A stretch of 62,766 nucleotides of DNA, filler included, from Klebsormidium nitens (Eukaryota; Plantae; Klebsormidiophyceae), in assembly GCA_000708835.1 (NCBI GenBank). It is 7 parts of 7 records of this genome, joined end to end, with 100 filler letters (N's around TTAATTAATTAA, not from the genome) between each part and the next. Parts side by side here need not be neighbours in the genome. Positions count along the whole stretch, not along the records: positions 25,394 to 43,038 come from DF237937.1; positions 43,139 to 59,815 come from DF237981.1; positions 59,916 to 62,766 come from DF238634.1; 4 more parts are not named here. The stretch is one strand, 5' to 3'. Under the pieces are notes generated by a model. It worked only from the letters and a program-made list of their open reading frames with translations. It was not told where the DNA came from and did no database searches. This document shows positions 1 to 62,766 of this stretch, in pieces. The position numbers were made by a program, and so were the translations under genes. Position 1 is the stretch's first letter, and each line of letters starts with the position of its first letter.

Positions 1-256
1 TTAAGTAACCTAATACTACACGATTGTGACACGCGTCGCTTGCTTAGCGATTACCCGAGCCGATATGGCACCGATGGATTATGGCATGACATCATACGCA
101 TCCTCTGCAGTTGCCGCCATCCCCCGGGGCGCCCGGGCCCCGAGCATTTCGGGTGCTCAGGACGACTCCTTTCGTGGGGGATAATCAGGCCACGCCGCAC
201 GTCCCTCGCGCACGCCCGCTCCCAAAGGCGGCCTGCGGACCTTCACCTGGGGTGTC

Positions 257-400
257 GACAAATGGCCGCGCAAATACTGCTTCAATTGGTAGTCCAACAA
301 GCCTTGCTCCAACGACCCTTGCCATTGGGCCCACACCCACGTGTGCCGTTGATGCGGCGACACTAACCGTTCCCCCGAGCACGGGAACGCCTGCAACCAC
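257..400 (+). pseudogene. Decayed DIRS/Ngaro Gag zinc-finger region
   Basis: Frame from 257 reads DKWPRKYCFNW*SNKPCSNDPCHWAHTHVCR*CGDTNRSPEHG. This is a Cys/His cluster with stops at 290 (TAG) and 350 (TGA), directly upstream of a DIRS-type RT. Confidence 0.6.
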
Positions 401-476
401 CGTCCTTCGAAGGAGTACTCCCTGGGCATGGCGAGTCATCCTGTCTCCTTCTCACGTGGATTAAATTGACTCGCTT

Positions 477-2020
477 TTGCCTTTGCGACCCTTAAAAATC
501 AAAAAGTGGAGTAGTTGGTTAGGTGCAATCTGTGATAGGGAGTTTTCACTATACCTCGTCGAACACGGATTGTGTTTCGTAGACGAGTCGACTCGAATTG
601 AGCCGTACAGATGTCGTAATTACATCTCCATTACGCAGTATAGGACGCAGGTTTTAGAAGCATTAAAACCAGACCTTGCAAGTCGCCGGATTTTTGGGTT
701 GCCGATTGGCTGTTCGTCAGACTTCATCCACGCGCTCTGCGCAATCTTTAAAACCGCCACGTCTGTACGGGTCATCCATGATTTAAGTCGCCCGATTGGC
801 CGCTCACTTAATGATCATATGACGCAGGTCGGTTTTAAGTTTCTGACACTTGATGACGCCATCGCATTGATGAAGCCCGGTTGCTTCATGGCCAAGGTAG
901 ATATTGAGGGGCCTACAGACACGTTTCAATTGACCCCCTCGATTGGGATAAATTTGCGTTTGTGCACCCTGACGGTTACGAAGTTTTTGACGGTTTCCTT
1001 GCGTTTGGAGCAAACTTTGCTTGCGAAGTATTTAACAAAATTGGTTTAGCAATTATGCTCGCCTGGGGATTCGTTGCATTATTGTTTATATTGACAATTC
1101 CCTTATTATTGCAGCAACACAAGACGAAGCGTGGCGGGCGTATTTCTCGCTTCGCGCCTTGCTACGTTCCCTCGGTTTTTCAGTCAACATGAAACCTCAT
1201 AAATCTGTTCCTCTTTCGCAGATTTGCAAGTTTCTTGGAATTTGACTGGATTCGATTCAGATGGAGGCCCGTTTGTACGACGCTTTGAATGTAGCGTCTA
1301 CTCTTGATTTGCTGCAGCGTATGGTGCGTAAGCACGCCATTGAACGCATGGACTTAGAGAGTGTTGCCGGCAAGCTGAATTGGATTGCCCGGGTAGTGTA
1401 CGGGGGTCGCACTTTCTTGCGTCGCATTATTGACTCTATTCACAGTGTCAGGCGCCCTTCCCACTTTCTCTTCGTGTCAGGTGGTCTACATCAGGGTTTG
1501 GAGTGGTACAAGGAATTTTTGCCAACATTCAACGGACGGACTGTATTAATCTCGCCTCGCCCTCTGTCCCCCTTAGTATTCTCTACTGACGCCTCTTCCT
1601 CGTATGGCTACGCCGCCTTCTTGCAAGGGGGCTACATTCCTTTATCCTTCGCTGCCGCTGCCCGCTTACACCCGGATACCCCCCCGCAGACGGCCCCGAT
1701 CCACGTCCACGAGATCTTTGCGCTGCTTCCCGCGTACTTGGCCGGTTGACTTGACTAAACTCTTTTTGTGTTGTCGTATTGACAATCAGGTCGTCGAATT
1801 TGCTGTTAATAAAGGAACGGCCAAAGGCGAGTTTGGTTCGTTGATGATGCAGTACTTGCGCGAGATCTTTTGGTTGTCTGCGTCACTTGACTTTCGCATC
1901 ACTGCTCGTTACATCACCATTGAAGATAACGAATTGTCGGACGCCCTTAGTCGCAATGAGTGGCCGACTTTTCACGTTCTTCTCCGCCAGTTTATCCAGG
2001 ACGGTTGCCTTCATCATTAA
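477..2020 (+). mobile_element. Decayed DIRS/Ngaro retrotransposon RT-RNase H (frameshifted)
   Basis: RT motifs RVIHDLS, FMAKVDI and FLAFG...FN are followed by LESVAGKLNWIARVV. RNase H motifs FSTDAS, HVHEIFA, RIDNQVV and DNELSDALSR are spread over ORFs 477, 962, 1261 and 1604. Confidence 0.85.
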
Positions 2021-2058
2021 TTTAGCGCACACTTTCGTACAACCGCCTGCGTCACCCT

Positions 2059-2150
2059 TGTTAAAATTCGGTGATTATAGTCAGGCGAATTACTGTGATT
2101 AGGGTTCGGCCCGACTTAAGGTTTGGACTAGTGAACGCCGACGTGCGTGT
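2059..2150 (+). repeat. LTR-like fragment (starts TGTTA), truncated by gap
   Basis: tgttaaaattcggtgattatagtcagg...gattagggttcggcc aligns with the reverse complement of 2420-2518. Confidence 0.55.
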
Positions 2151-2250
2151 NNNNNNNNNNNNNNNNNNNNNNNNNNNNNNNNNNNNNNNNNNNNTTAATT
2201 AATTAANNNNNNNNNNNNNNNNNNNNNNNNNNNNNNNNNNNNNNNNNNNN
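2151..2250. other. Assembly gap with artificial TTAATTAATTAA linker
   Basis: The same 100-nt construct recurs at 14599, 20999, 25294, 43039 and 59816. Plain gaps lie at 22947-23122, 31703-32263 and 55749-55768. Confidence 0.95.
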
Positions 2251-2518
2251 CGTTCCACTTGGCTCACTAGCCTACTAGGCTCACAGCCTAAGTCACACAC
2301 TACTAGGCTCACTAGCCTAGATCACACTCACACTCAATCATAGCCATCGATATCCTCATCTACGGCTCCATATCGGCGGCCCTCTCAACCGCCTAACCTC
2401 CAAGGTTAACCGCCTAACCGCTGTGCACGCACGCCGGCGCTCACTAGTTCAAACCCTAACTCGGTCCGAACCCTAATCACGGAGTAATCCGGCTGACCAT
2501 AATCACCGGATTCTAACA
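2251..2518 (-). repeat. LTR-like fragment, inverted relative to 2059-2150
   Basis: The minus strand begins TGTTAGAATCCGGTGATTATGG. It has internal ctaggctcactagcct repeats similar to the solo LTR at 23986-24328. Confidence 0.55.
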
Positions 2519-2720
2519 GCGTTGCTTAATTGGCGGGGGCGGGTTCTTCGCACTCTGCCGGGGGTTACCTTTCTGTCCGTTCTTGCCATTCCGTCCGTTT
2601 CCACTTCCGTTATCGTTGCCGCCGCCTTGCGCAACATGTGCCGTTTTGCCAAAAGCGGCGGGCGGCACAGGGATGTCAAGGGAGACGGCGGCCACATTTT
2701 CGTGCAGCTCCTTGATGTAA
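2519..2720 (-). pseudogene. Possible Copia Gag C-terminal fragment
   Basis: The G/N-rich linker GGGNDNGSGNGRNGKNGQKG...KQRC ends at the LTR, where a zinc knuckle would begin. Confidence 0.3.
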
Positions 2721-5381
2721 AGTTTGATTGGGTCCACGGGACCGCTACGGTGCAAAATCGGTCCGGGGCAAGTTCCGCAGTACTTGAAATTTACGGTGGT
2801 CGGGGCCCGCACAATTGCGACGGTACGACCAAATATTCAGTGCCGGAATCTCGGCGGTCTGTGGGTATTCCCGAAGGTGCTCGTACGATATTTCCACCAA
2901 AATATCGAACATTGCCACCAATTTATCCAATTTTGTAGGAATTTGGCCCTAAAATTGGGCCTTGAAAATGACACTGTAGGAGCTTCAAATGGCAAGATAC
3001 ACTACCGACACTTGGGGGTTTGATGGGGTACAGTGTCTTCACTAAGGCTATGGTAGTGTTGTGGCTTGGGATTACCTTTTTGATCAACTTCCATGCTCAA
3101 TTTGATGACAAGGTAGAGCAAAGGGAGCCATTTTTGGACCACCATATTTTGTAGGAGGAAGGGTGAACTTTTACATTGCCTTGCTGGTATCCAGTGATGA
3201 ATCCCGTTCGTACGGTCGTCCGTACTTCTGACACAACCGCACGCACGGTAATAGGCTTCAAGGGAAAAAGGTACCTAGAGGTACTCAAAGGTACAGCTTT
3301 AGTAGGGTACCGGTACAGCTTATACCGGTAGAACCGGACCCTACCGTGGTAGCCTTGCGCAGAGTACAGTAAAAGTACCATTTTGTACCTACATTGGACA
3401 GCACATAAGCACCCGGGGGGACTGAAGTTTTCCCCGGTCGTCAATGGAAGCATGAGGCTCAGTAATGTGTTGCCCGGTGTGAGCAAGTCCTCCCCGGTTA
3501 GCAGATTGCATGGACCATCGAGTACATGAAATGTAAATATGCTTCAACCAAGTGCAATGCGCGGCAGCTAATTTGTACGTAATACACTGCAAGAGGACTG
3601 AAGCGTTACATGCTGCGTTAGTCGGTTCATCGAATTCGGGGCATTTTGAAGCAAGGCTAAACTGGGGCAAAATGCTCGGCATATCAAGCCGATTTGCTGC
3701 CGAGGGCAATTTTTGCCGCACCCGGAACTCGGGCCGAGGGCCCGCACGGTAAATTTGAATTGGTACGGCGCCCGGGCCAATTTTCCGCGCCGTAGCCCGG
3801 CAAACCGCCCGCCACCAATTTGCACCATAGCGGTCCCGTGTCGAGCTTGCGTTCGACCAGCTCGTCGATGGTCGTTTCCATTGTGATCTCGAGCAGCTGC
3901 GCAGCGGCCTCTTCCTCTTTCAACATCCGCTGCTGCTTTTGGATCTTCTTCGCCTCGAGCTTTGCGTCGTAGCGCTGATTGGTTTTGCGCAAGAGCTGTG
4001 CAAGCAACCGATCCACAACGCGATCACGCGTAGCGCGTCTGTGGGGCCCGCTCTTGCAGGTCATTCAGCGTCACCGGGCTGACAGAGGTTGTGGACACCT
4101 CGGCGGCGCGTTCAGAAGTGGGGAGAGCGAGGTCGAGGGAGAGAATTCACTGGATTAGGCAAGGCAGTCGTCCTTGAGCTTGCGGATCTTGTCTTTGCCG
4201 ACCTGAATTTCGCGGTGCAAGGTGTCTTGTAGCGCTTGGCAGAGCTTCTCGCCGTGTTCGGTCCGGAGGGGCTTGATGGCGGCCGCGAAGATCTCCGGAC
4301 TGTTGTTGAAGTGGAACTGGCCCTTAGGCGCGCCGATGCGCATGCTGAGGTGGATCATCTCTTCGTCTGCTGACGGTCGATGAGGTCGACTTGGGCGCCA
4401 GTGTCGCGGGTGGTCTTACCGATTTTGCCCATGTCCTCCGCGCACTGCTTGAGGCGCGAGCTGATGAAAGAGAAGAACTGCGAGAGCCGCTCCTTCATGG
4501 CGCTGACGCTAAGTGGGGGCGACTCCGTGGCTTCACGCGGTGGTGGATTCGCGTGCGCGCTTTCTGCTACTGCGTTGTTCCGGGCGGTCTCCATGGCTGC
4601 CTGGTCTTGGTTAGCTGGTGGCTGGCGTTCTGTTGCCGTTCTGTCATGTTTCCTTTGGTGGCGGGATCGGGCGGAACGGGTTACGGGGGCGTTCTTCTGA
4701 GTAGGTGACTAGGTCGTTGAACGCTCTGCCGGTTTGCGCGCCTAGAGAAGTGTTGCCACGTGGTCGCAGGTTGTTCTCTACAGCGGATTCGTACTGCAGC
4801 AGGTGTGGAGTGTGCACTCTCGGCAAAACTCCGCCACATGCCTGGCTCGCGGCAGACGCGGCTCCTAGAACGACTTGGCGGCCGGGGGAGCCCATTCGGT
4901 GTGACGAAGGGGCTCGAAGAGCGCGGGGGTCACGGCCGCGACCTCCATGCAAGTGGGACTGCCGGACAGCTGAGTGGGCGTGAGTGTTGACTCCTTTTTG
5001 GCAGTAGGATTGCTCGTCAGCTTTGACTTTTGTGCGCGAACAGGCGACGAGACGTCGTCTGCGAGGTCTTTGTTGTTGCCGTCGAGCACCATTGGGTTGG
5101 GGTTAGCTGAGCCGCGGGCGGCGCGTCTTTGTTTGCCGCTAGGTTGGCGCTTAGGTTCGTGTTCAGTGTTGCTGCCGAGTCTAGAGTTTTGTCGATGGGA
5201 GTGTTGTCTTGGTTGGAGAGCGAAGCTGCGTAGAAGGACGGGAGCCAGGGCGAGAGAGGGCGGCCTTCGTCGACGTCGTCGGGGTTCGTGCGGATTGCGT
5301 TTTTGGCTTCGGATTCGGTGTCGGGTCGTGCTCGATTTCCTCGTTTACCTCTTCGTTCCGGTAGCCAATTCCGAGTGAGCA

Positions 5382-6091
5382 ATGACTTTGAACATCGTAT
5401 TGTGGTGGAATTTATACTATGAGATGCTTGGTGAGAATTTGGGCGCTCCTTCGGAAAGGCGCTTGTATGTGAAAGTGGTTGAATCCTTCTTGGAATCCAA
5501 GCATGAATGTATGACCTCAATAGACAGAGAGGCGCGCACACTGAATTTAAGGCAAAAAAGTAGACTTGCGAGCGCTTGGGCGCGCTGGGTCTCTTTCGGA
5601 ACGGGGGACAGATTGACGAGAGAGGGTGAGTCCTTCAACACAATGCCATTTCACCACAGTGAGTGCGTGGGGGAGCCTGTCGTACTTCAGTGTAAGCACT
5701 AGGCCCGACATTGCATAAAGCGCACAGTCGCGCCCACCGCCTGTGGCCGGGTCGACGGGGGAGCACTAGCGGAGTAATTGAGCGCAGCGCAGTGAAGGTG
5801 GCGCTGTGGTTCCGCAAGCTAAGGTGAGTTCTCGAGTTTTATCTTGGGACGATCCAGATTTTCCGCAACAATACGGCCTTAAAAGCACGCGATCGCTTCA
5901 CAGCGGTCAATGCACATTGACGTGATTCTCACTTCGCACGATAGCGCGTCGCGGGCAAGAAGGGTCGACTTTGCATACTAGGGGACGGAGGATACGAAGG
6001 CGGACACTATAACCAGAGCGTTCGCACGGAGGAAGTTCAAGAAGTGCAAGAGTGGGATAGAAATTCTATTAGTCATTTGTGTGTGGTGGAG
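5382..6091 (+). mobile_element. Decayed, internally deleted Ty1/Copia RT-RNase H 3' fragment
   Basis: Contains DREARTLNLRQK, then SECVG/SLSYFSVSTRPDIA and ALWFRKL. It aligns at nucleotide level with 24420-25100 and ends in a purine tract before TGTTG. Confidence 0.8.
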
Positions 6092-6275
6092 TGTTGAGAT
6101 TCGTACATTTGATGTGGGCAATGTTCTTGGTGACGTTGACGGGAGTTCGACGATAATCAATAGTAGCGATTGGCGGTTAAATACACGCGGAATACAGCCT
6201 TATACCCGATTGACTTATTTTAAAATTCCGACGTAATGAGTAGGTTCAATAAGAGCCGTAGATATTTGGATTTGC
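6092..6275 (+). repeat. Copia 3' LTR remnant
   Basis: Starts TGTTGAG after gtggtggag and aligns with 25122-25293 (for example gtaatgagtaggttcaataagagccgtagatat versus gtaacgagtaggctcgataatagtcgtagatat). Confidence 0.65.
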
Positions 6276-6280
6276 GCGAC

Positions 6281-9239
6281 ATGGCCCTCAATATCGAAAC
6301 AGTGGGGGCGGCTGGACTCGAAGCGTATCCCGATGTGAAGATGCTGCAGCAGCACTTCTCAGGGGGCACAGGTGTCCTGCTCAGCTGGGATCTGACGCCC
6401 CAACATCTGAAAGTCCTGCAGGACCAAGCTGGTGCTGAGTTCTGGAAGCCACGTCAAGCACCTCCAACAGACTGGAACAACGAGGCAGCATCAGCACCCG
6501 GGGACAGCGTTGGCACGTCTCAGGACAAGCATCAGAAGCCCTGGCCATTTTGCCCCATCTGTGGGGCTCATCCGAAAGTCTTGTACATTGATTGCAGAGA
6601 GGTGTACATGCTGAGGACATACAACGAGCCTCACACAGAAGAGACGGTGCCGGTCCCCCTCTTGCCCATAACATACCCCCTGCCTGGCCAGATGTTCACA
6701 GTGGACTTGCCTCAGGACAAGGACACGTTGACAGGCGCTTCCAAGGTTGTGGGGAGTGCCTCGCTCAGGAAGATTCTCAGGCGGTGGTCGGGTCATGTTC
6801 CCGTCACGCAAATCAACAAGCGTGACAAGCTGACGGAGGTCCAGGTCGCGATACAGGAGCCTCTTAAAGAGGACGAACTCCAGGTAAGTTGCGATTATCA
6901 AAGTTTTATTACACTGTCATGCAAGTCCTTTTGTGATGTGTCTGTGGGCCTCTCCTTTTGGAGGCCTACCACTTCTGGAAGAGATCCCAATAGGCTACTT
7001 CATTTGTTGTTTTTACAGTAGTTCTCCGGTTGATTGAAACATCCTGGGCGAGTTATGGTTGCGTGAAAAAGAGGCATCAGCATATTCTCCTTTCCTTGAG
7101 AGCAACTGGCAATGCTGTTGCTCATCAGCAAGAATAAGATTTCACCGTTAGCTGTGTAAAAGTGAAAAGCCTCTGATGCGGCGTTCGTCTCCTGCTTCAC
7201 TGATGGTTTGTTCGCCCCCTGCGCACCAATTCCTAAGCTTCCTCCACAGCTCACATTCTCGCCTGCGCTGTGCAGAAGTTGGAGGAGCTCCCCTCCTGTG
7301 TCCGCAACCTGATCGAGGTCGTCAACGGTGCTGGCAAGACCCTCTGCCCGTCACCTGCCTATGCCCCCCTTTTCTACCACCTGGGGTACATGCACAGCGA
7401 CTCTGTGCTCCTGAAGCATGGCGCGCAGGAAGCCATTGTTGCACTCTTGGTGACCCTGAAGCTCGCGGGGCGCAAGGAGCTCATCGAGATCCACTGCGAG
7501 TGGGACGAGGCGTTGGACACGTACGCGCCACTCCTGCAGCGGGTGATCCACAGTTGCAAAGCCAAGACTCAGACCTGGAAGGGGTTCCAGGTACATACCA
7601 TCCCTCTTCTACTTTGTCACATATTTTGCCATCATCTGTCCAAAAGCAGCGGAAGCTGTGTGGTTGTAGTGGCAATGTTTTGATTGCCCACTGTGTACTG
7701 TTGACGACATATACATTTCTCCTTCACAGGTGATTATCCCGCCACCCCCTGCGGGCCTGAAGGTGGTGCGGAAGAGCAGCGGCTATAGCGCGAAGGTGGC
7801 AATGCTGAGAGCATTAGCCCCGCTGCTTCAGCACCTGCTGCGACTGTCATTCTACACCAACGACTACATCACCTGGCAGGTTGCGTCGGACAAGCTCTGT
7901 GAAGCCTTGGGGGTGAAATCCAACGAGACATGGTTGGCGGAGACAGTGGGTGGGGGGCGGAGCGTCGATCCGGCGGAGGCGTGGGCCAAGCGAGGAGAGA
8001 TTAGAGACCTGATGTCAGGTCCTTGCCGGGGAACATACGAGTACCCTGCAACAGAAAAATACATACTCAATCAGCAGAGGCTGAGCTCCTCCAACACCTA
8101 TCACCGGGTGTTCCGTGCGGTGCCACAGTACGTGGGGAGGGACGCATCCAACGGCATGTGTCTGGGCGGGGAGCGAGACATCAAGTGCCTCACGGAGGCA
8201 GGCGATGAGAAGACGGCACTTGTTACGAGCGAGGGAAAGGTACGTTTCAACAAGTCTGTGTACTTTACTGGGCTGCGAATGGTTTGGAATCGAATAACCA
8301 TTTTATCAACGTCCTAATGTGCGCATTTATCACAGTTTTCGTTGAAAGTGTCGCAGGTTGCGTGTAACGCAGGTGTACTCGTTTTGGGCCGAAGGTCTGT
8401 GGCATAGCTGAGGATTCACAGCAAGTGTTGTCCTAAATCCAACAGTTTCTTCTGGTACCAGGCCAGCCTGGCGGCCAGAGGAAAGCCAGTCAACTCTGGT
8501 ATTATTGTCATTTCTGCTCTCTTTGGTTCCCCTGTTACGTTACAGGGGCGACAGTTTGGGCGAAAATGGTAATAACGTATACTCACAACTTCCATACAGG
8601 CCAAGAAGAAACCCCCGAGGGCCGACACCGATGGGGTGATGGTGGGAACCTGCAAGCACCGCTTTGTCTACTACTTCCACATCCTCCTCCGACATGAGTC
8701 TCTGCGGGACATCTTCACATTCCTCTCGACTCGATTCGAGCACCGGCCTCCAGAGATCATTGTCTACGACAACGCCTGCGAGCTCTCCCGGTACTGTGAA
8801 GGGGTAAGTTAGGTATTCTTCTTCAATCCTCAGTAGTCTCTGCCGATATCCTCCTCTGACTATTTGCTGGACATCTCACACCCCTCTTCACGCACCGGCC
8901 TTTGCACACCGCACCTCTGATCTGCACTTATGTACTTTGCAGCGGTGGCCAGAGTTTTTTGCCAAAACCATGTTCCTCACGGACGTCTTTCACGGCGTCA
9001 ACCACCGGTGCTCAGACGAGTTCAAGTACAACAAGCACCGGCTGGATGAAGGGCGTGAGCTCCAGAACACGCGCAACACATCGGTGTCCGAGCAGATCAA
9101 TCAGCTGATGATGCGCCTGGACAAGACTGCAACCCATTTTACCATCGGGAATGGTATGCTGGTCTACGATCATTTTGTGTACATGCACAACACCCAGCTC
9201 CACAAGGAGTGGTTGGCGCACTCTAAATCTGCCCCGTGA
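6281..9239 (+). CDS. KDZ (Kyakuja-Dileera-Zisupton)-like transposase, 5 exons
   Basis: Four phase-0 GT-AG introns (6884-7275, 7591-7729, 8240-8599, 8804-8942) join open exons. Motifs: CPICG..P.VLYID, GVMVGTCKH, HESLRDIF..L.TRF..PEIIVYDNAC.L..YC, TDVFHGVNHRCS, NTSVSEQIN. The true 5' end is uncertain because it abuts the LTR. Confidence 0.85.
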
Positions 9240-9743
9240 TGTGGGATGTCGAGCGCCCGTACCAGGTGAGTATCTCCTGCCCCTTTGGGACATCTTAGTC
9301 AGCACCATGTAAATCCTGCCATCGTATTGCTTCCAAGCTGCATTTTGTTGGGCTTCTGTGTCTGCAGCATTGGGGTACCTCGGAACACTGCTGGTCTTTG
9401 GGTCTGACCCGTCAATAACGTACACGACTCGCCCTTTTTTATGGACATCAAAGAGATATGATTTGTCTCCTTGCTTTGCTTCTGCCTCTGCATCTGTAAG
9501 AATCTTGCCAACGAATTCACCGATGATGTAACCCTTTTTGAGATGTCGCTGGCTGTATAAACCAAGACCTTTGAGCCCCTTGTTGGCCAAGAAATTGCTC
9601 TTGGCTACCTTGATAAATGCGTCAGCGTACCTGCTACTCACACCTACCTTTGTTCGGAGGCTCGCTTCCTGGTACTTCCCCATATATGAAGCACTCAAAA
9701 TATACATCTCTCGTGCAGGTGCTGGCGGTGTTTCAAGTGTCAT
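9223..9743 (-). CDS. Stand-alone SET-domain lysine methyltransferase (one frameshift near 9297)
   Basis: Motifs GLGLYSQRHLKKGYIIGEFVG, YLFDV and RYPNAAD...QQNA. Adding one A at actaagatg restores TKDVPKGQEILTWYG...QI*, with the stop at 9223-9225. Confidence 0.85.
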
Positions 9744-10079
9744 TAGTTGTCAAACAGATAGGAACCATCATTTTTGTATCGATTTTCAGTGCCGGACGGA
9801 CAGACTCAAGTGTGCACAATGTATACGCAAAGCCCCAGTTTTAGATAGAAAACACGAGATTTATTCCGTGTATGTGCCGGTACTGATCTCGGTTCTTTAC
9901 CAACGGCTGATGGGGCAATACATGCACGTATGTTATTGTAGAGATGCTTAGCTGTGGCTGTGCTGATGCCCGCAATAGGTACTGCGAAAACTGCATATCT
10001 GCATACACCACTTTCAATTGCATGAGTCATGCATGTAATAGCATTCAAATTGCACAAGCTGTGTATCTCATATCAACCC

Positions 10080-12973
10080 TGACAGGGTTGCCCTGGATAT
10101 GAAGTCCGACTACGGATGTACGGAAGTCCGACGGTCTAACGACAGATATTGAGAATACCTGATCCCTATACTTCGCTATAGGGACGAGGAAGAAGGGGCT
10201 CGATGGCAAGCTGTGGAGGATAGTCAGGGTGCACTCGGCATCCGGTAAACTCTCTAAACGGTGGCAGCGGGTGCCCAAATCAAAGTAAAGCACCCCTTGC
10301 GTAGGCAGTCGATGAACCACACATCTGGAATTCAAGCCGGTAACCACACATCGTCCAGTCCGCTGACTACGGATACCACACGTATTCGTCGGACTTCCCC
10401 GGTTGGCACCAGCCAATAAACTTTTCATGACATTCGAGATGGGTGAACCGTGAACTCACCCGATATGAGGGAACAATTCTCCCAACTTGAAACCTGTCGA
10501 AGCCAGACACAGGACACATTTAAAAGATCTATGAAGCACTGAATCTGTTCACCATTTTCGCAATATCCTAATTTTCTCCCATAGTCTTTATCTACGAAAG
10601 CTTCTCTCAGTCGACCGAGGGTTGTGATGGCTTCGCTTTCGACTTTTGGTGAGAGTCGCAGAGAAGGCGCAGTAAACGGGCAATAGCCGTTCGCTAGTGT
10701 TCGTTGTCTCGCTGCATTCTTTCGGAGAGCTGTAAATTGAGCTGAGATGTATAGTGCACAGAGGATGTTGGAGAGTCTCTTGGTGATTCGAAGCAATAAA
10801 GAGGCTGCTGATGTGCGGCATGCACTGAATCTGCCACTCTGGGTTCGCTTTATCCAAGGTGTCATGGAGCTTTCAGGGCACATCGACACTACCTGAAGAG
10901 CGAGTTGGATCAACGGTGAGATCCCGCCCAACGAGTTCAACGAATTGATGCATCTAGTGCATTCGTTGGCTTTTTGCTTCCATACAAGGTGCTGCTCTGC
11001 GTCCTCTAGTCTCCACGATAATAAGACGTGTCGATCAGAGCGATACGCTCGAAACACATATCGGGAAAGATCTGCGGAAGCAAGTCTTTCAACGAGCACT
11101 GAATGTTGAGGGAAACGATATATTATCCGTGCCCACTCGGAGTCCGTGCATGCGAGTTCCATATCTCTTTCGTGTGATGCTGTTATTTTCAAATGAGGAA
11201 GCGAACGCGACCCATCGGAGGTATGTAGCAGCTGTTCATTTGGAGCATGCGCTCTCTATATCGAACGCTCCTTCTGTGATTGCCGGCAGGTGTCGAGGAT
11301 CTTCAGCCACCGTTTCTGACAACATACGGCGGAATCGCATGTCGAGTCTCGTCCTCGTCCGTCCCATGAGCGGTACAGGCTGCCTCCCAAATCCTCACAT
11401 AGCGCTAGTGGACGATCGTTTGAACGTGTATCTTCTTCTGGAACGATACTCTTCCAATCGACCGCTCCCAAAGGAGCTGCCGCGTCGACTTTAAACCGGA
11501 TCTGAATCTGACGTTTCGGATGATCGGGACCGAACGAACTGCCCTCCAAGGGGACCACTTTGACTGTGAGGTCCAAGGCGTCTACTTTCCCAGCACTGAA
11601 ACAAGTCTCCACGATCATCTCCATCAGACATCGGCGGAGTTTTATCGCATCTCCGTACACCTTCGTTGGAACGTCGTCTGTCGTATTCCAGGTTGCGCAG
11701 TGTATGAGGTCCGGTCTTGATTGACTCAAAGCGAGGCGGAAATTCTCGATGGGGTCGAACTCGTACTCGTCGATAGACATCCGTCCGGTCTCAGCGACTT
11801 CGACTTCGATGATATCGTCTAACCTAGGGACGAGGCTTTATATGCTCTCCCGGTCATTCGGAAGATGTCTTTCCCCTGAAGCGCTCAAGGCTGCTAGCGG
11901 TGCTCGCACCTCTTCTTTTATGCGGCGTATGAAACTGAGTTTATGACGCCCAGTGTCTTCTGCGTTGTCCATAGCAGATGCCGACTCACGGGTGCGGTAG
12001 TGAAGATGTGCCTGAAACTGCTTGTTCAAAGTCGCGGCCGTAAAGTTCGTGGCATCCTGTTCGCAGACTAAAGCTGCCATGCATAGACTCGCAGTGCTCA
12101 CCACGCATATGAAGCTCTGTTCGAGCACGAGCCAAAAGAAAGGAGAGTGAAGATTGCCACTGAACGGACCCTTCCCGTTAGAACTTCCTATGATCACCAA
12201 GCTCACTGCCAGCAGGATCGCTACAGAGACGCCGTGTATGTCCATGATGGTGGAGGCGACGAGGAGAACTAGCCCGAATGCAGGAAAGAGGAGGGGTCGG
12301 AGTTGTTCGCTCTCGACCAACCCCCATCCATTCAGAAAGACGAAAGATTATACGATGAGGATAGCCAGGTACACCGCACTCAATGAGACGATCCGACGTC
12401 TATCCAGCCCAGTCCAAGGTTGAGTCAGCGCCGGTACTAAAGCGCACGTGGCACCGAGACGTCCTAAGAATTGCGCCGCACCATAGAGCCCTATTTGCTT
12501 TGCGTTGCTGATGTGGACCGCGACGAGGATGATATCGATGCTGTATTCTGAGATCAGAGGGGCAATGGGCATTGCCGCAAAGAATGCGAATGCACTGTTT
12601 CTAGTGTCGAACCAGTTCTTCGTGCGGCCACTCAGCAGGTGGACCAATGCACAGGATATGGTCGCTTCCAAGCAACTGATGAGGGCGAATACGGGAGCGA
12701 TTGCCAAGAATTTGGCATGGTGATATCGTCTCGATGTATAATACATGACGACCAAATGCATGAAGGATCCCACGAAGACACCTCCTGCAACTTGCACACG
12801 GCCAAAACGGAGTGCCGCTGCGAGTCCGATCGCAGATGGAGCCCACACGGGGACGGAGTGTGTGTCTTTTTGAACGAGAACTACTTAGTTGTGCCAGACC
12901 GAAGTAAGCTATCAGAAACCGATAAAGTCTGCAGCCAGTTGGCAGGTTTCTTCCACGACGACGGCTGATGCAT
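10080..12973 (-). pseudogene. Decayed intronless MASE1-type hybrid histidine kinase (membrane sensor, HisKA, HATPase-like, receiver)
   Basis: PVWAPSAIGLAA and a multi-TM region, then GPF...LEQSF, KLSFIRRIKEEVRAPL (H-box without His), VYGDAIKLRRCL, and receiver-like PDVWFIDC...SDFISR. Several in-frame stops and frameshifts. Confidence 0.7.
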
Positions 12974-13138
12974 GAATGGTCATACTACGGGACCACGAAA
13001 ATATATGGTAATCCGATATGTGTGCGTGGTACGATTTTTGTTTAGTTTGTGTTGTATCTGCGGTTCTAAGCCTTTACTGCGGCGAATTTTACTACAAATA
13101 ATGATATAGCTAAGTGACAAGTTACGAAATGGAGTACG
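12967..13138. repeat. 172-bp direct repeat, copy 1 (leader of the kinase gene on the minus strand)
   Basis: Highly similar to 13820-13990; the minus strand ends in ...accattcATGCATCA. Confidence 0.9.
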
Positions 13139-13326
13139 TATTGCGAACATCATATCTCCGGCATGATGTTCGCAATTCCGTTCGTGCCCGCAATGCGAGA
13201 GCGTTCGAAGGCGCAGCCGGAGAAACGGCAAAATCCTCAGATAAGGAAGGCGACCCGCAGGAAGCCGATTCTCCAGGTGTCGACGATTGTGAGGGCACGC
13301 TGAATCCGAGGGTGACCGTCAAATGA

Positions 13327-13662
13327 CTATTTCTTCTTTCGCATGAGAGCCATGATGTTTTTGATCAGGCCTGTGACGATCGACCCCCACACGACCAAGA
13401 GAACAACGGCACCTATGAGTAGCCCATAAGCCTCCCTGTCACCGATCCACTCCTTGATAAGGAAGTAGAGTAGTGCAGAGACGCAACACGATTCGACAAA
13501 GTACCCCAATATGAACAACACCTGAGTAGTCGTCGTCGACCCAGTTGTCGGAATTATGATTGGCGCGATAAATTGCAAGACACCTAATTGCGCATCCATT
13601 TTATCATCTTGATAAGATGTAATAGTTGCAGCAGCCGAAGAATTTGTACATGTCATGTGCAT
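13327..13662 (-). CDS. Small hypothetical membrane protein (111 aa, 2-3 TM)
   Basis: ATG-started ORF with hydrophobic segments VLFILGYFVESCCVSALLYFLI and GLLIGAVVLLVVWGSIVTGLI, and a basic tail. Confidence 0.45.
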   Translation of the reverse strand: MHMTCTNSSAAATITSYQDDKMDAQLGVLQFIAPIIIPTTGSTTTTQVLFILGYFVESCCVSALLYFLIKEWIGDREAYGLLIGAVVLLVVWGSIVTGLIKNIMALMRKKK

Positions 13663-13819
13663 AGCAAAAAAATCTGCTTATCCGTAAGGGAAACCGTAGC
13701 TCTTGTCTTTCCGCGCACCGACGGATGCGGTCTGCACATCTGAAAAAAATATCCGTATGAGTTCAAGATCCGTCTCCACTCTCACGGCCGTCGATCTCTT
13801 CACGGGCATCTCGGGGTGT

Positions 13820-13990
13820 GATGCATGAATGGTCATACTGCGAGCCACGAAAATATATGGCAATCCGACATGTGTGCGTGGTACGTTTTTTGTCTAGTTT
13901 GTGTTGTATTTGCGGTTCTAGGCCTTTACGGCGGCGAATTTTACTACAAATAACAATATAGCTAAGTGACAAGTTACGAAATGGAGTACG
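13820..13990. repeat. 171-bp direct repeat, copy 2
   Basis: Aligns end to end with 12967-13138. Confidence 0.9.
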
Positions 13991-15036
13991 ACTATCCATA
14001 CGAACATGACACCTCGGATCCTGATGAGCATCACTACGAGAAGCGTTTGAACAGCTTCGACGCCGAATGCGGGTTCTTTTGCGCGACAGCCCGAGTGAGA
14101 TGAAGCAAGCTGTGACCAGTATTGGTGAACTAGAGAACCACCTAGATAGAATCACTTTGTGGCAATAGGCACTTTTCATAACGGAAGCGCTTGCGTTGAT
14201 ATAGGGGAATTGATCGATCAGCAAGTGAGCAATAAGTGCAGTCATGGAAGCCCACCAGGTTACTGATATGTACAACAAGGTCACTAGCAGTGCAATCTAT
14301 TGCTTGCACAACCTGCCCAAGCGCACGCACGTTCATTACGAACATAACTTAACGCGCAGTGAAATGTAAAATCGTGTACACGGCGTTCGCTCCCATCAAC
14401 TGCAACATCGTTGCTCCCTTGTCACATAAAATATGTAATCTCCTTGGCATCCCACGGAATAGATACGGCGTCATTTCAAATACATTTACGACACTAAAGC
14501 TATTGATCATAGATATCGACTCCAATATAAAAGATGGAGTGCACGTCAAGGATCCGCGCTTTCTGGATAAAAGAGAGAAGGAACTCCTCAAATACCTGNN
14601 NNNNNNNNNNNNNNNNNNNNNNNNNNNNNNNNNNNNNNNNNNTTAATTAATTAANNNNNNNNNNNNNNNNNNNNNNNNNNNNNNNNNNNNNNNNNNNNTA
14701 ACTAATCAGTCTTTGGGGAAGAAGGCAAGAAGACGCAATTTTTCTGAGAGGCGCTCTTGCTGAGGTGATCCCAAGGCGTGCTGAGAAGCTTTGCATGGTT
14801 TCCGCACATGTGAAGCAGACAGGCAGCGTGTGAACCCTGTCCAACCGTCACAACAAAGCCGTTAGCGCATTAGTCTTTCGCAGCTGGCAGTCTCGATTCG
14901 ATTTGCATCGTTTGTGCATTTGCCTCCTTGGATTGCTGTCGGACGCCATCGGTTCCTCGCTTTGCTGTGTTGTGGAAGGCAAGGAGCTGGTATATACTCA
15001 TGTTTTTCGAGGTCCTCATATCGTCTCCTTGTGTAG

Positions 15037-16513
15037 GGGCTGGAGTACCCGACTCCGCGCATCGATGGCTTCATGAGCGACATCTTCAACCATGACTCAG
15101 AGCTGACAAACTACGTGCGCAAACTGTATGGCTACGCTCTTAACGGCCATACCCGAGAGGAGATCTTCGTGCTTTTGCTTGGAGCTGGAGGTGAGGTCCA
15201 AGTCGTGTGCTTTTCGAGGTCCCAACATGTTTTGCAGGTTGAAAAGCGAGATGACTGTCTCTGTAAGATCCTCATCCATCTTGTTTGTCTGAAAAGGCGA
15301 CCCCGCCAAGACTCTCTACAATTTGATTCCGACTCTCAACTCTCTCGACTTCGGTGGCTGATTTTGCTGTTTTCGAACCTGCCAAGTGTGCCAGGTGCGG
15401 ACACGCAAAAGACCGATCGAGTCACTTGAGTCTTTTTGTGTCGCATTCTGACCGACTGGCCACATGCTTTACTGGTCTGAGCCACCTGCTTAGAATTGCA
15501 CAAAACAATTGGACTCCTTTTTGCCTCTGAAATCCGGAAATGCATCTCGTTTTTAGCATGAGGTGCGGCCGTTACCGTGGGGGCCAGATTTGGTCGGCTA
15601 GGACCCCAAGAGCGCACCTTGAGGCTCGCTCGTAGTTGAAGAGTCTGTCCTTTTTTGCCGCATTTCGTCTTGACTTTCCACATTTCCTTGTGCAGGAAAT
15701 GGGAAGGGGGTCTTGAAGGAGATGCTGCAGGCCGCGACCGGTGGTTACTATGGCACCATGTCGAAGGACGCGGTGGTTACAGCTCCCGGCCAGAAGCCCT
15801 CCTCGAAGAACGCCCCTACCAACTACATCTACGACTTGATGGGCGTGCGGCTCGCTGTCACTGATGAGACGGCAGAGGGCGAGCGGGTGGATTTGGGGCT
15901 TGTCCTAGCGATGACCGGGGGCCCGGGCACGACAAAGGCGCGCTGTCTCTATACAAACCCGGTCGACTTCACCATCACCCACACACCCTTCGTTCAGACG
16001 AATTACCCTCCCGCAATGGCTGCAACGGCGATCAAGGAAAATGTTGCGCGCCGCCTGCGAGTGATCCCGTTCCCCAACAGCTATGTGGGCGCGGACACCT
16101 TCAATCCCTCCAATGCAACCCACCGCCTCAGAGATGACGGGTTGAAAGATCGCATGAAGGAGGAAGAGTCCCTTCGACAAGTGCTTTCGTGGATAGCCCG
16201 CGGTTCGGTCGAGTGGTACTCCAGTGCGAACGGACTTGGGCCTCCTCCCAAGGCGGTGAAGGACGCGACGCGTGAGTACGTGGGCGAGGCGGACAAGCTG
16301 CAGAAATTTCTCGACCATCATTGCGAGGTTGGAGAAGGGTTTTCGACTTTGCAGATCGAATTTGCCACCCTCTATCGCGAGTTTTCCTCGGAAAGATTTT
16401 CCAATGAAGAATTGGCGAGGAGGATGGAAAAGAAGGGGTTCAAGAGGCTTAAGAACAACGAGTCGCCGCGACAGCTCTACTATCCGAAGATCAAGTGCGA
16501 GTATGTAATTTGA
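15037..16513 (+). CDS. D5-like (SF3) primase-helicase, C-terminal part; intron 15191-15695; 5' part unresolved near gap
   Basis: Exon GLEYPTPRIDGFMSDIF..DSELTNYVRKLYGYALNGHTREEIFVLLLGAG plus g|GTGAGG...TGCAG|ga gives the P-loop GAGGNGKG. This is followed by RLAVTDET, QTNYPP, RRLRVIPF and a winged-helix-like tail. Confidence 0.85.
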
Positions 16514-16920
16514 TAGGTTTTTGAGGCTTGCACAACGCGCTAGACAAATTGAATCAAGGTGGTTGTCAAATGCAATCGGGGCGCTCGTTGCGTATGTATT
16601 CTAGTTTGGTATGACTTGTAAATAATTGTACAATTGATTCGCGTACATACGGCTTTCAATGATGAGATTATTGTTTATGAGTTCCAAAAGCCTCATGTTG
16701 GTTTAGTACGTTGTTGTTGAAGAGAATGGTCTGCCATTGTGAAAAGAGTTCATTAAAGGTTTGCAGCATACATAGTGTCTAAGCGCAACGGCACATGAAT
16801 TCTACAACTTTCAAGATAACGTCAGCATTTCACGGCCACAAAAATAAAGTATCTACCATGGATATTTGTTTAAGGCGTCTACCGATGTGGGCCGGACTGT
16901 CCATCCAATCAACGCGTTTT

Positions 16921-17337
16921 AACTACAGTGGCTGGATGACGTCATCAATACGCGACCAGAAATATTTGAGCTAAAGCTTGGACAGCTTGGACTCGCCCTG
17001 ACTCAATCCATGCGCGGTTAAGTACAGTGGATTGATGACGTCATCAATACGCGACCAGAAATATTTGAGCTAAAGCTTGGACAGCTTGGACTCGCCCTGA
17101 CTCAATCCATGCGCGGTTAACTACAGTGGCTTGATGACGTCGTCAATTCGAGACCAGAAATATTTTAACTAAAGCTTGGACAGCTTGGACTGGTCCTGAC
17201 ACAATCAATGCGGTTAATTACAATGGCATGATGAGGTCAGCATTTTCGCGATCAGAAATATTTGAACTAAAGCTTGGACAGCTTGGACTGGTCCTAACAC
17301 AATGAATGCGGTCAACTACAGTGGCCTGATGACGTCA
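16921..17337. repeat. Tandem array, about 4.3 copies of a 97-99 bp unit
   Basis: Units start at 16921, 17020, 17119, 17216 and 17314. The consensus carries TGACGTCA, AAATATTT and AAGCTT palindromes. Confidence 0.9.
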
Positions 17338-17354
17338 AACACTTAGACAGGTTG

Positions 17355-17825
17355 TCAAGCTACATGGGCCGGGCTGGTACACTTTTCAAGCTTTGCCTGT
17401 ATTAAGCTTGCAATCTCATCCGCTTTGATATTAGCTCCATCAATCAACAAGTAGCTCGCTGCGTGCCTCAATAATGTTTCGACTTTAAGTACGCTGAATA
17501 TTGCATCTTCAACAATAAGCGTGTAACTTTGATAATGCTCCGCCGGTTTAATCAACATGCACATGAGCTTTTCATGAAGATTGCCTAACGTAAAATTGGT
17601 CGCATCTGCTTGCATGTCGACTATTTTGCGAATGAGAAGGCCTAGTTCAATACCAATAATATCCGTGCTTTGCAACGAGAGCCCGATTTGTAGAACAAAT
17701 GGATAGTACTTCACCCCGGTGCCGTTTGATAGGCTCTCGCATCGAGACAAGTCAAATTTCTTATCAAATAGGGTGTCATCATTGGACTCAGAGATGATCA
17801 TTCCCATTGTTGGCAATCGGGGCAC
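17355..17825 (-). CDS. Hypothetical protein (about 150 aa)
   Basis: Intact ORF (ATG 17807) with globular composition, located among virus-like genes. No motif recognised. Confidence 0.5.
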   Translation of the reverse strand: MPRLPTMGMIISESNDDTLFDKKFDLSRCESLSNGTGVKYYPFVLQIGLSLQSTDIIGIELGLLIRKIVDMQADATNFTLGNLHEKLMCMLIKPAEHYQSYTLIVEDAIFSVLKVETLLRHAASYLLIDGANIKADEIASLIQAKLEKCTSPAHVA

Positions 17826-18016
17826 TACCTCTGCATATACTTACGTCAACAAAAATAGGGCTGACCGAATACGTTTTTTAACGGTGAGCATAGTCTGCTT
17901 TTTGAAATGTGACCCCGGAATCACAACGTGTATCATGTTGCTTTCCGAATCTTTGGATTAGCTTTCTTAGACGGCGTATTACTCTTATTAGATTCTTTCA
18001 CTGACTTTGACGGCCC

Positions 18017-18514
18017 TTAAGTCTTGTGGTTAGGTCCTGCGTCAACTTGTGACTCGTCATCTGATGACTCCTCTGTATCAGAGCAATGTTTGCTAGTGGT
18101 TTTTGATGATAGCGGTTTATGTTTCCTTGTGCTACAAGAAGTCCATTTCGACATCGTGTCGACGCAGAATTTTCTTGTCTTTGTTCGGTAGGTCCCGGCG
18201 AAAGCAATACCCGTTGGTTGTTCGGCCTTCTTCAAGGTCTCGATGTTGATCTGATATGCAAATACTTTTCCTTTGGATCCACGAGTAGTTTCTGCTTGTA
18301 GAACGTAGTACACCAAAGGTGGTCGGCATGTCTTAGTTGCTTCCAACTTCAAGCTCCGATACAAGGCGGAACCGATTCTGGCGCCTGCTTGAAGAGGGCG
18401 ACCACTTTCACACTTGATTTGGAGCCGGCTGCTCCGAACTTTGTCGGTCAAGTCCACCTTACAACTACCATCAAAAGCTGCTTGTACTCGGAACGACCTG
18501 ATTGTCGGCGTCAT
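18017..18514 (-). CDS. Hypothetical basic protein (165 aa)
   Basis: ATG-started intact ORF with an acidic tail (DTEESSDDES). No motif recognised. Confidence 0.5.
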   Translation of the reverse strand: MTPTIRSFRVQAAFDGSCKVDLTDKVRSSRLQIKCESGRPLQAGARIGSALYRSLKLEATKTCRPPLVYYVLQAETTRGSKGKVFAYQINIETLKKAEQPTGIAFAGTYRTKTRKFCVDTMSKWTSCSTRKHKPLSSKTTSKHCSDTEESSDDESQVDAGPNHKT

Positions 18515-18986
18515 GGTGTATCATATGTTACTACCACAACAAAAAGATTTTGCTATCGGTTGTGTGTATTGCATGAGTAGCTTTTCATGTTTCCAATTTC
18601 AGACGGGCCGAGTGCTCTGATATAAACGTGCAATAGATCCACTCAGCTGTCAAAGAACTGCCCCCCCTCTTGAAAGTGGCGCTTCACACGCGTTTGCTGT
18701 AGATGGTAAATCGACCGTTATATATTTCTGTCTGACTACGATTTGTTTTCTGCTACAGGCTTAGCTACTGAATTCTGACAACGCTCTTTTAAGTAATTAC
18801 TTATCAGTTTGAGAAAAGTGCACTTTTCTCAACATTTTGCCTCTGCCGATAGCATTGATCAAGACGTAAACCTCGTACTACTTTTTCTTGTCATAATTTC
18901 TTGACAGAGAGGTTTGATATAAATGGAGTTGCTATGTCTGGTTGTGTGAAATTTATTGTCAAATTTCTACTATAGTAGCTATAACT

Positions 18987-19809
18987 ATGGATGCTCTGCG
19001 CAGTTTGTTCACTGACAAAATTCGTTCTCAGGCATCCGTGGATCAATATATAAGGGGCATTGCCCTCGTCGACGAATTGTGCCATAATCGTCCACTTCCT
19101 AGCACGCTCGACCTGACGTTCCTTGAATCAGATGCACCAGCCTTCACTCAACTCGTGCATGAGAGATACGACAACAATGGCTCCCGAAGGACACGTCTGG
19201 CCCCTTTCCTTGCAGCTTGTAAGAAGCTTGAGTACTCGGAGGCTTATCAAACGTACTTTCGGCCGTTCAAACAGGACAATAAGCCGTTAAAGGAACTTCG
19301 TGAGAAGCAAGCGGTCGAAAATGCGGATGATTCGACGAAGGTTTCATGAAATGTCCCGAGAAGATGTTGAACATTTTGGTGCTGAGCTGGCCCGAAGGGT
19401 TCGATCGCTGGATGCAGACGGCCTTGATAGAAAAGATGTGAAGACCATCATGATTCATGTGCTGGTCGAGTGGCACCTTCTAATGAAGCCAAACGTGAGG
19501 CGTGGTCTTAAATTGTATCATCTACCCATTCTCTTTAAAAACGAGAGGGAGGTGCATAATGATAACATCGACGCCCTTATCCAGATTAGCCGATCGAAAC
19601 AGATATTTCAACTAAGAAAGCAAGGGGAGGTGTATGAGCTTCCCAAGATGTTTTGTAAGTATCTCGCTAGAACGTTGGAGCTTATCCCTCGTGGGTATCT
19701 CATAGCATCGGTGTCGGACCCGCTGACACCAATGAGTGGAAGCAACTTTAGCAACTTCTGTGGAAAGCTAAGCTTCGATAACAAGATACTCAACCTCGAA
19801 CGCATATGA
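18987..19809 (+). pseudogene. Decayed tyrosine-recombinase-like paralog
   Basis: The N-terminal SQASVDQYIRGI helical region and P.GYLI...TPMSGSNFS parallel the ORFs at 19885 and 46855. Frameshift near 19330-19349. Confidence 0.55.
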
Positions 19810-19884
19810 GCAACACTCGCTTTTTCGTTGAGAAATAATTTCCACTGATAAGTCAAGCTTAAGTGAGCCGGCTGCTAGCTACCA

Positions 19885-20998
19885 ATGTCCACAAGAGTTA
19901 TCCACACTTTGCCACACAATCGACGTAAAGCATTGCTGCTAGAGTTACCAAACCTAAGGAGTATGCTCAAGATTAAGGCAGGCCGAGATGGTTCAAGTCC
20001 AACATCAAGAACTGAATCCACCGTTAACGTGTATCTCCGCCAGATTCGCAACATATACACTATCCTCAATCCCAACAAGCAATTGAATGATTCCATGTCC
20101 ATTGATTGGATTGGCACTCACGAAACGATAATTGAAGCGATCGAAGGCTTGTTAGATACAAAGGGGGAACCCATCAAACGGCTCACAAAAAGTTGTTATG
20201 CAGCACCTTTCTCGATTCTGGCCCAAAAGATGGGCTTCGATGACGCACACAAAGCATTTAGTGACTATATTGAAGCAAAGAAACCCAGTGAGGATGAACT
20301 CGATCGAACGATGCAGAAAAAATCCCCTAAAGAGATTGAAATGTGGGTTCCGTGGAATCAGATTGTCAATGTAAGAGATGACCTTGATCAAATCATCAAA
20401 CGAACGATCGTTGACAAGTTCAAAAATAGCCGAGCAATGACACGCATTGACAAGGAAATTGTCAATAATTATCTGATATTGAGCCTGTATACGATGCCTC
20501 TCGGGCCTTTAAGAAATGAGTTTGGCAGTTGTCGAATCCTTATGAAGGAAGAAGCCGTGGAGTTCGACCCAAAACCCGGCGACATGAACACATGCATACT
20601 AGCCGAGGACCCTAAGCAATGCCAATTTGTCATAAACAGACATAAAACACTCAACAAGGTTGGTATACGAAAGCTGCAGATCCCTGAGACACTAGTCAAT
20701 GTTATACTACGAAGTTTCAATCTCTTTCCGAGGTACTATTTGGTTATGAAACGGTACTACCTGGGCTTTAAGGATGAACCAATCAACAATTTCACCCCTG
20801 TGTTGAACGACCTTGGGCAGCGGTATTTCAACAAAAATCTCTCTTGCACATTGCTTCGTCATATGTGACGGTTGGCCAGCTGTATGCGAAGAGCTGGCAG
20901 AAGAACTACACACGATCAGCAACCATGTGCGGAAACCATGGAAGCAGGCGTTCTCCAGCGATGGCGCAGCTCAGAAAAATTGTCGTCTTTCTGCTCGA
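19885..20998 (+). CDS. NCLDV/PLV-type tyrosine recombinase (frameshifted after LLRH, runs into gap)
   Basis: LILSLYT..GPLRNEF, FVINRHKTLNKVG...IPETL, FPRYYLV and SCTLLRH. The shifted frame continues EELAEELHT. Confidence 0.7.
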
Positions 20999-21182
20999 NN
21001 NNNNNNNNNNNNNNNNNNNNNNNNNNNNNNNNNNNNNNNNNNTTAATTAATTAANNNNNNNNNNNNNNNNNNNNNNNNNNNNNNNNNNNNNNNNNNNNGA
21101 CAGGAAGGGCCCTGGGGTGAGGGAGGCGGTAACGATTGATTTGGAGGGTCTACCTTAGGAGGGCACAAAACGAGAGCTAGAG

Positions 21183-22066
21183 GTGGCTGAGAGAGCGCTA
21201 CGCACAAATATCAACCTTCGCTCTGGAAACAAAGAGCGGGTCGCGAATTTGCTCCGGAACAGGCTGTGGGGTCTTGAGGTGGTGTTGGGCAAACAGTTGG
21301 TAACCCTCGAGAACGCGAAAGAGGCGTTTAGGGGGGTGCGGTCGGAACAAGCTAGTGTGCACACGGCATTGGAGGGGGCAGAAGGGAAGGCGGAAGAGGA
21401 CGAGCGACGATTGGCTAGTTGGAAGCGATTGGCAGACGCGGTTATTGATACGATGGATGGGAAGAAGGAGCTGGAGGTACGCGACGAGAGTGGACGGACG
21501 AAGCGATTAGTGGGAAAGGAGCTTGAGCTAGCTTTTGAGTGGAATAAGATTGTTGCGGCAGTTGAAGCATTTCAGATACATATCAAAAGACCGGGAGGTT
21601 GGAAGGGAGTGTACCTCTGAAGGAGGTTTTAAAAATGGTGAGAGAGAGTGCGGCGTCGCTCAAGCAACATTCTAACATTGAGATTACTAGGGCGTACGCT
21701 CGTCGTGCCAGGCGCCACGAATCCGAGACGAGGGCTCATGGTGAGGATGAGTCTCGTGCCGCGATGGCGCGAGAGGAGGGCGGACGAGACCTTGGAGGGT
21801 TGGGGCGTGGTGGGGGTGGTGGGGGTGGGGTTGCTGGGAGTGCTGGTGCTCCTGTGGCTCCTGTGGCTGATCCTGTGGCTGCTGGGGTTGGGGCTGGGGT
21901 TGCCGGGGTTGGCGCTGAGGTTGGTGGGGACGCCGGTGGGGACGACGCTGGTGGGACTGCCGCTGAGGTTGCCGCTGGGGTTGCTCCTCGTGCTCGGATG
22001 GTAAGCCACCGTTCGTTCAAAACTCTTTTCTTGGTGGCATGGTTGGCGCTACTTCAAACGCTGTGA
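21183..22066 (+). other. Unassigned coiled-coil and Gly/Ala-rich ORF fragments, probably TE-derived
   Basis: Purine-biased ORFs 21183-21620 and 21599-22066 with no recognisable motif. Confidence 0.2.
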
Positions 22067-22504
22067 GTAATACGACTTGGACTAGCGCTTGGGGCAAAGC
22101 TCATGACGCTTGGAATTACCGATAACTATATTATTTGATGGAAGGAAACGATATAATGGTCCAAAAGCTGCTAAAACGTGAAAAAGACTGATATATAGTA
22201 AAGCGGTGCACCATTTTTGAGCCATCAAATGTTTTGATAAAAGCTATTTGGAAAGTGCCAGTGGGAGGAGCATGGTAATGGTGAGAAAGTAAAGTGTGGT
22301 AGATGCATGGTTATGGTCCTAATGTGCTCCAACGTGTAAATGTTTTGCTCTAATACGGTGGATTGCGCTTCAACATAGCTCTTTTGTGTTCCAAAATTTC
22401 ATGGGCTCCAAATCAATGCGATCTAGCTCCAGCCTACATCAATTTAATCAAAAGTTTTTTCAACAATTTTGAACAAATGTCTTGGATAGTTTCTCTCCTA
22501 GCTC

Positions 22505-22804
22505 TTACTTGCTCTTGTAGGTCGTCTCAAGGAGATCCCAAGCCTCCTTTGCGGTCTTGCACGCCTCAATCGTCCCCAAATGATGGTCCTCAACATTCAG
22601 CCCTATGATGGACAACGCTTTTGTTGATTGAGATGCGTGCTGTCCGGGATTCGTCACTCCATTCCATAGATCCTTGGAAGTCAGCAAAAACTTGATCTTG
22701 CGACTCCAATTGATGTAGTTGTCTACACCAAGCCTCTCTATGTGGACTTTAAACCCGCCAGTCATTTTAGGGTTTGCTTTCCCTACTCTCTCTCGCGGGA
22801 CCAT
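22505..22804 (-). mobile_element. Ty1/Copia Gag N-terminal fragment
   Basis: IERLGVDNYINWSRKIKFLLTSKDLW...KALSIIGLNVEDHHL..IEACKTAKEAWDLLETTY is the UBN2/DUF4219-type Gag signature. Confidence 0.85.
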
Positions 22805-23279
22805 AGGTGGAAAATTTCCTTTCAGGCTTGCCCTGCCACTTGATCCCCCTTACAAGGCTTTCAAATGTCACTTGGCTCAAAGAGCACCCGTAATAAAGCA
22901 GACCGGCCCCACCGATGCCTTCATTGACAAGAGAGAACCATACGCTNNNNNNNNNNNNNNNNNNNNNNNNNNNNNNNNNNNNNNNNNNNNNNNNNNNNNN
23001 NNNNNNNNNNNNNNNNNNNNNNNNNNNNNNNNNNNNNNNNNNNNNNNNNNNNNNNNNNNNNNNNNNNNNNNNNNNNNNNNNNNNNNNNNNNNNNNNNNNN
23101 NNNNNNNNNNNNNNNNNNNNNNGCCGCTTTTCATCAGGAAAGAACGTGGTTTCTTTCTTTGCTGATTTCACGTGTTGCCTACTCAACATGGCTACAAGTG
23201 AAAGAGACTGCTTCTTTACCAACGTCCATCGCGACACGGAGAGCTTCCTTGGCTGATCTTTCAGAAGGCCGTCGGGGGA

Positions 23280-25121
23280 GAAGAAAGTGAATTATGGCGG
23301 ATGCCAATGAAAGAGGAAACGCGGTCTACGTTGGAAAACGGGACCTTAGGAGCTCGTCAAAAAACCGGAGGGGGTGAAACCGGTTCTGATGAAGTGGGTT
23401 TACAAAATTCATGCGGGACGCTCTTGGAAATGTGGACCCGGCTGGTGGCCAAAGGGTGCCTGCAAAGCAAGGAATTTGACTTTTGAGGACGTCTACGCCC
23501 CGGTGAGCAAGCACACGACTTTGTATGCGCTATTGGCGGTGTTTGCGGAGCACGATTTGAAGCTGCACCAGCTGGACGTCAAGACGGCGTTCCTCAATGG
23601 GGAGCTGGAGGAGGAATCTACATACAGCAGCCGCATGAATACGAGCAAGGCGGGCCCAAAATGGTCTGCCACCTTAAGCGCACCTTACTTACGGGTTGCG
23701 CCATGGGCCGCGTGCATGGCACATGCGCTTTAAGGCGGAGCTCGGAAACACTGAAATTGTGGCGTCAATGGCGGACGCAGCGCTCTTCACGGGATAGTGG
23801 CCGGGAAGCAGGTCTACTTAGTGGTGTGGGTGGACGATATTCTAGTGGGGGCCCAAGGAGCGAATCGCATTGCAAAAGTAACGGCGCATTTGGGGAGACG
23901 TTCGACGTGCGCACCTTGGGGGAGGCAAATACTTCCTTGGAATGGAGCTGATGCGCGACAGGGAAGCACCCACCCGGAAGCTGATTTTGAAACACAACGT
24001 TGTTCGAAGTGATATACTTAATCAATCAAGTTCACACAATGTATATGGAGTATTCCGAGTCACGGCCTATCTCTCGGTCTACACTCTAGCCTAGTAGGCT
24101 CAGTGGACCATCACCTAGTAAATTCGAAAATTTCACTCCTTACCGTACATCAACGGCTATTATCGAAGCTATGATTCAATATCGAGGGTTCTCATTTGGG
24201 TGTAACGTTGTAATGCGCGCGCATTTAAGCGTGTAACCGTAACTAAAAATTACTGTCGAATCACCGTCGGCGTCGTGATCCTGAAACCCTAGGATCAGAT
24301 TCGGTCCCTAAATGCCCGTATGTCAACACTAATGCAAAAGAAGCTGACAGGAGAGCTAGTCGGACGGTGCGGACTAGCAAGCGCTCGAGCGCGCAGCAAC
24401 CCTCAAGGGACAACGAACAAATTGACGAAAGAGGGTGAGCCCCTCAACACAAAGCGGTTTCCCTATAGTGAGTGCTTGGGGAGCATGTTGTACGTGAGTG
24501 CGTGCACCAAGCCCGACATTGCACAGGCAGTGGGCGCGCTTGCGCACTTTATGGCGTGGCCGAAGGAGGAGCACTGGCGGGCGGCGCTTGGAGTTGTGCG
24601 CTACCTGGCGGGTACAACAGAGGAAGGGGTAACCTTTGGGGGGAGCGGAGAGACTCTCTTCGCATATTGAGACGCGGACTATGCGGGTGACATGGACGCG
24701 AAGCGGCCCACAACAACCTGTACGTCTCCCGGATGTACGAGGGGGCAGGGAGCTGGTCAAACAGGCGCAACCAACGATGGCGGCCTCGACAGTCGAGGCG
24801 GAGTACATGAGTGCAGCGCAAGCATTGAAGGAGGCGCTGTGGTTCCGCAAGCTCGGGGAAGATCTTGAGTTGGACCTCGAGACGGTCCAAATCTTTTGCG
24901 ACAACCAAGGGGCAACACGGCTCCTCAAGCACTTGATTGCTTCACATTGACCTGATTCATCACTTCGCACGGGAGCTTGTGGCACGCAAGGAGGTTGCAT
25001 TCGCGTACAGCAGGACGGAGGACATGAAGGCGGACATTATGACTTGTGCGTTAGCACCGAGGAAGTTCAAGAAAGTGCAAGAGCAAGAATGAAAACTGCA
25101 TGAACCATGGATGTGTGAAGG
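23280..25121 (+). mobile_element. Decayed Ty1/Copia RT-RNase H interrupted by a solo LTR
   Basis: Contains KWVYKI, RLVAKG, YAPVSK, LHQLDVKTAFLNGELEE, VWVDDIL, GSMLY..KPDIAQAV, DADYAGD, ASTVEAEY and FCDNQGA. Confidence 0.92.
23986..24328 (-). repeat. Solo LTR, antisense insertion in Copia RT, 5-bp TSD CTGAT/CTAAT
   Basis: The minus strand starts TGTTGACATACGGGCATTTAG, homologous to the LTRs at 6092 and 25122. Removing it and one TSD restores RKLMQKKLT. Confidence 0.75.
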
Positions 25122-25293
25122 GTTCGGATTCGGGCATTTAGTGCACGCGATCTCTTGGTGACGTCGACAAGAATTCAACTGGTCCCGGTAGGAAGCAGTC
25201 GGCGGTTGAATGCGCGCGGGTTATAGCGTTACACCCGAATGATTTATTGAGATAATCGCCGTAACGAGTAGGCTCGATAATAGTCGTAGATAT
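25122..25293 (+). repeat. Copia 3' LTR remnant
   Basis: Follows the RNase H region and aligns with 6092-6275. Confidence 0.6.
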
Positions 25294-26549
25294 NNNNNNN
25301 NNNNNNNNNNNNNNNNNNNNNNNNNNNNNNNNNNNNNTTAATTAATTAANNNNNNNNNNNNNNNNNNNNNNNNNNNNNNNNNNNNNNNNNNNNGGCGGCG
25401 AACTCGGGCCCATAACAGGAGATCTTGGCCGTTGGCGCCCCTCCAAACACCTATATCGGAGGGTGCGCTGGCGTTATAGAATCAGACATTACGTTTTTGA
25501 TTGGATGCAATTGCATTCCGCAGTTTTTAGACTCGGACCTCCGAAAATCTCCGAACTAGAACGGGAGCCTTCTGCTCCGTAAGCCATGCCATTTTGAGTT
25601 TAAACGATCGCGCAATCTTGACCGTCCAGAGCTAGTACAGCCTTAAGTTCTAAACTCGTCTAAAACAACGGTTGAGAGTGTATAAGATTTGCATCGACGG
25701 ACTGCGACCGACGCGCCGGAAAACGACGAGTGACGAGCACGGTCGATATTCGAGGCGAACGGCCTCGATAAATCACAAACAATGTATCGCAAACTAAATA
25801 AATGTAAGTCGGGACTTGGGAGTTCTTCTCTGCGTATGCGGGGAAGATGTTTAAGGGTTCGTAAGTCTCCGATAGTGGAGCAAAACCTCTAGAGAAACGC
25901 CAAGTCGTACAGCGACGGTTTCAAACCCATTCCTACGGCTTCGCCACTTTCAACAATAAATCGCGATTCCGCGCGCCGGAAACAAAGGAAGCGCAGCGGA
26001 CGGAACGCCGGCAAACAGGTTGAAAATGGCATGCCAAAAAGCGCCGCCGGCCGTAGATGCTGCCACGCGGGCTGCCACGGTGGAACTTTGACGGCGTCAG
26101 ATCCTCCCCCCTTTCAAATTTTTTGGCTCAAGGCCCTGGGTGTCCCCGCCTTCTTTTTGTTTCTGAAAGAGCCAAAAAGACCAAAATCGTGCTTATGTGG
26201 CTGGAAAAGATGGTCGAATATGCCAGTCAGTGGTAAAAATCTGGCTCTGGGGCAGTCCTCAAGAGATTTTGGCAAATCCTAGGGCAAAAACGCCTTTGTT
26301 GCGTAAGATTTGGGCTCAAAAACCCAGGTTTCCACATGAAAAATAGTGTCTCGTATCGAGTCCCCCCCCCTTCTGCGCCCAGAAGATCAGAATCGTTAGG
26401 TCCCCCCCCCCATCAGGCCATCTCTTGGTCGCAAGGTGGGTAGGCCCCCACCCCATGAGGACCTCAAGGCGGGCTTCAATTAAGCCCCAGGCCTCCCACC
26501 CTCCCTCGCAAATAAATAGGGGGGGTACCACTTCAAAATGACCTTCCCC

Positions 26550-26780
26550 TTACTTTCACGGCCGTCCCTCCCTAGTGGACCTGTTGGGCCGACCCGGCCA
26601 CCCCTCCAGTTTTGAGCCCAATATAACCTTCGGGAATTGGGCCGCCATTCTTGTAGGTCGGAGTCTCCTGAGTCCTCACCTACGGTTCAGATTGGAATCT
26701 TGTAGAATGATGACATAGTATTCGATACCTTCGACAACAATGTAAATACTCTCAGGCAGTATCACACTGTCAAGTGTAAC
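26550..26780 (+). repeat. Dispersed non-coding repeat family member
   Basis: Parts recur at about 29400-29450 and 30170-30320 (gtattcgataccttcgacaacaatg.aaatactctcaggcagtatcacactgtcaagt). Confidence 0.75.
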
Positions 26781-29700
26781 TCTAGAAAGTTTAGTGTTCA
26801 CACCCTTCGACACCCGCCTCGTCATTCGCGTTTCAATATAGTAGGCTCATCTCGGTTCTCGACGTTCTAGGGTGGTTCACAATAGGTACGGTATCTTCGC
26901 ACCAAAACTTTGTTCTAGAGCAGTCACGACTCATAAGTTCGTATAATAAATATACCGTACCGCTATTTATTATCGGCCAAGTAATTATTTGGCCTGCTGA
27001 AAGTTTCAGAAAACATTTTCAAGCGATAACTGTTCGATATTATGGTTATTTTAGCAGGTAACCATTGGTCTGCCGAAATAATCGAAAGTCTCGTTTAATA
27101 ATCATTCGGCGTCGAAGGTGTCGAAACCAAATAGCAGTACGTTACTAAAACCTTACAGAAAACGCACTTTGCAGAATCTTCCCGGTCGCTCCACATTCAA
27201 TTTAGGCAAGCCCCCACCGCCCCCCGCGGGCGGTTTACCATGTTCTGGTACGGTAGTACGGTACCCGCGCGTGCTGATACACTGGGCACACATGCAGGAG
27301 GTCTTTCCCGGCCGGCGGTCCCATTTATCGTCAACGTCGGCCGAGGAAAGCCACTAGCTTGTTCACACATACCGGCTGTGGAGAACGGCCCGGGCCAGCC
27401 TTTTGTTGTGTACCGTCTTGCACGCCGGGCTCATCAGCTGGAGCACCGGGACTAGCACACGGCTCGGTTCAGAGCCCCGTCATGCTAGTTAGGGCAACCA
27501 TCATCATGGCTGCCAAAACGTAGGAATGATGGCTGCAGGGATGGGTTCGGGCGGGGGTTCCCAGCGTAGAACAGAAAGAAGGGAACTTCTGGCAGCACCC
27601 ACTCGGGAGCACACACAACGCACATACACAGGCAATCTTCTCTCTAGTCTTCTGGATGAAACACAGTTTCCTTTGACCAAGAAGTGCGGAAATGGGTGTT
27701 TGCGTTCGCGGTGTGAATGTGCGTGACAAAGGGGTGTTATGTGGCTCATTGCACTGCGATCGAGAGGCTTTTAACATTTTCTGTTTGTGACCAGGGTGTG
27801 AATGTCATTGCATGCGGCAGTGTCTTGGTTTGATAGAAGGATTATCGCGACCGGCTGGTGCGTATTACCACCTAAGCTAATCATTTGGCTGCTTATTTAA
27901 TGACCCGCCCCAAGTGTACATGCCGAAAGGCTCTTCGCTGGAAGTTTTGCGTGGAGCTGGGTACAACTTCTCAGGAAGTGCGGTTAAACGAATCAGGTTT
28001 CGCTTGACCAGCCACTAACTGCAGCTTGCAGAGTTTGTGACTTCTGCCGTCGATTCTTGAAATCTGACGGTTCTGAGCGTTGTTGTGACGATTCGTGTGT
28101 ATTAACTGCATACCGAACTCGCCACAGTATTTTACTCTGCGCCTATTGGTGATTCTGTTCTGATCGTATACGCATTCCGGTTCCGTTGCGTTCCGTTCTG
28201 ATCTGTCGCTACATGCCCGGAAGCGGATCACGTGCTACTCTGACAATCTGACACTACCGGTTTATTGCTGTGTCATGATTTGACAGCCGAGATGCCGCAT
28301 ATCATTCAGCATGTACGAGTCTGTGCGTACACTGTATAATGCATGGCGTGAATGTTGTGACATTGCGTGCGTGGAGTCTGAAGCCGAAGGTCCGCCCTGA
28401 AGCTTACCTATTGGAACTACTGGTCTGACTCTACACTTCTCCTAGTAACTGGACATGAGGTAATTCCTCGCTTGCGAGCAAGGTTCCAAGTCCACGAACG
28501 GGAAGAAGGAGGACACTTCTGTAGTTACAATTTCTGGAAGAAGGGCGCTCCTCGGTTTCATGGCTGCTGCATAGGCGACAGTAATCTTCCGCTGCATACT
28601 CTGATCGCATTACCCTGCTTATAGCTTATAGCTTTGGGTGAGCGTCACAGTTGTGCCGTGCGACCCACAAAGCTCTCCAACTTTTCCAGAGTACAGAAAG
28701 GCGATTTCGAGCCCTTGCGCAAGCGTGCAGTGGCGTATGCCATGTACCCAGGTAGGAGGTTTGCGGGCAATTTCAAGTTCCTTTGAGACTTTCAAGGTCG
28801 ACTGGGGAAGTTGAAATGTGTCGCCAGGAATCAAATTGTAATGCTAAAACGGCAAGGGTGACTGCGTTACACTTTACAAATCCAAGAGTTTGTAACGCCA
28901 GTCGATCGGGTCGATTTAGCGTTACCATAATTTTGAGGACTATCTTCTACTGTACATACACACAAATGATAATAGGGACGCAACGTCGGCATAGCTAGGG
29001 CCAAAAGGCCGCCGGGCTTCTCCAAAAAGGTCTTCCACATGCAGCAAGCAGATTGATGGGTGAGACCCAACGTCGGGCAAAGAGATCGCAAAGGTGGCCG
29101 AAATGACGACCCCTGGCATGAAGCCCTGGGGCTCCCTGTACAAGCGCTGAAAGCGCCTGATCTCTCTACCAAGTCAAGTTGAGCCCGGGCCAGCCGATGT
29201 TGTTGACCGCGTACTAGAGCCCACGTACTGAATTGTTCACCGGCCGTCCCCAGACGGTCGGCCGGGAAAAAGTTGGGAAAGAATTTCTGGCCGACGGCGG
29301 CGGTCGAAGGCTGCCGGAAGTTGGACAATCTGGGCCGCCGAACGGAGCTTTTTTCGGCATGTGTGACCAGTGAATGATGAGACCGTGACCTTGTCCTAGT
29401 TTCACGGCCGTCCCGCCCTAGCTACCCGTAGCGGACCCGAAACCGGACCGGCCCACGATGGGTTCCTAAACTGGACCCCTCTGGCAAAGCAAAATGGAAG
29501 TACGACGCCGAGACCAAGCTGCAACTTGATCGTAGACTGAAAGCTTACGCTGCAGCTCAAATCCACGCTGGTTAGGGAACCCCTTTCCAGCAACCCCTAA
29601 TCGTAGAAAACTAAGTTAGGGCAGGCTGTTAAGAGTTAACCTGGCACAGCTGGGCGTCCAGCAGGCCTTCCAACATCGATATATTGCTTGAATTCCCACA

Positions 29701-30169
29701 GCATTTATCCAACTTATACAATCATTGAAACCCGGGAAAAACCTCGAATTTGGCAGAGAAAATGCCAGGGTTATGCACTGTCAGTGCAGCCCTTCCCAGA
29801 CAACCCCAATGGTTAAGCAGAGGTAATCATTTGACCTTCTCACTGACCAGTGCCAATGTTGCCCCGGGTCTACCCGGTAGACGGCGCTTTTGTTATCTTG
29901 ACCAGTCTGTAATGTAGGCGGGTCCACTTTTAGGACCCCTACCAAAATACAAAACTTGATCCGTTGGTCGGGCACCCAACCTACTTTTGCTAACCATCCA
30001 CTTTTCCGCACCCAACCAACTAATAAACCACTCACATTGGCATGTAGCCTACGCTTTTCTCTCTCATTTACAAAAAAACAGAACGAGAAACGGCCAATTT
30101 TGGACCATTTTAGCGCCTGCACCAGATGTGCAAAATACAGAGGGGTCCAGTTTAATTTTGGGTCTGCTA

Positions 30170-30320
30170 CGGATAGTGGACCCCGTTGGACCGACCGAAG
30201 GAGTCGGAATCTCCTCATCTATGATTCAGATTGAATCTTGTAAAATGTTGACGTAGTACGGTATTCGATACCTTCGACAACAATGCAAATACTCTCAGGC
30301 AGTATCACACTGTCAAGTAT
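30170..30320 (+). repeat. Dispersed non-coding repeat family member
   Basis: Aligns with 26575-26780; the agtatcacactgtcaagt motif recurs near 30641 and 30660. Confidence 0.75.
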
Positions 30321-31181
30321 CTCAACAAGCTTTCGATTCTCTTTTCACCTCCCGCTCTTCTGTTGCTCAAGCAACCAGCGCACATGCTCGACACTCGGAG
30401 CGGCCCCCTCTCACTTCAACTCTGCCAGATCAGTCTCAACTTCCCACGCGTGCTTTTCATCGGCGTTCTCAATCGCAGCTCGCCTTCGGCACCGACGCCC
30501 ATCAGACAAAACGCCGCCGCACCGAGCCTCCCTCAGACATATAGATTCGATCTTCTCAGCCTTTGAGGCGTATGCTAGTCTGCAGACTCTAGCTGATGAG
30601 CTGCACGTGCCAGATGGTTATACCCAAAAAAAAAAAAAAAAGTATCACACTGTCAAGTGTATCACACTGTCAAGTGCCCCTATAATACCCCCCTTTGCTC
30701 GATTTTCCACGGAAACATTGTGCCCGGAGGACGTCGATATAGCGCAGTGGTAGTGCGCAGTGTCCAAGGCCTCAAAACGGAGGTTCGAATCCGTCAAAAA
30801 ATTCTCCTTTTGGGTGTTCCGCAGAGCGGCGCATGCAGTATCACAGTGAATTTACTCGAGCCGATCACCTCGGAGTCTGAGGAGTCGAGCTCGGACCTTT
30901 CAAAGTCAATTCAGGGTACGCCCCGGCGACTCCGGCGCTTTGCGGCGCAGGTCTCTACATTTTCACAGCGACTTGTGATTCCCCCGTGACCCTGGACTCG
31001 AAGTGGACAGATTTGCGAATCACCGAGCACCGACTTTTGAGTCAGAAGCAGTATGTAGAATGAACCGTCGATGAACCGTGAAGCTGTGCGATCGACGGCA
31101 AGATTGGTGACGGCTCGTGACCGACGGCTGCCGGTATGTGCTTAGCGTCCGGCGTCACGGGTCACAGAACGCCCACCTTAA

Positions 31182-31590
31182 AGTGGGCGTCCGGGTATAA
31201 ATCCGCCTTTTCGCGGCGATTTTGCTTCCGGTGCTCAAAAATTAGCAACGTGACCAAATGGCAAGTGCGCTCGCCTTGAGATCCACCATGCTGTGCTCAA
31301 TTCCGAAAGTCGTGACATTTTGCTTCTGTTTTGCCCCTTTCTTTTTGTGACCCTTCCGTGCTGACGTAGACCGACGTCACTCTTAAGAACCGCGGTACCT
31401 GCTGGTATGATACCGCGGGACTGCCTCCGGTCCCTGCTCGGGACCCTAGCTTCGGTCGGTACCGCAGTCCGCTGGTCCTTGAGAGGTTCCATACCGAGTT
31501 GAACAAATCAAGTCAACGGCCGTCCGATGACTTCTTCGAAGACCCGATCTCACCGTCCGCCGGAGGTGTCCACGCATGGCCTACGCCCAC
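31182..31590. mobile_element. Short TTAA-flanked MITE-like element
   Basis: TTAA|agtgggcgt...acgcccac|TTAA, with 8-9 bp TIRs. Confidence 0.4.
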
Positions 31591-31594
31591 TTAA

Positions 31595-32370
31595 GGTCGA
31601 ACTTCCCTAAGTCGGAGATCCAAAACCCTATTGCCCGTAGATGAGAATCATGAAGACGTCTTCATTCATATCTCGAGCTTGGCTTAATCTTTTTGAGAAT
31701 CANNNNNNNNNNNNNNNNNNNNNNNNNNNNNNNNNNNNNNNNNNNNNNNNNNNNNNNNNNNNNNNNNNNNNNNNNNNNNNNNNNNNNNNNNNNNNNNNNN
31801 NNNNNNNNNNNNNNNNNNNNNNNNNNNNNNNNNNNNNNNNNNNNNNNNNNNNNNNNNNNNNNNNNNNNNNNNNNNNNNNNNNNNNNNNNNNNNNNNNNNN
31901 NNNNNNNNNNNNNNNNNNNNNNNNNNNNNNNNNNNNNNNNNNNNNNNNNNNNNNNNNNNNNNNNNNNNNNNNNNNNNNNNNNNNNNNNNNNNNNNNNNNN
32001 NNNNNNNNNNNNNNNNNNNNNNNNNNNNNNNNNNNNNNNNNNNNNNNNNNNNNNNNNNNNNNNNNNNNNNNNNNNNNNNNNNNNNNNNNNNNNNNNNNNN
32101 NNNNNNNNNNNNNNNNNNNNNNNNNNNNNNNNNNNNNNNNNNNNNNNNNNNNNNNNNNNNNNNNNNNNNNNNNNNNNNNNNNNNNNNNNNNNNNNNNNNN
32201 NNNNNNNNNNNNNNNNNNNNNNNNNNNNNNNNNNNNNNNNNNNNNNNNNNNNNNNNNNNNNNNCGATTCTCAAAAAGATTATGCCAAGCTCGAGATATGA
32301 ATGAAGACGTCTTCATGATTCTCATCTACGGGCAATAGGTTTTGGATCTCCGAATTAGGGAAGTTCGACC
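31595..32370. mobile_element. Non-autonomous TIR element, Kolobok-like (GG...CC termini, TTAA/TCAA flanks), centre in gap
   Basis: Inverted repeats of about 107 bp at 31595-31701 and 32265-32370, with 2 mismatches. A third right end, ttagggaagttcgacc|TTAA, lies near 60092-60111. Confidence 0.65.
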
Positions 32371-33265
32371 TCAAAAGACCTAAAAGTGTAGTGTTCACAC
32401 GCTTCGACACCGCTTCGTCTCGCGCGTTTACCTAGATACCCAGGCATCGTGTCAAAACACCTTCAAAGCGGTGCACTGAACTCCGGTTTTTCGAAATTTT
32501 GAGGGGGGCATGGAAGCCGTTTTTGAGTTGAACCCAAATCTAGCTGAGAGGGTATGGAAGCCGGTTTCTCGATTCCACTTTTTCGCTTTGATTTTTGAGC
32601 GTGGTTATGTGAGCTGGTTTGCGGGAATTTGGAACTTGATTGCAAGCTATTTTAAGACGAGCCATGCGTTTCGAAGGTCGTTCTTGCTGGACCATTCAAC
32701 CCACGGAAGGACCATGCGCCCAAGGATACTGAAAACAACTCAAATTTGCGGACTTTTCACAGCTTTTACGCCCGCTTTTACGTCGATTCATGTGTTTAAT
32801 GTACGAATACACCTGGCTAGGACGGGGTTTCAAATGGGGTTACTAGAAAACTCAAAGGCGTTTTGCAAGCCAGATCAAAGCTGAGGGGGAGGAAACTTAT
32901 GGTCTGGATATCCTACTACTAGGGGTTGAGAATCTGACTGGAGAGACCCCCCCCCCGGAGGTCGGTTTCAGATGCTCGCTGGCCCTCAACCGAACCCCCT
33001 GGAAGTCGGTTTTTCAACCGGAGTCCAGTGCACCGCTGCAAATATGTTCTGACAGGATGCCCTACCGTAATTGTAGTCAAATGTTCGAAGTTCGAACGTC
33101 TTCAAACCAACTCGGAATGTTGCCGGTCCAGGACCGTGGCTCACGCTACGGCCGCCCCCAAAAATTCCCAGGGTAGGCCGACTCCAAGTGGGAGCCCAGT
33201 TCGTGAGTAAATACCTTGCGTATGTGGCTTCGCCAAGGATCGTCGTCCTACACCGTCTCTGCAGA

Positions 33266-36200
33266 ATGGACCTTGCCGATAGAGCTACGAATCAGATATG
33301 GAAGGCATATTGGGTTCAAAAAGTTTTTGCATTCATGGCGGTGTCTTTTTTGCCGCTGATTGGCCTCTTAGTCTATCACAATAGTGAATGGTTCCAAACT
33401 TGGAGTGCTCCTTGGGGCCATCAACGAGAAACCGAACAATGGACTTTTCAGACAACACTCTCGGGAGCTCAAACGACATACCACGACGTTGAGTCTTTGA
33501 ATTCAGAAGCCTCAGAACAAACAGGTTCTGGCCTTTTGAGAGCAGGTGTGGGAGGTATAAGCAGCTACTGCGGGGGCGCATATAATGAGAGCAGGGCGGG
33601 TGTGCTTCAGTCAGAGCACCAAAGGTGGGCAAGTGTTGTAGCTCAGCTTTCCCGTTGCCATGAGATGGCGGAACCTTTTCTATGTCTTACTGCTTTCAAA
33701 GTTCCATCCAATTGTGGATTGTAGGGACATGGGTTTTCACATGCTTCTAATCTTTTGATTATATGCATGAATGTTTTGGCTTTTGAGGACTGGTGATTGA
33801 TTCTTGTGCCGCACCAATGCAGAGTCTAGATAGATGCTCTAAAACACCGATCATCTATTGTACTTGCAAGCAAGTGCAAGAATGTCTTAGTTTGCCTGGC
33901 TGAGTAGAGAGCCTCTCATATTTCTTTTATTCCTGCGAAGAGTGGTTTCGCGACCGTGGGCATTCTGAAGACAGCGAAGTGACATTCGGTTCGTTTGTAG
34001 AACTACATGTTGGAAGTTCTGAAGCGATCTTGCTATGGTGTAACATACCTGTAAGTCGAATCTGCATTGCAGGCTCCAATGGGTTCCACAAGATGATAGG
34101 TACCTTTTGGCTTTCTGCCATGTAGGACAATTCACCAACCAACTCATTTGTTATTCGAAGCATATGCTCATTGCTGCATTATTAAACCGTACTCTAGTGT
34201 GGCCTGACTACAATTACAAGTATAGCCAGGTCTTGGACTTCCCCCACCTCTTGAAGTGCCTAACTCCAAGGTGGAAGCTCAATACACCGGTGATTATCTC
34301 TTGGGAGGTGAGCACGACCCGGAGTCCTTGAGGCAACCAGCTTCTGCATTGTACTCGCCCTTGCTAAAAACAAGCCTAAAACTGGAGGCTAAATCGGCAG
34401 CGACCTGTCTTGAGGTCAATCAGTCTCACATGCAACTACTTGCAGTCCCTTCACATCATGATTAGTTCCATGCAGTTGATCATATAGTTGGGGTTAAGGA
34501 AAAAGCTTCGGAGCAAATTGTGCCGGGTTCCGGATCCATGTCCCTCTGAAATTTTGATCTTGACTTGGATGCCGTGCCCGCAGATAGAATTAAGAGTATC
34601 GCGGAGGCGCATGCTGTTCCAAGTACAGTGTGTCTATTGTTGCTGGCATTCAAAGTTGTTAAATCTCGAAAATTGTAGGTTGTCCAGAGCTCCAGAGCTC
34701 CTGTATGCAGTATTTGCCTTCGACTCGCTGTTAATTCACGTGATGATGCCGTACATTGTCTACATTGTTGCCTTCCTTCGTTTCCAGCCGCACACCCGAT
34801 AAAGCATAAGTAGATTATTGTTGAGAGATACCTCTAAGAGGCAATCCTCTAAGAATTGATGATATCCTGAAGTACTGGGGGAATTAAACTAGACACGACA
34901 AAAAACCCAGAAAACCCATCACATCACTCCTACAGGATTTTTTGCGCCAACAATCTTCCGAGACCGTGATTATCAAGTGCCTTCAAGGCAATTGTGGACA
35001 GGCTAAGATGGTCAAGCTCTTTGACCGGCTCAATTTGACTTATCAAGAGGAAACCATATGGGAGTGGATCCCAACAAAATTTAAATCAATGTCTCTGGAA
35101 GACTTCAATGCACATTTTGCAAATGCTTCAGACGTGAGAGCTCTTGCAATTGGGGACATCTTCTACATGCGATTGGAAACGAAACAGACTAACTTGAACA
35201 GATTTGGAGAATCCGTCATAGGTAATTGGACGGTAAGTACATCAAAGGGCGATGAGTCCGAGTTCGTTTTTCATGTTTTCTTTTTGACTCCATGCCCTTG
35301 TAGCTTCCGAGTTTTATTGTGTCACGTCTTCTTGACACCTTTGCTAATCGATTATGGTACACTCAGCAGTTGAATGCATCATGCAATTGCAGAGTTGCAA
35401 TCCGGGTTGTGGGGGTGGCAAGAAAGTACACCACTAGTGATGGGGTTAACTAATGTTGCTTTTCAGTTTGTTTGCTCTTTCACAGATGACGGGAAGCATG
35501 AGCTCGTGGCACCTTCGACTTCAACCAGGTAGGTTCTGAAGATGTTGCTGTCCACGGTGATACTTTCGGGGTCCTGTTTGGTATGCTCATCTTCTGCCTT
35601 GATGTTATTCTTCCAAATGCTGAAGCTTTCAAGCTGCTTGCGGAGGGAGGTTCCACCTGTTGAATTCACATTGCATGCAGGGATTGATGGCGCAAACAAT
35701 TGTGTCCCATTGCTTCGACCTCATAAGGCGATTGTATCGGCAGCTACAGGCTTTGTGAGGACATTCATAGGGTCAAACCCCTTTATAAGTATCCACATTC
35801 GACATGGCGATTTTTTACATGCCCATAAGTAAGTTTTCCAGAAAGTGGCTGTTGACGGCCACTTTGGACCCTTGCGTTTTGGTATGCATTTGCACTACAT
35901 ATTTTCGAATTTTTGACGACTATCGATTCAACACAAAGCACAGACGGGTGTGTAAGCTTCGAATGTTCTTATTTTGACTTTCAATCTTTCGCCCTGCTCG
36001 AAAATCAAGACCTTTGCGTCTTTTGGTGCTTTCTCGTTACATTCGCTTTCTTCACTGTAGTGTACGATTTTCGGATAGGTAGCCGGTTCTTCAAGCTTTA
36101 CTTTCAAGTCTTTCACAAGGAGTGAGGAGGATGAGGAAGTAAAACGGGGGGGGGTGTCTTAGCAGCCAAGAAACGCTTGTGATTCCGGATTTGCTTAGAA

Positions 36201-37838
36201 CTTTTTCCATCTTCCTGTAAAGTAATTTGGCAGAAAAGAGGCGTTTTTCTAAGGGGGGATCCGGGGGGCTGGGCTTGGAGGGGGCAAGCTTCTCCCAAGG
36301 ACAAATATTCTCTGCCACAAATACTACAGTACAGGGAGATGAAAGGCTGTTTTAGGGGGGTGACCCGGGCTTGGGAAAGGGAAGCCCTCTCATGGACGAA
36401 CGCCTTTAATTTCCTCGCTATTTTCAGTCGAAACAATGTGGCGGATGAAGGCGTTGTCCTTGGGAAGACCCGAGGGCTGGGCTGAAGTAGCAAAGTCTCT
36501 GCCTGGGAAGCCCTCACTTCTGTTTTCCTTATATATCCAGTGAATATGATGTCCTGATGCGCCTCTTTAGAGGGAGGGGGGCCAGGCTGGATGGACGTTG
36601 AGAATAAAGATTATGAGCAAATCGAGGGAAAATGTGGATGAAGGGTCATGGTGTTACACATATATAGGGGGTTCGTCCAAAGCATAAGGGCTGAAGTGGG
36701 GAATCTGCAAGTAACACAAGCCAATTACTAGTACCTTCTTCCAAGTTAAAGGACGTGATGGTGTACACCACAGTACTTATCAATGCTATAACTTGCACCT
36801 CCGTTTGATCGGCATTACCTGTGTTTATTGGCATGCCGAAATTTACGACTTTACAGGATTTGTTTTGTACGTAGTTTAAGAAGAGAACCAACAGGTACTT
36901 AGGTGTGATGTGTTCTGATCAATCAAATAATCCATTCTCAAATCGTTCAACCCCACACTTTCAGGACGACGCCGTCTATTGTCGATTACGGGTTGTGCTT
37001 ACAAGCTGCCCTCGACCTGCACACGTCCATCCAAGTAGTTTTCTTAGCTACAAATGCTGCTCCAGCAGAAATATATTTTCTGAGGTATGTTGCATTGCTG
37101 AGACCTTTCTTTTCCAACAATCCAGAACTCAGCTCTGAAACGGCCGTTTGTAGGCACCCACGTACTTGTAAGACTACTACCAGCATTTTGGTATTTTGCC
37201 TGAATCTATCCTGAAGATAGATATGAGTTTGGAAGATGATGCAATTGATGCAATTTCGAGTGGTTGACTTGGCTCATGGCGACCCCTAAAGGTCTGACAG
37301 GAATCTTGTTGCTCAGGAACCTTGTCCAAGTACCAATCTTATTGTTGCGAGATGAGGTGGTGGCCATTCAACCATGGACCAGGGTTTTGCTGGAGAATTT
37401 CGGCGAAGGCTGGATTGGCAGTCCACAGGTAAGATTAAAGCACGACAACAAGCATCCAACTCTTTGTATTTGCGTACTAATTTAGGAACTCAGAATTCTG
37501 ATTTGAATCAAGTCAACAGAGAAGAACTCGAATCATTGCAAACGATTTTTAAGTAACGTGCAAAAACAGCTACTAGGTGAGGGAACACGACATTGGGTAA
37601 CTCGGTCCCGTGTAACTCTTGTTATTCAGCCAATTCCATAATCAGAGTCCTGTACATCTTGAGCAACGCTCCATGTCCTTTCTTGCAGATTGTTGCAATG
37701 TTGGAAAAAGCGATCTGTATGCTTTCAACAATATTTTTCTCAAGTGAATGGTCCACGTTTTCCAAAGATATCCTTCGATTGAGACGTGGCTATGGCAATG
37801 TGCATTGCCATGATGGTCAATTTTGTGACACGATCTAA
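33266..37838 (+). CDS. Plant-type O-fucosyltransferase family protein, multi-exon host gene
   Basis: N-terminal TM anchor, then YLLAFCHVGQFTNQL...AALLNRTLVWP, LAIGDIFY, FVRTFIGSNPFISIHIRHGDF, VFLATNA and AMLEKAICMLSTIFFSSEWSTFSKDILRLRR. Exons are bounded by GT-AG; some boundaries are approximate. Confidence 0.85.
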
Positions 37839-38559
37839 GAGTCTTAGGTAGCAAGCATTCTGATTGATACCATAAGGGTTCTGTTACTCCGAAGTGACAC
37901 GCATTCAGGTGTTCAGTTGAGAAAGCCGGGTCTAGCTTTGACGTCGCCGAAGGTGGAGTGGAAGCGGAAACACGGGTTTCCGCATTTGATGTAGCCCCAT
38001 CTGTTCGTCATCTAAATAATATGCTTTGATCAGCTGCTTTGCTCAGCTTTTCCAACATGCGGAACGAGTGGTGTGGTTAAAGCGGCCCAATGAAGCATTT
38101 TTCAACGTCAGTCGGGAGCAACTTGAATCAGCCAATTATGCAGCCTAGGATTTAGGACGACGCAAGTCGGTCCTATGAGCTTTCCGGGTGATTATGATGC
38201 ATGAGTTCGTAAGTGTGATTGAGAGTGATTGAGCATGGAATATGGCTCAGATACACTGCCAGCTTTGATAGTACTTCTATGAAGTCAGATCTAGCCTAGT
38301 AGCCAAGTATGCCAAGATAACGGATCGCTGTGCATCCTCGTGTCTGACCGTTCTGCCGGCTGGCATCGGAATCAGATATGAGCCGTGGCCCGTCTGCCCT
38401 TAATCTCATTATCGGCGCGCCCTATCACAACCTACTCGTGCGACCCGCGTTTACTCGCAACATGGTTGAGATCGATGAACAAATCGTTTTGATTTGATTG
38501 AAACAGAGGCATTCGCTGCTGATGTGCCACACACTGTAGCATAACATTGCGGCAAGTCG

Positions 38560-39450
38560 ATGATGAAACTCATGTGTACTACGGTGGATCTCGTGCCCCC
38601 TCACTGTCATGGGCCATGGCATATACATCCGGTCCAATAAAATTCGTACCCTAAATTGGCGCCAAAACCCTAAATAGCAATATTTGACCATATTGAGATG
38701 ATATGACCACCATCAATTCTTAACTGGAACCAGAATAAGCCCGGTACATGCCCCATGTCTTCAATCCCACATGATCAAAGTGTGAAGTGATTATATGGGG
38801 ATAGTATACGGCGCATGCCACAACGTGCCATTCTGGGCCCAAAGAGCACTTTATCATCGGGACCTCCGTGCTACCAACCGAGCGCAAATTCAGTGGCACT
38901 TCAGACTCAAGAAAGTTTGCAATGGCCATGAGGAACATGGTTACTATTTTTCTGGGTTTTGCAAACTGGACCAGGGGACCATGACTTACGCGGATTTGAA
39001 AATTTTACAAAAAACCACTGTTTTTACACGAGAGGCCATCTTTGAGCATGGCTATTGCATGCTCCGCTCCGCTTTCACCTTTCACTACATCCAACAGCAG
39101 TTGCTCTACGGATGCCTCTGGATAGCTTGATGCTCTTGGTTTACTTCGAGGACCAATATGGGTTAGCGTACAAACCTCAAGGTATGGGCCGTGTTGAGCC
39201 CATTTTCACCCCATTGCGCCTACAATGGCATTTGCCCTTCACTTTTGTGCCCGCCATGGGTGCCCCTCATTTTGCATGAGGGGTCACTTGGCAAGTGCGT
39301 CAACGCTCATAGAAGAGGCACAAGCGGTTACGGTTTTGAGGTTAGCGCGTGAGCACAAGATGCGGTTAAAAACGTGGGGTACAAAACTTATTGGACCGGG
39401 TGTATGCATCACACAACCAGTCCCTGGCTGGCAAATTTCGGGGGGTCGAG
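38560..39450 (+). pseudogene. Heavily decayed DIRS-like RT-RNase H
   Basis: Remnants YGGSRAP, Y*DD, TIFLG and STDASG occur in the expected order across shifted frames. Confidence 0.4.
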
Positions 39451-40355
39451 ATTTGTCGATCGGACCGTCAGATGAGCAATCCGACGGCCGAAAATTAGTG
39501 TTAGCTTACAAAATTCGTCGCCACTCAAAACTTAACTATGCCGACACTTACGACTCATGCAATAAATGCAGTTCTCACTGCAGTCACTGTACTAGGTCCG
39601 ATTGATCAGCTCTTCTGATAATGCAACGTTCTTCCCCACAATCTCAGTGATGCATATATTGAGATTCGCACTTCGGCAGGCTTGCACACGAGCAAGCTGG
39701 CAACGGCACGAGACAATGCTGGCACACAAGTGCAGCTGAAACGATGGCGCAAGGCAAAGTTTTGGATGTTGGTATTGGCAAAAGGATGTCACTTTTATCC
39801 TCCCTCCTTCTTTTCTACTCTCTTCTTCACTTTTGCACTAGGCTAGAACAAGAATAAAGTCTCTAGTTCATAAGTTAAGGCCTAGCGTCTGATACACTTT
39901 TTCTGCATTATGTTGTGCAAAGTCTGCCACACTCTAGCAGCATCTTCCTTCTTTCTCCTTCCTCCTATCATACAGCCGGACGTATGTATTCGGTCCTGAT
40001 GCTTATCCTTTTCTGACAACAAACTTCACGTGAACTTAAGCTCCAAAGTCTACATGCAGTCTTCCATTTGTACATACCACTTATGTACACCGTTGGATTT
40101 TGGCACTTCCAATCTCGGACGGCTCCGATGTTGTCGCTCCCTTGGCTCGCATGCTCCACGCTGACGTCACCACTGGTCGGCACGCCGGCCGAAGTCGGAC
40201 AGAGGGTTCCGGGGTCGGTTTATGGGCGGTTATACTTAACACCGTCGGTTTCCACTCGGGCCAGGGTTTCAGGGTTTCCAGTTGAGCGCGCTCACGCGCG
40301 CGGCTTTGGTTGTGGGTCGGTTTCTGCTACGTAGTCGGTTTTACGGTAAAAGCTG

Positions 40356-42792
40356 TTAGCTTTGCCCCTCCGCAGAGAAAGCACGTCCTCGTGCTTTAAA
40401 CCAAGCGGTTGGACGGTAAGGGAAGTTGCCCGGGGGTCCGACAACTAGAGTGGTTACAAGTGCTCCAGGGTGTGCTCGGTAGGTATGAAAGTAGTGGTCG
40501 ATTGGGTAGAAGTGGGTTACGGAAAGCAGGTTTCCTGTGCTTCTATCTACGCTTTCCACCGTTACGATTGCTAGGTTCTGCTTGAAATCGAGACGGTGAA
40601 TCTCGGCCAACCACGGTTGCTCGATCTTTCGGGGAAAGCCTAACTCTCGTTCGTTTCCGACGGGACGTGTTTCAGTTAACTGCCCGCTGAAGACTTGCCC
40701 GATTGAGGCCTGGGTAGCTGAGGGCTGCGAAGATACTCTGAGGGAAAACTTGATCCCCAAAGGATGTTGGGAAAAAGGGCGGAGGGTTCGACTGCAGGTC
40801 CAACGGGAATCTGGTTCACAAGGTTTTGCATGGGAGGTTGGGTTGCGTACAGCGCGGGCTGGTTTTGCCCGTATTGGGGTTGAGGCTGGTTAGGTTGAAC
40901 GGGAATCTGGTTGGGGTTCAAGGCAACTGAAGGAGCCGTTAGGTTTGTCATGACTGCGGGCATGGTTGGGTTATTGGGTGTCGGGAAGGCTGCCGTTGGG
41001 TTAAGAGGCTGGTTAAAAGGCGCCGGGTTGCTTGGAAAGGGGGTTCCGAAGTTAGAGTTTGGGCTAGCGAAGGGCTGGTCCGCGGGCGTCTGAAGCAACC
41101 CCCCCAAGCATCGGAGGCCCAACATAACTTGGGCCAAAGAAGGGTGGCTGGTTCACTGGGATGCGATCACCCGACACAACCGGTCCGGCCCCTGGGAAAA
41201 CCTGTTCACGAGTTGCTATCGAACCGGAAGTTCGATAAAATTGTATGTAACGGTCCGCAGACACGATGTAGGCCCGGATACTGGCTACGGTAGCCTCAGC
41301 GCGGCCAATTTTACCAGCAATAGAGTAGTACAGGCTTCCGCACAGGGCCCGGACAAATTTCAGTGGGAGTCGTGAGCCGAACTCGAGGCTAAGGGCCTTG
41401 GTCCGAGGCTCGTAGCCTCAACTTTCAGTGGCTGAGCTGTAGTGTTCAGTGGAAACAAGGCCTTTCGCTGAGTCTAAACTTCCCGACCACTAAAGTAAAA
41501 TTACAAATACTGGTATGAACCTACCGGTTTTGATCGCGCGGTCTCGCGGCTGCACTCGAATTCCAGATCTACCGACCCGATATAAAATAGGACCGGGCAC
41601 CGAGCAATTGAACCGAGTGCTGTGCAACGCGAACTGTGCACCTGGGTTCATCGGGCGGAACTCGTGAACATCGTTCGACCGGCCCAAATCAGCTATGTAA
41701 TGGCTTAAATTGAATCACGGCCGCCCGATGTTAAATCCGACGGCGCGCGTCGACTGAAAAGTCGACCGGACCATTTGCCCGGGACCGGTTGTGGATCTAT
41801 GGGGCAGGGTTGCGCGGGGTGCGTCGGTTTCCATAGGTTCGAGTGGCCTTTTTGACGGGTTTCGGTTTTGGTTAGACTCAGGCACTGGTCCGGGGACTCG
41901 GTCTAAAGACTGGGTTCCGCTGGTTCCGGGTTGGTTGTCTTTCCGTCTGGGGTCTACAATACCGGGGAAGTTACCCGGGAGGTTGATGAATCTCTCAAAA
42001 ATCCGTTCCACTGCAACCAGATAGTGGATCAGAACACCTCGCACTGCCGATTCTTGGCTTTCGGTTCGGTTATAGACGGGGTCAAGGCTGTATAACCACT
42101 GGTTAAAAGGCTGCAGTTCCGGGTGATTGGGCTTCTCCTGTCTGAATACTCCGTATAGGCGGTCTTGCAGGGTTCTGAGGTCACAAGGGTTGGGAGGAGT
42201 TCTTTGTAGACTGGGAGGTAGGTTTTGAGGTTCGCGTTTTGACTGGCTGCCCAATCTAAGGCGGGATCGTTGATTGCGTTTCCTAAGAGTTGTTCTACTT
42301 GTTTCTTTTTCTCACTGCCTTCGTCGGTTGGCGGACAAAAGTTCGGGTTATCTCGAACTCCGTGAATGGCGCCCAAAGGACCACCAACCAAAACTGGGGA
42401 CGAAGTGCGTTTTCTACCCGGTACGCCACGAATGACGGATCTCCGGGTTTACCCGATCCAAGGTGTCCGGTTCCAGGGTTCGCCTCCATTTGGCGGTTGG
42501 GTGGTAAGGCTGGTTGACGGTGTTGACTGGTTTCTGGCTGGGGCTCGGTTCTAGACGGAGGGTTGACTCGGCCTTCCGATTGGGGTTTGGAATTTTCCGT
42601 CAGGTTTGGGCGATTTTGGGTCTCCGGTTTGGGTTCCGTTTTGGAATTCCGTTCTGGGTTAGAGCTACTTAGACTCGAAGTCTTCGTATCTGGAGGTTTC
42701 GCCACGTTGGGTTGGAATTCGGGTTGCTCAGTCGATTCCGTTGGTCGAGATCGCTTCGCTCGTGTATCAAGGTTGAGTGCATTCAAATTCAT
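40356..42792 (-). pseudogene. Unassigned decayed ORF tract (P/N/Q-rich), probably TE Gag/ORF1-like
   Basis: Successive co-oriented ORFs (42295, 42029, 41715, 40676, 40356) with strong strand bias. No catalytic motif recognised. Confidence 0.25.
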
Positions 42793-43179
42793 GTTTCCTG
42801 GCGGTGGGAAGTCAAATTCTCGGGAAGGTGCATGTTACCTCAAAAACTTACTAACCTTACAAACCCACTACCTACACAAAGCACTGAGCGTGCGCACGCG
42901 CGACCGGCGCCGACCGGATGTAAACCCTGCGAACTCGACCCAATCATTGGTGGCAACACCCTTGTCAAGCGTAAACCCGCATTAACCAAGTGGCTGAAGT
43001 TGGTGACGTCACAACAAGGAAGCCGCCAAATCGGGAAANNNNNNNNNNNNNNNNNNNNNNNNNNNNNNNNNNNNNNNNNNNNTTAATTAATTAANNNNNN
43101 NNNNNNNNNNNNNNNNNNNNNNNNNNNNNNNNNNNNNNCTGGCGCTGCCAAGCGCTATGCGACGCACACATGCTCCCCC

Positions 43180-43422
43180 ATGCTATTTATCGACTCCTAC
43201 CCAGTGCACAAGAACACGACCACGACGGCTGCCGAGGGGATTAACAAGGGCCTGAAGCAGTCCGCGGCGAGTCTACAGCAGATCACCAGCATCCGGAGGT
43301 TCTTGATGAGGGTGGCCACCATCCTTGACACGCTCTTCGAGCGCAGCAAGCATGCGGTATTTATTGACAGGTCAGGGGGTAGCAATTGGCTCAGAGACTC
43401 GATCATAGATAGGCGCTCGTGA
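43180..43422 (+). CDS. 3' end of an unknown coding sequence emerging from a gap
   Basis: Open from the gap edge with coding-like composition; converges on the primase-helicase. Confidence 0.3.
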   Translation: MLFIDSYPVHKNTTTTAAEGINKGLKQSAASLQQITSIRRFLMRVATILDTLFERSKHAVFIDRSGGSNWLRDSIIDRRS

Positions 43423-43627
43423 GAGACGAGCCTGGAAGCTTGAAACAGCGATACGTAATACGGTGGCCTCAACTCCTTTATAGTATTAATGGCATGTGTT
43501 TGGCTACCACTTGAAAGCTGCTGTATTGCCGTATTGCCGTATTAAGCTTTGCGTTCGTGTATAGTCACGTGGGTGGGAGGGGGAGGTAGTACTAATACAG
43601 TAATATATATCTTAGTGTATTAGTGTA

Positions 43628-46416
43628 TTACAGGGGAGAGGCGACATTGGCGGGGGATTCGGGTGGCAATTCGGCCTCACTCACCACCCTCACCACGTGA
43701 CTCTTGTGGCAAGTGGTACACACCCGTGCGGAACCCTGGATCTTCGCGTCCCTTTCGATCTCGGCGGCCCTGATTTTCAAGTTGGTACTCATGAAGCTCA
43801 TCCATGGGCCAGCTGCATCTACGGTGTGGCCAAACGAGCGCTCCCATTGCCCATACCAATCGACTTCAGACCACATGTTCTCTTTCGTCAGCACTTTGCA
43901 TATCATAGGCTCGCTCGGAAACCACCAGCCTCGTGTTGCTAGTATGCCGTTGACCGACCTCGAACCGTCCCTCAAACCAAAGACGTCTCTAAGTGAGCCT
44001 ATCTTGTCGAGCTTTCTATCATCTTTGATCCGATGACTGTCCAGGAATGACTCGAAAGTCAACATGATGTCAGCAGATGCCACCCATGTCTCTCGATACG
44101 GGTGAAAGCATCCGCTCTCCAACAGACCTTGGATCATCTTCACGGATGTGGAGACTGAGTGGCCCTTGAGGCGCTCTCCCCAAGCGGTCTGCGGAATGTC
44201 CTGGGGATCCCACTCGGAGATGTCGATGGATGATAGGTATTGATAAAACACGTACGGAGTTTCCACATCGTTCAATTCGTGGAACAGAGCTTTGAAGTAT
44301 GCTTTGTTCCGAATCATCTTGTCTGAACTCTCCATCGCAAAGTAGCGTCTATCGTCGGCCTCCTTTTTTATGGGCCAATACTCGTTCGTCGTGAATGCAA
44401 TGTTCTGAAAGTCGTCCACCTGAATCGCGTCCACGCCCTTCCTATTCAGAACGCCCTGGGATTGCGTGATCATACTCTTCAGCCTGTTGTTCGACTTGTA
44501 TGCCCCACCCCAACTGTTCACTTCATCGAAGACGGTTAGCAACTTGTTTGCGGCCACTGCGTTGAATGACCCAATGACATTTTCGAGATCCTGGCAGTAT
44601 AGGTAGAGGTCGATGCCGAGGATCATGATCCCGAAAAAGTCGAAGAGCGCGCTCTTCCCACTGCCTTGCTTTGATCTTATCACCAGGGCCACCCCGGTTT
44701 TCTTGTGTGGCTTCTGAATCACATGCGCAAGCCAGCAGATCAGATATCTGTAAGACTGCTCACACCCATTTGCGAGGATGTTCCGGATGTGCCACAGGAG
44801 TCTAGGTATCTTTGCTTCGCATTCTCGCATCCCTTCCTCGGTAAGCTTCGATTTCAAGGGTTCGAACTTGAGGCCGTTGAACAGGTTGAAATGCTTGGGG
44901 TTACCTTCATTCAGACTGGGGTAGAATACGACTTTATCATACTGTCGCCTTGCCGACGAAGATCGCCAATAGGCTCCAGCGTTCTTGAATCGCCCTGGCA
45001 CCTTGGATAGACCGAGAGTCTCACAGCGCTCTGCAAATTCACGTCCACTTCGGAGGACCTTCTTGAATGGTTTCAGGCTGTTATCTGAATCGCGTTTGAA
45101 GAGTGTCTCAGTGTAAGTGATTCGGGAGGCGCCGGTCACGACCCCGAAATAGTGGTTCATGACTTTGACTACAATATCAAGCAAAGTTGCCACCTCCTGC
45201 TTGGCCGCTGCTTCAGAGTCTTTCTCGTTCGATGTACATATGTACTTTTGGCAGTCTTGCAGTACTCTCGAATTGTCCTCATCGATTTTTAAGGGCAGGC
45301 AGTCGGGCCAAAAATAGACTCCGAGCATCCGCTTGGCTTTCTTGATGCATTCGCCGCCTAGGCATCTGTAGAGGAATATCGCCCCATTGCTCAGGACGCT
45401 GAAATTGTTGCTCGTGTGGTTGCAACCATTCACACATGTCCTCACACCCACCGTTCTGAACTTCATCACATGCCAACCGGTTTTGGTCATAGGTCGCATA
45501 CCGACGAACCGACTCCTGTCCCCGGGAAGCTTCTTCTGCAACAAGGCCGATACCACCTGGACCGCTTCAGAAACGCCGTGGATGATGGTTGCCTCCGGAG
45601 GGATTGAAACAGGAATTGACGCGGTCTGTTGTGCGACTGCATGAGTGGGCTCGAGGGCAGCATTCAAAAATTTTGTGAGCCACTCGGGCATCGCACTCCG
45701 TGGGGAGCTCGCATCTCCGTTGAGCCAGCTGTACCCGTAAGTAGCCCCGTCCTCATCGTGATATGTAGTTGGGCTCACAAAAACCACGCATCCTCCCCCC
45801 GTCCGTCGATAGCCCAAGTCAGATCCAAATGTTTCAGCGATGTGAAGTTCTTTCGGTGCTGAAGCCCTAACGTCTTGCGGTTGCTGAAGTAAAGGTGCAA
45901 TCCTAACCCAGAGCCCGTGGACGCTTTCATAGTGTTGATATCTCCATGCTCTGCGATGAGCGCTGTCCACAGCTCGGTCCCATCTCGTTTCCCGGCCTTC
46001 GGATTGTCTTCAGATGCTTGCACCGTCTTGGCGTCTATGTCAAGGACAAACAAGTCGGAGATGCCGCACAGCAGGGCAATTGCATTCACATGCACTGAGG
46101 CGGATGCAATGATTTCGTCGATATGTTCTGTCCAGGCTTCGACCGAACCCATGAGATGCTCATAGCGATTCGGGAATTGTGGCTTTTTCTTCCCGTTGAC
46201 CATGTCAATCCGCAGAGGGATGCCGTAGAGCCCCTGTTGTGAGAGCTCTTTGATTGCCGCTGATATTCGCATTCTCTGGTAGATAGGGCTAACGTTCTGA
46301 TCCTCCGCAGGTCGTCTGCCAGCGATGACCGCCTCGATCGACTGAGCACCGTAGGGCCTGGCGTCTCGAACTCCGAGACCGGCGTTGGTGGGCAGCGAGC
46401 AAAGTTGAGATGCCAT
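43628..46416 (-). CDS. Bifunctional Prim-Pol / Zn-binding / SF3 helicase (about 930 aa; one frameshift near 45800)
   Basis: LFVLDID, TGSGLGLHLYF and IDGRG (shift in a G-run) GCVVFVSP; then CVNGCNHTSNN...YRCLGGEC, SKQGSGKS, LTVFDEV and DDRRYFAME. Confidence 0.9.
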
Positions 46417-46534
46417 GCGATCTTCCTTACCAGGTAACGAACATTTTATTTTTGAGAAAAACGCGCTCGTTCGGAGATTGTACTTTTTTTCTGAATGTAT
46501 TCCACGAGGCTTAATGACTCTTCAAGTATCCGGT

Positions 46535-46833
46535 ATCAACTCGTACAGCGACGATTTGCGCTCGTGCTTGTGTTCTGTTTGTAAATCAATGCGAGATTAT
46601 GGAGAAAGGCACCCCGATCGCCACACGAAGACCGTCAGAGACTACTATAGTCGCAATCGAGAGGATATACTCCTAACAAAAGCATTCAATCGCCACCAAT
46701 CAGGCATGCATGAAATCTCGGCCAGAAACGTTGGAGAAGCTTATCAATGCTGGATATCCGGTACGTAAAGGACAAACTGATCCTCAAATGCAAATCGGAG
46801 ATTCGGTCGCCCAGTACTTGGCAATTGAAGCAT
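46535..46833 (+). CDS. Small virus-like hypothetical protein (probable frameshift)
   Basis: CSVC...RDYYSRNREDILLTKA pattern, as in small basic proteins of large DNA viruses. It is the only plus-strand ORF called inside 43.6-59.2 kb. Confidence 0.35.
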
Positions 46834-46854
46834 GACTCACAGCTGCTCAGATTA

Positions 46855-47913
46855 CTACCAAGCTATTGGAGTCCCATCGGGCTTGTACTTTTTCTCGTAA
46901 TGGGTCTGCTGAACCGCCACCGAATGCAAACAAGATGACGCCTTTTCAGCCCGATCTCTTAGGGATGGTGCATCTTTGTACTCGTTTGAGATCAAGATCT
47001 TCCGCATCAGGCTCGAACCGACGTTTGCATCCATCCATATGGCCGCCATGAATTTCGAATAATAATTGCGGCCCATGGGGGTATCTGGCTTCTTCATGCA
47101 ACTCAACAGATACCTCCTGGGGAATACGACGAGACTGTCTACAACTACATTGTTCATGCGCTGCGGAAATGCATACATTTTCTCCGCCTGCGATCGGTCC
47201 GTCTTGAAGTATCTGAGGTGGAATGTGAACTGTCCTTCTGCCGTTTCCATGATGTGGTTGCCTTGCATCAGCTTTCGTATCGCTGATGATCGGTGGTCCT
47301 TCATGAAAATGATTGGGGCGTCTGAATAATCGTTCCGCAAGGTTGGTAGATAGGCGTACAAACATAGGATCAGGTGCCGAATGAGGTCGATACGATCCTC
47401 CATCGTAATGTCTGCAGGTTGTTTAGGCAGAATGAGTCTGTTCACACGGCGCTGTAGCTCCTCGCGCTTCTTTGTGATCTGTTCCAGTGTCTTCCAATTT
47501 GCTCCCTCATGCTCTGTCATTTGCTGCAGGGGGGGTTTAAGGGCTTCTCTTGCCTTTCTGATGTCCTCGTGCCTGTCAAAGTACACCTTCCACAGAGCCA
47601 TATCTCGTAGGTGATCCTTTGCAATTATCATGAGGGTGAAGATGTACCCATGCTGAGCTGGCAGTTTATCTGAATACACGTCCTTCAGAAAGTCAATCAC
47701 TTTGGCACAATCCGTCTTGACCCACCGGAGGTCCCTCAACTCCTCAGACCCTTCGAAGAAACTCGTGTGTAACCGCAGGGTCTGCGAAACGTACTGACGG
47801 AGAGTGTTTTCTTTCCGTAGATTGTTGTCGAATGCAGCTTTGACAATCTCATCCGGCGTCGGCTCAACCTCGATATGCTTGACATTATCCACCTTTTTCA
47901 TGATCGTAACCAA
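46855..47913 (-). CDS. Intact NCLDV/PLV-type tyrosine recombinase (about 350 aa)
   Basis: LCLYAYLPTLRNDY (Arg), YFKT (Lys), FPRRYLL, SSLMRKILIS, CLHS and QQTHY (Tyr) occur in the correct order. ATG at 47901. Confidence 0.8.
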   Translation of the reverse strand: MVTIMKKVDNVKHIEVEPTPDEIVKAAFDNNLRKENTLRQYVSQTLRLHTSFFEGSEELRDLRWVKTDCAKVIDFLKDVYSDKLPAQHGYIFTLMIIAKDHLRDMALWKVYFDRHEDIRKAREALKPPLQQMTEHEGANWKTLEQITKKREELQRRVNRLILPKQPADITMEDRIDLIRHLILCLYAYLPTLRNDYSDAPIIFMKDHRSSAIRKLMQGNHIMETAEGQFTFHLRYFKTDRSQAEKMYAFPQRMNNVVVDSLVVFPRRYLLSCMKKPDTPMGRNYYSKFMAAIWMDANVGSSLMRKILISNEYKDAPSLRDRAEKASSCLHSVAVQQTHYEKKYKPDGTPIAW

Positions 47914-48094
47914 CTATGTACTTAGCTACGAAAAAAGTGACCATGGCTCTGCCTCGCCTCGGCTACATAGCTGACTGAGGCATGCCAGAAAAATATCACA
48001 GGCCAGTCGAGACTGTGCTCATGAATGCAATAACCAAATGATCGTTTTCAGTACACAATGGGAATTCATTGGCAAAACGGCCAGAAATTCAGAA

Positions 48095-48116
48095 TCACCT
48101 AAGCGCGCTTAGGTGA
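48095..48116. promoter_or_regulatory. Perfect 22-bp palindrome upstream of the recombinase
   Basis: TCACCTAAGCGCGCTTAGGTGA; function unknown. Confidence 0.5.
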
Positions 48117-48457
48117 ATGGGCCCACATAGGTGACTGGCCCTTGTCAGAATTTTGGACTGCGGGTGGGAACAGTCCTTCAGCTAAGTGGTCAGGATCCAG
48201 ATGGGCCAACAACTTGGTTATTCCATTGATGAGCGGCCATAATCTTTGGATGTTGACCCATCCGAGCCATTGTGCGAGTCTTCGGTTATATACTCTGTTC
48301 CAAACTCGAGCTTCGAGTCAGACACCAAATCGTAATTGGAATACTTGTTGTACTTCGCCATCCAAAGCGATTCACTCTTCCATGTCAAAAGTCCCACATA
48401 GTTCTCGGTCAAATATCCTACGGCCTAAAGTGATCATAGTATTCAAAATTGTACAAC

Positions 48458-48960
48458 TGTACCAGGATGATGTAAGTTGTCTCTATAGAACATGAATGCA
48501 CCATCCTGGTACAAGCTCAGAATGGTTGAATTGTCCGGCTGGCGCCGGGGTTCACAGCTGTACCAGGATGATGTAAGTTCTTTCTTCAGACAATGTATGC
48601 ACCATCCTGGTACAGACTCTCAAAGTTCACCGTTGTACCAGGATGATGTAAGTTTGTTCTATAGAGAATTCATGCACCATCCTGGTACAAGCTCAGAATG
48701 GTTGAATTGTCCGGCTTGTGCCGGAGCTCACAGCTGTACCAGGATGATGTAAGTTAGGCTAGCCTCAAGTCATGCACCATCCTGGTACAAGCTCAGAATG
48801 CTTGAAGTGTCCGGCTCGCGCCGGGGTTCACAGCTGTACCAGGGTGATGTAAGTTAGGCTAGCCTCAGATCATGCACCATCCGGGTACGAACTCGAGTTT
48901 CAATGTTGTGTCAGGATGACATTAGTGCTATGGCGAGATTCGTGCACCACCCTAGTTCAT
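48458..48960 (+). repeat. Palindrome array A (5 full and 1 degenerate 55-56 bp units)
   Basis: Units at 48458, 48559, 48634, 48735 and 48835: TGTACCAGGATG-N31/32-CATCCTGGTACA. Confidence 0.95.
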
Positions 48961-49034
48961 ATCAGGATGATGCATGAATTTGGATGCACGGAGCTGCCAC
49001 CATCATGGTCAGAGCAAGCCAAGCGACCCGAGCT

Positions 49035-49532
49035 TTAGAGTTTGACGCCGCCTGTGCCTTGACCTAGACGTCGCAAGTGCATTCGAGTCAAGTCGTCGAC
49101 GTTGCGCCGAGTGCCAATAATCAGCACCGAGAAATCCCCATCCACCGAGACCTCGACCGAGACCTCCAACACGTCCTTTGAGATGATGCAGCGTCCGAAG
49201 CCTAGGACGTCGATTCCGCCCACCCATGCTTGCGCGTCTTCGTTGAGGTTCCAGAAGTAAGCAGGCAACTCGATCTGGCCCCTGCAATCGTGGGTGGTGA
49301 CCTTGAATCGGTGCAGGTTCTCACCTTGGGTCGGGGCTTCAACGAAGCAGTGTTTTACCCGAGTGATCACAAACGACCCTTCTTCAACGGGATCCTCAGC
49401 TTCCAAGTCGTCCTCAGACAGGTTCGAGTCTTCGAGGAGCGACTCTAGGTCCTTGTCCGTGTATGACTTTGGATCAAAACCCAAGGCGTATGTGCAAGGT
49501 TCACAAGCTCGGTGTTGTGTGATGTCAGCCAT
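49035..49532 (-). CDS. Protein resembling the C-terminal domain of viral fibre/tail-spike proteins (165 aa from ATG 49532)
   Basis: KHCFVEAPTQGENLHRF...IELPAYFWNLNED.Q.WV...FGR...DGDFSVLIIGTRR. Recalled similarity to environmental virus fibre C-termini; not verified. Confidence 0.45.
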   Translation of the reverse strand: MADITQHRACEPCTYALGFDPKSYTDKDLESLLEDSNLSEDDLEAEDPVEEGSFVITRVKHCFVEAPTQGENLHRFKVTTHDCRGQIELPAYFWNLNEDAQAWVGGIDVLGFGRCIISKDVLEVSVEVSVDGDFSVLIIGTRRNVDDLTRMHLRRLGQGTGGVKL

Positions 49533-49737
49533 AATCGTATGTCTATAACAATTTCCGAGATTAAAAAAGACCCATGAAATCCGCGCGATCATGCCAGACG
49601 GCTCGAGGAGCCCGGGCCCAAACTCCAAATGTGCTGTCGATTGCCAATGGGCTTTGGAATCAATGAGGTCTGCAGGAGTTCCCCGGCGGCAGCCGGAAAC
49701 TTAGAGCATGCTGAGGTACAAACTCGAATCCGACCGT

Positions 49738-50394
49738 TGTACCAGGATGGTGCATCAATACTCTGAAGAGAAAACTGACATCATCCTGGTACAGCTTTGA
49801 ACCCCACCGGACTCTTCAATCATTCTGAGCTTGTACCAGGATGGTGCAGGAATTGTCTAAAGAAAAATTTACATCATCCTGGTACAACTGTGCACCCCGG
49901 CGCGAGCGGGGAACTTACATCATCCTGGTACAGCTTCGAACCCCACCGGACTCTTCAATCATTCTGAGCTTGTACCAGGATGGTGCAGGAATTGTCTATA
50001 GAAGAAACTTACATCATCCTGGTACAGCTTCGAACCCCACCGGACTCTTCAATCATTCTGAGCTTGTACCAGGATGGTGCAGGAATTGTCTATAGAAGAA
50101 ACTTACATCATCCTGCTACAGCTGTGAACCCCGGCGCCAGCCGGACAATTCAACCATTCTGAGCTTGTACCAGGATGGTGCATGAATTCTCTATAGAACA
50201 AACTTACATCATCCTGGTACAACGGTTAAATTCGAGTCTGTACCAGGATGGTGCATGGATTTGGCTAGTCAGTATTGACATCATCCTGGTACAGCTGTGA
50301 ACCCCGGTACCAGCCGGAAACTTCAGTCATTCTAAGTTTGTACCAGGATGGTGCATGAATTGTCTATAGAGAATACTGACATCATCCTGGTACA
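49738..50394 (-). repeat. Palindrome array B (7 full and 1 half unit), inverted relative to A
   Basis: Units at 49738, 49832, 49971, 50065, 50166, 50239 and 50339; half unit near 49913-49932. Confidence 0.95.
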
Positions 50395-50480
50395 ACGGTC
50401 GCATTCATGTCACTATGGTCTGGAGTGTTCTTATCATCAAAAAGCATTGAAGCCTTTGTGCATGCCATCATAGCATAAGT

Positions 50481-50996
50481 CTACTGACACTTTAAAGGGT
50501 TGCTCATAACATCCAACATCGGGACCGCCGCACTACGGTCTCCATTGAAAATGTATTGTGGCCCACCGTCTGCGGTTGCATGCTGTAGAAGCTTAGTATG
50601 TTTGTCGAACCGAACTTGCGGGCGTGTGGATTTAGGCTTGAGCACATTCCCCCAGTCTAAAAGAAGATGATATGGATTACGGCATCTATGTGTTCTTACT
50701 CCGGCTTTCTCGAGCCCAAAGCGTACGACTTTCACCATATCGTGCATACTATGGGGCGATAATACTCCTTTTAACCCCGCAATTTCGTCTAGCTTAAGGG
50801 TCATGCGTGTACACCGTTCATTTTCGTATGCTCGTCTGATCCGCCCTATTGATTTATCAAGGCATTGATTGTAAAACTCTTCAATCTGATTGGACCTCTT
50901 GAGATGTGTATTAAGTATGCTTTGCATGGCCGCATGTACTACATTAGGCGTATGTAAAACGAGGCGGCGCCTGGTGGCACACAAAGGCACTTTCAA
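50481..50996 (-). CDS. Hypothetical protein resembling a conserved uncharacterised NCLDV family
   Basis: FYNQCLDKSIGRIRRA...VRFGLEKAGV...YHLLLDW resembles the Y..IL..C..RI...L...GF.V...L.I.W pattern; not verified. Confidence 0.45.
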   Translation of the reverse strand: MKVPLCATRRRLVLHTPNVVHAAMQSILNTHLKRSNQIEEFYNQCLDKSIGRIRRAYENERCTRMTLKLDEIAGLKGVLSPHSMHDMVKVVRFGLEKAGVRTHRCRNPYHLLLDWGNVLKPKSTRPQVRFDKHTKLLQHATADGGPQYIFNGDRSAAVPMLDVMSNPLKCQ

Positions 50997-51219
50997 GGTC
51001 TACACTACAAGGCTCGACAATCCATGTAAGCAACATGATCAGATGAATGTTTGGCACGCCATCGGATCATGAAAAATGAAGTGTCCAAGCACGACAATAA
51101 GGACTTCAAATTACTCATGCATTTCAACAGGGTCGAAGATGCTTCTTTGCACAAGCTTACATTGACTTATTATGTACACCGAGTCATTCCTATTTATCAA
51201 TCGTCTCTGAGTCTCATTT

Positions 51220-51483
51220 GAGCGTTAGCTAGAAGACAGTCAGTTCGAAGGTCACCCTTTTGGTTTCCTAAACCTGCAATCTCCTACTCGAAGCGCGCAA
51301 GGTACAAGAGCGTTAGCTAGAAGACAGTCAGTTCGAAGGTCACCCTTCAGGTTTCCTAAACCTGCAATCTCCTACTCGAAGCGCTCAAGGTACAAGAGCG
51401 TTAGCTAGAAGACAGTCAGTTCGAAGGTCGCCCTCTGGGTTTCCCAAACCTGCAATCTCCTACTCAAAGCGCTCATGGTACGA
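51220..51483. repeat. Tandem array, 3 x 88 bp
   Basis: Units at 51220, 51308 and 51396 start gagcgttagctagaagacagtcagttcgaagg. Confidence 0.92.
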
Positions 51484-51626
51484 TAGTTGGTGTGCTCGTG
51501 CTGCACGCTGCAAGTGGAGATTTCAACAATTTCAGAGGCGTATCAAGATGATGCAAGCTTTTTGTAAAGAAAATCGAATCCTGCCAGCGCCAGCCGTCGC
51601 GTCGGACACTTCAACCATTCTGAGCT

Positions 51627-51682
51627 TGTACCAGGATGGTGCATGAATGGTCTACAGAGAAAACCAACATCATCCTGGTACT
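51627..51682 (-). repeat. Single 56-bp palindrome unit C
   Basis: tgtaccaggatggtgc...acatcatcctggtact, preceded by the array spacer. Confidence 0.9.
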
Positions 51683-51838
51683 GCGGGTAACTTCGTGCAT
51701 GTACCTTGCCTGACCCAGAATAGAGTTTACAAGCTGCATATGCCACTACCATATACCAGGACGGGATCGATAAAAAGCGCCAAATGACTTACCAGGGTCG
51801 CGGGACCGCCCCCTCGCGATGGGGCACGTCATGAATTA

Positions 51839-54800
51839 CTAAGGTGGAATCGTGATCAGGCAGACCTCCTCCACTGGCACATGAGGCTCGGGGGAACCAG
51901 GCTCGGGGAGATCCGCGAGGAGCGGGAAGCCGGAAGGCCTCTCCAGCAAGGGGTCGAAGATGCTGGCATCCAAAGAATCTAGGTACTCTCGAGCGACCGG
52001 GCTTAGCTTCTTGATGAATTGCCACCAGTCGGTCACCTGTCTGAATTGAAGCTTTGCCAGCATCGCCATCTTGTGCACCTTCTCGGCATCCAAGCGGAGT
52101 CGGTAGTCCGCTTGCCCTGCACCCGACTTGTTGGTCCCACGTCTCGGCCGAGATACCTCGATCAGTGGCTCAAACTCGAGCCCGGTTGCTCCCATCATCA
52201 CATTCAAAGCGCCTTTCAGCTCTCCGGGCGACCACTCGGTGCAGCCGACTTTAAACTTCAGACGCACCCCCCCGGACATTTCCGAGGGCGTCCTCTCCGC
52301 CATCGATGCTCCACGTTGAGACCGACTTCTATACCCCTTGAACAAGGCGGTCTCCAAAAGGGCTTTCTTGAGCCCGCCCGAGATGAAGGAGCGGGTCGGA
52401 GTCAAGTCGAAGGGGTGGGCGAGACCAAGGGCCTTGAGCACTTCTCGCACGAACTCCGCCATTGGCTTGTCGTTCATTGTGACGCCCATCCCTTCTCCAT
52501 TCAGGTTCTCGTCTGGAATGAGGACCTTGAGGAGCATGGGAAGCTCCTCCATGAACGGCGGCTTGATGGCGTCTTGCACTGTGCCCCAGAAGAAGGGCTC
52601 GAGCGTCGCAAGGCCGTAGAAGTTGCATAGCTCGTACCTCAATGCCTCGACATTCTCATTGCCTACATCCCGCTTCACATCCCGGAGCTGCTTCACCTCA
52701 GCGTACTCTTTGGCGCTCAATGCCTTTGCCCCGAAAATTCTTCTTGCCTCCTCGCCAAATGCATCAGGTCTCTGCTTCTTTCCCACCGGCGTGGGTACAA
52801 ACGGGGCCACCTCCAGGATGTGCCCCGCCTTGTCAATCTGAAGCTTGAACTCGTGAAGGAAGCGTTCGTTTGAGTTCCGTCGCTCTGCTTCGGTGTGGGT
52901 TAGGGTCCGGAAAAGAGGCCCGTCCTCCTTGATGTGAACCACCCTGCTTGGTAAGAGCGGATTGTTCTCGTCCCGCACAGAGACTCGTTCATCTCGGAAC
53001 GACCGCGCCTGTTCCACGTTGCAACAACGGAGGTATGCGGATGTCTCTTCGACTGTAATCCGTCGAGGCGAAACGAACTCGCCGGGCGCCTTCTTTGCCT
53101 TCTGCAAGAATGAACGATAGGATTTCAGCGGTTCCATTGTGATCAAGTCTTTCAAATGTGCTTCGTTATGCAAAATCTAGAGCAGGTCTTTGGCCAGTCA
53201 GAACCAACATCATCGCTTCGCTCATGGGCTTTGCCTTCGCTGGTACAGCTGTGAACCCCAGCTAGCGCCGGACCATCTGTCGAGGATGCAACTGAGCTTA
53301 GAAACAAGTTAACCTACCGTGACAAGCTCAGCCTCCACCCCTTCAACTTCGGTTGTTTTAGTAAGCACCGTGACCGCCATGGTCTGCAGTGATCAATGAA
53401 AGACGTCAGATTTAAGAGGTTATTCACCTCAAGCAAGTCATTAACAGACATGAAATATGGAGCGGACAAAGATTCTACATAATGACGATAATGCGAAGTT
53501 CTCCAGATCAAAGCTGTATCATTTGTTATACTCACCTGGGTGTTGCTGATATTCTGGGGGATTTCGAGCTCTTCCACGGGAACCACCACTCTGTCATCCA
53601 CCATCACCGATATGCCAGACTGGATGCAGCAGTTGACGACTGGGTTGCTCGTGTGTCGGACTCGCAGAGATCCTTGCCAAATGCCTCGAGCGGTGGCACT
53701 TTGCATGCACATATATATGTACTTGCAGTCAAACCACCGCACGGCAAAATTGACAGCTGCCTCCACTGTGGGGCTGTACATCAACAACCGCACCTTCCAG
53801 TTCGTCTCGACGTCATCGAGGAGAGCCATGTTCTCACTGCTGCTGAGGGCTGTATGGACCACTATGTCCGCCTCTGACAAGATCCCTTTCTCCAGGATGC
53901 GTGCCTGAAGGCGATATAGCGCCTTGGTGGACATGAAGATCCCGACCACATTGAGCCCGGACTGAAGGTCGGCAATGATCATATCGTGCCAGTCCGACTC
54001 CGATCGATGGATTCGGAATGTGAGCTGCTCCTGTATGGAATAGAGCACTGATTCACAAGCTTGGCAATGACTGCCCACTTTTTGCTTCTGATCAAAACTC
54101 CAGTCTCCTATACGGCATGTTTCTTGCCTTTCTTCAAATTGCGGGTGAAGCGCACGAGATGCCTTGACGTTGCATGATCTGTTTTCTAATGCCCTTGGAC
54201 TCTACGGGCATCGTGTTGCAAGAGACTAAATGTTAAGCATTTCACATGGCCAATTTATTTCAAGAAGCTTCAATCAGACTGAGTCAAGGTCATCTGCAAC
54301 CAACCTTAGCCAAGCGCTCGTTGATGATAAGCTGTCCTCGGACGTCCGCCATCTGGAAGAAGTCATGCTCCCGCTGGGCATATCCGTCGTCCATAGCCAG
54401 AACCCGTGATGCATTCTGAACGATCTCCAACAGAAGATTAGCAGTACACATCCCCCGTTTCAGCGTCGCTGCGGAAAGGTGGGCCAGTATGCTGGCAGTC
54501 TCATCGAGAACCACCACGTCAAAGGGTGGAACCTCGCCAACTCCCTGAGGGCGGAGCCCAAGCAAGCTGTCCACCTGGATGATGAGGTCAGGAAATGCCT
54601 CTCTGTTTTGAAGCGCGGTGAGCTTCTCGCTGCTCCCTGGATCCGCAAAATACTCATCGCTGTAATCAGCCTTGAGGTCCAGGTAGTTCTCAAAGCCTGG
54701 GAATCTCTTCTTCAGATCTTTGGCCTGAGCCACTCGATATGTGATGAAGACGATGGTCAGTGGCCGTCGGCTGCTCGCACACTCCAACTCGGATAAAATG

Positions 54801-57800
54801 GTTGTACAGGTCTCAGTCTTGCCAGTACCGACGCCCGAGCGGAAGGCCAGTAGAGGGAACTCCGGAGGGCCGAGCTCTCCCTCCGCATCCGTCTGTCCGA
54901 TCCACCTGCAAAAGGTTTCAAGATGTCAAGCACAGCCTTTTCAAGTGTCCATCATCTGATCTGGAGGTAGGCCCACAAGCTCAAAACGCTCAAAGGTTCC
55001 CGGCTGGCGTTGGGGTTCACATGTATATCAACACACTCTTCTGTCCTAGATTTTGGACTATCATAATACAGCTCGATCAAGCCCCCGCACGTGTCAGAAT
55101 GATGTCAACTCTTCTTTTGGGATCAACTCTGATTGCAGAACGACAAACCTATCGATGACGCTGTTAAGGCGTGCCGAATCCGTAGACACTGCTCGTCCGG
55201 CGGCCACCTCGGCAAGCAGAGCGGGGGAGCTGGCTGCCCGGTCACGTCCCAAGTACTCCATGTCAACCACGATCGCAGCAGACCGGAAAGTCAAGCTGTC
55301 CTCGTACAAGTCCCCCAAGTATAACGCCTTGGAACGGCAGGACATCCGGGGCGTCGCCCTGAAGGTCGGTGTTGGTGCTGAAGCACAGTGCGTAAATCTT
55401 GCCATCAGAGGCGAGATGGCACGTCAGGTTCTGACGGCCGTCATGCACGCGGCCTGTGTAGCAGGGCTCGGACCGGTCGGTGTAGTTGAACCGATATGGG
55501 CCTTCCGGATAGGCCGTGGGATGGAGCCTTTCCCGCAACAAGGTCAGCATCCGCTCCTTCACAAACGCACCGTTCTGTGGAGTGCGGTCGCCGAAAGCTG
55601 TTAGCTGCTTTGGATCCGATGGACCCTTGTACAACTTGGCTAGGAGCGTGAATGGCACCTTTATTATTTCACAATCCTGCACAAAAAAGAAAAGTCCTCG
55701 GTTGGCAAAGCTCGACCAAGGTACAATATACGAAACGAAAGACTATTGNNNNNNNNNNNNNNNNNNNNCTGTCTGCCCGATCCACCTGCAAAAGGTTTCA
55801 AGATGTCAAGCACAGCCTTTTCAAGTGTCCATCATCTGATCTAGAGGTAGGCCCACAAGCTCAAAACGCTCGAAGGTTCCCGGCTGGCGTTGGGGTTCAC
55901 ATGTATATCAACACACTCTTCTGTCCTAGATTTTGGACTATCATAATACAGCTCGATCAAGCCCCCGCACGTGTCAGAATGATGTCAACTCTTCTTTGGG
56001 GATCAACTCTGATTGCAGAAGGACAAACCTATCGATGACGCTGTTAAGGCGTGCCGAATCTGTAGACACTGCTCGCCCGGCGGCCACCTCGGCAAGCAGA
56101 GCGGGGGAGCTGGCTGCCCGGTCACGTCCCAAGTACTCCATGTCAACCACGATCGCAGCAGACCGGAAAGTCAAGCTGTCCTCGTACAAGTCCCCCAAGT
56201 ATAACGCCTTGGAACGGCAGGGCTCCGGGGCGTCGCCCTGAAGGTCGGTGTTGGTGCTGAAGCACAGTGCATAAATCTTGCCGTCAGAGGCAAGATGGCA
56301 TGTCAGGGTTTTCTGGCGGCCATCATGCACGCGGTCTGTGTAGCAGGGCTCGGACCGGTCGGTGTAGTTGAACCGATATGGGCCTTCCGGATAGGCCGTG
56401 GGATGGAGCCTTTCCCGCAACAAGGTCAGCATGCGCTCCTTCACAAACGCACCGTTCTGTGGAGTGCGGTCGCCGAAAGCTGTTAGCTGCTTTGGATCCG
56501 ATGGACCCTTGTACAACTTGGCTGGGAGCGTGAATGGCACCTTTATTATTTCACAATCCTGCACAAAAAGAAAAGTCCTCGGTTGGCAAAGCTCGACCAA
56601 GGTACAATATACGAGGGCCACAAAAAAAAAAAAAAAACGAAAGACTATTGTACCAGGATGATGTTAATACTATCTATAAAGAATTCATGCATCATCTTTG
56701 TACAAGCTCAGACTGATAGAAGCGTTCAGCTAGCGCCGGAGTTCACAGCTGTACCAAGATGATGTAAGTTCTTTCTATAGACAATTGATGCACCATCCTG
56801 GTACAACCTCAGAATGATTGAAGTGTCCGGCTGGCGCCGGGGTTCACAGGTGTACCAGGATGATGTAAGTATTCTCTATAGACAAGTCATGCACCAGCCT
56901 GGTACAACAGTGGTCGTAGGACTCCGTACCAGCGTGGGCGAAGCCTACGAGCGAAGCGATGGTGTACGTTTTCTCTATAGTGATGTCAAAATTGACATCA
57001 CTCCGTCACAGCTTCACAAAGCCTCCTGAGGTCAAGAGAAGCATCCTCGAGCACTCACCTCTGGCGGCGGCAATCACGTCACCAATGCGTCCTTCCACGT
57101 GTGGGCCGGATCGAGAAACTGGAGGACGCTTCCTGGCTTCTCCACTTTGGCACTCCCCGGGGTGCGCCACTCCTGGTCCCTGGTGTACACGTCCATGTCC
57201 AGAAGGTCGGCTACCTTGGGCTCCCAGAGCATCAGCCGCTTCTTCAAGCGGATAGCAAAGTCCTTGGCCCCGTCCGACAAGTTTGACTTAAAAACTAGCT
57301 GCTGGGGCCCCGTCGAGTTGATCGTGAGGTGCATACTGAACTTTGCCTGGCTCCCACTCTGCATCCAGACAAAGTTGCCTTGGCCTGCAAGTCTGATGCC
57401 GTAGTCTGTTTCAAACACGACCGTCGTCCACTGCTCGATCCTCTGCATGACCTCCTGGTGAGTTATTCTAACTGGTCCTTCACCAGCACCATCCGTCGCC
57501 GGGACACGAGGCCTGAAAGGCAGCCCCTCTTTGCCGTCTAGGTCCAGGTAAGGTTTGCAGGGTTGCCCATCCTGGATGACCTCAAACACGGAACCATGTT
57601 GCTGCGAGAACAACAAGTGCTGTTCTGCAGTGCGCCAGTCAGGATAGGAGGCGTAGCTGCGCCACGAAATACGGAGGCCGGTCCTGATATCATGCCGCCC
57701 AGACGACATGTGGAGGACGACTCGTGCCTTATGGTTGAGCAGGCATTCTGGTGCATAAAGTATTTGGGGCCAGGCTGACTTTCGCGGCTTTTGTTGCCGT

Positions 57801-59187
57801 GCTTGTAGAAGAGGTTGGCGCCATACTCCCACTTCCGTACGACAGTGTACCCTCCTTGCTTGTACACCTCGTTTCCACTCAGGAGCTCTGATGTTTGCCG
57901 CGATGATTGGAATCCCTCTGGCGCGTCACTGGACCCTTCCAAAGCTGGCACACCCAGGTCCCTGTATTGAGTCAAGCTAGGTCGAGTCAGTAGGATGCTG
58001 CAAAACCCTGGAGCATGGGATGGACATGCTCAAACACAGTGGCCGGAGTTTCGGCGGCCCGCCGGGATCATTCGGCGGCCCGCCGGAATCATTCGGCGAC
58101 CCGCCGGACATGATGTACCAGGATGGTGTAGAACACTTCTATAAAGAAAATCTGCATCATCTTGGTACAGCGGTCAGATGGTGCATACATCTGGCCAGGA
58201 AACTGATACCATGCTTGTGCAGTGGCTGAGCTTTGCCTCTGTACCAAGATGGTGCGTGAAATCTCTATAGAGAAAGCTGACATCATCCTGGTACAGCTGT
58301 GAACCCCGGCACTGAGCCGGACACTTCAACCATTCTGAGCTTGTACCTTGTCTTGAAAGAGTACGTGGGCTTGAGAACCAACCTTGTAGAGACTGACCCG
58401 CCTTGTGAGAACTCTTGCAATCCATCTCGACCTCCAGCCACTGCCACCTCCAGTGAAGATGTCACCTCCAATAAAGACTCGATCGCGCTCATTGAAGACT
58501 CAATCGCTGTAGCTGCTTTCTCCAGCTCCGCAGCCTTCTCTAGCTCCCGCCGCTTTGTATATTCCTCAAAGTGTGGTGTATAAGCTTGCTGCCTGCGAAC
58601 GGCCTGCATCAAGGAGTGGTGGTCCAGTACATGGAACTTCATGAACCAATCCCAGTGACGTATGGAACTGAAAAATGGAGCTTGTCATCTTGCACTTGAA
58701 GTTGAGCTTGGCGCCGGAAATCTCATGTATTTTGACTCCGTACGAAGATGGTGCAAACATCTGGCCAGTTAAAATTGACATCATCGTGGTACATCCGAGC
58801 TAAACACAATTCTGCAGCTGAGCTGCTGAGCTTTCCATTGAGTCTAAGCAGAAATCAATAGAGGCGGTCAGAGGGGTGAAACTCACGTCGGTCACCGCTG
58901 CAGGCTCAGCCTTACTTATGAGAATGCCAAAAGGGCCTTTCTCGGATGGCTCCATGATTGGACCCGATGCCACACGCCACCCACAACCACACCACCCTTT
59001 TTACGATGACAGAAAGCCTCCACACTTCTGCATTGATATCATCGACCAAAATTTGTTCAAGATGGCAACTGAGCGCCACGCTCAATAGCTCAAGGAGCCC
59101 GGCCTGTGACTCTTCCCTCCGCCAAGTTGTATCAAATTGAAATGCCAACAGTGTGCCCAGGGTCGGCTTGTGGTAGTGGTCGAATAT
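51839..59187 (-). CDS. Multi-exon AEP primase / Zn-ribbon / UL9-like SF2 helicase (about 1,600 aa; two 1-nt frameshifts and one internal stop)
   Basis: Exons: 59187-58916, 58667-58347, 57997-57059, 56558-55990, 54905-54305, 54030-53318, 53176-51839. Motifs: FEVI..QPCKPYLDLD, KFSMHL, DVYTR.QEWR, C..RVH...C, RSGVGTGKT, FITYR, IIQVDSL, VVLDE, YSPTVEA and QGSLRVR. Confidence 0.8.
54889..56648. repeat. 880-bp tandem duplication around a 20-N gap
   Basis: 54889-55748 matches about 55769-56648 with scattered differences. Only the distal copy has the primase exon intact. Confidence 0.85.
56649..56906 (+). repeat. Palindrome array D (3 units), inside intron 57058-56559
   Basis: Units at 56649, 56750 and 56851. 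Confidence 0.95.
58050..58108. repeat. About 3 x 21-bp GC-rich tandem repeat
   Basis: ttcggcggcccgccgg(g/a)atca at 58050, 58071 and 58092. Confidence 0.85.
58114..58347 (-). repeat. Palindrome array E (2 full units, 1 degenerate unit and a half arm), inside intron 58346-57998
   Basis: Units at 58114 and 58240, with a half arm at 58342-58347. A further degenerate unit lies at about 58739-58793. Confidence 0.9.
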
Positions 59188-60264
59188 CTAGCATGCTCAC
59201 TGAGAAGTATGACCTACTAAGGTCTCTACTGATACTAATTATCTGCTATGTCAGTTGGTGTGGGCTTGCTTGAGCTTGGATGGGGCGTTTATTGGCCGCT
59301 TTATCTCCTGCATGTGATTTTCGCTTCATTTTGCAGTGTAACATGCAATATTTGCAAGGGAGATCGGTCCATGTGTGGAGCCCGTGAGACTGCTAGCGTC
59401 GAAAACGTTACATTTAAATGAATATTCAAACATGTCGGTGCAAGCAGGGGGTCTGTATTGAGAAACAGGTCCTTGCCCACTACGTTTTTTGTCTCAGCAT
59501 GCCAAACTTGGCAAAAATCACGGGCAATGTGCGCAGTCCATGACATGCAAAGCATCGATTCTCAATCTGGGTCCCTTTCGGTCGGAGCGTCGGGATTGGG
59601 GGCCAAGGCTGCAGTTTTCTGCCACGTGTTCGCAAGCGGAGCACCCGGACCGTGACTGACGGCCGCTCCAACGGGCTCGATTACGGTACGACCGTCCTTA
59701 CTTACGATCGGTGGGGGCAGCTGATGCTCGTCACCCGGCAGCGTGCCCGAAAATGCCGGGGTCCGACCGTACGGAGCTGCGGGCACGTGGTACGGCGCGC
59801 CCGGGGCGAGTTTGGNNNNNNNNNNNNNNNNNNNNNNNNNNNNNNNNNNNNNNNNNNNNTTAATTAATTAANNNNNNNNNNNNNNNNNNNNNNNNNNNNN
59901 NNNNNNNNNNNNNNNAACCGCCGTTTTGACCATGTAGCTAGAGTGGTCGGTTTAGGCTGGCTAGTGGCTCTAAAGGTAGCTTTTGTAAAGCCCTTCCACA
60001 TGCAGAAACCAGAATGCGAAAATATTGAGCGACGCTCTTGTTACTGGCGAAGACGGGCCCCAGGACGTCAGACGCGCGCGCGCGAATCGATTTAGGGAAG
60101 TTCGACCTTAAAATGACGCTCTGAATAAAGAACAATGGCAGTTCTCTTCTCTGAAGCCACATGAAGTTCCTCTCCGGAGTTCGTCAAGCGAAGGGAATCT
60201 TGGCGACCACACGTAAACTTCGAAACAATTGACAAAATCCCATGACGACGAACTTTGCGCGCAC

Positions 60265-62157
60265 CTTGACAAGCTCCTGATTGCGCTGCCGCTGCGCCTC
60301 GTGCTCCGCAGCCATGCGCTTGCGCGCGAGCTCGTCCTCGTAGCGCAGCATCTGCGCCTTGTTCTGCGCCGCTTGCGCGTTCAACTTGCGCTGCTCCTCA
60401 AACGCGACGCGCTGCCGCTCAATGTCCGCCTGCGCCTGCTGCGCACGGTACCCTTCTTGCTTCGTCTTCTCCTCCGCTTGCCGCGTCTCCTCCTGCTTCC
60501 GTGTGATGTCAATGACCTGGCAAAAAGCAGGATTCGGATAAGGTTAAGAAAGGTGAAAGTCAAGTAAAGGTCTTCCTGGATACGTTTGAGACCCTGGTTG
60601 GTTCGTCGTCCCTTGGCTTGCCGCGCCTTCTCGTGCTTGAGCATAAAATATCTGACCTGCCGTTACGTGACAAAGGGAAGGCAATGCAAAGCCCAGTGCT
60701 TTGTGATTGTTGAGTTCTCGTTTGAATGCTCAGCATTGCTTCCCAACCAGTGTTCTCCCACTCGTGCATCTCATAGAGGGGCAAAAAGGGGGATCAGGAT
60801 ATTGATGAGATCCTTTTTCGGGCTTGTTATGACCACCGCAACCTCCCTCCACTAAGTTGCAGCAAGCTACTGTTTGACTCTGCTCCAGTCCAAACTATCT
60901 TTGATTGCAGATCTCCCCTCTGCCGAGTCAAGGTTGTCAGCCTTAAGTATGAGAAGAGCGTAGCGACAATATCTAACAAGAACCAGACCAATGAAGTGCT
61001 TTTACAAGGGTCTTAAACGGTTGTACTTTCCTTCTTTATTAATCCTTTTCGATGCTCAGATTCAAGCGCCCTCCTAATTGCATAGGTATCCCTCCACACA
61101 AATGAAGCTGTTGGCCTCTCCGTTTCCAGCCTGCTTGCATGCAGGCGCCAGGAGCAAACTGTCCCACTCCTTGTGTAAAACCCTTTACTCAGCAGCTCAG
61201 TAAAGAGGGTCTAAGCAAGCAACCAAACAAGGAACCCATGCTCCCAAGCATCGTTCCAACCAGTCATGTCAAGACCACGACCTTTCGAATCTGAAATACT
61301 TTGTACAAGCAGAGACACGACGATCAAATCTTGTTACATAGGAAGACTAATGAAGCGCCCTACTACCTGCATTGAGTGCCTGGTTACGGAACGAGATGGA
61401 TAGTATATGATGGCACTGACATGCTTCTCGGGTGTGGTGTCAACTTGAATACAAGAGAAACAACACGTTTGCTCACTATGATGCGGAGGCTTATAGGCAC
61501 ATCAAGCTTATTACCAGAAGGCGCAGCCTCGAAAGTGCTAGATCTAACTCAATTCGTTGCCCCCAAGCGCAGTCAAGCCTCTCTACTGAAGGATACATTC
61601 AAAAAGGGCAAGATCTACGACTTACCACCACTAAGCACAATTTTGCATGGATTGATGCTTACCGAACAGGCAGATTGCTGGAACTCACAGCTTGGAAAGC
61701 CAAGAAATCCTCATCAGATTTTGAATCAATCCTACTGGCGGACCAGATAACAAGGTTTCTGCATGAAACTTTGTAGCCATCAAGATTCAAAAGCGACCGC
61801 TACGATATCACAACGCTGCCATTAAAGACAATCAGAACAGCAGGACCGATACTTCGCCACCACTCCTTCATCACATCCCCCCTCTTGATTGCTCCTCGCC
61901 CCACTCACCTGTTTCGCATACTTTGACGAGTTAATCTCCCGCAGCACCTTGGCCCCCCTCTCAAGTGCCTCTGGATCAAAACCGGCTGCCGACGTCCTGG
62001 GAAAGGGGTTTGACGGCTTCTCCGCCTCAGGCGCTTCCTTTCCCTGCTCCGCGTAAGCGACTCGGTAGCTCAGTCCAACGCCGGCACTACCCCCAACCAC
62101 CGCCGCCATGGCTGCGGTCGAAAACTTCTTAAGCCCGAATTGGAGCGCCATTTTCAA
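60265..62157 (-). CDS. ATAD3: ATPase family AAA domain-containing protein 3, first two exons only
   Basis: Exon 62157-61909 (GFDPEALERGAKVLREINSSKYAKQ|gtgagt) and exon 60516-60265 (VIDITRKQEETRQAE...AQMLRYEDELARKRM...QRNQELVK|gtgcgc). Confidence 0.9.
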
Positions 62158-62766
62158 AGGCGCTTGTCAACCAGCAATCCTGCAGGCCCTGACCACCTTC
62201 GAGATCAACAAAAGGAGCTTGGCGGCACCCTTATCGTGCCACTACGCCAGGAAGAGGACCATTACCAGGTTTTGTGAAGGAGCTCCTCATCTGATGGCTG
62301 GGTGGTTCTGATTGCTGGATTGCAGTGGCCTGCCAGCCTCCCCTCACCTACGATCGCGCTGTTCCCAAGTGGCGTTGTGCCGCAGGAATTCACCTCATGA
62401 ACAGATTTGCGATGCTCAGCCGCTGTGCTCATCAGAGGTGAGATGGAAAGAAGAGCTTCCTCGGAAACAAGATCTAGTGTTAGTGACGGCTGGTACCAGG
62501 TACGTTACCCTTGGTTGCCGTTTGTCTATATGGATGTATCTTTTAAGAATTGAGCCGCGTCAGAATGTCGTTCGCCGCAACTACGGGCAGCTGCCGGCAT
62601 CTACCGTCGGCATATAATCCAGTGCGTTGAAGTACGTACCGCTTTGACACCAGACGGTCCTAGCCAATGGGGAAGACCATAACTAGAGAGACGCAAGAGG
62701 CGCAATGGCGCGAGTTTGACAGCACAGCAACCAGTCTGAGGTGCAGCGACTGCGATAGGAGGAACG

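What the first reader, a model, noticed from the sequence alone, without database searches (positions are those of the whole stretch)
43139..59815. Capsid-less virus-like element with two unrelated primase-helicases and a recombinase
Seen in sequence: almost all genes lie on the minus strand, including an intronless Prim-Pol/SF3 helicase, an intron-rich AEP/SF2 helicase, a tyrosine recombinase and virus-like orphans. No MCP, packaging ATPase or PolB was recognised. Established: PLVs pair a primase-SF3 helicase with a tyrosine recombinase but also encode capsid genes. Inference: a new integrative self-replicating element, a composite of two elements, or a deleted endogenous virus. Both ends are at gaps.
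Basis: partly seen in the sequence, partly recalled or inferred. Interest (0 to 1): 0.75.

Follow-up and report, generated by a model that had tools for sequence, protein, structure and literature searches.

The report
Virus-derived two-helicase mobile element in alga
A 16.7-kb piece of DNA from the alga Klebsormidium carries a recombinase and two different virus-type primase-helicases but no recognisable capsid gene, and its genes recur as a diverged multi-copy family, so it is likely a virus-derived mobile element that would copy itself in the nucleus, although both of its ends, where capsid genes could still lie, are missing from the assembly.

Summary
The genes are real. The block is one whole 16,677-bp Klebsormidium nitens scaffold. 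Its flanking 'gaps' are artificial N44-TTAATTAATTAA-N44 joins, and a reading frame runs off each end, so no terminus, TIR or att site can be seen. The minus strand holds an AEP primase fused to a UL9-type SF2 helicase (five GT-AG introns), two orphans, a virophage/PLV-type tyrosine recombinase and a Prim-Pol/SF3 helicase. Pfam found no capsid, packaging ATPase or PolB in 141 ORFs. As assembled, both helicase genes are broken, but sister contigs and intact homologues show open frames and a synonymous excess. Both helicases form Klebsormidium clades (9 and 7 named paralogues). YR-SF3 adjacency recurs in 5 of 7 gene models, and the two-helicase pairing recurs once, in a distant subfamily. Best reading: an old family of integrated PLV/virophage-derived elements, likely moving by YR excision and self-primed replication. 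'Capsid-less' is unproven, because K. nitens has seven PLV capsid contigs whose neighbours I could not read. Two primase-helicases in one genome is known (ASFV).

The parts
43039..43138 (.). Artificial scaffold linker N44-TTAATTAATTAA-N44 (left); not a biological gap
   Evidence: Same linker at six places in the window
43141..43422 (+). C-terminal 93 codons of a convergent multi-copy gene running off the scaffold; weak MULE/FAR1-SWIM lead, not a capsid match
   Evidence: Atlas nearest clusters are eukaryotic hypotheticals (0.93); nearest named ones are SWIM 0.87 and MULE 0.85, below the tool's recognition threshold; no Pfam hit; contigs of X1, X5 and X12 continue leftwards
43591..43624 (.). 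34-bp AT-rich imperfect hairpin just after the SF3 stop; possible transcript-end signal (untested)
   Evidence: Self-match on the opposite strand, 30 of 34
43628..46416 (-). Intronless Prim-Pol + SF3 (DUF5906) primase-helicase, 929 aa in intact copies; 1-bp frameshift at 45788/45789 in this assembly
   Evidence: Pfam; 88-95% identical to intact P0078/P0080; the one X1 contig over the break has the extra base; motifs D126/D128, H174, D204; Walker A GSGKS read in the ORF
46855..47901 (-). Tyrosine recombinase, 348 aa, intact; virophage/PLV (OLV11-like) type; predicted catalytic R189, K233, R300, H326, Y335
48448..49009 (.). Palindrome array 1 (5 full 55-56-bp units plus 2 decayed)
49035..49532 (-). 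ORF165, beta-rich virus-like orphan; not matched to a capsid family
   Evidence: Atlas best cluster 98% viral, score 0.91, below the recognition threshold; no Pfam, PHROG, NCBIfam or phage-genome hit; AF2 model unusable, pLDDT 35
49725..50407 (.). Palindrome array 2 (7 full units, opposite orientation to array 1)
   Evidence: an X5 contig joins 49614 to 50481 without it
50481..50927 (-). ORF148, orphan
   Evidence: ORF; no significant family hit
51220..51481 (.). Unrelated 88-bp tandem repeat, 3 copies
51530..51696 (.). One full and one decayed palindrome unit
51839..57961 (-). AEP primase + UL9-type SF2 helicase + C-terminal domain. Exons 57961-57059 (5' boundary inferred), 56558-56029, 54905-54305, 54030-53536, 53383-53318, 53176-51839. 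Frameshift at 57741; TGA at 57074-57076
   Evidence: Spliced model from 57742 onward; tblastn of paralogues; AEP motifs PYLDLD, HL, DVY; Walker A GTGKT, Walker B LDE; X1, X3 and X5 contigs carry 4 extra bases at 57741
54885..56650 (.). 880-bp tandem near-duplicate around the N20 gap; likely two sister copies or haplotypes merged by scaffolding
   Evidence: 22 differences in 846 columns; an X5 loose end at 55771 runs straight into the 54890 sequence
56643..57003 (.). Palindrome array 3 (3 full units, 1 decayed) inside an intron of the AEP-UL9 gene; another decayed unit sits in the intron at 53191-53264
58110..58797 (.). Two full and one decayed palindrome units upstream of the AEP exon, around a 133-codon ORF (58283-58684, minus) that may be a 5' exon
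   Evidence: exon status is an inference by eye, with no significant BLAST hit
59562..59813 (-). 83-codon open frame reaching the right scaffold end; the sequence continues in run contigs
   Evidence: 3 X1 and 9 X5 contigs run over the ends of the stretch laid; no Pfam hit
59816..59915 (.). Artificial scaffold linker (right)

Best explanation
This scaffold is an internal 16.7-kb part of one copy of an old, multi-copy Klebsormidium element family that carries a tyrosine recombinase and two primase-helicases of virophage/PLV/giant-virus type and likely spreads inside the nucleus without its own capsid. Shown: the three enzyme genes, their motifs, the introns, the paralogue clades, the recurring gene neighbours, and no capsid family in the part seen. 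Inferred mechanism, none of it tested: (1) the recombinase would excise the element as a circle and re-insert it, as proposed for YR-bearing PLVs; (2) the AEP-UL9 protein would bind the 56-bp palindromes (two 16-bp inverted arms around an A/T-rich centre) and open them as origins; (3) the Prim-Pol/SF3 protein would unwind and prime the fork; (4) with no PolB seen, elongation would use host polymerases or the element's own primase-polymerase domains; (5) host RNA polymerase II and the spliceosome would express the genes. This particular copy is broken as assembled, partly perhaps by assembly error.
For: AEP-UL9: 8 of 8 hits in the long-protein search were K. nitens paralogues at 46-59%, a ninth came from cluster members; window plus six paralogues form one clade, support 1.0. 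SF3: 7 named K. nitens paralogues fall with the window in one clade, support 0.987, with three subfamilies. 5 of these 7 gene models have recombinase sequence fused in front. Seven JGI contig lengths are shared by a YR and an SF3 protein, so co-location is inferred from equal lengths. AEP-UL9 P0004 and SF3 P0020 have consecutive locus tags on one 21.6-kb scaffold, at 57% and 47% identity to the window. Intact 929-aa and 345-aa homologues exist. Among 47 coding differences taken from the 80 best-supported rows are synonymous against 13.4 expected: SF3 13 of 20, AEP-UL9 14 of 27. All three enzymes have relatives in virophage contigs: L014 and L024 hold a Sputnik-type MCP, a UL9-type helicase and a homologue of this YR; L005 and L006 fuse a homologue of this Prim-Pol to a UL9-type helicase. 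The palindrome has 10 exact matches against 0 in 100 shuffles, all inside this scaffold, none in the other 46 kb. No capsid family in 141 ORFs; the largest unassigned stretch (1,854 bp) has no ORF over 133 codons.
Against: Neither end is in the scaffold, so capsid genes may lie outside it, and no att site, TIR, empty site or circle was seen. K. nitens has 7 PgVV-group MCP contigs, close to the number of paralogues. The sister of this family in the tree (P0101, support 0.99) sits on a 61,232-bp scaffold and one MCP contig is 60,623 bp; two family scaffolds (21,601 and 18,827 bp) are also just above MCP contig lengths (21,174 and 18,407). These length matches are hints only, and about one is expected by chance among small scaffolds. 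The two-helicase pairing recurs in only 1 of 9 AEP-UL9 paralogues that I could place, though most are first or second genes of their scaffolds. The palindromes are absent from the YR-SF3 half, and summed contig depth is higher there in X1 and X8, which fits two modules. Introns do not exclude a true virus: punuivirus has 61 intron-bearing genes. Pfam misses divergent PLV capsids. Arrays are absent from some sister contigs, which weakens the origin role.
Confidence: 0.45

Rival explanations
1. An endogenous Polinton-like virus (PgVV group) whose capsid module lies beyond a scaffold end or survives only in full-length copies; it would integrate by YR and form virions, perhaps with a giant-virus helper.
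For: YR plus a primase-helicase is the usual PLV non-structural set. 7 PgVV-group MCP contigs exist in K. nitens, with length coincidences to scaffolds of P0101, P0008 and P0004/P0020. Both ends are open. ORF165 is virus-like.
Against: 16.7 kb without a structural gene leaves little room in a typical 15-30 kb insert. Neither contig of this scaffold (12,610 and 4,047 bp) matches an MCP contig length. The open frames at both ends give no capsid match, and the left one leans to MULE. I saw no PLV with two primase-helicases in the passages read.
Confidence: 0.27
2. A composite of two elements: an intronless YR + Prim-Pol/SF3 module and an intron-rich AEP-UL9 + palindrome element that tend to nest, possibly beside or inside a MULE-type transposon.
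For: Palindromes occur only at 48448-58797. Introns occur only in the AEP-UL9 gene. Summed X1 depth is 40-138 over YR-SF3 against 19-60 over AEP-UL9 exons (not a copy number). Another scaffold in the window has a different SF3 and YR with 99-bp repeats and no AEP-UL9 in 6.3 kb. The left ORF is MULE-like.
Against: The pair recurs in a distant subfamily (P0004 with P0020). Both genes show Klebsormidium radiations of similar depth. All five genes are co-oriented, and no junction or target duplication is visible between the halves.
Confidence: 0.15
3. Fragments of an endogenous giant virus, spread passively by segmental duplication and gaining introns in place.
For: The nearest outside AEP-UL9 relatives (33-40%) lie on GC-rich contigs with giant-virus-like genes (T5orf172, PriCT_2, weak D5_N, S74). 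ASFV has both helicase types. K. nitens holds NCLDV DNAP, MCP, ATPase and VLTF3 genes.
Against: No NCLDV core gene occurs in 16.7 kb. The gene set is reduced to mobility and replication functions. Three subfamilies keep the YR-SF3 order, and copies show purifying selection, which passive decay would not give.
Confidence: 0.1
4. A mis-scaffolded chimera or a contaminant contig.
For: One internal N20 gap with an 880-bp near-duplicate shows that two copies were merged locally. No run contig spans the scaffold.
Against: The gap falls inside one gene whose exons on both sides splice in frame, and YR, SF3 and the last four AEP-UL9 exons share one gap-free 12.6-kb contig. GC 0.515 matches the other scaffolds (0.47-0.52). 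Paralogues lie on large host scaffolds. Runs of other studies, laid here, cover it (X5, X8).
Confidence: 0.03

Closest known systems
Polinton-like viruses with OLV11-like tyrosine recombinase (PgVV group; Yutin 2015 PMC4642659, Bellas 2023 PMC10120064)
   Same: Size class, YR, primase-SF3 helicase, no PolB in many, integrated in algal genomes; PgVV-group MCPs are reported in K. nitens
   Different: No MCP, mCP or ATPase in 16.7 kb; a second, UL9-type primase-helicase with five spliceosomal introns; palindrome arrays; ends unseen
Virophages carrying a UL9-type primase-helicase (contigs L005, L006, L010, L013, L014, L017, L024)
   Same: UL9-type SF2 helicase, homologous YR (20-24%) in L014 and L024, homologous Prim-Pol domain in L005 and L006
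   Different: They encode Sputnik-type capsid proteins (6 of 11 loci scanned hit the MCP family) and one primase-helicase, are mostly AT-rich and have no introns seen
ASFV C962R + F1055L, mimivirus R8, mriyavirus SF2_hel (PMC10516667, PMC11253617)
   Same: AEP fused to a UL9-like SF2 helicase; ASFV also has a second primase-SF3 helicase
   Different: These are virion-forming viruses with MCP and ATPase; ASFV's SF3 partner is a D5-type AEP, here it is a Prim-Pol (PF09250) with DUF5906; mriyaviruses carry an HUH endonuclease, none was detected here
Capsid-less YR elements: Cryptons, pipolins (recalled), Amoebidium Plavaka giant repeats (PMC11244446)
   Same: YR-bearing, no capsid, multi-copy in genomes
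   Different: Cryptons encode no replication enzymes; pipolins (recalled) are prokaryotic and use a primer-independent PolB; Plavaka repeats are intron-poor and flanked by a Plavaka transposase
Baculovirus hr regions and herpes oriS (recalled, not from a call)
   Same: Dispersed tandem units with an imperfect palindrome; inverted sites around an A/T-rich spacer next to a UL9-type protein
   Different: No sequence similarity was tested or claimed; here some units lie in introns and arrays vary between copies

Membership tests
Polinton-like virus | Double jelly-roll major capsid protein | tested here: inconclusive
   None in 141 ORFs by Pfam and no room for a 400-aa ORF, but both ends are open and Pfam is weak on PLV MCPs
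Polinton-like virus | Minor capsid protein and A32 packaging ATPase | tested here: inconclusive
   No hit; ORF165 fold unusable; ends open
Polinton-like virus | YR or RVE integrase plus primase-helicase (frequent, not universal) | tested here: met
Polinton-like virus | Terminal inverted repeats or defined ends | not testable with these tools
   Reading frames run off both ends; no end-to-end similarity; no whole genome held
Virophage | Sputnik-type MCP, penton, ATPase, cysteine protease | tested here: not met
   The Pfam models that detect these capsids in L006-L024 hit nothing in the scaffold; holds for the 16.7 kb seen
Polinton/Maverick | Protein-primed PolB and RVE integrase | tested here: not met
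   No hit in 141 ORFs; a YR is present instead
Endogenous giant virus (Nucleocytoviricota) | Core genes PolB, MCP, A32, VLTF3, D5 in a large insert | tested here: inconclusive
   None in 16.7 kb; the SF3 is DUF5906-type; flanks unseen
Mriyaviricetes | MCP, ATPase, VLTF3 and HUH endonuclease | tested here: not met
   No Pfam hit; features from PMC11253617 passages; divergent HUH domains could be missed
Crypton | YR as the only enzyme | tested here: not met
   Two primase-helicases lie beside it, and the YR resembles virophage YRs
Mobile element (any) | Several dispersed, diverged copies with conserved gene order | tested here: met
   (from gene models and locus tags, not DNA)
Mobile element (any) | Insertion polymorphism, empty site or circular form | not testable with these tools
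   Only short contigs were available; no raw or long reads

The most novel reading that the evidence does not exclude
An autonomous, capsid-less eukaryotic DNA transposon that left the PLV/virophage world, integrates with a tyrosine recombinase and replicates with two primase-helicases of its own instead of a PolB. The UL9-type one would fire herpes-like palindromic origins repeated along the element, and the family has lived in Klebsormidium long enough to gain spliceosomal introns and split into three subfamilies.
Probability: 0.35. Interest if true: 0.8.

Novelty: new variant of a known kind. Interest (0 to 1): 0.55.

Why it matters
Polintons once thought to be capsid-less transposons have mostly turned out to be viruses (PMC10120064), so a verified capsid-less, self-replicating, YR-integrating family in a eukaryote would fill a missing step between virus and transposon. 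It would also give a small system in a cultured alga related to land plants, in which a UL9-type initiator and its candidate palindromic origin can be tested directly. If capsid genes turn up beyond the ends, it is still a PLV type with two primase-helicases and spliceosomal introns that I did not find described, but of more ordinary interest.

Tried and rejected
No whole genome is held, so copy number, ends and neighbours rest on gene models and locus tags. Left terminus at 43147: first read from loose ends, then rejected, because the X5 loose letters continue the plus-strand frame with synonymous changes 8 bases from the edge of the stretch. Scans with no related locus: SF3 protein or alignment in viral contigs; YR alignment in metagenome contigs and viral contigs; the palindrome pattern in viral contigs and genome contigs. 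Rfam: 0. PHROGs and NCBIfam gave nothing for the orphans or YR; ORF165 had no phage-genome match. The single-sequence fold of ORF165 was unusable and not searched. The YR model gave one BFVD hit at E<=0.001, unnamed. ORF148 did not complete by the Atlas; my recalled likeness of ORF148 to a giant-virus family and of ORF165 to a tail-fibre chaperone region got no support from any call. No RNA holder is listed on record; X12 is only guessed to be RNA. Earlier findings of the scan: 0 in five look-ups. Dropped from trees for low coverage: 9 of 54 rows (six viral-contig loci, most of them virophage, plus L030, L031, L044) and 3 of 51; the trees are FastTree, midpoint-rooted, with no donor test. The Bellas Dataset S1 gene maps are a picture and gave no neighbours; the Microbiome 2025 supplements held no Klebsormidium row.
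Full report
What the block is physically. The window is a string of small scaffolds joined by the same N44-TTAATTAATTAA-N44 linker, six times. The finding is exactly one scaffold of 16,677 bp, so its neighbours in the window are not genomic neighbours. A named K. nitens gene model (P0072) is 99% identical to two ORFs here and lies on a record of 16,677 bp, which identifies the host. No whole genome was held. GC is 0.515, like the other scaffolds (0.47-0.52).

Genes. From right to left on the minus strand: (a) an AEP primase fused to a UL9-type SF2 helicase. Six exons with five GT-AG introns splice in frame into 1,237 aa, 48-50% identical to four K. nitens paralogues over nearly the whole length, with AEP and helicase motifs present. 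A profile of 23 relatives hits herpes origin-binding proteins and PrimPol in PDB. (b) ORF148, no match. (c) ORF165, nearest Atlas cluster 98% viral but below the recognition threshold. (d) A 348-aa tyrosine recombinase, supported transitively and by weak Cre-family fold matches. (e) A Prim-Pol/SF3 helicase. A plus-strand frame runs off the left end and leans weakly to MULE/SWIM proteins; a minus-strand frame reaches the right end. No capsid, ATPase or PolB family was hit in 141 of 141 ORFs, and the largest unassigned stretch is 1,854 bp with no ORF over 133 codons.

State of this copy. As assembled, the SF3 gene has a 1-bp frameshift at 45788/9, and the AEP gene has a 4-bp frameshift at 57741 and a stop at 57074. 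The one X1 contig over 45788 has the extra base, and X1, X3 and X5 contigs have four extra bases at 57741; both open the frame. These are assembly errors or private deletions; the stop could not be checked. Intact 929-aa and 345-aa homologues at 87-95% exist in JGI records. Of the 80 best-supported differences shown (from about 2,400 listed), I classed 47 coding ones: 27 synonymous against 13.4 expected. A few coding rows, mainly the X8-only C>T/G>A ones, were left out, and many rows come from the same diverged contigs. The 880-bp near-duplicate at the N20 gap is probably two sister copies merged.

It is a family. All 8 long homologues found for the AEP exon were K. nitens proteins, plus one more; they sit on nine different scaffolds of 8-164 kb. 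The SF3 search gave 46 hits; 5 were named K. nitens models, and two more came from cluster members. In trees the window groups with them (support 1.0 and 0.987), with three SF3 subfamilies. Five of the seven SF3 models have YR sequence fused in front, and seven JGI contig lengths are shared by a YR and an SF3 protein. One other scaffold has AEP-UL9 and SF3 at consecutive locus tags, both from other subfamilies. Against a single element: that is 1 of 9 paralogues, and summed contig depth is higher over YR-SF3 than over AEP-UL9 in X1 and X8, though flatter in X5 (the tool warns this is not a copy number).

Eighteen full 55-56-bp imperfect palindromes and about six decayed ones lie in arrays of about 100-bp period between 48448 and 58797, between genes and inside introns; there are none in the YR-SF3 half or elsewhere in the window. 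Ten exact matches compare with 0 in 100 shuffles. The pattern was absent from viral contigs and genome contigs. Summed depth over one array is 1,113 in X1 against about 20 for single contigs, and some sister contigs skip an array. The layout of inverted arms around an A/T-rich centre next to a UL9-type gene suggests origins, by analogy with herpes oriS and baculovirus hr regions (recalled). The spacer looks too long for a lox-type site (recalled), and a parasitic minisatellite is not excluded.

Relatives outside Klebsormidium. The AEP-UL9 search of 1.84 billion representatives gave 1,586 hits at E<=0.001, including a group of 1,030-1,180-aa proteins at 31-39%. Their contigs are GC-rich, with giant-virus-like genes and no capsid hit among 39 ORFs scanned from L026-L037; L026 and L027 have D5-like fragments nearby, and L034 has a YR-like stretch next to the gene (E 0.009). 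More distant relatives (23-31%) lie in 25 viral loci; 6 of the 11 whose ORFs I scanned carry Sputnik-type MCPs, 3 of 25 carry a homologue of this YR, and L005 and L006 join a homologue of this Prim-Pol to a UL9-type helicase. All three enzymes thus come from the virophage/PLV/giant-virus gene pool.

Literature, read as passages around search terms unless stated. PMC11253617: AEP-UL9 fusions in mimivirus R8, ASFV F1055L and mriyaviruses. PMC10516667: ASFV has two primase-helicases. PMC4642659: PLV core is MCP, mCP and ATPase; OLV11-like YR; circular donor proposed. PMC10120064, passages plus supplement rows: 7 PgVV-group MCPs in K. nitens. PMC5294986: NCLDV genes in K. nitens. 10.64898/2026.10.09.758095: introns in punuivirus. 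PMC11244446, PMC5890265, PMC12344493, PMC12220804 and 10.1101/2022.07.28.501842 were read as passages for context. I found no description of this family in searches (listings only). That library lacks most subscription papers, and the supplements that could map K. nitens PLVs were not readable (Roitman bioRxiv files closed; Bellas spreadsheet cut and its gene maps a picture).

Verdict. A real, multi-copy, virus-derived element family with an unusual enzyme set. I put 0.45 on a capsid-less nuclear element, 0.27 on a PLV with its capsid module out of view, 0.15 on a composite, 0.10 on giant-virus debris and 0.03 on artefact. It works like a YR-integrating PLV replicon; membership of PLVs is undecided. 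Interest 0.55, rising to 0.8 if complete copies prove capsid-less.

Noticed in passing
window:14699-20998: A second, distantly related element on another scaffold: D5-type SF3 helicase end (15674-16513; PHROG primases, E 1e-33), 99-bp tandem repeat x4.4 (16906-17337), orphans, a probable decayed YR (19291-19809) and a YR (19879-20868, 23% to the one studied) that runs to the scaffold end.
   Followed up: partly
P0002-P0008, P0095 (N-terminal region); possibly window:58950-58970 minus: The AEP-UL9 paralogues carry a conserved (G/A)(V/I)ESNPG motif upstream of the AEP domain that resembles a 2A ribosome-skip peptide (label recalled). The canonical Asp is replaced and only two have the final Pro. 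The window has a possibly decayed GIGSNHG.
   Followed up: partly
run X8 on window:43139-55748: Differences are skewed to C>T and G>A (434 against 52 T>C/A>G), unlike X1 and X5. This would fit bisulfite-treated DNA of a heavily methylated region or deaminated copies; the library type is not on record.
   Followed up: no
run X12 contig 7 on window:43139-43995: A 1,438-nt contig from a run guessed to be RNA covers the SF3 3' end and the left ORF with 3 differences and continues 581 nt beyond the scaffold; it may be a transcript of the convergent gene.
   Followed up: partly
P0101: Another K. nitens AEP-UL9 gene, sister to this family, lies on a 61,232-bp scaffold; a PLV MCP contig in PMC10120064 is 60,623 bp. 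If they are the same locus, the family's closest relative is in a capsid-bearing PLV.
   Followed up: partly
L005, L006, L010, L013, L014, L017, L024: Virophage contigs use a UL9-type SF2 primase-helicase with varying N-terminal primase domains (Prim-Pol in L005 and L006; PriCT_2 hits in others).
   Followed up: partly
window:9012-9749 (minus): Intron-free SET-domain ORF (PF00856) on another scaffold, near orphan ORFs at 6224-8317; may be virus-derived.
   Followed up: no
window:465-1749 (plus): Frameshifted ORFs that look by eye like a DIRS-type reverse transcriptase/RNase H (label recalled; no significant Pfam hit).
   Followed up: no
window:59916-62766 (minus): Host gene fragment resembling a mitochondrial ATAD3-type ATPase (label recalled from the ORF text).
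   Followed up: no

Follow-up and report, generated by a model that had tools for sequence, protein, structure and literature searches.

A virus-like element in the genome of the alga Klebsormidium nitens carries a dispersed family of 56-bp repeats, with 19 full units plus remnants spanning positions 48453-58799 of the window, the 62,766-nucleotide stretch of DNA that we analysed. By analogy with known systems, the element's own primase/UL9-type helicase may have used the units as a redundant set of replication origins, of the baculovirus-hr kind and with a layout like that of the herpes oriS. We put the chance of this reading a little below even.

Anatomy and conservation of the repeat unit

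A family of about 18 full units had been described by the sequence-only reading, and it is real. A mismatch-tolerant search listed 20 arm pairs, from which a decayed 53-bp pair at 48907 was dropped to leave 19 full units, 14 of 56 bp and five of 55 bp. The exact pattern TGTACCAGGATG-N28-36-CATCCTGGTACA has 10 matches in the window and none in 100 shuffles, and a half-site weight matrix scores above 8 at 42 places, all within 48458-58793, against a shuffle mean of 0.9. The claim that the unit is absent elsewhere in the window is true, but it is weak evidence for confinement because the block is one of several scaffolds that have been joined. Linkers of the form N44-TTAATTAATTAA-N44 occur at 2151, 14599, 20999, 25294, 43039 and 59816, and we infer that the window is a concatenation of separate scaffolds, a point that the first reading had overlooked. 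The scaffold carrying all the features occupies 43139-59815, 16,677 bp between two linkers, and the ends of the element were not found in it.

Each unit comprises two 16-bp arms with fixed mismatches, variable AT-rich linkers and an 8-bp central palindrome, and the arm-to-arm length is constant at 55-56 bp in all 19. TCTATAGA sits exactly on the axis in nine of the 14 56-mers, in agreement with what had been said of many units. The 24-bp AT-rich centre has a GC content of 31%, compared with 51.5% for the whole block. The dyad symmetry originally proposed holds for the inverted arms and the central palindrome, but positions 13 and 16 are mismatched between the two arms in 18 of the 19 units, and the units are therefore directional, not symmetric. 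Arrays are found in both orientations. A 45-bp spacer usually follows the unit, giving a monomer of ~100 bp. Among the 13 inter-unit gaps of less than 120 bp, seven are of 45 bp and two of 17-19 bp, matching the two spacer lengths (about 45 or 20 bp) already noted, and two are of 38 bp; the other two, of 70 and 84 bp between neighbouring units, contain broken units.

The unit begins with TGT and ends with ACA, its outer arms are perfect 12-bp inverted repeats and it has no coding capacity. Such ends would suit a selfish MITE- or minisatellite-like repeat with terminal inverted repeats of 12-16 bp, amplified in tandem in the non-coding DNA of the element and of no benefit to it, an explanation that we consider possible though somewhat doubtful. 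The same three bases open and close the long spacer and might be what is left of an old target duplication; they flank the unit on both sides in only three of the 19, where long spacers adjoin. Against a MITE-like origin, no target duplication was found at single units or array ends, and a MITE would presumably have no need of a constant length and a conserved central palindrome.

Conservation within the unit is uneven. In the six complete monomers the variable columns number 4 of 32 in the arms, 10 of 16 in the linkers, 1 of 8 in the core and 17 of 45 in the spacer; the difference between arms and linkers has P = 0.0006, for six monomers that are related copies and not independent. Pairwise identity among the 14 56-mers is 95% in the outer arms, 61-62% in the linkers and 88% in the core. 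All 16 linker columns, eight to either side of the core, vary across the 14 units and are the least conserved part. The earlier reading had looked to compensatory changes in the arms. None was found in 16 pairs, a weak test since eight of the 16 never vary. The position-13 mismatch, retained in 18 of the 19 units, is one that arm-to-arm copy correction should erase. With arms and core conserved, linkers drifting and no compensatory change, the unit looks more like a pair of protein-binding boxes flanking an AT-rich centre than like a hairpin. Conserved arms would also suit a transposase.

A structured RNA was rejected, since Rfam gave nothing even at E values as high as 1 and the pairing is without covariation. 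Inversion of the centre is unsupported, no unit being nearer to another in reverse than forward apart from 56649 and 48458 (a tie). A micro-exon reading (CAG/G...G/GT) was dropped, the candidate being 43 nt and present in both orientations, with the sole spliced contig skipping the entire array.

The element and its replication genes

The element is multi-copy, integrated and virus-like, and the present copy is decayed. It encodes an intronless tyrosine recombinase of PLV/giant-virus type (46855-47901, minus strand), in which the catalytic residues R189, K233, R300, H326 and Y335 are present; in an alignment of 102 sequences K233 and R300 are invariant and the other three occur in at least 90%. 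Its look-alikes are Preplasmiviricota clusters (score 0.98). The structural model is weak (pLDDT 57). Foldseek places Cre first at E 0.03 and the protelomerase TelA lower at E 0.74, which leaves Cre-like and protelomerase-like forms unseparated. VIA-align paired only the N-terminal domain, with domains of Ndc10, Xer and integrases (Z 6-7.8). A Prim-Pol plus SF3 (D5-type) helicase gene (43628-46416, minus strand) is also intronless, has a frame change near 45790 and is matched by P0025 at 90-95%; five scaffold sizes are common to the recombinase and helicase records. The contig recorded for protein P0019 has the block's length of 16,677 bp, and at 99% the protein corresponds to two of the block's ORFs. 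A 165-aa ORF (49035-49532, minus strand) between arrays 1 and 2 has no family match, and a ~170-aa ORF (50481-50999, minus strand) is skipped in another copy (joint 50394->51795).

The pairing of a tyrosine recombinase with a primase-helicase replicase resembles Polinton-like viruses, for which sections 11 and 13 of 10.64898/2026.10.13.758929 describe recombinases that go with an AEP, second replicases and small arrays of repeats. Unlike those viruses, no match to a capsid, penton or packaging ATPase was found among the ORFs of the 16.7-kb block, a fragment with three small ORFs lacking assignment, and one replicase contains introns. Nor was a baculovirus-like gene found among the ORFs of this fragment.

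That replicase is a primase plus Cys/His finger plus UL9-type SF2 helicase gene (51839-57961, minus strand), whose 5′ end was not found. The 'UL9' and primase pieces had been taken as separate; they are in fact one intron-containing gene, broken in the present copy by a stop at 57074 and a frame change near 57741. In tblastn six relatives (1054-1945 aa) are collinear with its exons across the DNA gaps, indicating a single fused gene. The relatives P0032-P0037 and P0195 show 42-60% identity. The helicase domain matches Pfam Herpes_ori_bp (PF02399, E 8.6e-11), as it does in five of the six relatives, and the UL9-like helicase and recombinase first reported beside the repeats are thus both confirmed. 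The primase part has AEP-like motifs by eye and no profile match. The helicase part is also like cyanobacterial CyRepA1, since relative P0035 matches that plasmid-replication model at E 5.5e-22, with a score of 78 that is below the cut-off of 200; P0035 gave no tblastn match to phage and plasmid records. The match to solved UL9 covers just 70 helicase residues (E 0.05). The C-terminal model has a low pLDDT of 37, and there is no profile match past the helicase domain. According to an excerpt of 10.1101/2024.02.29.582850, mimivirus R8, ASFV pF1055L and the mriyavirus AEP-SF2 protein have a primase N-terminal to a UL9-related helicase. The algal protein, with its putative AEP part, appears to have the same order, likened by description rather than alignment, but its gene has GT-AG introns and the family lies within one algal genome.

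The introns, all on the minus strand, have GT..AG ends and preserve the reading frame. Intron a (56559-57058, 500 nt) is spliced out in a related copy, as seen in one RNA-guessed contig (X11 record 16, joint 56549->57058), which ceases matching at 56028, that is, at the second copy (55786-56028) of intron b (54906-55148, 243 nt). Intron c (54031-54304) is of 274 nt, and intron d (53177-53535) is of 359 nt, with its acceptor placed from the frame. No RNA match is listed for 46400-55700, which is uninformative on expression. A duplication of ~880 bp (54891-56648; 837 of 882 columns identical) extends across a 20-N gap where an array would begin, and a joint 55740->48458 is on record. The duplication is likely to be two element copies joined by assembly.

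Placement of the repeats and their variation between copies

Five clusters had been counted; the repeats fall rather into four arrays of five, seven, three and two full units, two single units (51627 and 58739) and remnants. Array 1 (48453-49009, plus strand) has the recombinase gene on one side and the 165-aa ORF on the other, with full units at 48458, 48559, 48634, 48735 and 48835, two remnants and decay rightwards. Array 2 (49681-50399, minus strand) is intergenic and opposite in orientation to array 1, with seven full units (49738-50394) and one half unit. The single unit 51627-51682, with a spacer and a decayed neighbour (51514-51688, minus strand), is just past the 3′ end of the primase/UL9 gene. 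Arrays of opposite orientation bracket the 165-aa ORF and a primase exon.

Location of the repeats within spliceosomal introns of the helicase gene had been overlooked. Repeat DNA occurs in three of the four mapped introns (a, b and d), and in gene gaps. Intron a contains array 3 (56644-57000, plus strand; full units 56649, 56750 and 56851, plus a remnant). Intron b has a decayed spacer piece in its first copy (54975-55019, plus strand; 19 of 23 matches, shuffle maximum 17; nhmmer E 0.42) and in its duplicated copy (55855-55899, plus strand; by sequence profile and intron mapping), and intron d contains a decayed unit (53185-53255, minus strand; nhmmer E 0.001). A profile search found no remnant in intron c. 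Array 4 (58080-58347, minus strand; full units 58114 and 58240, a remnant and a spacer) lies upstream of the splice acceptor 57962 and is likely to be intronic. The sequence search also gave a single decayed unit at 58739-58793 (58700-58799, minus strand). Repeat DNA makes up ~2.3 kb of the 4.6 kb of non-coding DNA, and its coding overlap is 65 bases, in one doubtful ORF only. Units confined to sites where insertions are tolerated would be equally expected of a tolerated parasite, and this stands against the origin reading.

The unit travels with the element in other copies and other runs, while clusters have been gained or lost between copies, with joints that skip or shorten arrays and intervening letters that are often not known. 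Array 1 begins at the same position in X5 and is missing from other copies (joints 48345->49014 and 48412->49092); array 2 is bypassed in an X5 contig (joint 49614->50481). Since neither is present in every copy, no one array can be essential. Such presence and absence would suit a selfish repeat, but a diverged copy (X1 and organism B, joint 56563->56774) has kept units in the corresponding intron. A further RNA-guessed contig (X11 record 19; 1399 nt, depth 112) has about two units between flanks unlike the window, including a 21-nt piece absent from it; this cluster favours the MITE-like explanation and counts against the origin reading. Summed depth in X1 is 2178 for the unit, whereas single near-exact contigs have depths of 15-23 and the genes 19-135. 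Summed depth is not copy number; it suggests ~10^2 units per genome to an order of magnitude, compatible with ~20 per copy in several copies. This number is low for a MITE, and the unit-to-gene depth ratio, of order 10-60 in X1, X5 and X10, also speaks against one. The exact unit pattern is absent from viral, metagenome and prokaryote collections, and queries with the recombinase, primase/UL9 or PrimPol-SF3 found no related locus and no homologous locus with a diverged repeat.

The units might instead be recombination or resolution sites of the adjoining, catalytically complete tyrosine recombinase, serving excision or inversion in an integron- or shufflon-like manner, or telomere resolution. 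We regard this as improbable. The bracketing arrays are consistent with it, as is an identical 56-mer present in both orientations 1.5 kb apart (48634 and 50166). The joint 50394->51795 deletes the ORF between two same-orientation units, but no unit marks its end. In its outer arms and central palindrome, 56 bp in all, the unit resembles the telomere site of phage N15. In the sites of tyrosine recombinases the binding arms adjoin a core of 6-8 bp, whereas here the bases beside the core are the least conserved; five of the 14 56-mers have an imperfect core, and the 55-mers have lost it. The recombinase-site version of the first proposal is thus a poor fit. Moreover, the helicase exons are collinear with their relatives despite surrounding arrays of both orientations, and there are copies with the recombinase but without array 1.

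Replication origins and related systems

In the origin reading, the helicase would dock onto the inverted pair of 16-bp boxes and the 24-bp centre would come apart. The recombinase would supply an excised form of the element, on which the fused primase would begin synthesis. Slippage would alter array length, and recombination would shift monomers among non-coding sites in either orientation. The three-tier conservation, fixed arm distance, AT-rich centre, UL9-type host gene and position kept in diverged copies argue for this, as do the retained position-13 mismatch, the near-absence of repeats from coding sequence and the hr-like variation in array number. For origins or protein-binding sites as first suggested, element linkage and box-like conservation stand in support, while the skipped and foreign-flanked clusters do not. 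Some 20 origins in 10 kb would also be far denser than needed.

In HSV-1 oriS, by the part of PMC13261067 consulted, an AT-rich spacer of 18 bp separates two UL9 boxes. The algal unit likewise has two inverted boxes and an AT-rich centre, with a UL9-type SF2 helicase encoded alongside. It differs in having ~20 copies against three origins and a 24-bp centre at 31% GC against an 18-bp AT run, and the helicase is fused to a primase, its C-terminal DNA-binding domain being only putative. Baculovirus hrs are described in a portion of PMC4758234 as tandem imperfect-palindrome monomers at several non-coding loci, with singletons and a copy number that varies between genotypes. The algal repeats are similarly built on an imperfect palindrome and set in tandem at scattered non-coding sites, with singletons and an array number varying between copies. 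Unlike hrs of 28-30 bp they are 56-bp tripartite dyads at far greater density, and the algal element that carries them, in part within spliceosomal introns, is integrated; the likeness is analogy, not membership. Pithovirus M1/M2 repeats, in an extract of PMC10664404, form palindromic non-coding clusters that alternate with a second unit and are gained or lost between genomes. The algal clusters too alternate with a spacer unit and come and go, as a MITE-like repeat would, but with arms of 16 rather than ~50 bp, a non-palindromic spacer and no clear target duplication.

The same portion of PMC4758234 has hrs doubling as enhancers, and the arrays could be enhancers or chromatin anchors for host or element transcription factors rather than origins, which we think very unlikely. 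An intronic position would be suitable, and a separate 99-bp array at 16906-17337 has a GATGACGTCA core to which the inner arm GATGATGTCA/GATGATGTAA is similar. We take this core to be a bZIP-like motif. The 99-bp array adjoins a related recombinase/helicase element. Enhancers would leave the fixed arm distance and central palindrome unexplained, and the orientation relative to gene starts is inconsistent.

Among the papers listed by our searches, none describes such an element (a recombinase and two replicases, one with spliceosomal introns) in this alga, although paper supplements might list it. Giant viruses and elements related to them commonly encode primase/UL9-type helicases, and we found no literature naming the target DNA of one in an algal element; the repeat supplies a concrete 16-bp candidate box. 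If the repeats are mere passengers, they would be a small hr- or pithovirus-like family of modest interest. On the same analogies, it is conceivable, though on balance unlikely, that streptophyte algae host a family of nuclear elements that have introns, lack a capsid and replicate themselves, and in which oriS-like dyads arrayed within the introns of the primase/UL9 initiator are what that initiator recognises. If true, this would be a herpes-style origin system outside the herpesviruses, with a defined 16-bp box.

Repeat units and their anatomy

The exact arm-N-arm pattern occurs 10 times in the window and in none of 100 shuffles. With mismatches tolerated there are 20 arm pairs, from which 19 full units were retained (14 of 56 bp and five of 55 bp) and one decayed 53-bp pair was discarded. 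All 42 half-site matches lie within 48458-58793 (shuffle mean 0.9). A profile search located remnants at 48900-49009, 49911-49938, 51514-51575, 53185-53255 and 56958-57000, as well as fainter fragments of the spacer at 54975-55019 and 55855-55899; outside the repeat region of the window it gave just five matches, all with E ≥ 2.7. The family described in this interval by the sequence-only reading is thus borne out. That reading also found the unit nowhere else in the window. There is indeed no half-site match outside the interval, but this does not test confinement, because the window consists of joined scaffolds. It is divided by six N44-TTAATTAATTAA-N44 linkers, and the repeat-bearing piece, the block, spans 43139-59815 (16,677 bp).

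When oriented alike, the units comprise a 16-bp arm, an 8-bp linker, an 8-bp core, an 8-bp linker and a 16-bp arm. Arm positions 13 and 16 are mismatched between the arms in 18 of 19 units, and the unit is therefore directional. It is followed by a non-palindromic spacer of 45 bp (or 38, or 17-19 bp) in constant orientation, making a monomer of ~100 bp. Arrays 1 and 3 (48453-49009 and 56644-57000) are oriented alike, and all others, including arrays 2 and 4 (49681-50399 and 58080-58347), are opposite. An 88-bp tandem repeat at 51220-51481 (three copies, 91-97%) has a AAGGTACA motif in common with the unit end, and a 21-bp GC-rich tandem repeat (2.8 copies, 58050-58108) adjoins array 4.

Pairwise identity over the 14 56-mers is 95% in the outer arms, 61-62% in the linkers and 88% in the core, and is 85% for seven 45-bp spacers. 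Comparison of six complete monomers shows variation in 4/32 columns of the arms, 10/16 of the linkers, 1/8 of the core and 17/45 of the spacer; as the monomers are related copies, P values for these contrasts overstate the significance. It is unlikely that the units are sites for the recombinase encoded in the block, a reading that fits poorly because the bases adjoining the core are the least conserved of the unit.

The unit centre has a GC content of 31%, and hairpin folding of the units gives z of -3.0 to -5.7. Compensatory arm changes, which the sequence-only reading had suggested seeking, did not appear, with double-sided change in none of 16 pairs and a covariation score lower than that of shuffles. 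Since sequence and distance are kept while pairing is not restored, the units fit candidate double-stranded binding boxes. Pair 8, a CAG/CTG site, accounts for six of the 16 listed arm differences. In Klebsormidium nitens, silent transposons are reported to carry CHG and CHH methylation (PMC5890265), and these differences would fit deamination decay. One 56-mer is identical between arrays 1 and 2, in inverted relative orientation, and units differ by 7.1 within arrays versus 9.0 between them, which points to exchange between arrays.

Genes of the block and placement of the repeats

All block genes lie on the minus strand. The Prim-Pol and SF3 helicase gene (43628-46416, minus) contains a frame change. 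The recombinase (46855-47901, minus) has R189, K233, R300, H326 and Y335 conserved across its family of 2,902 proteins. It has no Pfam match itself; 15 of 102 family members match Phage_integrase. Its look-alikes in the protein atlas are viral, most frequently Preplasmiviricota, and it is multi-copy (six clusters, the largest of 15 members). The public protein record P0019, which its source assigns to Klebsormidium nitens, is a 99% match to two block ORFs. Its gene model (47784-49532) fuses a 165-aa ORF (49035-49532) to the recombinase across array 1, probably a misprediction because the recombinase is a 345-349-aa protein in other records. No block gene matched capsid or ATPase genes. A short plus-strand ORF (43139-43422) has a DDE transposase-like motif by eye and no Pfam match.

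Six relatives (1054-1945 aa) align collinearly to pieces running from 57961 to 51839, the DNA being interrupted at points where the relatives run on unbroken, and these pieces therefore form a single primase/UL9-type helicase gene, the helicase assigned by Pfam PF02399 and the primase by motifs seen by eye. At four of these interruptions the ends are GT..AG and the reading frame is preserved. A contig (record 16) from sequencing run X11, guessed to be RNA, joins 56549 to 57058, and its match ends at the next donor, 56028; this is a single contig of a related copy (depth 7.6, ~88-90% alike) and may come from an intron-less DNA copy. In the block's own copy the gene is disrupted, at 57074 and near 57741.

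Array 3 lies within intron a (56559-57058), remnants lie within introns b (54906-55148, second copy 55786-56028) and d (53177-53535), array 4 lies upstream of the splice acceptor at 57962, and the remaining clusters are intergenic. Repeat DNA makes up ~2.3 kb of 4.6 kb of non-coding sequence, overlapping ORFs by 65 bases of one doubtful ORF. There is none within the intronless genes 43628-46416 and 46855-47901.

Other copies and other scaffolds

Contigs of four sequencing runs were aligned on 43140-55740 and of four on 55769-59815. Among the best-supported matches listed, near-exact X1 contigs have depths of 15-23 (three at 33-40), bins over genes have 19-135, and depth reaches 2178 at the end of the unit at 56807; the unit has 596 versus 19-83 for genes in X5, and 27 versus ~3 in X10. 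By depth the unit number is of the order of 10^2, summed depth being no copy number. These could come from several element copies with at least 20 units each. In X6, the differences over 43140-55740 are dominated by C>T, at 278 places, and G>A, at 255 places, far above the other three runs.

Also among the matches listed are copies without array 1 (joints 48345->49014 and 48412->49092), without array 2 (49614->50481) and without the ORF beyond array 2 (50394->51795), and copies whose intron-a array is shortened (56563->56774, seen both in X1 and in another source, organism B; 56627->56789; 56870->57052). In X11 record 19, a contig of 1399 nt at depth 112, about two units are enclosed by flanks unlike the block, which counts against confinement of the unit; the same flank occurs in X1. 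Neither this flank nor a second foreign one from X10 was found in the window, and both may derive from elsewhere in the element or from the host. A selfish repeat, comparable to pithovirus M1/M2 repeats as partly described in PMC10664404, is a serious though less probable reading of the units than replication origins.

The scaffold at 14699-20998 has a layout of the same kind but different sequence: a D5-type helicase (15037-16513), recombinase-like ORFs (18918-19809 and 19879-20868, the latter of the same family as the block recombinase) and a 99-bp × 4.4 array (16906-17337) with a palindromic GATGACGTCATC core. Elsewhere are a SET-domain ORF (9012-9749), a MASE1 membrane-sensor ORF (12348-12884), copia-type gag and reverse-transcriptase fragments (22505-24950) and ORFs at 465-2020 resembling DIRS-type reverse transcriptase/RNase H by eye, with no Pfam match at E 0.01. 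Host ATAD3 exons (60184-62166, Pfam ATAD3_N) lie on the next scaffold, and because this is a separate joined scaffold the gene is not an established neighbor of the block.

Comparison with viral replicons

In HSV-1 oriS, UL9 binds two boxes flanking an 18-bp AT-rich spacer (PMC13261067), and the unit likewise has an AT-rich centre between two inverted boxes set a constant distance apart. Its dispersal and changing copy number resemble those of baculovirus hrs (PMC4758234). Primase-UL9 fusions occur in mimivirus R8, ASFV pF1055L and mriyaviruses (10.1101/2024.02.29.582850), and the helicase part also resembles CyRepA1, a cyanobacterial plasmid replication protein (PMC10079941). Small DNA viruses pair a tyrosine recombinase with an AEP replicase, have small repeat arrays and sometimes acquire a second replicase (10.64898/2026.10.13.758929). 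Klebsormidium is reported to contain marker genes of giant viruses (PMC5294986; PMC11244446). The literature searched, main texts only, held no account of this element or repeat.

The origins proposed by the sequence-only reading are our best reading, held tentatively at somewhat short of even chances: the units would be redundant replication origins, at which the UL9-type helicase would bind the two inverted boxes, the AT-rich centre would melt and priming would follow, with excision of the element. A role as enhancers is the least likely of the readings. The repeat family is real, structured and tied to an intron-containing viral-type replicon, and hr/oriS-like working is our best guess, by likeness rather than as a member of any named family.
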